The notes beneath the pieces are model-generated. The model was given only the letters and a program-made list of their open reading frames with translations, made no database searches and was not told the DNA's origin. 63,822 nt of DNA from positions 1 to 63,822 of the forward strand of contig JBEWZL010000182.1 in NCBI GenBank assembly GCA_045837725.1, read 5' to 3'. The position numbers and the translations under genes were made by a program. Each line of letters opens with the position of its first letter. The first letter of the stretch is position 1. Shown here one piece after another: positions 1-63,822 of this stretch. Source of the stretch: Vermamoeba vermiformis (Eukaryota).

Positions 1-609
1 GGTGCAGCCACCTTGCCTGTGGGCCCGATGTCTGATCGAAACTTGCTGCGTCAGCCTTCTAACGATGATTTGGCACCAAAAGTCGTTCAAACTGCACGTG
101 AAAGCACCAAGTCAGACATTAAAAAAGAGGTCAAGATCGATCGCGATACACTGAGAAAAGAGAAAGAGAAGAAAAAGAAAGAAGAAGAAGCCGCTGTTGT
201 TGTGCAAACAAAAGAGTCCCCGCGACAACCAATCAAAGACAACGAGAGCGATAAGAGTGACAAATCGAACAAGAGTGACAAGAAGGCTCAATCGGACAAA
301 GACGAGGATAAGGGCAACACGACGCCAAGAGATGAAAAACCGTTGTCCAAGTCCGAGCCTACAGCTATTGCTAGTCCTTCGCTTGAGCAGCCAAAAGCCA
401 GGCGTCATCAGCACAACAAATCTGAAATGCCCTCGCGACCTAAACCCTCGGCAGGAGCGGCCAAGCGCAGACGCGAGTTCGATACCGCGACTGCTTTGAC
501 CTTATTTGGTGATATGGAGAAGGTCTTGGAGGCACCGCCTAGCGAAAATGCCGAAGTGAACGATCTGAAGGCACTTTTGGGTGATGTTGACATTAAGTTC
601 AATTTGTAA
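1..609 (+). CDS. 3' end (last exon) of a gene entering from the left; low-complexity K/E/S/D-rich protein, function unknown
   Basis: Frame 1 is open from base 1 to TAA at 607-609, followed by AT-rich 3' sequence. No recognisable domain in the visible part. Confidence 0.75.
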   Translation, partial: GAATLPVGPMSDRNLLRQPSNDDLAPKVVQTARESTKSDIKKEVKIDRDTLRKEKEKKKKEEEAAVVVQTKESPRQPIKDNESDKSDKSNKSDKKAQSDKDEDKGNTTPRDEKPLSKSEPTAIASPSLEQPKARRHQHNKSEMPSRPKPSAGAAKRRREFDTATALTLFGDMEKVLEAPPSENAEVNDLKALLGDVDIKFNL

Positions 610-1155
610 ATTACTAGCAATTTATAATATCCTGCACGGTGGATACACTCGACATATTTAATTATATTTAAGGCCGAAAGGTCACTTTTGTAAACAAAAT
701 AAAAATTCAAATTAACATTGCTTCCTCTATCCAAGCTGAGCACGACATGTAACATTATATAACCAACACCACAACTTGCCATAACCTTATATAATACTTC
801 AAGGGGAAGAAGCACGGAGTACTGGAAGTTTATCTTGCGAGCAATTTCTTTTTCGCGGATGTGGTAATAATTAATTCAAAAATTACATTCTGTTGCTATA
901 ATTTAGGCAAATATTCCTGCAATTTTAATCGCCGACGTCACAAGATCTCAAAATTTGAAAATTGTTTTGCTCCTTCCTTGTAGGCTCTCAGCTCAATCCT
1001 TTGCAATCTAATACAGAATTCTGCTTGAGACGTAAGCAGAAATTGTGTCATTACTGTTTTTATCCTGATGTCACCAAATATCCGACGTCAGCACCAAGTC
1101 CTCAAAGAAAAATCAGAACTAGTAGCATTATCACTCAAAATTGAAGTGCAGTAAT

Positions 1156-2496
1156 ATGGGTCTTACAGCAAAAGAGTTGTTGGGTGGCGTAGTCGTCTTC
1201 GGCTTGGTAAGAGCGGAGCAAGAAATTTTCCACATCTGACTTACTAACTTTTGACGCAAGGTTCTAATTGCCTACCAGATCATTACGCTATCTTTATTGC
1301 TTGAACGAAATGGTGCTTCTATCGGCTGGTGCAATTCCTTAAATACATCAGGTGAGGTGTATTGGTGGGTCACTGGATGGACCGGGCTAGTGCTACTCTT
1401 CTCGTTCATATTTGGTAGCTCGGCTATTATTTCTGTAATCAAAGCATCAAATGAAGTGCATACAAGTTCATACCGCAAGGTAAAACACAGGACTATCGGT
1501 CACATCCGTAGCTAATTTTTTTTTCAGAGTAAGCTATTTTCCGTATTAGCAATTGTAACCTACATTTGGGCGTTATACGGTTTGTATTATGATGTCGGTA
1601 TGGCGCGAGTAAGTGGTTGACAACGATAGATCTGTGCTCGGAAATTTAATTATAATTTTTAGGGTCAAGCCAGAGCGTTAATGTGGCAAAAGTAAGTCTT
1701 CTATAGATCATATTTCGTTATTAAATGGTTCAAACAGTCACACGGGTTATTGTGCATTCTCGATTCCTTCCGCTGTTTACGCGACCTTCGTCGGATGTGT
1801 CTTGTCTTTGCCACTTCAAGTACGTTATTTTATATAGCAATTTCAATATGAAAGTTCTAACAATCTGTTCATTAGGTCTTGTTATACAACCTTTCAAAAA
1901 CGATGATTCGTTCTTTGGATCCTGAAGCACCTGAAACTTCCTTATTAGGCAAGTCCGTAGGTGCTTTGAAATGCTAAATATCTAACTCTCACGTAGACTC
2001 CACATTATCAATGGGACGAAGAACATTTTCATGCGTTAGAAAGCTTCGTCGACGACTTCCCAACGCTGTTTTCTGGGCCAAAAGATACGCGAAGAGCTCG
2101 ATCCGGGTCAAGCGCCAACACGACGATATTTTCCGCGAAGTTGATTTCTCGACGCTCTTATTGAAGTCTTATACCCTTCAAGAGCTAAAGGAAGCTATTG
2201 GCGCTCGCTTCGATATGCCCGCTAACGACATCCGCGTTCTTTTGAAGAACGGCAACATAGTGGTTGAAAATGATGACGATGTGGCTCGATTAACTAGAGA
2301 AGACTATATTGACGTCGTATTTGGAAATGCAATGCCTTTCGAACCTGTGCCGGATCTCGTTCCAGTCTACGTCACCTTTCAACGCTTCTTTATCACAAAT
2401 AGTTTGAAGTTCTGGACAAGTGTAATTGATTGCAATAAAATTAATTGCAATTTTGGGAGTTCCGAAATGCGGATCCACGGAGGGCAGAGCCGGTAA
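1156..2496 (+). CDS. Multi-exon, multi-pass membrane protein with a C-terminal ubiquitin-like fold (ANKRD40/CP2 C-terminal-like)
   Basis: ATG at 1156. GT-AG introns (e.g. 1207-1260, 1480-1527) join about four hydrophobic segments. The last exon reads IRVKRQHDDIFREVDF...TLQELKEAI...VVENDDDVARL...IDVVF, which resembles the ANKRD40-type C-terminal domain. The exact 3' end is uncertain. Confidence 0.6.
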
Positions 2497-2943
2497 CATG
2501 CGCTAATAATGATGCGCCCACCCAAAGCCCCCAAGCGAAAAGGAAAGGCGAGCAGAACCCAAATGCTTTGATTTTTATGGTGCATGCGTTCAATTGGTTA
2601 AAGAGAAAGGAGCGTTTTTCGGGTATTTTGCGCGTAGTGGAAGGAATTAAATTCGCCTCCCTAAGCGAGTTACCGATGCGGAAATTTTGGAGGCCAGAGG
2701 AAGGTATGTGTGGGCGCTGTTGCTGGATGGCCTGGAAAACGCGAAAGGAGGAAGGGGGCACAAAGAACAATAATACTGATTATTTCGTTCGGAAGCCGTT
2801 CAAACAAAGCATTCATTTGTGTTGTTGATCGGAAAACTGTTACATAATTCGAAAAAACAAGCGCCAGAGAATCTTTGGTTGATGACAGTAAGGTCAACAG
2901 AATTAAAACGACTTATAAAGACATTATTTATTGCATTAATTAC

Positions 2944-4353
2944 CTTCGTCTCGCTTACACCTGTCTTTTGAATGTGAAAGTATCGCGCATCAAATTTAAT
3001 TTATGAGATCTCCTTACGAAGAGCGTTCGTTCCATGCTCTGCAGCAAAGGTTATTATTAATATCATTGTACTTATAATAGCAATAAAAATTGAAATCGAA
3101 ACTGAGATATTCTACGTGCCAGCAAGTCTTACCTCAAAATCTCTTCTGCAAGACTCTTGGCATATTTGCGATCATTTTCTTCAGGACATTGTTGTAGACG
3201 CGTTAAAATATCACTAACACGTGTTGGTATATTCAGAGCAAGCCATAGTCGGCGAACACGTGGATCTGAAAAAAGGACCGTTATTCAATATGACTTCAAT
3301 TGACGCTGTAGCACTTGTTTACCTTTGTACGGCATATGAACGAATGATTCGAGTATGCCTTCCAAATAAGGCGAGTTTTCGCGCAAGTGATCGAGCAACA
3401 AACTGATGGATCCCATGGCGACTGATGTAAACGGAAAATTCAACGGTTTGCTGTACAGATACTCGCCTAAATCTAGTATAATATAATTAATATAATATGG
3501 CTTCTATATATTTTTCAAGAATAGTAGCTTACTCTTGTATTGTAAGTGTTCGGCAAGCTCCGGATGTGCCTTCAAATTTTTCGACAGGACTGTCACGAGT
3601 ACATCAATCATTCTGTATGAATCCCTATTTTCACCTGCGATTATATATTAGAATCGATTTTCTATCAATACATCTCGAAGAATAGTATCGATTTTGTTGG
3701 ATGTAGTCATTGACGTACTTCGTAAAAGACTGTAATGGATGTTATTGATCGCGTTTTTGATTTCATTAATATCATTTGTTGTTAATAAGGTGTACCACGG
3801 GTTGAATTCGGGTTTGAACACGCGAGATCTTTCTTCAATTTTCAAAGTCTTTTTGAATAATGCGTGAAGTACGGGATGATCTCTTCTAACCGGGTCCATA
3901 TAATAATATACATCGTCGTAATTGTCGCTATCGCTATCTTCGTCAGTTTGGTCGATTTTGGAGCTTGATCTGGCGTCCAGTAATTTTTTTCTTGCCTTCT
4001 CGATTTCTTTCATGAACGAGAATTCTTTCATATATCGTAATTGATTCATTTCTAACCAGTTACTGCCCACGATAACAAATCAGTACCCGCCCAAATTCAC
4101 CTTGATAAAAGAAATATTTTTATAAAATTTTAAATGCAGTTCGCGTTACTTACAAATGCAAATTATAGCACTCTATTTCTTTTTCATTTAGGTGATAATT
4201 TTGTGCATATTTTTGGCGCCATTGTTCGTCAGTCAAAGATCGAAAGTCCAGCATCCGCTGACACGTTGCGCCTAGCTTCCAAAGCGATACAATATCCAAA
4301 TACGAAATGATATGGTTAATCGTTTCATTCGGGAGCAGCTCCAACCAGTCCAT
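2944..4353 (-). CDS. F-box protein (copy A), multi-exon, apparently 3'-truncated relative to copy B
   Basis: N-terminus MDWLELLPNETINHIISYLDIVSLWKLGATCQR is an F-box motif. Exons align with the neighbouring paralog (HLNEKE, NPWYTLLT, SYRMIDVLVT). The 3' boundary is poorly defined. Confidence 0.6.
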
Positions 4354-4442
4354 TTGTGTTTTGTCGTCAAAAAATTTAAATTACTGTAATTAAATAAATA
4401 CTCCGAGCTCCAATAAAAAAACTATCTATTTATAGTAATTAA

Positions 4443-7420
4443 TTATCTGCCATCCACGTTGGAACCATTATATATTCCTACTGCTATGAGTGTTATAACC
4501 CAAGCAATGAATGAAATAAAAAGCAGCATGTTATGCCACTCCGAATGCTTCAACAGCATAGTACTAATTTTACTACGTTTTGAAGCCATAATGTGCTCAA
4601 CTGCACGATCTGCTTGTGGATGTGTCCACCCATCTGACAAAAAAATAAGTAATCTGCCGAATAAGGGTTGCATATTTAATATGTTGAATATACTTGAAAT
4701 GAACTACGTACCTTTTGACTGCAGTTTAATTTGCAGTAAAAACGAGACAACAGAGGTTTCGAACTGGTTTGCACGTTTGTGGTGCTCGAGCAAAAGTTTA
4801 AAAAGCTTCTCATCTCCATCAAATTGATAATCTATACGTTTAAGAGAGTGTTAGTACAAGACAATGAATAAGACCTGAACTGACCAATTGAAACAAAACT
4901 CTCTAGCACTCTCAGTATTTCACATTTTTCTGGTAAACTGCATTCACTGTCCAATTCTAAGTAGCTTTGCAATATCTCATAGAGTTCTTGAAGGAGTTTG
5001 TGTACTGTCGAGTCATCTGTTGCTGCTCCTCCTAAACTCCATTAATTAGAGCAACAGCATTTATGAATTGCAACAGCTTACTTTTTGATTGTTTAATTGC
5101 CATTGACAACAGTGGTGCAGTTGATAGGATATTTTTACGCTGCTTCAGGTCGTCAACTAGTACCGAGGCTAGCTCCAAGAATGGCCACCCATCAATTACA
5201 AATTCCACTAACCAAGGAATTAATGCCTGTATTATTATGAGTACAATGATGAACATACATTTTAGATAAGACAACCAGAATCTGTTGCGAGCAAGTCGAT
5301 CGTTTTGTGTAATTAATGATATTAAATTGGAGTTGTCTAGCGCTACTTCCTCTTGTATTTGTTTTTGCAAAAATTCACTTGACTTGTGTTTTGAGCCTGC
5401 AAATCAATGTTATTGGTTAGTAATTTGATAGTGCACATAAGGTACATTACATTTTGACAGTGCAATTCCAATGTAGTTTGTAAGAACATTAAAGTAAAGG
5501 GACTCTTGACCTGCAATTCTGGACTGATGCTGAATAAATGCATTATGCAGGTCATGCATTTGTTTGTATTCCCACAGCAATTCTTTTCCAATGTCTGGTA
5601 ATATAATTCGTTAGAATTGGTTAAAAGTTCTATCCATAGGCCTGACCTGTTTTGAAAATATTAAGCATGAGAGTCAGACTTTCATCCCAAAGTGGCAAGT
5701 TCTCAGATGCACTGCTAATGATTATTTTGATCAGCTTCTTCTTGCGTGACACCATCTGCAGGGCCTCATCTAATGCTGATTAATTCATTTGACACATTAT
5801 GACACTTTGACACTTAACCATAGTTTGTCTCATACCTGATCGGTTTGTATAACGAATTAATGCAGGGAGTGATGCACAGTAGTCCCATTTAATGGCTATA
5901 CGAATCAGTCTTTTAATGTCATCCAAATCTCCTGTTTATATGTTGTTAGAAAAAGTATTTCTATTATTGTTGTCATACCCTTGCAATCAAAAAAGAAAAA
6001 GCTGGTCAAGCACCGAAGATTGCACTGTTGGATGTCTAAATTAACTTTCGGCAATGTGCCATCCTTGCCATCTGCCATCTCAAAAAATATCTGTTTTAAC
6101 TCCTCTTCAGGTGCTAGAACAACAATTAATTTGAGGTGCGGCACAAAAAAATCAACACTTACGTTGAGGAACTGAGAGCAAAATTAGCATGCAAAGCAGG
6201 ATACAAACGAAGATCCTATCGAAGGTGACACGTGCCTGCTCTTGTATTCCCAGCATTTCCTTGTACTCGGCCAGAAGTGTGTGCAGAATATTGTTTACAG
6301 AGTGTCTTATGTTGAGTGCTTCCCAAACTGAGTGTCTCTCTTCTACAACAGTATATTGTTAGGATCTCTAATAAAAAGAGTATTATTGTTACCATTTCTA
6401 GGTATTACTCTGAGTGCACAAAGTATATGCACTAATATTGGAGAATAGAAGTTCAAATTCTCAGCCAACAGGCTGATGGATCCAATCAAATTTGTTGGAG
6501 ACAGGTGTGACTTAGCATATATGTAATTACCAAAGTCTGTACAGAGAATAATGAATGGATTTATCCACTATAATAATAGTACTGCTAATTACCACTTGGG
6601 TATATGTACTGAAGAAGATCTGGATGTGACTTTAAATGTTTAGACAACGTTGTAACCAGCACATCGATCATTCTATACGAGTGCTTGGATTCACCTAAAT
6701 ATATATAAAGGTTAATTATAATGAGATAGGCAGATTCTACGTACCAACACTAAGCCCATAAAATATGGTATTGACGGCATAACCAACCTCTTCGTAGTTA
6801 TTTGATGTGAGTAAAGTATAAAATGGATTACAGCTAAGCTTGTATAGTTGTTTTCCATCTTTTTCATATATAGTAGACTTCATGAAAGACGTATAAGAAT
6901 CGTCGTCAAACTCCGATGACAATGCATTAAACACAAGATAACGAAGGTCTGATTCTTCTTCAACATTGTTATCACCGCTTTCTTCGTCGCCTCCATCTAG
7001 AATATTACAAGCGTCATCTGGGTTGGTAATGGTGCGAACGGATTTCAGAATCTGATCTTGCTGAAAACGGATTTTCCGTTCTCTAGCTTCTTGGATTTCT
7101 TTAATGAACGATGCTTCATTAATGAAACGATTTCGATACGTCTCTGGCCAATTCCTGAACAAAGGAGCGGTAAGAAATTAATTAAAGAATTAAAAATATT
7201 GATTGCTCTAAATAAATTGATTTTACCTATTATAGAAAGCCAGCTCTTTTTCGTTTAAATGATAATGCACCGCGTATTTTTTGCGCCATTCGTCGTTGGT
7301 CAAAGTTCTGAATCCGGTTAGGCGCTGACACGTCGAAGTGAACTCCCAAAAGGGAATAATATCTAAATATGAAGTAATTTGATGAATAACTTCATTAGGA
7401 ATGTCGTCAAACGAGGCCAT
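4443..7420 (-). CDS. F-box protein (copy B), multi-exon, long helical C-terminal region
   Basis: N-terminus MASFDDIPNEVIHQITSYLDIIPFWEFTSTCQR is an F-box motif. Successive minus-strand exon ORFs at 6737-7162, 5905-6144, 5032-5370 and 4443-4673. Tandem paralog of copy A. Confidence 0.7.
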
Positions 7421-7776
7421 TGTGTTGGGTCGCGCGTTCTATTTGTCTGACTAATTTGAATGTAACTACCAATTCTTTGCACTATTATCCTATTCTTTTA
7501 TGTTCCGCATTTCAAAATAAGAATAGCAGAATGCGTGCTTGATAAACCAATCTAACCTCTCTTTTCTTGTGCACGATCCAGAATCTGACAGATTCAGACT
7601 AGGCTCCAACCGCACGGAAAAATCTGCAAAGTAAGGTGATTAGAAATACTGGGATTAATTTAAATGTACGGCACCGTTGTTTGTATTTAATTAATCAAAT
7701 GAAATCTCCTAGATCAAAACAAAAATTTTTTCTCCAAACCACCAAAATATTTGTCTGTATTATTAATAGCACAATA

Positions 7777-10700
7777 ATGTATAAAATATTGTTATTTTTA
7801 TCGTGCTTACTGTTGTGTTTGCTAGCCTTGGCAAGCGCAGATGGAGGTCACGAGTTCTACGTCTCGCCTTCAGGTAATGATCCTCTTATTCTAACTAATA
7901 TACCCTCAATATATATGAGAAAGTACTAATACAATTGTGGTATTAGGGTCCGACGCAAATTCAGGAACTATTTCACATCCGTTTGCAACCTTAGCGCGAG
8001 CAAAAAAAGCAGTGAGAGAAGCCAAAACATCTTGGAATGGACCTATTAATGTATATTTTCGTGAAGGTACGGTCTATGCTCCGATTTAATAATATGCAAT
8101 TTCAAATTCAATTTCAAAAATTAAAGTCGCGATCGAGATTCTGATTGACTCTTTTGGTTTGTAGGAACGTACCATTTTAATGATACTGAAGTGTACGAGT
8201 TACATGATAGTGGTGCCGAACAAGGGCCAATTACATATCAAGCCTATAAAAGTGAAAGCGCGATCTTCAGCGGAGGTATTCTTGGTTTAGAAATAATAAT
8301 ATTACGCTTTCAAAAATATTTATCTTAAATATATTAGGATTTCCTATTACATGCCCTAAGAAGTGGACTGCTATGCCCGCAAAATTTTCCGCACGTCAAG
8401 GATTCAGCTCCGTAGGTCAAGTTCAGCCTGGAATATCCAATGGTCCTATTAAATATATGGGCATCGCTAAAGACTATCAGGAATGCATCAATATGTGCGC
8501 TAAAAATAGCCTTATCAAAAGTTTTACTTGGTAAGAAAAAAGATCGGATCTTAAACCCGATAACTAATCATTGAAATATTATAGGTTTAATGTTAACGTA
8601 TCGCAATTAGCTTTTATGTGCTACGGACGGACAGATTCCACTTTTCAGCAACAGCCAAGTACGCTACATTTAAATTAGATTTTATTTCCTAATTAGGCAA
8701 TCACTAAACAATTGCAAATTAACTTTAGGTATCGGCGCAGTATCCGGCCAATCAGTGCAAACCTTCAAATGTCACATGAATCAAATTCCCGATTGGGTTG
8801 TTGACCGTGGGTTCATGACCCTCTTTGTGAACCACAAGCGTTATTGGCGCGCAAGATATCCGAACGAGGACTTGGAGAATTATACAGTCTGGGGAGGTAA
8901 GTCAAAATATACTATAGATGATCGTATTATTTTTTAACTAACGAAAGCAGGTCACGGTTATATCAACGCTACGGAAGGTCTCGGTGGCAGTCATAATCCG
9001 AACCCTCTTTATCCCGCACAGCCTTCATTCGGTAAGCTATATGCTTAATGGTGTTAATGACAATACGAATAGCTTAAATATAGATGATACTAAGGTGTGT
9101 CCGTGATTCTAATGAGTTTGTAATGTAGGCATGCAGTTCGATCCCAACACGTTCTCATTGCACGCTAATTCATGGACGCGCGTGAGTGACGCAGTGATGC
9201 ACATATTTCCTTATTTGTACTGGGGCAACTTGCAATTCACGATTGACACTGTAATCACAAAGAACAGCACTGTCTTATTCAGCGGAGGTAAACACCTTCA
9301 TCAACTTGATCTAATAGACTAGTACTCATGTTATATATGTAGGTGGAGGTCAAATGAATTTGTACCGATTCAATAGCGGCACGAACATCGGATCCAAATC
9401 GAGATTTTTCGTGGAAAATGTGTTCGAGGAATTAGACGCGCCAGGCGAGTTTTACTTCAACAAAGAAACCAAAGAATTGTTCGTGTGTCCATTTATGGTA
9501 ATGTCGTATCACGTGCTTGACGAGCACTAACGATTTTCACAGAAAGATGACTTGGACTCGGCAGCACTAGTCGTGCCTGTCGTGCACAACTTGGTGCACT
9601 TCAAAGGTCATCCGAGACCGTGGAACACTCATGACCCGAAAGTGTGGGTCCAGCACGTGAATTTCAAGGGCATCACGTTCACTGAAACAGCACCGACCTA
9701 CCTTGAAGTGTACGACGTGCCGAGCAATGGCGATTGGACCATTCACCGCGGAGGGACTTTGTTCTTTGAAACTGCACGTCACATCTCTGTTAGTGAATGG
9801 TACGAAATGACTTTCCTTATTTGGTAATCGAACTTGATTTATGTTCTTGAACAGCACATTCGATCAAGTCGGAGGAAATGCAGTGTTCATCAATGGCGCT
9901 AATTTCAACATCACGTAAGTACCAAACTTAGTTATTATAGTGGCCTAATCGTAATCGATAGTGTCGATCACAATGACTTTTTATCGATTGGAGATAGCGC
10001 TGTGTGCCTCGTCGGAGATCGCATGAGATCGACGGGTAGCTCATTGATGTTCCCGCGAGAATGTCACGTGACTAAGTAAGCGCTCGCTCGTAGTAATAGC
10101 ACCGATCTAACTAACACTATTAAAGTAACCATATGAATCGCTTGGGCTATTATGGCAAACAAACAGCTGGTGTGTTCGTGTCAAATTCCGATCGCATTGT
10201 CATTCGCAACAACAAGATTCACGATATCCCACGAGGTATACTAAGCATCTATATCAAACTACCATATACTCATTATTGAATAGCCGGCATTCTGATCAAC
10301 GACGGGTTCTGTGGCGGCCACACAGTTGAACACAATTACATCTATGACTGCGTAAAGGAGACAAAGGACCACGGTCCGTTCAACAGCTGGGGCCGAGAGC
10401 GCTTCTGGTCAGAGTTGTTTAATCATCCAGAGTACGTGCCTAACGGAGGAATTCCGACGAAATCTCCAGCTGGACCAATAACCCATGACGTAATCCACAC
10501 GATCACTGTGCGAAACAACCTCTTTGTGTATTCATCGTACGAAGAGGAGGGCACGGCGTCCGACGCTATTGATATGGTAAGTAGTACTAGGCACCTAGAT
10601 GTTGACTACAATGCCTAATATGCACAAATTTAGGATGACGGAAGCTCGAATTTGAACGTGTATGACAACGTTTGCGTTGGATCCGCTGTCAAAGTTAGCT

Positions 10701-11248
10701 CGAGCGGAGACCTGCACAACATTACGAACAATATCTTCATTGATCCTGGCTACATATTCATATGGGATTCGATGATTAACAATCACGACTACTTGAAGAA
10801 AAATATCATTTATTACACGAAACCTGTCGGAGAGATGCTCATGTACGGCATTGCCTCAGCACTTCTGCCACGAGAAATCGATTACAATCTGTTCTACTCG
10901 CCGAATACGACGTCCTATACAAGTAACTGGAACGACGACACTTTGACACTCAAGCAATGGCAGCAACAAGGGTACGACCAACATTCGTTGTTCGGACAAG
11001 ATCCGCAGTTCTACGACATTGCCAGGTACAACTTCACGCTAAAACCGAATAGTCCTGCTTTCAAATTAGGCATTCGCAACTTCAAGTATGGAAACACTGG
11101 TCCCGTTGGTAGATCTACATCGTACTCCGGATCTGCATTCGAGCCATTCTTTTTTGCGCACAAACCTCGTCACGTTAGTCACTGGAACAAGGTCAAAGGC
11201 AATAAGAAAGTAATAACAGATAATAGAAGAGTTGTACTTGCGGACTAA
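7777..11248 (+). CDS. Secreted right-handed parallel beta-helix protein, GH141-like, with an inserted PAN/apple-like module
   Basis: Signal peptide MYKILLFLSCLLLCLLALASA. Motifs FYVSPSGSDANSGTISHPFATL, VYFREGTY, FFVENVFEELDAPGEFYF, ETKDHGPFNSWGRER and IDMDDGSSN. About 14 GT-AG introns. Confidence 0.8.
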
Positions 11249-12135
11249 TTGATTGTAGTGTGGTAACATGGCCAATGTTACATTTAATAAAAATCAATGT
11301 ATTGCAGTTCCTGCGGCCCGAGGCACCGACTTGGAGTGCCAGCGTAATGCTTCTCGCGAATTAATTCTCAAAAGAGCTAATTTTACCCGCGACAAAGAGA
11401 TCATAATCGCCATCAACGCGTCTCAATTCCTGAATGCTTAGTGGGAGTCTACATACTATTCAACCGCGTTATATACTACAGAATATTATTATACGCATTT
11501 TGAAGCTTGCTTGAGCGTACAACCCCTCATCGGCCGATGAGATCATTTGCGGATCTCATTGTATCAGCGTTACCCACGATTGTTAGGAATAAATTTGCTA
11601 TCCTATAGTATGGTCACTGCGTGTTGCTTCTCATGAGAAAAAGGTAATTGCATTACCTGAACAAATGGCTCATCCGGGTGAAAACGAGAGATTTCCGCCT
11701 TCCGTTCTTACAACGAAGTTCCGTTCGTAAGCGATACAACTGCAAAACACTCCGATTTGATGGATAAGTGGCGTGTAATTTTAAAATTATTTGTTTAACA
11801 TAACAAAGCCTAAATGGGCAATTTCTTATTAGTGCGTAAATAAAGCTCGATCTTGCAAATTAGTCGCAAACAGGAAGGCAAAATTTTAATATATAATATG
11901 CATAATATATTAAAAAATACCACACCGAGTTGAAAGGGAACTGGGAAATAACCTGGAATTAGGTACCGCCATACTTTGCACTGGACCTGCCGTCTATGTA
12001 TGTTACAATTGGCCTTGATTATGCATTACTAATTAGTTTGGTTTACAACCAAAAAAATGAAAGAAAATAGCGTCTATAATTGAAATAATTTTTATACAAG
12101 TATGGACATAATTACAAAATATATACACCTACTTC

Positions 12136-12769
12136 CTAGAAGTCGCGGGTAATAACAACTTCAGGCAGTCTTTGTTTTTTTTTACCACTACCACTACGTT
12201 TCTCCAGCAAGTGAGTTATTTTATCGAGCTTACGCTCGAGCTGGTTGAACCGACGATCGGTCTCGTTGAACCGATGGTCCATACGGCTAGAAAGGTCATC
12301 CACACGGCGATTAGTTTCATCCAGTCGGCGATTCGTTTCGTCTAGCCGTGTGTTTACTTGCCGGCTAGTATCTTCGACCTTCTGTTCCAACAGTTTGATC
12401 CTCTGTTCTTGCACTTTAGGCCAGCTAAACAAATACATTAAATGTGGTATTCAACGCGACGACGCTTTACTGAATGGTCTACGAGGAATTGGTCGAGAGA
12501 CAAAAAAGTTCGTGAAATCACGCACGCGAGGTGTGAACTCACCACGTGGAATCAAATCAAAAACAGAAACAAAGAACAAAGTCTATAAATACTTACTCGA
12601 GTAACTGCGCCCACTTGACCGCGGCTGTCGTCTTCACCGCCCAAGCCGCACCCACGATCGCCACGGTCCACAGCACAGACTCGGGGTTAGGTAGCGGATT
12701 GCCCCCTCGCTGCTTGCCGCCGGCCCACTGGTTGAAGCTTCGTAGCACACGGTACATATGGGTCGCCAT
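12136..12769 (-). CDS. Small two-exon protein with an N-terminal hydrophobic anchor and a repetitive coiled coil
   Basis: ATG at 12769 (MATHMYRVLRSF...VLWTVAIVGAAWAV). A GTAAGT...TAG intron at ~12596-12426 joins in frame to DWPKVQEQRIKLLE...LDETNRRLDETNRRVDDL. Confidence 0.7.
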
Positions 12770-14810
12770 ATCTGTTGTGGTGCTTCTTTGGTTGTTTTAA
12801 AAAAAAATGTAGCAAAATCTGCGCTACATCTCCAGTTACCGTTGGCGAAATGGCGGGAAAAAATATTGGTCGTTTCGTTAGTATATAGCTAAGATAAATT
12901 GCCGGATAGCATTTTAAAATTTTTTCAGGTAACCGCCCATTTAGTGGCGCCGTTCAGCGGCGTATTGCTCTTCTCCATACCTTAATTATTCATTGTCTTC
13001 GTTCTAAGCTTTAGTACGTGCCACGATGAACTCTACGCTCGTGAAGTACAGCGCTTTACAATTAATTTGAACGACCGATTAGTATAATCAATTTTATGTG
13101 CTATATTAATGTCTTTGACGGCTTCCTTCAGCTTCTTATTATGAAGACTTACTCGTTTTGCAACCAAATCCCATCCAGAAGAAGGCTCGTAAACTGCGCG
13201 GTGTCCGTCATGCCATACCTTTGAAAGGTGTTAATACTCTATTTACTCGAGTAATAATATAATAACGTATGAAATGTGCGTTATGATGGCAGTTTGCTGT
13301 ACGTAATTACATACCGCCGAAATCTCTCCATTTGGTGAACCCGAACAATATGACCTCCTAATAACAAAGACGAGGTTATATTACTTACGTGTGCAAGCAA
13401 ACTTTGTGCGCTGGTAAAATAACCTTCTGTATGGCTAGTCAGAGCAAAGTCGCCCAAAAACAAGCTGGCAGATTCGCGCTTTCATTTCTACTCTCGCAGT
13501 CAGATGAACAAAAATACCGTCAAATAACTTTGCAATGAATTGTACGACATCCTCTAACCAACAAAAGTCTGTTGGTGCTCGCGAAGCACTAGTGCAGAAC
13601 GGATTGCAAGAACAAGTCACAGCAAAAGCATTGTTTAACAGCCCAGCCATGATAATAATTGTTTAAACAAATATGGACCGCCATAGCCATTTCCTCAGTA
13701 TTAAGCTGTGCTGTTTCTTTTGTTTGTTGCGCAAAAAAATTGAATTTCAAAAGCTGTCATTTTGAGTCTTTACTCCGTCAAGTCGATGCATTCATCGGAG
13801 AATAGATCGTCCAGATTGGTACCGGGATTCGTCTCTAAATAACAGGTTAGCGGCGTGAACTACTTAGTGCTTCTTCAACAGCTGGCAACAAATACTTGTA
13901 AGGATAGTTAGGATTGAACGTAGGTTTTGTTGAGTTGTGTTTGACCTGAACTTTTCGGGAGGATTAGTTAAAGACATCAAAGAAACATTGGTTCGACAAG
14001 GATATAACGAGATCCAAAGGAAGCACGTGACGAAGCAACTGACGCGCGATCCGTTTTTTGAAACTGAAGGAATTCACAAGATAAACGGTAATTTTAGCGC
14101 AAAAGAATAGGAGTACTATTATTAAGGTCGGTTATAAACATACGTAAGATAAAACTCAAACGACCAGCCAAATCCCCCGAGCCAGATTTAGAAAATGAAA
14201 TTAAGACTTCCATAATTTTAGGATATTAGATAGCAACTCAATATATTATCTATGACTACTTTATGGTATTTAGACGATCGCTGCTCAATTTCTAAAAAAC
14301 TTACTTGCGAGATGGACTCGCGTACTGGTCGTCAGAGAGCTTTGCCTTGTCCGTCTGGTGAATCTACGCGAAGAATAGATATTAGTTAGTATCCTTAGTA
14401 TGAAAGAAGATTAAATCTAACTTAAAAGAGAATAAGTACTTGCCAAAAGCTGCTAGTACATGATGAGCGAGTTCGGATGTACGGAGGACTCCTTCTTGCG
14501 ACGAATTCGAATGATCATGATGAGGCGCTTCTTACATACTTGCTTCTTTCATGGTAGTGGCTTTGGAAGTGTAATGAGAATGAACAAACAAGTGGAAGTT
14601 CATTTTCAATTTCGTTCGGTCAACGTTTGGTCAAACAACAGAAAAGAGCGTACAATATGAGGACCAATCCAACGTTACAGAGTTGCGTTATCCTCGTGTC
14701 CAGTTGTTATGAGAATACCATGGCAACACTTCCGTTCAATTCAAATTTTTATTTGATCCGAACCAGATCGTACGTAATGAAAACGGATTTTAGAAGCATA
14801 TCCTGTCGTT

Positions 14811-15528
14811 TTATAATCTAACGGTTCGTAACATAGGCTTAGGAACATCATTCGAGTTCGAATAAGAGGTCTTCTGGCAAGGAGGTTTCAACCAGTTCAA
14901 AGGGATCTTCTGCTCTACAAAGGTCTTAAACGTCCATGACTCAATACCCAATGCAGTGCCTGAGAGCGGAATATCCCCTGCGAAGGCCCATGCTTCATTA
15001 GGAGACACAAGACCGATGGTAAATTGCCAAAAGGTGAAGTTCTGACCGGTAGGCATTTGCCCTGTGGTGACTAAAGTAGAGTTGCTAGGTGTAATGAATG
15101 CCCAGTGATCTGCTGCTTGGGGCCACGAAGATGTGACGCACGTGAAGTCTGTTTGGTTCATTACCACGTACTGCGGATCCAAAAAGTAAAAATTGTTAGT
15201 AAACACTAGCAGGAATTCCAAGAAATAATACTACAATATTTGTAGTCAATCTTGACGAAATTTTGGCAAATTTTTGATTTTTGTTGTTTCGATCCGGATT
15301 TGTACTTACAATTTTATTTTTAATGTCGAAAAAGATGTTTTGCCCGAGAATAGGAAAGTCCCACCTATATCCAATACCCTGAGCTGAATAAATTGTGAAC
15401 ATGCTCGGAGCCAGATCCCACGCTTGAGCTTGGGACAGCGTGGCGACGAAGTTGTTTGTTGGCTTGGGCAGCACATTTCCGCAAAATACTGCAGAGAAAG
15501 TAATTAGTAAAATTATTAAAAGGCGCAT
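14811..15528 (-). CDS. Small secreted/lysosomal protein, possibly ependymin-related (LolA/EPDR-like fold)
   Basis: Signal peptide MRLLIILLITFSAVFC. Two exons, beta-strand-rich, N-glycosylation sequons and a C-terminal W.KPPC. The fold assignment is tentative. Confidence 0.6.
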
Positions 15529-15718
15529 TGATGAGTGGTGTTCGTGACCAAGTTTTAAAAATAGCTTTTAATTTTAGTTTGTCGACAGCAATGTCTTTTT
15601 ACCTGTCTGAGTAATATGATTCAGAAGGCAATATCAATTAATACTTCGCTGGCAAATGTTTATTTTTATGCAATATGCATATTTAATGAATACAGGTCGG
15701 TGAATAGTTACAAAATTT

Positions 15719-17951
15719 TTACAGGCGCTTAATGGATTTCGGGGCAGCACGCTTCAATTCGTGAATGAACCAAGTCATCAGTGTCAAAAGTGTCAAACTG
15801 CCACCTTGATGAGCAGCAGCCCAAGGCACAGGTACCAACAATAAGAGCGTTGTGATGCCCAATGCGACTTGAAGACTGGCCATGTGCATGACGGAAGTCA
15901 CGGCCTTTTGAGCAGATCTGTGCAACGGGAATTTTCTGCTGAAGGTCCAGAGACCGACAATAGAGCAGAAAGTTGTTACAGCCAACAAACGGTGATTGAA
16001 TTGTACGGCAGCATCGTTGTCGAAGAAGTTCTTGTACTTGGGCTTCATGTCCCAGTACTCGGGCGGCACGAGACCATCACCCATAAAAGGAAAAGTGTTG
16101 TAGACCAATCCTGCATCGAGACCTGCAACAAAAGCACCCGAGGCAGCAGTAGTAAATGTCAAGGCTCCAACACCTAATTGAAACAAAGTGTGAAAAACTT
16201 ATGCTTGGCTAATACCCTTTGACGACATTTCCTTATTTGGTAATTGCATTTACCTAACGCGGCACGCAAGAGCGACTTAGGGATGCCATTGTTAGCGGCC
16301 ATAGGACCCGATAAGCGGCCAAGACCGAGCCAGAAGAGTCCGACGTAGATGACAAAAGCAGTGCACAAGTGAGCTGCGAGTCGATATTGACTAACACGAG
16401 GCACGCCTTCCTCGACTTCGAGACCACTCTTAACCATGTACCAGCCGAGTGCTCCTTGAGCACCACCGAGTGCAAAGAGTCCTGTCAAGCCCTTCAACAA
16501 TGAGCCGCGGATAGCGCCCTGTGAATGTCACGTGTCACTCAAATTGAAAAATACATAATTATTTGTTAATATGCCAAACAATTTGTTTGAAATATTAAAC
16601 TTTCATAATAATTGATTATAAAGCTAATAGTGCGTACCTTTGAGAGGAAATAAAAGAACGGCAAGCCGAAGACAACACCGATCACGCGACCGAGCAATCT
16701 GTGCGCGTACTCCATGTAGTAAATTTTCTTGAATTCGTTGAGCTTCATGCTAGGGTTCAACCTACAAAAAAGGAAACAAACGTTAGGAAAATTTCAGCAT
16801 CGAAATCTCGATCAACTATTCTCGTAGTGAGCTCAGAAATCATTCGTATAATGCATATATCCATATTTAGGTATTATTTAGGTAATTTTTTCTTCGAAAT
16901 CAAATCGTACTTGACGTATTCAGGAGTGTTTTTATATTTTTCAAATTCGACCATCCACTCTTCCTCGCTCATCGGTGGCAAAGTTCCAGTAAGAGGGCGC
17001 CATTCAGTGATCGATAAACCACTCTCGGTCAATCGAGTTACGCCTCCCACGATTACCTAATTAGGAAAAATGAGAATAGAATAAACTATGACCGAAACCT
17101 TTGTTATAAACGCGAGATAAGATCTTATTAATATCCATATATATAATGTAGGTATAACTATTACGTACCATAATAAAGACTAAGCCTGCGCAAAGGAAAA
17201 GCCAATATCCGACTGCTTTTCTGTAGCGCTCTTCAGCATTAACTTTTCGATCGACAAATTCAGTATTATTTTGTTCTTGCGTGTTATTTTCAAAATTTGT
17301 TTTGTTCTCGTTGTTAGCATTCGACTTCTGTTCGTTTGAATAATTTCTTCGAGATCCACGTGATCCGGAGTTGTAGTTTTTGAAAGGGATAGCCTAACGA
17401 TAAATATTAATAAATATAATATTTGATACGTAGATTTGATTGTTTGAGAATCGATCTAGTCCGCGAAAAGTCGATCAGAAATTCGTAGCAGCCAGAATTA
17501 CTTACAGCAACAAGCAGCGTGTTATTACGATTCGAAGATGTAAAAACACTCCACTGGCTCGTGTTAGACAAGTTCTTCTTTGATTTCTGGTTCAAATAAC
17601 GGTTACAAGCGCGATCTGGATATTCATGAATTGTTTTCAAGATAAATTACATATTAAAAATTAAGGACAATATTACGAAAAATAAAATATTTACGAGTGA
17701 TAGAATTGATCGTAATATTTACAAAGGAAGCTGAAGAAATTAATTACAAAAAAAACATGACCGACATCTGGCCATTAAAGCGCTACAATCTCATCAAAAT
17801 AATGTAAATATTTGCTTACTGATTTGTTAGAATTTATGGTGCTGAACAAACGCTTTGACACTTCTTTTGTGTTGAATCCAAAAGGTTTCAATTCACGCAG
17901 CACTCTGCCGACAGAGCCTGCGCGATTGGAGAAGAAGATCGTCTTCAACAT
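15719..17951 (-). CDS. COX15: Heme A synthase (cytochrome c oxidase assembly protein COX15)
   Basis: Motifs [64 protein letters not shown] and AAHQ. Basic mitochondrial-presequence-like first exon from ATG 17951. Confidence 0.96.
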
Positions 17952-18191
17952 ACTTCAATCTATCAAATATGTTGCTTGTTAATCTTCAAAAACGGGCACT
18001 GTTCTAGATTACGAGATCGCGCGATTTTTTTGTTAATCACGTGATCAATGAGCTCACCAGCGGACAACTTCTGCGGAGTCATTGCATCGTGTTATCTTTA
18101 TTCAACGAGCCATACGATCGATTTAGGGCCCTATTTCGTCTTTTATTGAAACGGATCTCCTATTGCAGAACAAACCAAGCTGGAAATTACA

Positions 18192-19787
18192 TCATCGAAG
18201 AATGAACGAAATGATAGTTACGAAGCTAAGAGCCCAGAAGGAGCTAATAGTGGCCTCTGAAGTCTTCGAACTTGGCACAGCTATTCAATTCTTGTGTTAG
18301 TAACAGCGCCAAGGACCAAGATTGCATATTTACGTACAAACAGGAGTATCCGAGGCCATTGGTGCTTCGTCTTCGGTGATTGGTTCGTTTGACTCTGGAG
18401 ATCCGTCGCTGACAGGCATAGTGTCAACAACAGGTGCAGCAACGGGCATCTGGATTGGCGTGGTTGCTAATGTTATATTTCCGCTGTATAATTGTTGAAT
18501 ATAGACTGCGATAAGATAAAATGATCTCGTTGCTGGAACAAACGCGCCGTATGTACCAACAACGGTAATATTTCTTGCGGACTCCAAGCACGTAAATTCT
18601 ATGAGAGTTTTTGAAGTCAGATTGAAGTACTGACAGCCACCGACCTGGCTGTAACCACCGAACAAAAATACGATATTTTCTTCTTCATAAAAGGCAGCAG
18701 CTACAAAAACAAATGTTATGACACGTGTCAAACTATCTTAGAGCTTCGTGGTTAGATTTTTGCAAATGACACGTGAAAAACTTATCATTGACACGTGTCA
18801 AAACGACATTGAAGAAAAAATCGTGATTATGCTAATAAAAATACTTACTCTGGCCGTAATTTCCTGTGTTCATCGCACCAATCGTAGTCCACGTGTCGTC
18901 TTTAATGCTGTACTGCTGAATTCGCTTAGTGCCAGCAGCTCCGTTAAACGTGAAGATATGGCCATCACCAACGTTAATAATAGCAAATCCTATTCCATCG
19001 TCACTTCTGTTCGCAATCATCGTCCACGCGTCATCATCGATTGAGTAGTACTCGCCAGAGACTAGCGGGTAACCTGACGCTTTAGGCGTGCCACCAATAG
19101 CGTAGATTCTATTAGTAGCTGCGTCATAGGCACAACTATGTTGAAATCTAGCGACGTTCAATTCAGCCATTGTGGTGTAGGTGCTGGATCCAGCAGCAAG
19201 TTTGTAGACGGTTGAATTCGGAACCGAACTTCCGTCCCATGTAATTCCTCCTCCTGCATAATATTTAAGTATGTTAATTTAGCTAAACTAAGTATAGTTT
19301 GGTTTCAGAAGAATTGCCGTTAAAGTCATAAATTTGAATTTGTGCTAGCCACATCTGCAGTCATATTAATCAGGTAGGCTGACTTACCAATGATATACAA
19401 GTCACCGTTGGGAACGAGCACAACGCAGGGATAAGTGATCGCGGTAGGAAGATCTGGCAGTGGTGTCCAAGTGCCATCGGTAAAGTTGAAACGACCATTT
19501 TTCGAGGCTCCTAAAGTTCTTCCGAAAAAATAACCAATTTCATTATCAGAAGTATAGCCAATAGGCTCAGGGCTATACACGTTTAGAGTACCAGCTGAAT
19601 TCCAGGAGAGTGACAACGGATCCGGAAGTGTTGAACGCACTAAACCGCAGAACAACATTATTCCTACATACATAAATCAGTAATTAAAAAGGTTGCGATA
19701 TTAAATAGAATTATAATATTGCTTTCAGCAGAGTCCGTTTATTTTACCTAGCAAAAGCACGGCAGATCGACTTCCAATTCGCGCCAT
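18192..19787 (-). CDS. Kelch-repeat cell-surface protein 1 (signal peptide, kelch propeller, P/T/S stalk, GPI-type tail)
   Basis: Kelch motifs RIYAIGG...EYYSIDDDAW and IFLFGG, a P/T-rich stalk and a hydrophobic last exon. Same exon layout as the two neighbours. Confidence 0.85.
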
Positions 19788-19962
19788 TTCAAAAATTAAT
19801 TTTTAATTTGTTGTTTTAGCGCAGGAGTTGTGTAACGTAAGTTATTGAAAGTCATAAAAATGAAACGCGACAAGTTGTAAATGTAATAAATTGACAGCTG
19901 TCTCGGGCGCCAAACATTGCCCGACAATCCTACCGTTTATTCCTTTAGTCAAAAAAAAAGTG

Positions 19963-21499
19963 TTAAATCATCAAAGCAACAGCGGCAATCAAAACGAATG
20001 TCATTCCATGGGCGGAAGTTGATCGAATTGCTTCAGATATGCTTTTCTTCGTCGCTACAAAACAACATTAGATTAACGAAATCAAATTACAAGTAAAACG
20101 ACAGCGGTAAAAAAAAAGTTCTACCAGCGGATCCACTGCCATTTTTAAGAATTTTTTCAAGACGATTGTGACTTACGAGAGCGAGTCGGTTGTTCTGCAG
20201 AGGTCGGAGTGGCGTCAGATGTTGGTCCTGATACAGGAGCTGAAGCAACAGGCGATGAAGTCACTGGTGCCGCTGTTGGTGCTGCTGGTGGCATTGGCAT
20301 AGTTGCACTCCATAATGCACCTTTCATCCAACTGGCTGCATAAAACGTACGCGTTGAAGCCACAAACGCACCGACAATCGTTTCGTCGGTGATAGAAACG
20401 TTGTAAAAATCGTCTAAACAATCGAACGCCACGGCTGTTTTTGAAGTCATGTTGAAGTACTGGCATCCGTCGTTATTTGCGGAGTGGCCGCCCCACAAAA
20501 AGATGATATTTTCTTCGGCATAATACACAGCGACTAATATAATAATAATTAGGACGAATCGTTAAGGAAATTAAAGCTTACGTTGAGCGGAGTTTGCTTT
20601 GGGAAGGGTTCCAATAGTAGTCCAGGTATCATCAGCAATGCTATATTGTCGTACAGTTTGAGGTACATTAACACCATTAAATATATAGATGTTTCCATCC
20701 CCAATGTTAACCACCGAGAACTGGTAGACGTTGTCGGATCTGTTCGCCATCATAGTCCAGTTGTTGTGCTCTATTGAATAGTACTCGCCTGTTCTGAGAA
20801 TAGAATACAGTCCATTACCATCTTGTGTATTTCCACCAATCGCGTAAATTCTGTTCGTACTAGCGTCATAGGTACATCCATGATACATCCGGCCCTCGTT
20901 CATCGGAGCCATGGTTGTATAATTGTTTGCACCAGCAGCTAGTTTGTAGACCGTATTATAGGGTACACCGATTTGAACATTCCAGGGTGCTCCTCCTGCA
21001 ATAAAATAATAAAATAATTAAAATCAAAATTAAAAAAAGAGGTTCTTATATAATACTGTAATTCTGATTGAGCAACGGTAAATGTTCTTACCCATGACAT
21101 AAATATCTCCGTTTGGAAGAGGTACGACGCAGGGATAAGCGCTTGGCGTAGCAAGACTTGGATACGACGTCCAAGTTCCATCCGTAAAATTATAACGAGC
21201 ATTTAAAGGGACATTTACAGGGATTTCTGTCCTTCCAAAAAGATAGCCAACATCGTTACTGACAGCATATCCGAATGGTCCGTTCAAACTAAAAGTTCTA
21301 TTAATCAACTTCCACGATATCGAAAAAGGATCTTGCAATGCTGCACTGGCAAATCCAATGCTGATCGTTGCCACTATAATTTTTCATTAATTAGTATGAC
21401 ATAAGAATCATAAACTGCGGTCGCATGCTTAAATAATTGCTGATCTGCAGATTCGTTACCTAAAATCATCGTGGCAGTTCTTATACTGAAAATCGCCAT
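19963..21499 (-). CDS. Kelch-repeat cell-surface protein 2
   Basis: YDASTNRIYAIGG...EYYSIEHNNW, stalk PPAAPTAAPVTSSPV, and a last exon ending GMTFVLIAAVALMI-stop. Confidence 0.85.
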
Positions 21500-21696
21500 T
21501 TTGTGCCCTTTACTCAAAGTCTGGCGTGTTCTTCTACTCAAATAAATCAAATAATAGAATCTTCAACCGGAAAATACCCGATAGACGTCAACTTTTGAAG
21601 TGACGATTTTAGATAAAATAAAAATATGATGAATATAAATTATCCATGCCAACGTACATAACATCATTTATTTCTACATGAATAAATATCGTATCT

Positions 21697-23203
21697 TTAC
21701 AAAACCAGGGCCATAACAGACGTCATCACAGCGAAAGTCAGTCCCATCCGCCGAACAGCCCCAGCCACAATTGAAGCAGGATCTAAAAACAAACTACGTC
21801 AGCATATTAAACTGTTATTAGCCGTTACGCTGTCTCTACGTACTTGGTCGAGAGGTTGGTGGTGCTTCCACAATGGGCTCTGGGGTCGACGAAACAGGCT
21901 CGGACAATGGTTCCGGTACAAATGGCAAAGGAATTGTTGCCGTCCATACCAAAGCCCCGTTAGGATTGACCGCGTAAAGAGTTCTCGTTGACGGGATGAA
22001 AGTACCGAGATATTGGTTGTAATAAACGCCAGTACCAATAGTGCTACTGTTTGTAGTGTTGCAAGTGAACGGCACAATTTGTTGCGATGTCAAATTGAAG
22101 TACTCGCAACCATCATTTGTCGCGTTATTACCGCCGAATAATAATATAATATTTTCTTCTTGGTAAAAAGCAGCAACTGTCCGAAACAATATTAACGATC
22201 AATAAATAAAAGATAATAATATTTGTGTAGGCAGAATCATATTAAATTAAATATTAGTATGCAGGTGGCACTTACTTTGACCATGATTTGGCTTGTTCGT
22301 GGATCCTAAATTCGCCCAAGTATTGTTTGCAATGTTGTAACGAAGGATCACTTGCGAATTGCCGGACATAATTCCGTTGAATAGATAAATATTGCCGTCG
22401 ACAAGAACTGTTGCAACAAATAGGTTACTTAGTGGTAGATCTGCAGTGACCATGGTCCAATTGTTGTGGTCAATCGAGTAGTATTCGCTTGAATATAGTA
22501 TTTGATAGACCTCTGCGTCGCTCACTGTAGTCACTGAAACACCGCCAATTGCGTAGATCCGATTCGTGGTGGCATCGTAAGCACAAGTATGCGAATGTCT
22601 GCCGATGGTAAGCCGAGCCATTAGTGTATAATTGTTGGAACCAGCGGCGAGTTTGTACACCTGATAGAGATGATCTTGGTATTCATTACCGTAATTCCAG
22701 TCTGGCGATCCTCCTATCAATTTTATAAGAAATACGTTTTTTAAAGACAGATGTGAAATCTTAAGATGCCTGTTGCAAAAAATAATGGATGTAAATAAGC
22801 GTTACTCTCTTACCTATAGCGTAAATATCTCCGTTTGGAAGAGGTACGACACATGGCCTCTGAATGTTTGATGGATCGTCGATAACCGGATACGTAATCA
22901 CTGTTCCGTCAGTGAAGTTATAGCGACTGTTTTGAGGAGTATTAAATCCGTTGGCAAATAAATATCCGACGTCATTATCAAATGCGTAGCCAACACCTCC
23001 AACTCCAGATACGTAAAATGATGACTGAGCTAATTCCCAAGTGATAACAAACGGGTCCGGAAGAGCAGCCTGCGCGAATCCAATGCCAAATAATATTGCT
23101 AAATCATAATAATATTAGATTGCGTTCATAATCAAGTTCGATCGGTTACAGCAAGAATCGATCTGGCTTGCTTACCGATTATACACGTAGAAGTTCTAGT
23201 CAT
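21697..23203 (-). CDS. Kelch-repeat cell-surface protein 3
   Basis: YDATTNRIYAIGG...EYYSIDHNNW, stalk PEPLSEPVSSTPEP, and a last exon ending GLTFAVMTSVMALVL-stop. Confidence 0.85.
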
Positions 23204-23883
23204 GATCTTTCTCGTAATGTATACAACTAGTTGTATGTGGTTCCACACTTTGAGTGGGATAACTGAGGCACAAAATCTTTAGATCCAAAATTTCAACTGC
23301 CCCAAATAGTTTTTTTTTCCAAATACGTATTTTTCCCCTAAGCTCTTTATCCTTTAATACTCACATTAGAACTTACTCCGCTCTACGACGTCAATAACAG
23401 CTGCGGCGCTGATGTCGCCCGGACAACTACAATTTGAGCATTATTATATTTACATTAAAATTATTATTATTATCTTCTAGCAAATTAGCGTTTTGATACG
23501 TCGTGGTCAGGAAAAAAAATAAATTAATATTTTCCATCCAGATTTGTCTATTAAATCTGAAGTCGAGCAATTTTAACGCACTTAATGTGTAAATTAAATT
23601 AGGTATTTTTAACACACGCTGGAAATGCTTACAAGTTTGCTCCGAAGAGAGATCTTCTGGTCGGTTAGAAGTTGGCCCATTGTTGGTACCAAGACACGTG
23701 CCAAATATACTCTATATATATATTATTGTCGTCATTGAATTGACCAGAAGAAGATTGTTGTTGTTTCTAGCGCAGAAAATTCATTGCGGAAGACAAGGCG
23801 CGAAAAAAAGTCTGGCCCGAGTGAAACATCGCTTACAACTTTAGTTGGCTTTGTGCTAAATTAAACATACACAAATTACCACA

Positions 23884-26800
23884 ATGAGTATGTTTGCTTC
23901 GAAAAATCGCAATAAGAAGTTCAGAGCTCGAAGGACATCCGAGGACGAAGATGAAAAGAACGATAATAACGAAGATAAATCTCAAAATGAAGATGTAAAT
24001 ATGAAAGATATCGATAATAAGGAAGAACAAGCACCAATCAAGCCTGCACCCAGCGCAGCATCTGATCTTCCGAAAAAGGCGCCACAAAAAGACACCAAAA
24101 AATCTCTGTTAACATTTGGCGATGAGGTAATTATTTTATAACATTATCATGATAATTTTGAGCTTGTAGATATTATTCAGAATTTTTTGCGATTTATTGA
24201 CAAAATTATTAATTTTTGAATTGGCTAGGAGGAAGAAGGGGAAACGTTTCAAATTAAAAAGACGAATAAGCCTAAAAAAGCTGAAAAAAAGAAGCTGACA
24301 TTAGCGTACGTTTACTCGCTTGAATACTAATTTGAATTTTTTATTAATTTTTGTTTAGGGATCTGACAGAAGAAAATGAGCGGGAGCAAATAAACCCAAA
24401 TTTGAATATGACTTATAGCACATCCGCTGCAGATGAATATACCCCCGAAAAATTAGCAGAATTGCGAAAGAATGCAAAGTCAGCACCGAGTATTAACAAA
24501 CCGGAGGACGACATCCAAGTCGTTTTGAAAAATACAACGCCATTAGCACGCCGTGAAGGTACATATTATAACATATTTTATCTATTATATACATGCAGCT
24601 TATTACTGGTCGACAAAATTGGATCCTGTTTCACCGATAACTTTTCATAACAATTTCTATATTAAGTAATATACTAACTGTATAATATAGAGCCTATTGA
24701 AATGACCTTGAAGAGGTTAGACGAATCAGCCGATGACGAAAATAAAGGCGCGATGTCTATGATCCCTACAGACTCGCAAATAGCGTCTATCAAAGCGAAA
24801 AAAGAACGGATGCGAAGATATGGCGGGAGCGGTGAAGATTTCATTTCACTGAACGACAATCAAGAAGGCAAAAACTCTGCGTTGATTCGCGAAGACTCGG
24901 ATGACGAAGATGATGGTAAGTTCAAACACTTTCCTTATTTGGAAATCAAATAGTATACATCCCTCCTTCGCTATAATGGGCTATTTCTAGTTAAAAGCGT
25001 AGTTACTAATGGTTTATTTGTATTATAGAAGCGTTTGAAGATAACCGTGGCAGTAGAATTCGATTTGGAGATCCGACCAAGCAACAAAAGAACAAAAAAC
25101 AGGTACGTTCGTTATTATTAACACAACAGTTAAGTTATCCATACTAATGCTGATGATTTAAGACCCTCTACGATGAACTTGAAGGCAGCCAAGAAGAAGA
25201 TGACGACTTTGCACAGTGGGAGTTAGATCAGCTCAAAAAGAGCGGCGTGAAAAAATCAGGCAAAAATCTTCCTGCGGGCATTAGAGGCGCAATGTTTGAC
25301 CCGCAGATCAAATTACCCGAGTATAGAGGTACGTACAAAAACGAAAATTGGATCCGCATGAAACTTCAGTGTCACAAAAAAAGTTCATATGCTTATCAGT
25401 ATATTTTTAGCACCCCTGAAATTAGAAGTGATGCCAACGTACGAAGATTTGGCGCAAAGATTGCAAGAAAGTTTGGCGAGTATGAAAGTATCAAACGCGG
25501 CAAGAAAAAATCAGTTGATTAAAGTCCAAGAACACATTGACGATTCAGAACATAATATTAAGAAGTGCGAAATTGATATGAAGGCATTTTCGGGTCAATA
25601 CACGTTCTTCCAAGAAATGAAAAGTTACGTGTTGGATCTGACGGACTGTTTGGAGGAAAAAGTTCGCGAGATAGAAACATTAGAGAAGCAGTTTAACGAT
25701 AGTTATGTGGCTATAGTCAATAAGGCTAGAAAAAGCAAGCAAAGTCGAAAACAAAAAGAATACGAAAAAATCTCAATGGCGTTGAATTTGCAGACAGCAG
25801 TCAAGCAAGAAAACAACGGCACTGAAATTTCGTACCAAAAAGGAAATTTTAAACAAGAAGTTCTGGCGCTAAAACGAGAATACGAACAAAAAGCACGAGC
25901 GGTCTTGGAGGATGTTTACGAAGAATTTTCAAGCATGTACCAAGTCAAATCGAAATTTCAGCAGTGGAAGTGGGACTACCCCGAGGCCTATAATCAAGCT
26001 AATATAGCTTTGTTTTTGCCGCAAGTCTTCTCGCCGTACATGCGCATTGAAACTTTGACTTGGACGCCGTTCATTGACAAACCGTTCTTCGATCAAATGC
26101 GATGGTGGCAAACCCTGTTTGATTATGGACTCAAAAGCGAATCCGTAAGTACCATATTATTTCCAAAGTATTGAAAATACTACGAGATCCGAGCATTTTC
26201 CTAAAAAGGAAATCACCCTTTATTTTTTTCAAAAGACATTGTAATCAAGCCTAATATTATTGTTTAAACAATGCCCGTACAATATACTAATAATTTAATA
26301 GGACCAACTGGATCCCAAAGACGAAGACAACAATCTCATTCCGAAGCTCGTTGAAAGAAATCTCTTGCATCGTGGATCATTCTTCTTTTCAGCCATTTGG
26401 AATCCATTTGCAGCGAAACAGAGTACTAGCGGATTAGAATATATTAAAGAACTCGTAGTCTACACTACACCTGAAAAACTAAAGGTACGTTAAATCGAGA
26501 TCCAAGTTTTTGAGATTTGTTTATGCTAACCATCGATTATAGGATATCCTCATCCAAGTCCATATCACTATGCAAGCAGCTATCGATAGCATTAATATTG
26601 TTCTACCAAGAGACTCGCTTGCCGACGAGATCAAGCTGCTTTGTCAAAAGCAATTCGATTCTGCCTTAAAAGTAAGTATTAAAATGCACCAATACGTTAT
26701 AAGTAACGCTTATTAATAATTTTCCTTCGAATAGTTAATGAAAAATATTGCTCCCTGGACGGAATTTATGCCAGTACAAACGATGGAAAAATTATTAGTG

Positions 26801-27140
26801 GATCAGCTGCTTAATATGAAGATGATTCCTTATTTGAGGGTTATTAAACCTCAAGATGCTATCACATTGAGCGAAGAGGTAAGAAAAGGCTCATCCTAAG
26901 CTAGAATGAACAATTTTTAATTCGATCAATTTTCAGATCACATCCGCGTTGCCTCAAGAATGGTTAAAGACAAAATTCATGCCTGGATTAAGTATATTCA
27001 CCGATCTACTCAGCAACAAGCTCATTAACGCCGTCGGATCCGATCAAGAGTCCATCACAAGAATCGTCAAGCTAGTTAATCGACTTAACGACAAAAATAC
27101 TGCTCAACGACTCAATACGCAGTTTAAAGTCACACTGTAA
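23884..27140 (+). CDS. GC-rich sequence DNA-binding factor family protein (PAXBP1/GCFC2/ILP1-like splicing factor)
   Basis: Motifs SLLTFGDEEE, IPTDSQIASIKAKKERMR, EDFISL, WELDQLKKSG, YTFFQEMKSYVLDLTDCLEEK, FQQWKWDYPEAYNQANIAL and MRWWQTLFDYG. Confidence 0.9.
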
Positions 27141-27396
27141 ATGAATAAAAGTTAAGTTTGATGTTTGAAATGAGTCGATGGGTTAGGACAAACAATGTAC
27201 GGTTGGTAATCAACAAAGATAATTCTTTTAATTGTTCCCTTGCCACTAATTAGAATTACTATGAATTAACTTCTTCGGATCTTTTCTGAGCTCCTTCTTT
27301 CCTAAAAAGGCAAGTGAAAGGACATAGATTTTTGGTTGCATTTGTCGCATTTTTCGTCTGCCTTTTCATTGTTCAACCACAAAAGGAAGTCTAACA

Positions 27397-29756
27397 ATGT
27401 CCACGAAGATCTATTTGTTGGTTTTTGCTTGCTTAATTGCTGTTTCGATTCAGCAACTCACGATCTACTCAGATTTGTCCAAGGTATGTGGATAGTGACA
27501 TTTAACCTTAAAATTATAAAATAAATTTATATTGTCATGCTACATTGTTTTGCGAATAAATTTAACGTTAAATATTTCCTACGAATTAATCGGATCTTGA
27601 TCAGCCTCAAAAATTGGAGCACAAATGGGAGCGTTGCTGGGGAAGCGGTCACGCTTTATTAGCCCTTCGTGCTGATTATAGAGAACACCTCGCTCGTGCT
27701 GTTAAGGACCTCGGGTAAGATATTTAATTTTGATATTATTTTGACATCCAGAAAAAATTCTGAATATCTTTGACAGATTGCAACGAGTTCGCTTCCATGG
27801 CCTTTTTGACGATGATATGAGCGTATACTTGCCTTGGCAAGGTCAAACTTATTCATGGTTCAATGTGGACTCGATCTTCGATTACTTCTTAAGCTTGGGC
27901 GTTCGTCCTTTAGTCGAATTAAGGTATATATTATTTTCTTTATAATAGAATAACACTTTTATGGCTATTAACGCGATAATTAATTTTATTCAATCGTTTT
28001 TAGTTTCATGCCCGAAGCTTTGTCTCGCGGATCTTCCTACGTTTTCCACTATAAGGGCAACAATAATCCTCCTAGTAAGTACTATATTATTTCTAGCGAT
28101 AATAGAGTTTCAAAACGCTTCTAGAACATTTCGGAACACATTGTCCTCTCATTTAAACACAATCTTTGCCTTACCAAAACAAATCAGACTGCAATGCTAC
28201 TGAATACTGCCTAACAATACTACAGAGAACTGGAACGACTGGTCCGACCTCGTTACCGCCTTCGCTAAGCACATCATCGATAGGTAAATCCGTGATCTTA
28301 AACTGCCGGCGAAATTAATTTACTTCTTTAATAGATATGGCATTGACGAAGTTAAAGAGTGGTACTTTGAGACTTGGAATGAGCCTAACTGCGGTTTTTG
28401 GAACGCTACTCGTGATGAGTACTTCCACGTAAGTCGATCAGCTGAAGAGGCCTCTTCTTTACCTAAATCTCGCTAAAACTTTGTTTGTAGTTGCTTAAGG
28501 TTACTTCTGCTGCTCTTAAGGGCGTTGACTCGAGACTTAAAGGTACAGGAATTCGTACATTGTTACGAGCATTATTAACAACTAATTTTTTTAGTCGGAG
28601 GTCCTGCTACTTGCCAAAGGTATAAATAGCAACGCCATTATTTAATTTAATTTTAACGTTTTTTAGCGAGTGGTTGGTCGAGACTTTGAACTATGTTCGT
28701 CAAAACAACGTTGCACTCGACTTTGTTAGCACCCACGAGTACCCTACTGACATCACTCCTTTGGGTAAGCAACATTATAAACCTTCAGTAGGTGTCTAAT
28801 ACATCAGTATAGATCGTGATATCATGAAGAAAGTCTTCACCAGATCTCGCCAACAAGTCGGCAACAACATGCCTCTCTTCTACACCGAATACAACGACGG
28901 TTTGTACGACCAATCAGTCACTCCTTCGCACGATTCCTCGATCGCTGCCGCCTTTGCCATTAAGACCGTCAATGGTAAGTGCCATCTTGATGACACTCGC
29001 ATGATCCTCTTACGGACACTTTGTTTCCAGACGTGAATGACATTGTTGACATCTACTCGTGGTGGACCTTCACCGACATCTTCGAAGAGGGTATTGACTC
29101 GCGTAATCATTCAAATAAGCTTATTCTAATGATCTACAGGTGGTCAATACTCTACTCCCTTCCAAGGTGGTTTCGGTCAAATGACTATTCACGGTATTCC
29201 CAAGCCTGCCTGGAGGTAAGTTCACACGAGCCATTATGACTTAGTATTAATTGCTGTATCGTGCAGAGCCTTTGAATTGTTGCACCGCACTGGCTACAAC
29301 AAGTACGCCATCTACGGTTTGCCCAGCAACTCTACCGTTGGTACCATGGTTACATCAAACCACACTCACTCCATGGTGATCATTTACAACTACAACGTGC
29401 CTCAGCCTGGCTTCAACATCAAGTCCGAGCTCGTTTACGTCACTTTGACCGGAGTTAATGCTAACGCTCCTAGACAACGTAAGTCAAATAGTGGATCTGA
29501 CGCGTACTTGGACTTGACTAACTGACTTAATGTAGCTTACGTTGAGCGCATCGACGATCAACATGCCAACCCTCTGCAAGCCTGGATTGATTTGGGCAGC
29601 CCTCTGTATCCTACTCGCAAACAACTTGACAAAATTATGCGTGAATCCGAGATGATCAAGAAGCCCATTACTTACACCATCATTGACTCGACTACCATTC
29701 AATTCACTCTTACTATGCCTCCTCAATCCGTCGCTTCTATCACTTTCGAGTTGTAA
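27397..29756 (+). CDS. Secreted glycoside hydrolase family 39 (beta-xylosidase/alpha-L-iduronidase-like)
   Basis: Signal peptide, GSGHALLALRADY, RVRFHGLFDDDM, PLVELSFMP, acid/base motif FETWNEPN, GGPAT, DFVSTHEY, nucleophile YTEYN and SWWTFTDIFEE. More than ten introns. Confidence 0.92.
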
Positions 29757-30155
29757 GAAGATTTGCTGAATAAAAATTGGTTCAACTTAGGATCTCCAAT
29801 GCGGATTCAACTTAGGACTAGTTGCTGACCAATTCGTTTTAGTGTTAATTGAGCGTACTGATGACAAGCAAGCCAAAGGATTTTCTGGAGTACTGCACGG
29901 CCCGCCAGATCGATAAAAGAAAAGCTAATCTGAGTTGGTCCAAAACAAATCACCCGATATCAGGGGATCGATCCTTCAACATGAGAGTAGGTTTTTAATG
30001 CCTCCTATAATCGGTTGCTGCGATTACTAACTCCTGATGAACATCTTGTACAAGATCTTGCGGTTCAGTGAAATTGCTCCCAAAAATAAAAACGCCTGTT
30101 TGCGCGGCAATATTTTCAGTGCCAATAATACTATAGACACCACAAATATATAAAC

Positions 30156-31152
30156 ATGTTGAGAACCATCTTGAAGACTTCTTGCAAAGCTGTTCGCGTT
30201 CAAAGCGTTAACAAGCCCGTCTCCCTCTTCTTGACTCGCAAAAACTACTCCACTAATGGTAATATATACGCAAACAATATTAAAATTATTTTAATTAATA
30301 TTTGCACAATTATGCCGCTTTATTATGGCCTGTCCTACATCCACAAAAAATATTTCATTTAATTAAATATCTTTGTAATAGCTCCCGAGAACTTGAAGTA
30401 CCTTAAATCACACGAATGGGTTAAAATCGACAATGGTGTTGGTACTATTGGTATCTCCGATTATGCCCAAAGTGCTTTGGGAGATATCGTTTTCGTTGAT
30501 CTTCCTGGTAAGTATCCTTTTCATCAAATACACGTCGTAATATTATTAAAATAATTCATATTAATTATTTTACGCACTGAAATAATTAAATATCGCCTTA
30601 TAATCGAAAAAATAGCAGATTCGCAGGATATTTTCTGTTCTTCTGTTCTTCATCGAATATACGTGTCTAATCGATTTAATTATATTACCAGATGTTGGCA
30701 AGAAGGTTAACCAATCCGGTACCGTCGGTGCTGTTGAATCCGTCAAATCTGCTTCCGACATCTACAGTCCTTTGAGCGGTGAAGTCATTGAGGTCAATGA
30801 GAACTTGAAGGTAAATAACATGACTGCAATATGATATTCATAGCAATTATAAACCAATTTGCCGTTACGAAGGGCAGATCTCGAGATTCGCGATCTGCTT
30901 TAAATTTTCTATGCGTTACTTATCAATAGCAATGTTATTTTTGTATACAATATTACTTATGCACGCTATTTGCGGCGAATACAGTCTCACACCTATTGTT
31001 TGTAGTCCACTCCTGATCTCGTCAACAAATCTCCTTACACTGACGGCTGGATGGTCAAGATTAAGCTCACTGGTGGTCAATCCGAAATCGCCAGCTTGTT
31101 GGACAGCAAGGCTTACAGCAAGGTCGTCGAAGAGGCCGCTAAGGATCACTAA
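30156..31152 (+). CDS. GCSH: Mitochondrial glycine cleavage system H protein
   Basis: Presequence, then [28 protein letters not shown], lipoyl-lysine motif [22 protein letters not shown] and [11 protein letters not shown]. Four exons. Confidence 0.97.
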
Positions 31153-31959
31153 GCAGATTCGAACTAATTTTTTGTTTAATCGGAAGGTAAACCAAATATA
31201 AATTTACTATTCAAATAATACTGACGAGCGATTTAAAGTCTTATCGGCTCGCAAATCACTTAGCGCGTTGATAATTTAACAAATTTATTGTGCCGTGTTG
31301 GTTGCAACACAGCGAGGCAGGAATTTGCTGCCATGTGGCGGTTATTGATTTAGTTTGTATTGTAATGATGATGAGAACGCCACAAGACGCAGCGAAGTGG
31401 ACCAACAGGCCACGGTCCTTCCTTCCGTCCACTGGGACAATACCCACAAGGCCTTCCACGAGCATGGCTCTTACATCTTCATTCCTCCTCAAGCCTCAAC
31501 AAAGGGTCTAGATTCGGAGTCAGTGCGCCATGTACGAACTATTTTTCGGTGCAGGAGTGTGCGGATGCAAGGCCGTGTTTCGAACGATCTGATCCCATTC
31601 AACCAAGCAGTGCCATTTCAAACTCTTTCTCGACCATCCGAAGCGAGGCAACTTCGTCATTCCTTGCCCCGCGTGAACACTTCCCTTGCCTGTAACGTGA
31701 ATCAACTACCACGTGGCTTTGTTTCGTGCACATCTGTCCGAAATTCTCAGGCCAAAAAATGGTTTGATTTTATTATGTACTTTAAAAACAAGCTAACACA
31801 ATGGTCATATTAGTTAATTGACGCTTAGAAACATTATACAGCAAATGTCCCTTTCCTGGGCACGTGTTTGAATTGTGAACCTGACGTGTTGGCGACCTGT
31901 TGGAGAATTGAATCGCCTGCCCAATTTTCCAAGCCATTATATACTCAAAAATATCTAGA

Positions 31960-33349
31960 ATGGAACACAATTCGCACCTAGACCGGGCGTTTCGATCTGC
32001 CGAGTTTCACAATCCGCCCCAGGTTGCGATCGGTAATTATTTTAATTTGCTATTGTTAATAGTACAAAATAAGTTATTATATATTACATATTTATTTAAA
32101 TACTTACTAATTTTGTTCAGGAGAATCTTCGTCGTCAAATCTGGATGAAGACGAATTTGATTGCTATGGTTTCCGTAAAGCTCTCAGTGATTATAAATCA
32201 AACCCAGCACTACTCGTAGACATGACGGGCAAAAATGACGACAAAATTCATTCCTTCATCCTGCAGGTAAATCACCCGCAAGCAATGGAGCTGATGCAGC
32301 CCTTCGACGTTTTCAAGCGATACGACAACGAAGTAGAACCAGGCATTTGGATTCAAGAGACGAAGTTCAATTTCACAAGGGCGTGGATGAAACGGTGTGA
32401 TTGGGATAATTGTGGTGGACCTGATGACCCGGAAGCTTGGGTGAAGGAAAAACAATACATGGTCAATTATTGGACGCACAAAACAATTAAATTCCTCAAA
32501 TTTCGCAAATATTTTATCCCAGACAAGCCATGGGCCGTTTATCTGGTGTTTGAGGAGCTGCCGGATCTTGGCGCGCCAAATAAAAAAGCGAAGTTTACGC
32601 GTAAGTAATACGATGGCTGGAAATTACGCTGAATACTTACTCGTTGATATGCTAGACCAATCTCCTTCCAACCAAATCAATTACCAAATTCAAACGAGTT
32701 CCCATTCGAGCCCAGTTACTAGCAATTCATCTTATTTTAGCCCCAACTGCAATGGAACATTTATGGACGTAAATAAGGAGCAGAATGGTTTCGAAGCAGT
32801 CCACAACGCAGCGCAAGAGTCTCTGTTCCTCTCAAAGTAATGAAAATAATACTAACAATGGCTACTATTATTCCGATCAATCAACGGAGTATCAGCAGCA
32901 TCAGGACACTTCTCAGATTGATATCAATCTGCACAATCAAGTGCTGGAGAACACTGAACGATCAAAGCGAAATGAAAAAGAAATTGAAGCACTGAAAGAG
33001 CAACAAAGACAACTAGCTCAACAGCACGTAGCTTTGGATATTAAGACAAATTCAAACACCAGAGAGATCGAAGAATTGACCGATAGCGTTGCAAAATTGG
33101 AAATAGCCAACCAAAATATGATAATTAAAGCAATAATTACTCTGTTACGAAACAATAATGGTACTTTCGTCGCCAGCATCAAAACTCGCTTCGAAGGTCA
33201 GAGAGTCGCTGGAAGATGAATCAATTACTACAATGGCTGTAAACAGAATCCTCACCACTATTTTGGAGAAACGAGGAGTGATTACGAGAAGTTCTGACAG
33301 AACAACTTGGATTTTGAACGAACAAGCGGCGAAGAAGTTCGACCTTTAA
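31960..33349 (+). CDS. Putative nucleic-acid-binding protein (paralog 1): unknown N-domain, NLS, S/N-rich linker, coiled coil, winged helix; two apparent +1 frameshifts
   Basis: Introns at 32033-32120 and 32601-32655. Collinear with the intact gene at 36987-38398. The reading frame shifts near 32770-32840 and at ~33165, so this is a pseudogene or an assembly error. Confidence 0.65.
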
Positions 33350-33552
33350 AATTTAGAATAGAATTATGAAAGAATTATGTGCGATGCTGGATTTAGTTTT
33401 TTTGTCGTACGACTATTGTACTTTTTCTGAGTCCTTCATGGCAAAAATAAATTAAGTTAATGACCGTTGTTTAGACACAGATTTTTCGTGGCGAAAACAC
33501 AACACCTTGATTGTTATACTTATTAAGGCAACGCTGACACATAAAAGAAAGA

Positions 33553-35247
33553 ATGGAGGTACTACTTTTGGTGTCCGAACAAATTTTCGATTTGTAAATT
33601 ATTCAAGTTTTTTATTCAATTATTAATAAATTCATGAATATGCTAATAATTACCTCTACATAGGTTTATATACCGTACGACTGTTGGAATTTGATTTTGA
33701 ATTATTTACGTCAAGATCTGGAAAATGAATGTAAAAATAGCTCGTATTACTATTATAAGCCTTTAAATGCGTTGGACGTTTGGTTATTAATTTTACGCTC
33801 TACATCGCATAATATTCAGCAAGCTATTGAAAAATACCAACGTGAACACGCGTTAATTTTTGGATTTCACCAAGGCGCTGTAACTCATTACCTCAGCGCT
33901 AAAGGCTATCTCTCATGCTTGAAATACTTCGTAATGGACTTGAAATATTATATTGGAAAAGAAGCTGCCGATGAAGCTGCAGCAGGAGGTCATTATGAAT
34001 GTTTGAAATTTATTGGCGAAGTAAATCCGAAGATTAGTTGGAAGTACGATTCAGCTCAAAAAGCGGCAAATGGTGGAAATCTATTATGCTTGGAATATTG
34101 TCATAACCGTGGTGCACATATATCACTGCCTGAAATTCAAACTGCAGCGTCGTTGGGCAATCTGGAAATGGTCAAGTACATCCGGCCTCACGTCGATCCA
34201 AGTTGCGCCAATTATTATACTAGCTTTGCAGCATATAAAGGTCACTTAAATATACTCCAATTGCAGTTGAAAGTGGCGATGGATTGGCTGAAAATGTTTG
34301 CCTGCGAGCTGTTGAAGGAGATCACTACGACTGCTTGGTCTACGCGCATCAAAATGGCGGAATTATCGATGAAAATTGCGTTCATGTGGCATTAAAATTT
34401 GGTGCTATTCGGAGCGCTATGTATTTACTCGAACATACGAAGATCACACCGGGATCCTCAGTAGTTTTCGGCGATTATGCTCGTGGTGGCCCCGTTATGA
34501 ATATAGACCTGCTAAAGATGTTGCATAATCAAGGTGTTATTTGGGGCGCCTACACCTGCACCACAGCGATTTTAAGAGGATCCGTGGAATGCCTTAGATT
34601 CGTTTTAGAAACTGGCGCATCGAAGAACGACTATGCGCTGTACAGACAGGCCATTAGTAATAAGAAGGATTGGCTTGACTACTTCAAGGTCCTAGAAGAG
34701 CATAACGGTACGTACTAATTTAAAGTTTTTTTCTTCGAATTATAATTTTTTTTGTACTGGCTCGATTCACTATCCTTTAACGCTCAATAACTAATCGAAT
34801 ATCATATTTATAGTTCCCCACGACCCCAAGGAATATATTGACTGCTCTTACACTGGCAATCTTGAATGCATGATTTATCTGTACGAGACGGTACGATTAC
34901 CGTGGCCAGAGTACATGAGCTCCAGTCTCGTGCTGCATAATAACTTCAAGTGTCTTGAATATGCCTATGAGCATGGCTGCCCTTGGAGCGAAGATACCTG
35001 CCGTGCCGCGGTGGAAAGATCAGATGCGGATCTAAAATTCTTGAAGTACGCACACGAGCACGGCGCACCATGGGACGAAAGAGTGACTTTTTTGGCTGCT
35101 TCAAGGGGTCGTTTAGAGATGTTGAAGTACGCACACGAGAACGGATGTGGATGGAACCAAAAAACGATCCGAGAAGCGAATTTCCGAGGTCATAAGAGGT
35201 GCGTGGAATATATGCAGCAAGAAGGCCTTAGATTGATCAACACGTAA
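33553..35247 (+). CDS. Ankyrin-repeat protein of the GCPW type with an F-box-like N-terminus; one apparent 1-nt deletion
   Basis: ATG GAG, intron, then VYIPYDCWNLILNYL. Repeats such as AAAGGHYECLKF, CLEYAYEHGCPWSEDTC and GRLEMLKYAHENGCGW. The frame changes at ~34262. Confidence 0.8.
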
Positions 35248-35862
35248 TCGTGGGATGATTGAGAATACGCGGAAGTAAGACCATTGCCACGCCAGGAGGT
35301 AACCGTTTGCTGCAGCAGTTGAATTAGTGTGATCCGCATAAACCTAATCTTCAAGCAGCATATTATAGGTCATCCTATGTTGCAAAGCCGTAGTGATTTA
35401 TTATGAAATACCTGCTCCGTCAAGATCCATGCAAAGTTAAGTTATTCGTCTTTTATACCGTCTTTGCCAAACCAGTGAATGAGCCCTCAATGAACCAATC
35501 AGCGAGCTTATCAATCATGAACCAGTGGGATTTAGCAGTGATGCGATGCGCAAGAACAGACCACCGCGTCAGTCAAGCTTTGTTACACCGAGCACGTGTA
35601 GGTTGTCAATCGTTTAGAGTTGCTGTAAGGATGGTTGGTACTAAAAATATGCGAAAACGAGAATCGCGTCCGCGGACAGAGATAATTTCAGCGAATTCTC
35701 TCAGCGAATTCTCATTTGTCCCTTTCGTGTCATTGCATTAATTTTTGCTCGTGAAAATTTCCACGGTCAGTCGGGCACTCCATTGTTCACTCAACTTACT
35801 GGACAAAACCACAACACTGTTCCCGCTAAGCACCAAAAGCTACTCGCTCCTCTCCGCCCCTA

Positions 35863-36509
35863 ATGCAAATTAATGGTATGGACGTCAATTGAATAGCGAA
35901 AGAATTGATTTTCTAATCAAGTTTTTTAGCAGATCCGGACAACGCTCCCACATCCTTGGAGTATTACCAAGGCTACATGTGGTTGGCTCAGATACTTGAC
36001 ACCGATCCAAGAAGTTACGACGAATCTACCTTCTGGATAATTGCGAATGCCTTGAATCGCTACGGTGCGTTGTTGTCCGGTCAATTTGCATATAGGAATG
36101 AGGAGCGTTATGCTTTTTACGTGCATCAAACGAAGCAGAAATTTGGTAAGCAAGGATGCAGACCTTTTCCTTTCCGCAATTGCTCCAGGCACAAAGGATA
36201 CGATTCGGAAGAAGGAGGGTGCCAAAAGCGCATTTATTCTTCACCGCGATACCGATCCGTTGTTCTCTATCAATACTGGATCGGCGCGAGACACAAATCC
36301 GATAACGAGGGCTATTCTTTACTCGTTATTTTGCCTTCCTCACGTGCTGGTAAGTAATGCCTGTATATAAGACCTTTAATTAATACTTTTCAGTCTCTAG
36401 ACGTCGTAAGAATCTTCTCAGCGCTGAATCTCCGACACTTGTGCCATCGATCGAGTCTGATTTTGCTCGGTGTGACCTCAATGATCTGTTCCCCGATCTA
36501 GATGCCTAA
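35863..36509 (+). CDS. Small three-exon protein, possibly a divergent member of the 31960/36987 family (N-domain, basic motif, acidic tail)
   Basis: ATG at 35863. Introns 35876-35929 and 36350-36393 give one frame ending SRRRKNLL...DLNDLFPDLDA. FPFRN and YQYWIG echo FPFED and YKYWVG of the 36987 gene. Confidence 0.6.
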
Positions 36510-36986
36510 GTCATATGGTCGGCATGCTTCCTTATCAAATTCTTGCTTTATTTAATGCTCGCAAAAAGCATTTTCTTTTTGTACATACTCTTTTAACGTT
36601 AGATCTAAGTCGGTCAATCTCTGTTTTTCCTTTCCCCTTGACTTACGCACTATACTAAGTCATGCAGAAGGGTTTTTTAATTGATTGATCAATAAAAACG
36701 ATTCTTTAATCAATTCATTTTCCATGGTCGACAAAATCCGCTTCAATGCCACTAAGTTGCGAGAATTTCCCGCCCGCTTTTCATACAAAGATACGCATAT
36801 ATGATAGAGATCTCCTAAATATCGACATGTTTAGATTTTAGGCCATTTTTAGATCAAGTAAAAAATTGTGAATCACAACACGGCAGCACGGCGTGTAAAA
36901 TATCGATTTAATAGAAACAAAAATGGACCGAATTATAATAACACGAATAATATCCACGTGTAACACGAGTGTGCGCCCGATCGACA

Positions 36987-38398
36987 ATGGAGCAGAACAG
37001 TGATTACGAAGAGGAAGAAAATATACTTTGGAATGGCTCGCAGGGTTTTAATATTAGCAATGGTATTAATTATTCCCATAATTATACTATAATTACGCAA
37101 TTATTCATAATTCTAAAGGATCAGAACCAAGTGAAGTTTTCGAAATTGACTCAAGTAAGGATTAAACGTAATGATAAGCTCTTCAGGTCTAACTATTATG
37201 ATCAGTTATATCGCACGATAGCTCTCCTGATGGCTTTCAATATCCCGACGAGAATAATTCAGCTCCGTCAAACGAATCTTCAAATCCAACAATCCCAGAA
37301 GAGTACTATCAATGGCTTCAATATCTAGATAATTGTCGTGGCAATCCTAAGCAAATAGCTGACCTGAATAGCACCAAAGCCTCTGCTCAGCTCGGTAGCT
37401 TGGTTCATTTCATCAATCTGCCCGATTTCGTTGCGATTCTTCAGCAGTATTATGGTTTTACAGAGTACAATAATGAACTGCATGGTATATTTATTCAACC
37501 TGCCATCAAAGAATTCAAGCAGGCACATGGATTTGACGAAGCCAACTTTCCGTTTGAAGACGCAGGTGGTCCTCAAAAAGGCAAACTGGCCAAGCATGGC
37601 TACATATATAAGTACTGGGTTGGTAAAGCAGACAACTCGTACAAAATGCGCAAGTTCTACAAGGAAAATGGGTTTGCTATCTTTGTCGTCTTTCGAGATG
37701 CGACTAGCCCCAATTCAAGCCCCTCCGCAAGCTCCGAAATCAAGCTTGATACTGAACCTGTAAATAAGAAGCCGCGAGTTGGAGGTAAGCGAACGACTTT
37801 CAGATGAGCCAAAACTAAAATTGATAAATTGCATCCAGGCAACAGCCCGTTCCCAAACTCCGAAGCTAGCAGCGAGGTATCATCCCCTACGAGGCTGTCC
37901 AATACCCAACCTACGTACAACACTGGCTCTAACACCAATTACTATGGAACTGGATCGCCGACACCGACTAATTATAGCCAACAACCAACGCAACCTATTG
38001 GCGCTAATAATAGCAACAATTCACCTGCCAATCCTTTGCATTCCCCAGAGCACTTAAGCAATCGCATTGACTCGTTGTCTGACCGCGTTGACGATCTGAC
38101 TGGCCGCATGATGAAAGTGGAACTGAACGACTCTAAGAAGAGTGTTACTGTGACCACGCTTCAACGCAGACTAGGCGCATTAGTACTGCAAGTGCTCAGA
38201 GAGAACGGTGGTCGACATCAGCTGGGCAAGCCTCTTGCTACGAAAGTCAGAAAACTCTTCGGTGGATCGCTGGACACAAAAACCGTTAATAACTTGTTGT
38301 ATACTGTACTCGAACCTCTTGGTATTGTCCAATTGCAGGACAAAGAGTGGGTCTTGATCGACGAAGAGAAAGCAAAAGAATTTGAAAAACGGGAGTAG
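36987..38398 (+). CDS. Putative nucleic-acid-binding protein (paralog 2, intact): unknown N-domain, NLS, S/P/N linker, coiled coil, C-terminal Z-alpha-like winged helix
   Basis: Introns 37063-37118, 37155-37205 and 37785-37838 give one continuous frame. KKPR motif. C-terminus VLQVLRENGG...TKTVNNLLYTVLEPLGIV...KEW. Confidence 0.75.
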
Positions 38399-38731
38399 AT
38401 CTCGTTCTCGCGGGATTGCTCGCTTGAATTCTGTTGCATTTTGTCATTTTCTTTTTTTAGAACGTTTTTTTTTAATGCTCGCTAGTTTTTTGTGCCTTGT
38501 CGCTTTATTATGTTCTCCTTGTACCGTACAGACAAACGCACCTTTTTTATAGCGATCTAATGCCTTGTAAATAAACCTTCAACAAACATTCTAACTAGGT
38601 TAGGTATCTCCTATCTTTAATTGTAGAAGTCGCTTCAGGATCCATTTCGGTCAGATCAAAAAGATGCTGCATCAATTTTCATCTGAAACGAAAACTAGTT
38701 CGTGTTCAAATTGTTTATTATTTACAATTTA

Positions 38732-39772
38732 CTATGTACAATAGAGGTCTTCATTGACTTGCAGGAATTCTTCGTAGCCAGTACGCGGTGGTGGAAATTT
38801 CGAAGCTTTTAACATCATAGTGCTCGTATTGTTTCGTATTCGAGGCAAGAATACTTCGATATTATTCTGAAAGCACGCAAATATCAATAATTTAGATAAT
38901 TGCGTCAATTCTGACGGAATTATTCGAAGTCCTGCTTTGCTCACATCCAGCCGTTCTAATCTCGTTAATTTCAGCAAATTAATCGGCATTCTGTGCAATG
39001 GATTGCCTCCCATAGAGATAACTTCCAAATTAGTCATATTTTCCATATCAGGCAGATCCTTCAAAGCGTTGTACGCGATCCGCAACGAAGTCAAATTTCT
39101 TAATTTGGTAATCGAGTGCGGAATTTCTTTCAGCTTATTCATCGTCAATTCCAAGCCCATTAAATTGGTCAATTTTTTGAATATGTATTCGGGCACTTCT
39201 GTCAAATTATTGCTCGCGGATGCAAGTACCGTCAAATTTGTTAGGCTCCGCAGGTCCGGTAATTGATCCAAATAATTATGTCCAAGATCTAGTGCCACCA
39301 AATTCGTCATATTACTAATTTGAGACGGAATTTCTCCTCTTGTGCAGATCGACAGAGAATCCAGATTTGTTAACTGTTCGAAGCCTTCAGGAAATGTTCT
39401 GATTGGTGCAACTATTTGCAGCTCTCTTAAGTTGGTTAATAGTGTGATTTCGTTGGGCAAAGAGGTGAAAGCGCCTTCAAGTTCGACGCGCGTCAGATGG
39501 ATCAGATCTCCAAGGGCTGCTGGAGGAGATTGAGAGAGATAATTCAGCTCTAATCTGCCACTGCCTTTAACGGCGTCCTATAGTAATATAATTATTAAGC
39601 AATGGCGTAATTATAAAGAGGAAACATTTCTGTAATTTTTGAAAAATAATTGTTAAAATATTTAACGAGCCAGATCCAGCTTTAATAACAAGCTAACACA
39701 CTAAACCTAGAATATATGAATTTTTAATAATATTTACCTCCATTCTTGTTTTAAGGTGACGTCTTCTTCCAT
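38732..39772 (-). CDS. Leucine-rich repeat protein
   Basis: About nine LxxLxLxxNxL repeats, e.g. LTNLMGLELTMNKLKEIP. Short first exon MEEDVTLKQEWR. Confidence 0.9.
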
Positions 39773-40102
39773 TTTAATTGATAGATCGAGTTTGTTCTTA
39801 GCTTGATAATGTAGTTGGCTGATTAACAGTTTAAATTTATTATCACCTGTGTTCTTTTGATAAGTGATGCATGATAATGTGTGTTTCTTTGCGTGACTTA
39901 AAAATACGATTGATGGACAAGATCGAAAAGTTTTGATGGACACTTGAACCAAAATGGAAGTAGTCCATTATACTCATAATTTATGTATATTGACAAGCGA
40001 TGTCACGCTATATTATTTCAATTTCATTTGGATCTGATTGTGCACGGATTAATTGTTTGAAGGCTCGATCTAGTCTTTTGTAGCGAATAGTTTACATTTT
40101 AT

Positions 40103-43100
40103 TTACAGACGCTGACCGTTCTTCCATTCAGCCTCGTATTGTTTGCCTTTAACTTTATATACACCTTTGCCATGCATCTTATCGTGCCTCCAGCCACCAA
40201 CGTGTGTCGATCCGTCGCTGAACACGTAAGTGCCTTGACCATCTCGCTTATCATCACGGAACTCGCCGTCGTAGCTCTCGCCGCTCTTCCACGTCATCTT
40301 TCCCTAAGACAAATAGAATCAGTAACTACGAACCAAAAAGTCGGAATGGATCTGGACCGAATCTAGTCAACCGGGTCGAAGTTTGTAACCTTAAAATAAG
40401 GCAATGGTATCGATTTATACACTCACCTTGCCATGTCTCTTGCCGTGCTTCCAAGTACCAACGTATTTGTCGCCGTTGGACCATTTGTACGTGCCAACAA
40501 CCACGCCTGAGGACTCGTCTTTCGATTCAAATTCAAAGCTACAAATAGAACAAAACTCTATTAGTACCCTATATATATAACACCAGTGTGGCCTATTATA
40601 CTTACACATCACCGTCAGCGAACTTATACGTGCCCTTGGTGAGTTTATTAGCCTCCCAATAACCGTCAAGCACATCCATCTCTACAAAGGCAAAAAGTTA
40701 TTTCTCTATTCTTTAATACCATATAGGCGCTTATATTATACTTACTGGAAGAGCCTTTGACCGGCAATTTGATCGCACCTTTGCCGTGTCGTTTGTTCTG
40801 GGCCCATTCACCTTCGTAGATCGAGTTGTCCTTGGCACACTTCAACGTGCCCTGTCCCTCCATGACGTCACTCTTGAAGTTGCCGTCGTACGTACTGCCG
40901 TCAGGGAACGTTTCAACTTGTTTGCCTTCTTTTTTCTTAACCTCGGCTTTAGGCTCAGCAGATTCAACATTGACCGTCGGCAGCTCTCGCGAGGAACGAG
41001 TGAACTGCAGCTTTGGAATGACGAACTCAATGGGCTCTTCAGGTTCAGCTGTAGAGCCACCTGAAGCTTTGATCTGCGCTTTTTCTTCTCGATCTAAAAT
41101 AAATTGTCAGTACAAACCCGAGCTTGTCAAAGAAAAAATGTCTTTACAATGATGCTAGTATTTGTGTATAGTCTTACCTTTCTTGCCGGGATCGACTTCA
41201 TAGATCGAAACGGATCCTTCAGGCTTCAAGCTGATCAAGGGTGGATCGGCGTTCTTGCCCTTGAACCACTCTTTAGCACTCAGACCAGGCTCGCCACTAA
41301 ATGTAGGTGGGTAGATATCTTCTTGAAACACGTTGTTATTAGTGTCCCTGCGCGGTACTTGGAACATCAAGTGCTCGATCTTGTCGATCGACAACTTGGC
41401 AAATCGAATGATCTCGCACGACAAGACATCAACGGAGCGCGGAGGGAACGAGATGATGTCACTCTGAGGCGAAGTGCTCTTATAGTCCGTCAAGTAGTGG
41501 CACACTGACGCATCATCAACAACTTCGTACGCGCGAATGACCGCATCTCCCTTGAGGAAAAAAAATGTTAGAGAAATGTGGAAGTAATGTTAGGGATTGT
41601 ATTTAAAACGTAAAAAGAATAAGTAGGTTGTGGAGGAAGTGTATAGATTGACAGCACACATATAATTCACTATCAATTGATGATACCCCTCAGCTTTGTT
41701 GTTCTCCAGAGAATAGATTAAGGAATGAACATCCTTGAACAAGCAATAAATTGCCTGCCATGTAATCATCCTTGACCGTCTTTGGAGGTGAATTTTGAAA
41801 AGTTGGATCGGATGAGAGGATCCCGCCAAAATTACTACGAAGTAACCGACGAGATTAATACTGTTACATTATCTAACAGCACTCACCACGCGCCAAGTAT
41901 ACTCATACGCGACATATCCATTATCAATGACTTACCTTGCCAGCGAGAAATACAATGTTGGTTCCCATCTCGAAGAACGGCAATATGGGACCAGGTTGCG
42001 TGTCAACGACGGTGGTTTTCAGACTGTTATTATCTGTCAGTACTAGTACTAATATGATATGGAGTAGGTGGCGGGTAGTACCTGTTCGTTACGTTTCTAA
42101 CGTCCCAAATAGAAAACTCGCGTTCTCCTTGCTTGTTGAAACCAGTAGTGATCAGCTGATCTCTTTTACCGAGCCACGAAGCACGAAAACCTTTCGAGTT
42201 TTGGTGCGTCGGGCATTCCTGTATACATAATGAATATTAGTGATTGAGATCTTGAGGCTGAAAAAGATTTGCGGTGTGCATTTGAGATGCGAGAAAAGAA
42301 TTTATCCTCCCCTAGGATCCGCGAATGCTACTGAATTAAGCAGTAACGGACTAAAAAAGAGGAATACGGTGCTATGTATATCATTAGTTATCAGACTTAC
42401 TGCAGTCATCTTCTTGTTTCTCGGATCCCAGAAGCGCATGATCTTGTCCTTGCATGAAGTGACCAATGTGCTGCCGTCCCAGTTCCAAGTGATCGACTGC
42501 ACAATGTCCGTGTGAGTGCCTTCAATCGATATCATCTCTTTCTTGTGCTCGAGATCAAAGAACTTGACATTGACGTCACGAGATGTGGTGATCAGCACAT
42601 TCTTGGCAACAGGATGGAAGTGCACACTGAAGATTCTGTTCTTATTGTTGCCTAAAAAAAGGGTGATATGAGCGATTATACTAACGAATAAGCTTATAAA
42701 ATAAGATTTTGAGGGATTAGATCTTGGATTTTCAGTTCTGAATGATCGTTTTGTGAAGAAGGAGCTTCAATCTGTATGCTGGCAATACGTACCAGAAAAC
42801 TCCATGTCACACTCGGTGATCTTTTCCTTGAGCATGTCGTTCTTCAAATCCGGCAGACGCCAAACACGGATGTAGGACGAATCTGCAGTGACTAGGAGAT
42901 TGTTCTCAAAAGGACTGAGTTCAAAATCCGCCATGCCCTTATTGTGTGTCTCGATCTAAAACAAAATAATAATTAACACTGATACGAGAGCTGAGAAAAG
43001 CTGTAGAGGAAGGGATGTGGATGCGTTACGCACTCGTAGTTACGAAGCGTCAGGTTTGATCCACCTGCGACTCAACGACCGAGCATCAACACAGGCGATG

Positions 43101-43558
43101 TTGTACTTACCAAGGGAACATTGGAGGGCACTTTGGCAGCGATCTTCGGGTTGTCACCATCTCGGACGGGAAAGACACCGATAGCACCAAATCCAGACGT
43201 TTGCCAATCGACGCAATAATATGAATTATTTGCACGCAAGGCATTCGTGTCTCGGCTGACTTTTGGCTGTTGAAGAAGGAATAATTAGCATCCGATCGGA
43301 TTTTAAAAAACAAAAAAATCTAACAATTTTTAGAATCGCCCAAGTATTAACCGACTATAATTTACTGAACGATGTGCCATTATTTAATAAATTACCTTTA
43401 ATCCTTCATAGCCACATTTCGATCGAACAGTAGCAAAAATATTTCTGAACCTAATAGAGAAGGAAGATTAATTACTATACTTGTACAATATTAACGGGTT
43501 ATGCGTACACTCTGAGATATTAAAGTGCTTACTTTGAGCTACGCACGACTTCCACCAT
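40103..43558 (-). CDS. Coronin-like WD40 protein fused to C-terminal MORN repeats
   Basis: Coronin signature MVEVVRSSKFRNIF, HFHPVAKNVL, WNWDGSTLVTSCKDKIMRFWDPR, FLAGKGDAVIR and VPRR...FQEDIYP...EWFKG. This splices in frame to the MORN repeats YDGNFK..MEGQG, YEGEWAQNKRHGKG, YVGTWKHGKRHGKG and YDGEFRDDKRDGQG. Confidence 0.88.
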
Positions 43559-43764
43559 CTAGGGCCAACTTATGGACGTTTCTAATGTACAAAAATAAAT
43601 ACAAGTATAATACAAATGTAATAACACGATGAGAGCTATTAACTATAATACAAATGGTTTGTGCTCGACATCGTGTTAATAAGATTGAGAAATAAAAATC
43701 AAGGCTCGAAAAAATAACAACGATTTTTTTGACCAATCAAATTACGCACGCCCAAACGAGCACC

Positions 43765-44579
43765 ATGTCAGCAATAGTAACGACTAAGAAAGAAATTAAT
43801 GAGGCGTGCCTGGACTTCATGTTGATGGAGATGGTAGAGACGGTCGTGAGGACATCTGATCCTTCAGCAGAGACAGTCAATTTCAAACTCGAGCGAATGG
43901 GTTTTAGAGTGGGCCAAAAATTAGGAGAAAGGTAACATATCGCAATACTATGCGTATTATTTGTTGAGGACGCAATGTAATAATAACCCTAATTTTTCGT
44001 ATTTTAGATTTACAAAGGACCGCCCAAGCTTCCCAGATACATTAGAAACTATTAAATTTATTTGCAAAGAATTTTGGATCACGTTATTTAAGAAGCAAGT
44101 TGATAATCTGAGGACAAACAGAAAGGTAAGATCCGGATCATTATTTCATTGTATTGAGCGTCAATTTATACTCCAATGATACTGTATTGACACGCCAACG
44201 TATCTTATATTTAATAACGTTGAATATAGTGAATAATGAAATTGTTTAAATGTTATTTCATCGTGACGTAGGCAGCTAATTAATTGCTTTGCGCAGGGTG
44301 TCTTCGTGCTACAAGACAACAAATTCCGTTGGTTAACTCACGTCTCGACTGCCGACCCCGAGTCCGCGAAGGTCTTATCCGAAAAGTACTTAATCTTCCC
44401 TTGTGGTATTATCCGAGGAATGCTTTCTGTCGTGGGTATCAACGCAACAGTATCTGCTGAAATCTCCGCTGTGCCAGCTTGTAAGTGCCTTAATATAGTA
44501 ATACTATAGTAGTACAGTATCCATAACGCAATTGTTTATTACAGGCACTTTTACAGTGAAAGAAAAAGTACCTTCGTAG
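43765..44579 (+). CDS. TRAPPC6: TRAPP complex subunit 6 (Trs33)
   Basis: KLERMGFRVGQKL.ERFTKDR, IKFICKEFW..LFKKQVDNLRTN, LQDNKFRWL and FPCGIIRG. Four exons, divergent from the coronin gene. Confidence 0.95.
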
Positions 44580-45071
44580 ACACATGCCTTGCTTGACCGA
44601 TAATAGTCCACAGTATGCCCTGTTAACTCCCAAAACATTCTTGTAATTATGCAGCTGGGTGCTTCAACACCATTTGTACATTTTAACTTCTTATAAAATC
44701 GATGTAATAATACAAACGTCGTGGCAACTTGCGATCTCGTTCAGATCTGTTCTGCACTTGCACGCGAAGCCCAACTCTTTCAATAAGTAATACACCATTT
44801 TTCGTTCATAGCAAGATGTGCTTTGCCTAAAATAATGCTAAAATCGCGTTTCGTCTCTTCACCGAGAGTAATTAAATTGTGACCGTTTTTCTCCGCTATT
44901 AGACCGCGAAAACAAGAGTGAAGACAACAAGACGAAGGACTATAACGTTGTTGTGGATCCTCACAGATCTGTATATTAGTATATATATTCATTGTATATT
45001 GTCGGACTCCGATTTTTTGTTGGAGCTATTGGATTTGATCAGAATCTAACGGTCAACAAATTATATTAGAT

Positions 45072-48000
45072 ATGGGAGACGCCAGTGTAAGTTGAATTAT
45101 TAATTATGGATGCAGAAAAAGCAAATTTGGAAGCAGTTCAGAGCCATGGCTGATTTTTAGATCAAATCTAATATTGAATATGCTACGCTTTCTTTCAATG
45201 GAGAGTTAATATTGCAATAATTAATTATATCGCATTAATAACACTATTATTACCAAAAACGCGAGCGGCGTAAAAATTATTTTTGGAATTTCAATCTGAC
45301 TGCGAGCAAATCTTTATCAATAGCCCAATAATTAAATAACAATGAATATTGTAATTTAAGATATGTACTTTATTCGAGGCATTGTATCATTAATCTGTAC
45401 CTCCTTTCTGAATATTATTGTTCCTTTTCGTAAACTTCCCATCCGTTTCGAAATTGCCGAGTACTAACAGCTTTCGATTATTAGGTACGCGTTATTTGCC
45501 GATTTAGGCCAATTAACGCTCGAGAACAACGAGAGGAGGTTGATGATGATAAGTCTAAGGCCCAAATCAAATTCGTTAACACGGATACGATCGACATCAT
45601 CCAGCCGGGAAAGGAGAAATTGAACTTTACTTTCGATAGAGTCTTCCATTCAAATGCTCTTCAACAAGATATCTTTAATTTAGCAGCTAAAGATACCGTG
45701 GAGTAAGTTCTTTTTCGTTTTGCGCATCTTGCAAGTTACCGTTACAAAAAGTCGAACTTAAAGTCTTTATTACGAATTACTGCAAAGATTATCGTTATTG
45801 CACGAGTATAGGCTAATTTTACCTTATTAGTGATGTACTGCAAGGTTACAACGGTACAATCTTTGCTTACGGTCAAACTGGTGCCGGCAAAAGCTTTACT
45901 ATGTTTGGTCCCGATATTTCAGAGGATGATATGAAAGGTACTTACCAATACTATATTATCCGCCTATTAGCATCTCTAACAATGGATCTGCAGGTATTAT
46001 TCCTCGTGCATGTTCGCACATCTTCCAGCACATTGCCGAAGACACCTCAGGCACAGAATACACGATCAAGTGTTCGTTCTTGGAAATTTACAAAGAAGTT
46101 ATCAGGGATTTGTTGAATCCTAAGGGTAACAACTTGAAAGTCCGAGAAACCCCGAGCAAAGGTGTTTGGGTCGATGAGCTAAGCGAAGTGGTACGTAGAG
46201 CTATGATTTATATTATAGGCATTGTACTAACGTGGTTGTAGTTTGTTACATGCGAACAAGAAGTGTTGGATCTGATCAAGCTCGGAGAGAAGTTCCGAGC
46301 AGTCAGCAGCACGCAAATGAACGCAGTCAGTTCTCGCTCTCATAGGTACGTTATCTATCCTTCACCCACGTTTCAAATACAAATATCTTACGCGTTTGCA
46401 GTTTGTTCATCTTGTCGTTGACGCAAAAGTCACGTGATGGCACTACTAAAATGGGCAAGTTGAACTTGGCTGATTTGGCTGGAAGTGAAAAAGTCGGCAA
46501 GACTGGTGCTTCTGGCGAGACCCTCGAAGAAGCCAAGAAGATCAATCAGTCCCTCTCGGCACTCGGTAACTGCATCAACGCGTTGACGAAGGCTAAGAAA
46601 GGTCACGTGCCTTATCGTGACAGCAAGTTGACTTTCATTTTGCGAGAGTCGCTCGGAGGCAATGCAAAGACGACTTTAGTTATTGCTTGTTCTCCTCATG
46701 CTGTAAGTAGATCCAGCTTTCCATTGCTGCAAGTACTAACCTTGCCGTGTAGTTCAACTTGGAAGAGACCATCTCAACATTGCGTTTCGGTCAACGAGCC
46801 AAGTCCATCAAGAACAAGGCGAAGATCAACCAAGAGCGCAGTGTGGCCGAATTGGAAGCTATTATCGACAAGATGCGTGCAGAGATCACAAAGCTTCGTG
46901 CGTACAATGAAGCTTTGGAGCGCGAGCTTGTTGCTGCTAAGGGCTCAGACTTCAACATTGACGAGTTCAGGAAGAAGTTGATGGGTGACTTGGCCAAACG
47001 ACAGCAACAGGTCGAACCGCCAACTTCTCCGCGACCGAGAGGAGACGGAGATGACGACGCTTCATCAGTTGCATCAGACGACTCAGACGCTAGCAACACT
47101 AACTTGGACGTGCCTTCGCGCGAACCTTCGAGCACACAGTTCTTGTCGCCGATGCCTACGAAGACACGACCCAATCTTTTGACGCCTCAGACGCCTAGCA
47201 CCCCAACACATTTTGGCGGCAATTCTATTCCTGCAACACCTTCATCCCCCTCACCGTTCGCGTAAGTATCGTTCACTATACAAGCAGCCCTTCTAATAGT
47301 ATCTTTGTAGTAACTTCGACGCTTATGATCCTATGGCTATGATCGAGATGCAATTGGCGTACGACAAGCTGAAAGAAGAAAAAGATATCCAGATCCAGGA
47401 CTTGAAAGAAGAGCTCTCGCAGTTGCGCGAAGAACTTGAACGTGCAAACGCCCAACAAAACACTGAAGAGACTAAAAGCGAAGACAACTCGTCGTTGGTC
47501 GCGCAGCTTGAGTCTCAAAAGCAAGAATTTGAAGCGCACAAGAGCAAGATGGAATACGAAGCGAAACAAAGTGCGTTGCAAATGGAGACTGCGACGTCTA
47601 GTTTGGCAATTTTGAAAGAAGACAATGAAAATCTTCGACAGACGCTGGACAAGACGACGGGCAAAGTGAGCGAGTTGAGCCAAGAGAACGAGACTTTGAA
47701 AGAGCAGAAGAACGAGCTGGAGCTCAAGATTAAGACTATGGAGAGCCAAGTCCAACAGCTTAATCAACGTGTCTCGAGCTTCGAACAAAATGGTACGGAT
47801 CCGAGTTAAAACATTCAATTTTTTTGACGGTTGTACTAACTCTATATTTCAATAGCCACCGCGCATGCCCAAGAAAAACAAGAGTCGCTTAAACAGCAAC
47901 AAGAGAAAGACGAAAACATTCAAAAGCTGCAAGAGTCGATTGCGGTCTTAGAAGACGATTACAACGCCTTGACCGGTGAAATGAACGAAGCGCAAGGCAA

Positions 48001-50339
48001 AATCAAAGTATTGGTACGTGATAAAAAGTCATCTAAGTAATGACTGTGCTAACTTTGTTACGTAAGATCCAAGAAAAAGAATTGTTAGAGACTGCCTTGA
48101 CCACTGCTAAACATACGATCTCGGTGTTAGAGCAGTCACGTGCTGCCGCTGAAAAAGACAAGTCTGTTCCGGGAACTCCTCGCAACGATTTGTTAGATAC
48201 AGCCAACAAGTACGTGATGCAATATTAATACGCGTATTAACGTTGATTCTAACTGCTCTATGCAGGAAAATATCGGATCTGTCGAATTCTTTGGACCAAC
48301 AAGTCTCCGAGAACTCACTTTTGAAGAAGAAAGTTTCTTTGCTCGAAACCGATGTGGATAAACTGAAGGCTGAGAACGCGAACAAAGAACGCAAAATGGA
48401 ACAAGAGCGACAAAAGTCTAAGACTGCAAATGACACGTTGAAAGCGCTTAAGAAAGAGTTGAACGAGATGAAAATGGTTCAGCAACAGATTGCCTTTGAC
48501 AGCGAAAAGACGTTGAAAGAGGCCGAGATCAAATTGTTGACCGAACAAAATCAACGATTGAGCACACAGACTGACTTGGAGCGTAAGTCAAAAATAATTT
48601 CAGATCTACTTGCGCCGTGTACTTTTCACTAACGACCTTTGCAGGACTAAAACGCGTTCTTGTTGAACGAGACTACGAAGTCAAACAGCTGAACGAGAAC
48701 TTATCTAAAGTCACGTTGTCGTTCAAAGAAGAATCAGCCAAACGCGCCACGACCACGAAGCAACTCGACGAGAATTCAAAGCGACTAACAGAGCTGGAAA
48801 AGAACATTGAGTCTTTGCAAGAAGAAAACTCAAAGTTGAAAGCTATGTTGAAGAATAATAAGAACAATACCAGCGCTAAGCCTGCAGCCACGACGGATAT
48901 TAGCGGAATTTCAAAGCTGAGCGAAGCCGAGAAGGTAAGTTTCATGAACGAGAAGATCTACATCCGGATGCAGATCAACTTTTTTTGTTAGATCTATGTG
49001 CTTACGATGGTGATATTGTAGGAGACATCGACTGCGCTTACAGAGTTCGTGCGTCGATTACAACAACGTAGCGGTCGTGTCGTCAGGCCAGTGCAAAGCA
49101 GCAGCCTTAGCAGTGGTCAAAACAGTCCGCAAGTACCAGCAAATAATAACGCCCCGAGTGGCACTATGGACTCAATTTTGCATTTTTGGAAAGAGGTACG
49201 TTCAATAGCTATTTTTTTATTATGCACACTTTCGTAGTGAGCTAGGCAACAAATTTTCATTTATTTTTTTCGAACGAACGAGGTTCTTGTTGATTTTTTT
49301 CACTCGATTTTTTGGGCTTGGGCGTCACTGCGATAATTATGTATATTATTATATTGACTAGGGCTAACTAATATTGAGTTCCAATATTAAAAAAATTAGA
49401 AGGATATTTTTTGCAGAGGTTTCCGGCGCCTAACAAAAACGAGTTCAAATTCAACAAGAACAACTAAGTTCACCTAAAAATTCAAATATTTATTCCAAAA
49501 ATAGCAAAAAAATCAAGCAATTTTATTTATTCGTTTTTTGTTTAGGCGCCGAAACAACCTGAAAACAACAAACAAGTTTTCACGCAACAACAAATGTTTT
49601 TATTCTCCGATTTCTAAAACTCCGAGAGACCCGCAACCAACGCCCTGAATAGCCCGTGTTAATAGTGACCGACCAACCCTCCCATTTATTTATTAGAAGA
49701 TTTTGAGTTAACCGTCGCGAACGGGATCCGATCGAGAAAATTTAAATATTTTCTTATGGATCCGTTCAACGCGGTTAATTTCAGTCTTCAATTACAACCA
49801 TTGTAAATTACTACGCCTTATTTTTGTGAAAAGTGTAATATAGTCCGACTTTCCATAATTGTCTTGTAAAATAAATCATTGAGGCAATTTCAAAAAAGCT
49901 AATAATAGATCTAAATATTAACTAATATGGACTGGTCTTATAATCATTTAGTTATAACTTTATCGGATCTAACATAAACTTTAATTAGGACGTTACAGAC
50001 ACGAGCAATATGCCTGTTGAAAAAGAAGGCTGGCTGACGTTGCAAGAGCAAGAAGACAAGTTCAAAGTATGGAAGAGGCGATGGACAGTTATTAAGGCCA
50101 ATAGAATGTTTTATTACGTCGATCGGCACGCGAAAGATCCGGTTTCGTTTGTTAAACTGAACGGATGTAAAGTTCAACGTGCGGATGAGCAAACGAGAAA
50201 ACCAAATTCATTTCTCATCGTTCATAAGGAGAATGAGAGTATTCAACCAGCGAATTATATCTACACAAATACAGACGAGCAATGTCAAGATTGGATCGAC
50301 TTCCTAACGAAAAAATTCAAAACTCTGGAGGGGAAGTAG
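45072..50339 (+). CDS. Kinesin heavy chain (kinesin-1-like motor), long coiled coil, C-terminal PH domain
   Basis: [17 protein letters not shown]-loop [34 protein letters not shown] and [13 protein letters not shown]. Coiled-coil exons follow. The last exon EKEGWL...WKRRW...CQDWIDFL is a PH domain. Confidence 0.93.
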
Positions 50340-50512
50340 GAGAGATATTTTATATGAAAGGCAATAAAGCTAGAATTCAACATGCGTATATATATATCTT
50401 ATTAAGGATCTGGATTAATCCATGACATTTTTTTCTGAATTTGGCAATTTTTTTATTCTGATTGTCGCGGTAAATTCATTTAGTATTTAGTTTACTGGTC
50501 GTACAAGAATAA

Positions 50513-53212
50513 TTACTTGCTTGTTTTGTCTTCTTCGAAATCCACAGGTACCCACTCGCCGTTCACAAACGCTTCGTTGTACAGCACCGCACGATCGTTG
50601 ATAACGGCGCCAGGTTTGCGCGCACAAGCGCTTAAGTTCTGCAGCATTGTCTGACAATGGGAGTCGGAAAAACTAAAAAAGAATAAGAGTTATTTTTCAC
50701 TGAAAATTATTTTCACTGAACGGTTTATACCTTGTCGCATTCATATTAATATGCGAGTATATTCTGAAGATTATTTTCTTTTGCAAATAATTTTGTCGCC
50801 GTGTTATTATCGTGCTGCAAATGACCTGCTTTTTGTGCTGTTACAACGTCATTGCAGTAAATCATTGACGTCCTGCAAATAAAAAAGAATTCGTTAAATT
50901 TCTGCAATTCTTCTAATGACCGTAGAGAGTTTTTCCGCTGTTACCTTTTGTCTTTAGTTTGGTTCACGCAAATCGAGGAATAAAAGCTCAAATCAACCGC
51001 TGGCTCGACTTCAGCAATGGTTCGAGTGAAATCAAAGAGTGCATTGAACGGCACTCGTTCAGGCAATTCTTTTGGCAATGTCTTTGAGAATCCGTCCGGC
51101 GATACGATCGAGACCTTGATTGGCTTGGTGATATATTGTGATTCAAAATCTATCAGTCGCGTAGAATGCCTTTGCGAATAAATGAACTTTCCAGGGCTAA
51201 TCTGGCGACCGAAAATATTAACGAAATTCTTAGAAAAAAAATCGAATTTCAAATCTTTTGTGCTCTGTCGCTTCGGAATATTTTAAAAAAATATCCTAAG
51301 CCATCGTTTCGAATAGTGTATCAAAATTAAAGTACTTACTGCGCGCAAATTTGGAGCAGAGCCGTATTCGGTAGTCCCAATAATTTCCAAACAGCACAAG
51401 AGCTGTCCGTTGTGGCTATCAAAAAAATACAAATGTGTTCGTTTGAAGTACGCGATCACGTGCTCGAATATTCTGACCGATGATTGGTTATAAAGATGGC
51501 TTGCCGTAGCGTCCAAGTTGTATTGCAGCAGGATCTCGCCTTTGAAATTTTTGAGCACCCATTGAATGCCATTCTCGGTGTGTGAACCCAAAAATACCTA
51601 TAGTATAGTATAACCATTAGTATTATTAGCAAAAAGCGAATTATTTAGAAATCACTAAAAAATTTAAATTTAGTGCTTGATAACCCTAGTTTACGTCGTG
51701 CTTGATACGATTACTAATTATTTGATATATGTATTATTATAGATAATAACAATGCTTGCTGGGCACATTATATTTTTAATATATGAAGGAGGTCACATGC
51801 TTAGGCATTGAGCGGTAAGCCCAAAAAGTGATGACTAAATCGTTGGCAAAAACCAACTTTTTATGCCTTCGGGTTCAAAAATATCATAGATAATATGCAT
51901 AATATTAATATAGAGATTAAGTGGCTTACCTTATTATCAGCAATGGCCCAATCGAGTAACTTGCTATTTTGTTCGAAGAAGACCTGATTGCCAGTCTCGG
52001 TGTCAATGACGGTCAAGCGCAATGTGTTATTGTTACGGAATCGCACAGTTCTCGCATAAGCAATGTATTTGCCATAGAATTGAAATGGCAAATTAATGCC
52101 ACTGCCAGTCTCGTTCATTGCTTGAAAATGATGTACCGTTCGTTCTTTCAGATCCACGACGTAAAAATCGGTATTTCTGTTGAATACGATATGTTAAAAT
52201 TTTTATTGCCTAATAAGGAAATATTCCGTACTTACGCGTTCAAGCAAATTGTATCGTAATTCTCGACTTCATTATTTTGCATTACTCCGGTGTTGTTCCC
52301 GACTAGAATAATTAAATATTAATATGATTAGTCTTATTATATATTATAGAAGCACATACTTTTATCAATTGCTATATCAAACGTTTCTCCAGTTTTGCGA
52401 TCCACAACTGTAAGCGGGGATGTACCGTAAGTAGCAGTATGGGTGACGTATCCACCCTAATATGCGATAATTATCATAATATTCATATTATAAATGTTAT
52501 TCTTACGGATGTTACGATATAATTCTTCGTTAACAAAACGTTGGGTTGATCAAACTGGATTCGTTGTCGTTCGCCAGTAATTAAATTAACGAGCTCATGA
52601 GCGAGAAATGTCGTCGTAGAATAGGAGCTATATATTATTAGTATAATAAATTACGTGATTAGGGCTATTTTTGGACATACTAATCCTGCGCTTCGTTTAT
52701 GAGCGTGATCAGGGCTTCATTGCCCGCAACTGAACAGCTGTGCGTCATGATATTATAAAGAGTAAGACTTTCTTTAGTTTGAATAGCCCGCGATAAGCAC
52801 CTTAGGCGCAAAGAGAAGTTAGCAAACGTTTTGCACGATGCGCATCTGAACTTACTTTTTTTCTCGCATATTTCTTCGAACACGATATCTCGTCAAAGCC
52901 ACGTCGCGCCAATTTTCCGTATCATTTGTGGAACTACAACTTGGAAAGTGGCGATGGGCAATTTCCTATTTATTTATTTACATTTTTAATTCAAAATAAA
53001 TCAGATAAAATTCGGGTAATTTATTTGCAATGGGAATGAGTAAATAATATAATTAACTTATTATGGAAAATTTATCTTACCTTCCAGAGATTTTTATTTT
53101 TGAGGTTGTCTTGAAACGATTTGCATGCTTGCTCGAGCCTTACTATTGACGCCAAGTCCAAATCAATAATAATAATGGCAAATAATTCGAGGGGAACGCT
53201 GATCCAATCCAT
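50513..53212 (-). CDS. F-box protein with beta-propeller-like C-terminal region, multi-exon
   Basis: First exon MDWISVPLELFAIIIIDLDLASIVRLEQACKSF...LWK. Later exons have VIDTETG and FFDSHNG beta-blade-like motifs. The last exon ends WVPVDFEEDKTSK-stop. Confidence 0.75.
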
Positions 53213-53818
53213 TTTGAACGTTAGTGTTCTCGATCAGATTATGACAGAAAATAACTGTCATTTAAATTATCTTCATGAAGAGTGGAGCATAGCAGCTCTT
53301 GGTCCCAACTCTAGCAGGGGCGTGGCAGGAATTAAAAGCTGCGATCATGATCGTTTTGTTCGATCGGTAAATCCGCTTACAAGTTGGGACTAACGTCCAA
53401 AAAATTCCTAAAAATATTAAAGACCTAAATTAAGAATGGTAAGATTTTAGCCCTTCACTCCGATTGTCTTCTGCTAGCAAAAAATACTTATTTTTCTAAA
53501 TTAATTTTTTTTACAGCAATTCAAGGACCTTGAATTTGTCCTCGCGCCCATATCTGCATTTAATTATGAGTGATATTTACACGACTGTCACCGAAGCGAA
53601 TTCAGATCTGTCAGAAATTCAACAAGAAATTGATTTTAGGCCCGATCATTTGACTTACTACCACCAAAGAGGTAATATATACAATAACATCATAGTTTAA
53701 CCGAAATAATGAAATTAATCACTATGAAATCGACATTGAATTGATGCGCTGCACAATACCTTGTTTAGGCAAATTTTGCACGCGTGATTTGTGTTGCTTT
53801 TCGGGGTTATTGCAATAA

Positions 53819-54271
53819 ATGGAGGCTAGTGATCATACGAAAGATAAATTGAATGATTTATATGAGCAGATTCAAACCGAAAGACGACGCTATGTGGAGC
53901 TGAGGCACATCTACAAAACGTTAACTCGAGAGAAATTCCTCGTAACTGGAGAGGAGCGACAAGCAAAAATTGCCGAGCAAACAGCTGCTCATTTTGCCCT
54001 AACTAAATTGTCTGTTAACATTTCCAACTTAGAGTATGAGGTATCGTTTTTTAATTTTTCTTTATTATTTATTAACGATAATCCATAGTACGGCAAAATG
54101 ATGCCAGAAATAATTAAACAACGTTTAGAAGCACTGCTCGATGCTATTGATGAAGGAGGCTGGTATTATCGCAGGATCCATCTGCCGAGTCCCGCGTTAA
54201 TGAAAAAATTGGTCAAAAAAATTAAGAGCCAAAAACGGAGGCTAAAAGAAAAAGGAAATGACGCTATTTAA
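53819..54271 (+). CDS. Small two-exon helical protein, unknown
   Basis: ATG at 53819. An intron at ~54040-54088 joins to YGKMMPEIIKQRLE...KGNDAI-stop. An upstream exon-like piece (53567-53670) splices into an in-frame stop, so the locus may be degraded. Confidence 0.45.
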
Positions 54272-54758
54272 TCGTGTATATTTAGGATAAACATCTCCCA
54301 ATTTAAACTGCAAAAATAGTTCTGGGATCAATCCACTTACCGTTACCGGTAGTTTTGGCAACTAGTCCGTTATATGTTGACCAATCAATTCAAGGTGCGG
54401 TTAGTTTGTTAAATATTAATGGTGGGTAGTACCACAAGATCCGAACTCATAAAGCTTCTTCTTCTTTTGCTTCGATAGTTTCAAAAGAAGGTGTAAACGC
54501 GAATGATTTTCAAAAACGCAATGGCACTAGCAATACTATTCAAAGAAGTTAAGTCTTGTCCGGATCGAGCGCGAGAGAGGATCGCGCAATCTTACTACCT
54601 TACGGAGAGCTTCCCTAATGATAGGGAATTTCATTAACAAAATCATCGTATCCAAAGTTTGGTAATTCGCCCTAAATAGAAGGCGAGCACGTGATCAGTT
54701 GAACTGAAATTTAACTTTAATTTTATTGTTCAATTTCAATTTCTGAAATAGCGAAGCA

Positions 54759-55074
54759 ATGAACCAGATGCAACAATTTAATATTAACCCAGCCGACCTT
54801 ATGCCCCAAGAAAGGGCGGATGTAATTGCTGGTAAGTACGAAATATTTAACCAACAGCATAATTATAATTATCGAGTACTGTCGTGCATTATTAATTCAA
54901 TTACTAGAATTACGAAATGTACAGGAAGAAGTACACGCGGGGATGAAAGAGTTCTTAAGTCGTCAAGAGGAGCGGCCGCACGATCCGACATTAAAAAAAA
55001 TTCTGAAGGACATTACCAAGTTAGACGACCATATAAACTCCAGGAGAGCTTTTTACGGAGACCCAGAAGTATGA
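54759..55074 (+). pseudogene. Small or degraded helical-protein gene fragment next to the retrotransposon
   Basis: Exon-like ORFs (MNQMQQF..., LLELRNVQEEV...GDPEV) with a GTAAGT donor. Upstream exon-like sequence contains stops. Confidence 0.3.
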
Positions 55075-55453
55075 GGAAAGCAATGCGTACCAGCCATTTG
55101 ACGAACCACTAGTTTTTCCTTTTAAATAAATTGTTAATGCAAAGATTTAAATTTTATTTTTTTTTTGGTTTTTGTTGGACGAATTTCTTTTCTAAACTCC
55201 ATGCGCGTTGTAGAAGTACGATCCAGTGTTGATCGAGCTCGTACCGAAACAAAACTTCTTAGAGCTCATTTGGCATTAATCTATCGGATCGGACAACCGC
55301 GCTTTCATCATTGACGTTGAGTGCTTCGCTATTACTTCTGTTAGAGCTCCTTCAAGGTACTCGTTATGTGATGAGACAAATATCTCGTGTATATCTCGTG
55401 TACTTTATATAAATAAATGACCGTTCACACTACCACAGAACGGGTCATAACAT

Positions 55454-55466
55454 TGGCGCTCCCACC
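55454..55466 (+). promoter_or_regulatory. Candidate primer-binding site TGGCGCTCCCACC
   Basis: Lies 1 nt after ...TAACA and is complementary to a tRNA 3' end ...GGGAGCGCCA. It is preceded by AATAAA (55411-55416) and an imperfect U5-like hairpin ATGACCGTTC/GAACGGGTCAT. Confidence 0.65.
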
Positions 55467-55491
55467 TGACGCCCCTATCTTATATTTTACA

Positions 55492-56982
55492 ATGGATTGG
55501 AATAATACGGATTTGTTTTCTCCGCGTACCCGAGATGTGATCTCACGATTCGCGCAACCAGACCCAAACATCGACGGAGATAATTCCTCAGAGCATGGAG
55601 ATGATGGAAATATTATTTCGAGCGATAATACAGCGAGAGAACTCGAATTTCAAACACCAACAAAATTAAATCCAACCGGTACAAATAATTTTTCCGCTGG
55701 TACAACTGTGGGAAATAATACCACGACAGCAGAAACAGTTCCAGAGACATTAGTGAATATTTCTGAAGAAGAAGAAATTGATATTGCCAGCGAAAGTACT
55801 CCCGCATCTGCATTAAATCTGGAAGATTATCGAAAACAATACATGGACTTGTATAATTTACACCAATTGGTACGTCAAGAAAATGCTCAATTAAGAAACG
55901 ATATTACTCGCATCCAAAGCGAAAACAACCAACTTAAGACCGAAGTCAAAACACTCAACGATAAATTGGCTGGCAATCGTCGATTGAAGGACGCTATCGC
56001 AGACACCAATTGCAAACCGTTCGATATGGTTAAACAAAAGGATAGCACCGCGTGGTTGGAATCGTTCTACAGCCTTGTCCAATTTCACAAGTTATCAGCG
56101 AAGGAACAGTTGCTCATATTTGGTCGTAAATTGGCTGGTGGCCCTTTGAAAGCATGGAATGGAGCATCACAAGAGTTCAAACAAGACATGGTATCAGCTG
56201 CTAAATGGCTTGCGACAAACTACATCGCTCCTGAAAGCAACATGGTCAAGCAAAGCGAAATATCGAACGAGAGATGGGACCCTGAAAAAGAGACTTTTAA
56301 TCAGTTCTACACTCGCTTCAACTCTCATTTTGCATCGTACCCGTCGTCAGATCCCGACAAGATCAAGTATTTGCTCGATGCCCTCCCAGAACACGTGAGC
56401 ACGCATGTACGTACGAACATGGTCTCGATGATGACAGATTACTCGCGACTCTCAAGCGCAATGGTCAATTTACCATGGAGCATTATCATCAAACCGAAGA
56501 CTGCGAAAACGAACGTGACTGGAACCGTGAATGCTGTAACTCAGGTAAACGATACCGAGACTACTCAAAATAATAACAATCAAATCGATGACGTAAATTT
56601 CATTTCTACCCGTGGTAAGCCAAATTTCCGAGGTAACCCCAACCGAGGTAGACCGTTCCCTCAACGTGGGAAACCAAATTATTCGCAGCAATACAATGAT
56701 AACTGTGGTAACCAACGAGGTTCTTTCAATCGTCGTCGATATAACAATAACAATAATCAACAACAACAAATGCCTCAAAATCAAAATCAATACCTCCCTT
56801 TCGTACTTCCTCAAGCCCTTCCGTTTCAACCATTTTACACGTTACCAAACATGAATCCTAACTTTAACGGCAATCCAAATCAAACATATAATAATAACAT
56901 GATGCCGAACTTTAACGGTAACCCAAATCAACAACAAAACAACAATGGAAAGAGGCAGGGAAATGGCAATCAGAGCAGTTAG
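55492..56982 (+). CDS. gag: Gypsy Gag (coiled coil, capsid-like region, RG- and N/Q-rich tail)
   Basis: Intronless ORF. The first ATG after the PBS is 55492. Capsid-like pattern WLESFY...L.GGPLKAW...ETFNQFYTRF...YLLDALP. No CCHC knuckle. Confidence 0.85.
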   Translation: MDWNNTDLFSPRTRDVISRFAQPDPNIDGDNSSEHGDDGNIISSDNTARELEFQTPTKLNPTGTNNFSAGTTVGNNTTTAETVPETLVNISEEEEIDIASESTPASALNLEDYRKQYMDLYNLHQLVRQENAQLRNDITRIQSENNQLKTEVKTLNDKLAGNRRLKDAIADTNCKPFDMVKQKDSTAWLESFYSLVQFHKLSAKEQLLIFGRKLAGGPLKAWNGASQEFKQDMVSAAKWLATNYIAPESNMVKQSEISNERWDPEKETFNQFYTRFNSHFASYPSSDPDKIKYLLDALPEHVSTHVRTNMVSMMTDYSRLSSAMVNLPWSIIIKPKTAKTNVTGTVNAVTQVNDTETTQNNNNQIDDVNFISTRGKPNFRGNPNRGRPFPQRGKPNYSQQYNDNCGNQRGSFNRRRYNNNNNQQQQMPQNQNQYLPFVLPQALPFQPFYTLPNMNPNFNGNPNQTYNNNMMPNFNGNPNQQQNNNGKRQGNGNQSS

Positions 56983-57023
56983 ACGTGGACTCTGAGCTGC
57001 TCGTTAATTTAATTCAGTCCACG
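56958..57023 (+). promoter_or_regulatory. -1 ribosomal frameshift signal (slippery heptamer plus H-type pseudoknot)
   Basis: G GGA AAT is in gag phase (56958-56964) and followed by an 8-nt spacer. Stem 1 is GAGCAG/CTGCTC and stem 2 is CGTGGACT/AGTCCACG. The -1 frame is open into pol. Confidence 0.85.
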
Positions 57024-58950
57024 AAATTACCTTTCGTAACGGTCAAATTATATAACACTAATATTCAAGCATTAATTGATACTGGAGCATCAGTCTCTGT
57101 TATCAATAACAATTTCATTAATAAGTATCCCAATATCATTTTATACAACACGAGACAATATACATTACGAGTTGCAAACTCTGAGATTATATATGCGAAC
57201 AAATACGCGCAATTCAATATTGAGATCAATGACGTATCGATCCCTGTTACAGCATTATATATCGAGAATTTCAGATTCGATTTATTACTTGGAATGGACA
57301 CGCTCACTACCGCTAAAGCTGAGTTAATGATTGCGAACAAAGTTGCGTGGACAGCAAACGAGATTAATATGATTGATTGTAGTAACGATAAAGAATTTGA
57401 AATTGCGCTCTATTCATGTAATACGATTAAAGTGCCAAGTCGCTCAGGAATTATTATTCGATGTAAATTTAGTAAGGAGAACAACTTGAAAGTAGGTGAC
57501 AATTTGTTGATCGAGATGTCTGATTCTCGGCATCGCGCAGTTGTTGGAAGACAGATGGGGGTTGTACGTCCGAACAACACTGTCGATGTGTTCGTGACTA
57601 ACTCTGAGAACCGAAACACTTTAGTTTTGCACAATAGTCTAGTAGCGCGAGCCACGCGAAACTTTAGTGTATGTCTAGACCAATATGGTTTCGAAATTAT
57701 TCTAGACGACAATTCGGCAGAGAATAGAACGAATAGGACTAGAACAACGGATTCAGATGATGATGCGTCCGCTAATACCCCTCCCGTAACATCGCAAAGT
57801 CTCTCGAATCCAATGTTCCGTGGGAATGCGGAAAGGACTAAGGTTATCCTCGCGATGGAAAAAGTACATCAACAGGATCGTGTCTCCCTTCCTGCGTCAC
57901 AGTCCCCTCAAATTAATCCGAAATTAAGTCGCAATGAAATCGAGGCACTAAAAGAATTCATTAAAGAATTTGAAGACGTATTCTCGTCCGAATTAAAAAC
58001 TACAACGGATAAAGTAAAACACGAAATTCAAGTTACAGACGGCCCTGTTAGGTCTAGACCATTCTCTAAATTATCGCCGTCAGAGCGTAAAGAAATAGAT
58101 GAATTTGTCCAACGCATGTTAGACAGTCAACAAATACGACCATCTAGTTCTCCGTGGTCGTCGCCTGTCTTATTAGTAAAAAAAGAAAGACGGAACAAAA
58201 CGTTTTTGCATTGACTATCGTAAATTAAATGCTGTAACAAAGAAGGATGTATATCCTCTTCCGAGGATCGATGACGCGTTGAATCATTTGTCGCACATGA
58301 AATATTTTACAACGTTAGATCTAATTTCTGGATATTATCAAATTCCAATTCGCGAAGAAGACAAAGAAAAGACTGCTTTTACAACACATTCGGGTTTATA
58401 CGAATTTAACGTCATGCCATTTGGTTTGACCAACGCACCTGCTACTTTTCAAAGATTAATGAACATGACATTAGCAGGATTAAATTGGAAAACTTGTCTT
58501 GTCTACATAGATGATATATTAGTTTTCTCGCGCACTTTCGACGAGCACATGAGTAGATTACGCGAAGTATTCGATCGCCTTCGCGGATCAAATCTAAAAG
58601 TTAAACCGTCAAAATGTAGATTCGCTTATTATGAAACAAATTATCTCGGGCATATTATTAGCGAAAAAGGAATTAAACCAGACCCGGATAAAATTAGAGC
58701 AATTTCGAGTTGGCATGAAGATCGCATTAAAGAAAGTGTCACTCAAGTGCGCTCATTTTTGGGTATTTGTAATTATTATCGTAGATTCGTTCGTAATTTC
58801 GCGCAGAAAGCTCGCCCATTAACGGATTTATTAAAGAAAAATAATACTTTCGAATGGACTGCAGAATGCTCTGCAGCATTCAATAGATTAAAAACGTGCC
58901 TAATAAGTCAACCAATTATGCATTATCCTGATTTTAACAAACCGTTTATT
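56985..58950 (+). pseudogene. pol: Gypsy pol (protease-RT), disrupted by +1 A at 58178-58184 and by the Ngaro insertion
   Basis: Removing one A from the A7 run restores LVKKKDGTKRFCIDYRKLN. Homology stops after PDFNKPFI. Confidence 0.9.
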
Positions 58951-59155
58951 CATGCAGCGACATTGCCCGAAGCAATTAGCGTCGGAATATTCGAATTCAC
59001 AGCGAGTGAAGAATTCCGACATTGCCCTGGTTGACAAGTGACAGGTGTCACGTGACTTGCCGAGGAGAAAACGAAGCAACGCTACAACCGTCATTGTCGA
59101 CGTTTTAGCAAACAGAGCACCACAACAAGCTTGGTTTGTTAAATTATTTTTTCTT
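58947..59155 (+). repeat. Split direct repeat A1 (209 bp)
   Basis: Identical by eye to 63481-63689. Confidence 0.95.
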
Positions 59156-59212
59156 ACGTATTTATTTGTTGTCTGTTATCAATTTTGCAATAAATTTGCA
59201 TCCGTTCTCCTC

Positions 59213-60691
59213 ATGTCTGCCAAGTCAAAGCGCGAGTCCAAAGCTGCTGTTGCCACTGCCAGTACACTCACGAACATCATTTCGAAGCCATCAACCAACG
59301 CAGCAATGCGCGAATCCCTTCAACTGATTGTCAACTGGGACGTAGTGAACAAACTTGAGTCAACGAGCGAACTTTCGTTCTACGCTCAAATGGCTCTTGC
59401 TTGCGTCATTGCGGACGAGTTTGACATCCTCAAGTCTACCCGAGCTCCGGACGATTCAGAACAAATAGAAATTGCCGCGGCCGCTCAAGAGTCGAAATCC
59501 GCTCTTGCCCAACTGTCAGATCACTGCGATGAATTTTTCACTCAGGCTGCTCTCTTAGCTGAGTCTGGAGTTAATACTGACAAACCTCTTCGCCTACATC
59601 ATTTGAAAGCGAATGAGAAACTTAGCGTTACTCTAGATTCGGACAAGATCAGTGAACTCACCAAGGATCCAGAAGTCAAGAAAGTTCTTTCCGATATTCT
59701 GCCCCACATTGCATCTACCCCGACGAAGAAGAAGCCTTCTCCCGTTTCTACTTCAAATTCTTCAGATCCCAAGAATAGAAATTCCCCGGGAAATTCTCAG
59801 GTCCCTGGATCCACAGCCACGACAACGTCACTCAAGCACCTCGATGCCAAAGCTAAGTCAATCGTTCAATCTATCAATGCAGATCATCGAGCCCGCCTCA
59901 ATAATTCTTCAAAAATTTCGAATTCTAACAACTCCGAAATTTCTGCGCAACAAGCTAACGATGTGTCAGAAAGCGATGACGAGTCTCCCCCCAGTCAAAA
60001 CACTCCTACTCGCTTCATTGGTAACCCTCAACGCGGAGTGACAGCCAGTCAAGCTGGCTCACCCATAGCGATTGCCACCCCGATGTACGCTACATCCACA
60101 GGTTCGGTCGCCTCTGTCTACCTGCCAAGGAACTTTAGTGGTCTTAGAGGACGCTCTATCGGCTCTGGATCCCGCCCTTCAGACGTAGTCGCCTACACTC
60201 GAAGCGCCACAGCGATTGGTCGTATGCTAGCTCACGAGAATCCCACCTTTGATCGGCTGGAATACACTGACTACGTCAATTGGGTCATTGATCTCTCGGA
60301 GAACCATACCTGGGACTCTGTGATGAGTTATGACGAAGAGTTTCGTCAGCTAGTAGAACTGGGCGAAATCTCCTGGTCAAATCGCCCAACCGACATCGAA
60401 CGTGCCGTCTTGAAACAGAAGCCACCTGCCACTTACGCCTCAACTCGCGGGAATGGTTCCGGCAACAAGCGCTTCAATAGAGGTTCCCAAGCGTCGTCCT
60501 CTCCCCCTGTCGACGGTTCTGCCTCTGGAATCTGCTTCGACTGGAATCAAGGTCCATGCTGGCATCAACAGCGCTTCGGTAAATGCAAATATCGTCACGT
60601 CTGTTTGCAGTGCCAACAAGATCATCGCTCCATCGACCACCCAAACGGGAATGGATCTCAGCCTCAGTCAGGGGGCACCCGGAACACCTAA
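59213..60691 (+). CDS. Ngaro ORF1, Gag-like with a C-terminal Cys/His zinc finger
   Basis: The first ATG after A1 is 59213. Motif TWDSVMSYDEEFRQ, then CFDWNQGPC...CKYRHVCLQCQQDH. Confidence 0.85.
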   Translation: MSAKSKRESKAAVATASTLTNIISKPSTNAAMRESLQLIVNWDVVNKLESTSELSFYAQMALACVIADEFDILKSTRAPDDSEQIEIAAAAQESKSALAQLSDHCDEFFTQAALLAESGVNTDKPLRLHHLKANEKLSVTLDSDKISELTKDPEVKKVLSDILPHIASTPTKKKPSPVSTSNSSDPKNRNSPGNSQVPGSTATTTSLKHLDAKAKSIVQSINADHRARLNNSSKISNSNNSEISAQQANDVSESDDESPPSQNTPTRFIGNPQRGVTASQAGSPIAIATPMYATSTGSVASVYLPRNFSGLRGRSIGSGSRPSDVVAYTRSATAIGRMLAHENPTFDRLEYTDYVNWVIDLSENHTWDSVMSYDEEFRQLVELGEISWSNRPTDIERAVLKQKPPATYASTRGNGSGNKRFNRGSQASSSPPVDGSASGICFDWNQGPCWHQQRFGKCKYRHVCLQCQQDHRSIDHPNGNGSQPQSGGTRNT

Positions 60692-62268
60692 TTAATGCAC
60701 CCGTCAGCGCTGTAACGTCGCAATACGCCACCTGGGTTAAGTACACTTACTCTGATCATATTAACGGTCCCTTTATGCGTGAGGTGTTTGCCCCAGGTGG
60801 TGGTCTCTCTATTGTTAGCCACGACGTTGCAGTGCCAAGTTCCTTCTTGGCTAACTACTCTAGCGTTGATAACGCTAAAGAAGTCATCGACGCTGACATC
60901 GCCAACGAGCTTAAGCAAGGTTTTATAGCAGCAGTCCCCTTCAAGCCCTTCAAAGTCAACGCGTTAGGCGCCGTGCAAAAGAAAAGCAGTGGCAAGTATC
61001 GTCGCATAACTGACCTTAGCCGCCCTAAAGGTTCTGCTCTCAATGAATCTTTGGGCCCTCCGCCGAAATTTCGCTTCGCTACAATCGATGACGCTGTCAT
61101 GTTCGTCTTCAAACGCGGAAGCAAATTCGTGGTAGCCTCCAAGTTCGACATCAAAGCCGCCTTTCGACATGTCCCTATCAAGTCTAAATTCTGGCATCTA
61201 TTTGGCTTTCAATGGAAAGGCATCTACTACGTCGATCTTCGCATGTGCTTTGGCTTGTCAATGGCCCCTTACGTCTTCTGGAGAATCTCCAACTTCATCT
61301 CTCGCACTGCACAATGCCACTATGACGTCGAGCACAACACTCCTTACATCGATGACTTCTTGTTGCTGTCCGCTGGGGACACGCTGGAAGAAGCCTTTGC
61401 TGCTGCTCGATGCAATCATCAACGCTTCCATCAATGCCTAATCGACCTAGGTTGGCCAGTAGCCGACGACAAGGTCGTCGAGCCATGCACAGACATCACC
61501 TTCTTGGGCATTCGCTTCGATCTGCTGCAACGCAAGCTCTCTCTTCCAACCGAAAAGCTCGACCAAATCTTGACAGAACTGCGCTCTTTTCAGCATCGGT
61601 ATTCGGCCACCAAACGTGAGCTAGAACAATTGGTAGGTAGACTTAACTTTGCTGCGAAAGTAGTGAAAGGAGGTCGTACCTTTCTTCGCAGAATGATCGA
61701 CGAAATCAACACAGTCGTCGATCACAATGCTACGATCGTTCTTTCAGATTGCTTCCGTCTAGATGTCTTATGGTGGCTCAACTTCGCTTCCCAATGGAAT
61801 GGCACTGAAATGATGATCGACCCCAAGCCCGTGGCCTCACCGCGTTTCGTCACTGATGCTTCCAGCTTAGCTGTTTGCGCGGTATTCGATGGTGAATTCA
61901 TCGTGCGGTATAACGACGACCGTACCAACTCTTGGCACATCAACGAACTGGAGTGTCTAGCGGTCTATCTCGCAGCAAAGCGGTGGGCTTCAGAATGGCG
62001 CAATCTCCACATCGTGGTGGAGTCTGACAACACTACAACTGTTGCTGCCATCAACCGAGGATCTTCTAAATCACGTCGCATCATGTCAATGCTTCGCAAA
62101 CTCTTCTGGCTTAGCGCTAAGTTCAACTTCCACCTTACTGCGCGTTTCATCGCTGGTAAAACTAACACTCTAGCGGACGCTGGCTCACGACGAGACTTCA
62201 ATACGATGCTTGACATCGACCCTACACTGTCCATGGTGCTTTGCCCCGAACTCGATGATGACGTCTAG
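60583..62268 (+). CDS. Ngaro ORF2, reverse transcriptase / RNase H
   Basis: KYRRITDLS, KFDIKAAFRHVPI, MCFGLSMAP, YIDDF and FLGI. RNase H motifs TDAS, INELE, ESDN and NTLADAGSR. Overlaps ORF1 in the -1 frame; true start uncertain. Confidence 0.95.
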   Translation: MQISSRLFAVPTRSSLHRPPKREWISASVRGHPEHLINAPVSAVTSQYATWVKYTYSDHINGPFMREVFAPGGGLSIVSHDVAVPSSFLANYSSVDNAKEVIDADIANELKQGFIAAVPFKPFKVNALGAVQKKSSGKYRRITDLSRPKGSALNESLGPPPKFRFATIDDAVMFVFKRGSKFVVASKFDIKAAFRHVPIKSKFWHLFGFQWKGIYYVDLRMCFGLSMAPYVFWRISNFISRTAQCHYDVEHNTPYIDDFLLLSAGDTLEEAFAAARCNHQRFHQCLIDLGWPVADDKVVEPCTDITFLGIRFDLLQRKLSLPTEKLDQILTELRSFQHRYSATKRELEQLVGRLNFAAKVVKGGRTFLRRMIDEINTVVDHNATIVLSDCFRLDVLWWLNFASQWNGTEMMIDPKPVASPRFVTDASSLAVCAVFDGEFIVRYNDDRTNSWHINELECLAVYLAAKRWASEWRNLHIVVESDNTTTVAAINRGSSKSRRIMSMLRKLFWLSAKFNFHLTARFIAGKTNTLADAGSRRDFNTMLDIDPTLSMVLCPELDDDV

Positions 62269-63271
62269 GACTGTGGCTGATTACATGGAGCTGTCTCTCG
62301 CTCCTTCCACCGCCAGAAGCAGAGACTCTACGGTTCGTGCCTTCACCCGTTTCTGTATTCAATTCGGTTTCCGTCCTTGCCCAACACCTGCACGAGCACT
62401 GCTGGAATACGCTACTTGGTTGGCTAATCAAGGTATCAAAGCCAGCTCAATCTCTACGTACATCAACACAGTGCGTTCGTTCCATCAACTGCGCGGTTTC
62501 AGCGACCCTGTGCGCTCCAGGCTCGACTCATACGCTCTCAAAGCAGTTCTAAAAGGCATTCGACGTGATCAACAGTTCCGCCCTTCTTCCAAACCTGCTA
62601 TTACCATTAATGAGCTGCGCAAACTTCGCTCAATCCTCAACTGGTCGGACTCCAAACATCGCACCTTCTGGGCAGTTACAGTAATTGGCTTTTGGTCCTT
62701 CTTGCGAGCTTCGAACCTCATGCAGAAGACGACCTCAGGCTTTATCGATGGCCAACACTTGGCAGTAGATTGCTTGTCTTCAACGGAGTTTGGCGTTACA
62801 CTACGGCTGCAACACACAAAGACAGTTCAGTTCGCGCAGAAAATCCTTACCATCCCGCTGGTGGCTTTGCCTGGCGATTCGCTTTGCCCTGTTCAAGCGT
62901 TGATTGACATGTGGGAGCTCTGCCCTCCATGCTCGAATTGCTCTCTATTCATTCACTCCGCTGCAAACGGTAGCCAGACCGCGCTCACGCACTCAGCCTA
63001 CAACAGCCTGCTTCGCAAGCTCTGCAAGGTCGCCCATATTTCGCTCGCCTTCTCCGCGCACTCGCTTCGCAAAGGCGGCGCCACTTGCGCCTTCGCCGCT
63101 GGTGTCGATGACACCATGATCAAGCTCCAAGGAGATTGGGTCTCCGATGCTTATAGACGTTATGTCTTCTTTTCTATGGATCAGAGGCTTTCTGTTCCAG
63201 CTGCCATTGCGGCAAAGGTCAATGACCCTGCTTACCTTGCTAGGTACGTGCTTCTGCTAGTCGCCGTTTAG
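62255..63271 (+). CDS. Ngaro ORF3, tyrosine recombinase
   Basis: SAM-like N-part, then catalytic R (FLRASNL), K (HTKT), HxxR (HSLRKGGA), W (GDW) and Y (AYRRY), all intact. Confidence 0.95.
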   Translation: MMTSRTVADYMELSLAPSTARSRDSTVRAFTRFCIQFGFRPCPTPARALLEYATWLANQGIKASSISTYINTVRSFHQLRGFSDPVRSRLDSYALKAVLKGIRRDQQFRPSSKPAITINELRKLRSILNWSDSKHRTFWAVTVIGFWSFLRASNLMQKTTSGFIDGQHLAVDCLSSTEFGVTLRLQHTKTVQFAQKILTIPLVALPGDSLCPVQALIDMWELCPPCSNCSLFIHSAANGSQTALTHSAYNSLLRKLCKVAHISLAFSAHSLRKGGATCAFAAGVDDTMIKLQGDWVSDAYRRYVFFSMDQRLSVPAAIAAKVNDPAYLARYVLLLVAV

Positions 63272-63384
63272 CCTTATAATGCTTATGTATTGCTTACATA
63301 GATGCCGCTCTATAGCCGCTGATGCTAGTGCTCCGTTTCTTGCTTAAGCTGCAGTTGTCTTTGGGGGTCTGCGCATGCGCGCTT

Positions 63385-63484
63385 GGGGCGTGTCTCTGGT
63401 TAGTCTGGTGTGACCCCACGCCAACTACATGCCCTCAATAAACGCGTGCTAGATTTACCCCCCACGAGCGTGAAGTGCAATATT
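63385..63484 (+). repeat. Split direct repeat B1 (100 bp)
   Basis: Matches 63723-63822 except T63476 vs C63814. Contains AATAAA. Confidence 0.95.
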
Positions 63485-63689
63485 CATGCAGCGACATTGC
63501 CCGAAGCAATTAGCGTCGGAATATTCGAATTCACAGCGAGTGAAGAATTCCGACATTGCCCTGGTTGACAAGTGACAGGTGTCACGTGACTTGCCGAGGA
63601 GAAAACGAAGCAACGCTACAACCGTCATTGTCGACGTTTTAGCAAACAGAGCACCACAACAAGCTTGGTTTGTTAAATTATTTTTTCTT
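63481..63689 (+). repeat. Split direct repeat A2 (209 bp)
   Basis: Identical to A1 and shares TATT with the end of B1. Confidence 0.95.
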
Positions 63690-63722
63690 TTTATTTTTGT
63701 TTTTGTTTTACTTGTATTACAA

Positions 63723-63822
63723 GGGGCGTGTCTCTGGTTAGTCTGGTGTGACCCCACGCCAACTACATGCCCTCAATAAACGCGTGCTAGATTTACCCCC
63801 CACGAGCGTGAAGCGCAATATT
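63723..63822 (+). repeat. Split direct repeat B2 (100 bp, runs to the window end)
   Basis: 99/100 match to B1. Separated from A2 by a 33-bp T-rich spacer. Confidence 0.95.

Follow-up and report, generated by a model that had tools for sequence, protein, structure and literature searches.

A lineage-restricted paralog family of Vermamoeba vermiformis joining a predicted WRKY/GCM1-type domain to a C-terminal winged helix: candidate nucleic-acid-binding regulators

The transcription-factor repertoires of Amoebozoa are poorly charted outside Dictyostelium and Entamoeba, and Vermamoeba, a free-living amoeba, naturally hosts giant viruses; Zα proteins are encoded by some giant viruses. The fold to which the N-terminal domain of the genes described here is probably closest is that of the WRKY/GCM1 clan (CL0274), in which the Ssr4-N, CG-1, NAM (NAC) and Gti1-Pac2 (WOPR) families form a subgroup (Holm 2022, PMC9252788); a structural description of CG-1 was not found in the CAMTA3 paper PMC10417383. 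Zα domains, according to the main texts of PMC10523160 and Romero et al. 2024, are reported only from metazoans, some algae and dinoflagellates, and viruses, and are recognised in the latter main text by an NxxxY motif together with a Trp in the wing. The Zα papers considered here describe no amoebal Zα protein, and the one that mentions amoebae does so as giant-virus hosts only, although supplementary tables might list candidates, and our literature search found no paper joining Vermamoeba and Z-DNA.

The window analysed here, that is, the whole stretch of 63,822 nucleotides of contig JBEWZL010000182.1 from V. vermiformis, contains three neighbouring genes, A, B and C, which form an undescribed, lineage-restricted paralog family of Vermamoeba-like amoebae. 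Their features are the following.

31960 to 32032, plus strand: exon 1 of gene A, with the start codon, a phase-1 end and a GT donor at 32033
32121 to 32600, plus strand: exon 2 of gene A, with the N-terminal globular domain, the basic motif NKKAKFT and a phase-1 intron beside it
32656 to 33349, plus strand: C-terminal half of gene A, with an S/N-rich linker, a long polar helix and a winged-helix tail, in three frames
35863 to 36509, plus strand: gene B, a clean model of 182 amino acids (exons 35863-35875, 35930-36349 and 36394-36509)
36987 to 38398, plus strand: gene C, complete, an open frame for a protein of 416 amino acids
36987-37062, 37119-37154, 37206-37784 and 37839-38398, plus strand: the exons of gene C
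37289 to 37702, plus strand: core of the N-domain of gene C, four predicted helices and then five strands, with the basic hairpin YKYWVGK...KMRKFY
37766 to 37780, plus strand: KKPRV, an NLS-like basic motif ending 4 nt 5′ of a phase-1 intron
37841 to 38044, plus strand: low-complexity linker of gene C, rich in S/N/P/T/Q, with pLDDT below 50
38045 to 38128, plus strand: short amphipathic helix of gene C (predicted), a possible coiled coil
38156 to 38389, plus strand: C-terminal winged helix of gene C, α1-β1-α2-α3-β2-β3 and a final helix, pI 9.5
38288 to 38302, plus strand: NNLLY (NxxxY) in helix 3, with N381 and Y385 of the 416-residue protein
38348 to 38350, plus strand: Trp W401 in strand β3, preceded by D-K-E, prolines being absent

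Gene C gives the clearest order of parts: an N-terminal globular domain, KKPRV with its phase-1 intron, the linker, a heptad helix and the winged helix. Its three introns (56, 51 and 54 nt) are all GT-AG and of phase 1. In DNA runs from related strains, the indels within its exons are of 9 and 3 nt (in the metagenome strain X4, both are in-frame deletions in the linker) and those of 1 nt are confined to introns, which indicates that gene C is under constraint. The basic motif stands beside the phase-1 intron, as the first-pass annotation had noticed, and this intron is common to the two genes, at one shared column of their alignment, directly after NKKAKFT in A and NKKPRVG in C; NKK.R is kept across the family alignment, and KKPRV may act as an NLS. 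The coiled coil claimed by the same annotation is, in gene C, a short helix predicted with low confidence (residues 69-96 of P0002, the exon-4 product); in its best register seven of eight a/d positions are hydrophobic, against only 9 of 20 in the longer helix of gene A. A homodimer prediction for residues 60-185 of the exon-4 product scored 0.02 and weighs neither way.

Exons 1 and 2 of gene A are clean and are separated by an intron of 88 nt with its AG acceptor at 32119-32120, but the gene as assembled is not an open frame, a point that the first-pass annotation had missed. Three frames are needed to read its C-terminal half: frame 0 up to a stop at about 32838, frame 1 up to a stop at 33219, and frame 2 up to 33349. 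The breaks fall near 32770-32838 and 33175-33178. The first break could be a GTAAAT..AG intron of 43-49 nt, or an indel. At the second, the deletion of one base puts the helix region and the winged helix in a single frame, and both contigs of a related strain (DNA run X1) are one base short at 33175 or 33178 (depths of 73.2 and 81.6 out of 154.8). The architecture proposed as common to A and C is clean in gene C and needs two frame changes in the C-terminal half of gene A. No orthologs of gene A were found at near lengths in the protein collection. Judging from the alignments, gene A is a true paralog of gene C: their N-domains align over 157 columns at 25% identity (E 8e-12), and the last 56 residues of A resemble the winged helix of C at 36% identity (E 9e-8). 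The motifs first noticed by eye (NP....D, N.P, F..Y.NE..GI.IQ, GGP, Y..YW, K.RK and A..VF) are all present in the A/C alignment.

Gene B is composed of a distant copy of the N-domain, a basic SRRRK patch and an acidic/hydrophobic tail, with no winged helix, in agreement with the earlier suggestion of a third gene having only the first domain and an acidic tail. The similarity to A and C is weak by BLASTP (E 0.01 and 0.009), and comparison with the A/C family profile by hhalign gives a probability of 71% (E 3.7e-5 over 69 columns); P0014-P0016 are B-like homologs. Its final exon begins at 36394 and not at a later AG. RNA reads map on 36061-36498 with only a partial fit, so that they must belong to a diverged strain or to a paralog, and the joints 36281 to 36393 and 36285 to 36396 lack GT-AG ends and were rejected as introns, being read as partial fits of diverged reads. 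The ankyrin gene that lies between A and B (33664-35247) is distinct from both.

The family is small. A tblastn search of the window finds A, B and C alone, and there are five matches among 1.84 billion representatives, one of which (P0009) is a full-length protein derived from a Trinity transcript of V. vermiformis with the architecture of gene C; P0012 and the metagenome locus L001 show the same full architecture. At a further locus, L002, the arrangement of the window recurs: a C-like gene is preceded by a B-like one in the same orientation, at about 55-58% protein identity. A profile of the winged helix retrieved only three proteins, all of the A/B/C family, and no other protein was found with the domain pairing that the original claim held to be undescribed. 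Neither Pfam (no match to CG-1, z-alpha or any other family) nor the PDB, searched by sequence and with three profiles, gave a match; for both domains, the ESM Atlas reached a best score of 0.77, under the lead threshold, and Foldseek against PDB and BFVD gave nothing at E<=0.001. For the N-domain, a giant-virus origin was considered and rejected: in IMG/VR, 281 pattern stretches matched its profile, none of them a relative. Regarding the splicing to be confirmed by RNA-seq, the two RNA runs, which bear the species label of X1 and come from a diverged strain, gave no read at >=95% likeness on gene A or gene C; the proposed splicing of both is supported only by the contiguous, transcript-derived P0009.

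Beyond the gene models, paralogy, narrow distribution, winged-helix fold and B-C adjacency established here, we lean modestly towards the reading that A, B and C encode nuclear nucleic-acid-binding regulators, similar to transcription factors, with an N-domain of the WRKY/GCM1 clan. The fold class of the N-domain, DNA binding, nuclear localisation and pairing are what we infer, in the following form. The N-domain would be a zinc-free module of helices and five strands of the Ssr4-N/CG-1/NAC/WOPR subgroup, which would offer its conserved basic β-hairpin to DNA. The KK(P/R)R motif would serve for nuclear entry; reach, and possibly pairing, would come from the disordered S/N/P/Q linker with its short heptad helix. 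The basic winged helix of A and C would make a second contact with nucleic acid, and the protein of gene B, which has only the first domain, a patch of basic residues and an acidic tail, would act as an activator or a competitor. In favour of this explanation are the paralogy, the indel pattern of gene C, the recurrence of the full architecture in P0009, P0012 and L001, the B-C order in L002, and the invariant basic residues of the hairpin in a basic strand half. Against it, the N-domain taken as a whole has a nearly neutral charge (pI 6.1-8.0), two superfamily members, Ssr4-N and At3g16750, show no sign of DNA binding, a single model of the N-domain is confident, no Pfam or PDB family is linked by sequence, the RNA runs of the diverged strain gave no reads at >=95% likeness on A or C, and gene A is broken as assembled.

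The most pointed alternative concerns the C-terminal domain, whose winged helix-turn-helix fold (α1-β1-α2-α3-β2-β3) is confirmed. If it were a working Zα-type domain, the family would read Z-DNA or Z-RNA at CG-rich promoters or in foreign nucleic acid, a sharpened form of the nuclear-regulator explanation and compatible with it, which we hold to be unlikely. The Z-alpha likeness proposed from the first reading stands for the fold, the NxxxY of helix 3, present in five of the six family members (gene C, P0013, P0012, P0009 and L001; in gene A, the Tyr is replaced by Thr), and the β3 wing Trp, present in all six. With the model aligned from 104 to 174 to chain positions 7 to 70 of ZBP1, range arithmetic with an offset at the end places N150, Y154 and W170 on positions 46, 50 and 66, which correspond to the contact residues Asn46, Tyr50 and Trp66 in the main text of PMC10523160; by the same arithmetic, W170 also falls on Trp60 of PKZ. 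Moreover, the ranking of a viral library has ORF112 of cyprinid herpesvirus 1 at rank 2 (28% identity) and two phage entries named 'Z DNA-binding protein' at ranks 3 and 35. The likeness does not extend to the pPxW wing prolines, which none of the six members has (the wing reads D-K/D/N-E-W, G-D-E-W or R-T-T-W), or to Pfam z-alpha (PF02295), with no match at E<=10 in any of five members, and PDB searches with profiles, including one of the winged helix only, matched no solved Zα sequence. The loss of Lys34 of PKZ, four residues before the Asn, sharply lowers B-to-Z activity, and only one of five C-like members has a Lys at that position, the others having it one residue later; an Arg after the Asn is absent from the family. 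Bacterial Zα-like domains without key residues fail to bind Z-form nucleic acid (Romero et al. 2024, main text), and the structural Z of the Zα matches lies within 1 unit of those of STIV F93, TFIIIC eWH, PadR and cullin WHB. Z-form binding by the family is possible. The fullest version seems to us decidedly unlikely: Amoebozoa would have, in gene C with its orthologs, a first Zα-type reader of Z-DNA or Z-RNA, joined to a sequence-specific DNA-binding domain of CG-1/NAC-like type and pairing through a short coiled coil, so that recognition of a DNA motif would be coupled with sensing of the left-handed helix, and gene B would compete or co-activate at those sites. In case the winged helix reads the Z-form, Zα would have a representative in a free-living amoeba that giant viruses naturally infect, and there would be a tractable system for Z-nucleic-acid sensing outside animal innate immunity.

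It could also be that nucleic acid is not the target of either domain, the N-domain being a neofunctionalised protein-interaction module, as Ssr4-N and At3g16750 of the superfamily show no sign of DNA binding (Holm 2022, PMC9252788), and the winged helix a docking domain like cullin WHB, in subunits of chromatin or ubiquitin-related complexes. We give this a low probability: identity to cullin WHB is 6-10%, versus 24-27% to Zα, and basic character is found both in the winged helix (pI 9.2-9.5) and in the strand half of the N-domain (pI 9.6 for the 75 residues of it that P0013 contains), with four invariant residues (K140, K146, R148 and K149) on its β3-β4 hairpin.

The assignment of the N-domain to the WRKY/GCM1 clan is predicted from models, and improbably it could be an artefact of a shallow alignment, the real fold being as yet unrepresented. 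Only one of five AlphaFold models is confident (mean pLDDT 75.1, against 57.4, 47.6, 42.9 and 41.2), and it was built from an alignment of 8 sequences. However, this model (m8ee3ad4923e8) has a pLDDT of about 90 over the conserved core (residues 28-165 of P0001), its top fold matches, weak in Z, fall unscattered in a single published superfamily, and the first-pass annotation had arrived there purely by motifs in the sequence. DSSP gives helices at 31-82 and strands at 93-98, 116-120, 133-139, 145-151 and 156-163, the helical part followed by a five-stranded antiparallel sheet as in the clan. The fold search suggested by that annotation pointed to a WRKY/GCM1-type superfamily, from one confident model and at weak Z; no chain of CAMTA or CG-1 was among the matches listed, which weighs neither way. 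The zinc-binding Cys/His set of WRKY and GCM1 is not present, with no invariant Cys or His and 0-2 Cys per domain. That the N-domain is a very divergent true CG-1 (CAMTA) member binding a CGCG-type box is very improbable. The CG-1 likeness first proposed finds no support in sequence as family membership, with no Pfam CG-1 (PF03859) match at E<=10 in four exon products or in any of eight family members, and no TIG, Ank or IQ match of the CAMTA architecture (CG-1, TIG, ankyrin, IQ) in A, B, C or their homologs.

Compared with known systems, the winged helix of the family is of equal size to the Zα domains of ADAR1, ZBP1, PKZ, E3L, ORF112 and I73R, and the PKZ and ZBP1 domains superpose on it at an rmsd of 1.2-1.8 Å, with the 24-27% identity given above. 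With ZBP1 it shares the NxxxY of helix 3, the Trp of β3 and a Tyr-to-Trp spacing of 16 residues. It differs from Zα in its wing without prolines and in the shifted or missing basic residues flanking the Asn, and also in its C-terminal position, its single copy and its fusion with a domain of predicted WRKY/GCM1 type, a partner not named in the Zα papers considered here. The other winged helices (STIV F93, TFIIIC tau138 eWH, PadR/MarR and the C-domains of CRP/FNR) show 13-20% identity and, to our knowledge, lack the NxxxY...W signature. Gene B resembles the Arabidopsis protein At3g16750 in its single copy of the fold with an acidic tail, the same arrangement as described by Holm 2022, from which it differs by the extra basic SRRRK patch before the tail, the likeness being one of description. 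With respect to the Ssr4-N/CG-1/NAM/WOPR subgroup, the N-domain shows no Pfam sequence match and a longer helical part (four helices in residues 31-82), and the architecture of A and C (NLS, linker, helix and winged helix) contrasts with CG-1-TIG-ANK-IQ or with the C-terminal activation region of NAC. Unlike that subgroup, the A/B/C family is known only from Vermamoeba-like amoebae, and, as a private family on this predicted fold, it would extend a clan of plants, fungi and animals to a new lineage and a new partner domain.

The first-pass annotation proposed three genes, A, B and C, in this window, which is eukaryotic sequence of about 40% GC with short GT-AG introns. All three are real, although gene A is broken as assembled, and the last exon of gene B had to be corrected to a start at 36394. 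The features are the following:

31960-32032 and 32121-32600 (clean exons), 32656-33349 (last part, which needs three frames), forward strand: gene A
33664-35247, forward strand: ankyrin-repeat-like gene between A and B, read by eye from ORF translations, whose frame is broken near 34261
35863-35875, 35930-36349 and 36394-36509, forward strand: gene B, 182 amino acids
36987-37062, 37119-37154, 37206-37784 and 37839-38398, forward strand: gene C, an open frame of 416 amino acids with introns of 56, 51 and 54 nt
37766-37780, forward strand: KKPRV motif, kept as NKK.R across the family
38045-38128, forward strand: helix of gene C, with 7 of 8 a/d positions hydrophobic

All seven introns of A, B and C in 31960-38398 are in phase 1 and measure 44-88 nt. 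In A and C, the intron that follows the first globular domain (N-domain) occupies the identical alignment column, right behind a basic NKK..-type motif; the KKPRV motif may serve in nuclear targeting, and the linker of gene C is disordered in the predicted model. Other ORFs of the window were recognised by eye: a leucine-rich-repeat ORF on the opposite strand directly downstream of gene C (38732-39577, reverse), ORF pieces resembling a kinesin-type motor and a coiled coil (46346-48632, forward) and two retroelement-like stretches on the forward strand, first long ORFs resembling a Ty3/Gypsy-type retrotransposon (gag-like, protease-like and reverse transcriptase, 55417-59034) and then an element with reverse-transcriptase-like and tyrosine-recombinase-like ORFs, as in DIRS-type elements (60583-63271).

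The N-domains of A and C share 40 of 157 residues (E 8e-12), and every conserved motif initially listed for this domain is visible in their alignment; their tails share 20 of 56 (E 9e-8). Gene B matches C and A with E values of 0.010 and 0.009, respectively, and a profile of four B-like proteins aligns with one of eight A/C-like proteins over 69 columns (probability 71%, E 3.7e-5) that span the YNNE...FPF...GGPQ...YKYW...AIFVVF core. From these sequence and profile comparisons, gene B is probably, though not certainly, a third member of the family.

Two DNA runs, one of a related strain (X1) and one of a water metagenome (X4), were mapped onto 31900-38450 together with two RNA runs. At the second break of gene A, one base is absent at 33175 or 33178 in both X1 contigs (73.2 and 81.6 of a depth of 154.8), and dropping one base there brings the helix region and the winged-helix tail into a single frame. 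The ankyrin gene has one additional base at 34261 or 34262 in both X1 and X4, which by frame arithmetic on the window ORFs is the site of its frame break. Because of this comparison, at least two single-base differences are seen to break in the window frames that are open in relatives; there is fair suspicion that assembly indels lie behind the breaks, and the window assembly may contain single-base indel errors. For the first break of gene A (about 32770-32838), no indel is among those listed from the mapped runs, and a GTAAAT..AG intron of 43-49 nt would also restore the frame.

In the case of gene C, the exon indels of X4 are in-frame deletions of 9 and 3 nt (37987 and 38005), both in the linker, while its 1-nt indels at 37179 and 37809 fall inside introns, a pattern as expected for a working gene. 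Among the variants listed, beside which there are 98 further ones, most of those in the folded portions of genes B and C are synonymous, and most of those in linker and tail non-synonymous; several of the latter accompany both deletions in the gene C linker. This linker evolves fast and the two domains are conserved. No RNA read with at least 95% likeness was found on gene A or C in the two RNA runs, which carry the same species label as X1. Reads fall on gene B only (36061-36498) and are 95-99% alike, but 85-92% of them continue into unlike sequence; as mostly partial fits, they therefore stem either from a paralog or from a strain that has diverged, and the RNA-run strain transcribes a close homolog of B. 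Their consensus ahead of 36396 stays in frame into the SRRRK patch and, as read from the mapping output, agrees with the 36349|36394 junction of gene B bar two differing letters.

A HMMER search over 1,835,955,588 representatives returned 5 proteins at E<=0.001, and a word-indexed search with the family profile returned 9, three of which (P0014-P0016) are B-like and matched a profile that itself included gene B. The whole architecture is present in two proteins, P0009 (456 aa) and P0012 (469 aa), and in the metagenome locus L001; P0013 (308 aa) has part of the N-domain plus linker, helix and winged helix. The record of P0009 gives a Trinity transcript from Vermamoeba vermiformis as its origin, so this amoeba or a near relative is the probable source of the window. 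A second metagenome locus, the 2.4-kb contig L002, carries a B-like ORF (370-774, 58% identity with B) and, downstream of it in the same orientation, a C-like gene (1432-2372, 55% identity with C). The B-C neighbourhood is thus conserved at about 55% protein identity, and this order indicates that the adjacency predates the species or strain split. The search returned no ortholog of the gene A domain, the viral contigs scanned with the N-domain profile held no relative, and the winged-helix profile found among longer proteins only three, all of this family. Within the literature searched, neither the family nor this combination of domains seems to have been described.

The C-terminal domain is, in its predicted model, a winged helix (a1 106-121, b1 125-127, a2 130-140, a3 146-157, b2 163-166, b3 169-172, last helix 175-183; pLDDT about 90), and it is basic (pI 9.2-9.5). 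The Zα-family chains ZBP1 (rank 11, Z 9.4, 24% identity over 63 aligned residues at rmsd 1.8 A), PKZ (rank 15, Z 9.2, 27% over 59 residues at 1.2 A), I73R (8.4) and ADAR1 Zβ (8.4) lie within one Z unit of the matches preceding them, so that fold alone does not single out Zα; they are the closest superpositions and have the highest identities among the winged-helix fold matches. The search of BFVD places ORF112 of cyprinid herpesvirus 1 second (28% identity) and phage entries named 'Z DNA-binding protein' at ranks 3 and 35, all at E 0.03 or weaker. As criteria for Zα, Romero et al. 2024 use two motifs, an NxxxY within helix 3 and the pPxW of the wing. The first of these motifs occurs in 5 of 6 family winged helices (gene A carries Thr), and the b3 Trp in all six. 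By arithmetic on the end offset of the matched ranges (104..174 in the model, 7..70 in the chain), N150, Y154 and W170 would correspond to ZBP1 positions 46, 50 and 66, the contact residues named in PMC10523160, and W170 to PKZ Trp60. The wing prolines, however, are missing from all six, none of five members matches the Pfam z-alpha profile, and a winged-helix-only profile has no match among PDB sequences. Hence the suggested Z-alpha-like winged helix holds for the fold and these residues and fails for the prolines and the profile: judged from its residues, the domain carries an incomplete Zα signature. That it reads Z-form nucleic acid is a live but minority possibility, which we regard as rather improbable. 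Most likely, though favoured with little more than even confidence, the family supplies nuclear regulators that bind DNA and that are restricted to Vermamoeba-like amoebae.

The N-domain had also been likened to the CG-1 domain; membership of that family is supported by no sequence test, with no match in Pfam or among PDB sequences. AlphaFold, run on an 8-sequence alignment, gave one confident model out of five (mean pLDDT 75.1, core about 90; the other four at 41-57), with helices in 31-82 and strands at 93-98, 116-120, 133-139, 145-151 and 156-163. Foldseek with this model yielded no match at E<=0.001; NAC chains stand at ranks 10 and 21 of its list. Further down the fold list are WRKY33 (3.4), the WOPR chains 4qtj (3.3) and 4m8b (3.2), WRKY1 (3.0) and AFT2 (2.9), together with profilins (3.1-3.9) and roadblock-type proteins (about 3). 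Four invariant basic residues, K140, K146, R148 and K149 in exon-product numbering, sit on the b3-b4 hairpin, which may contact DNA. On its predicted structure, the N-domain is most probably part of the superfamily of folds that includes CG-1; no Cys or His is conserved across the family, which sets it apart from WRKY or GCM proper.
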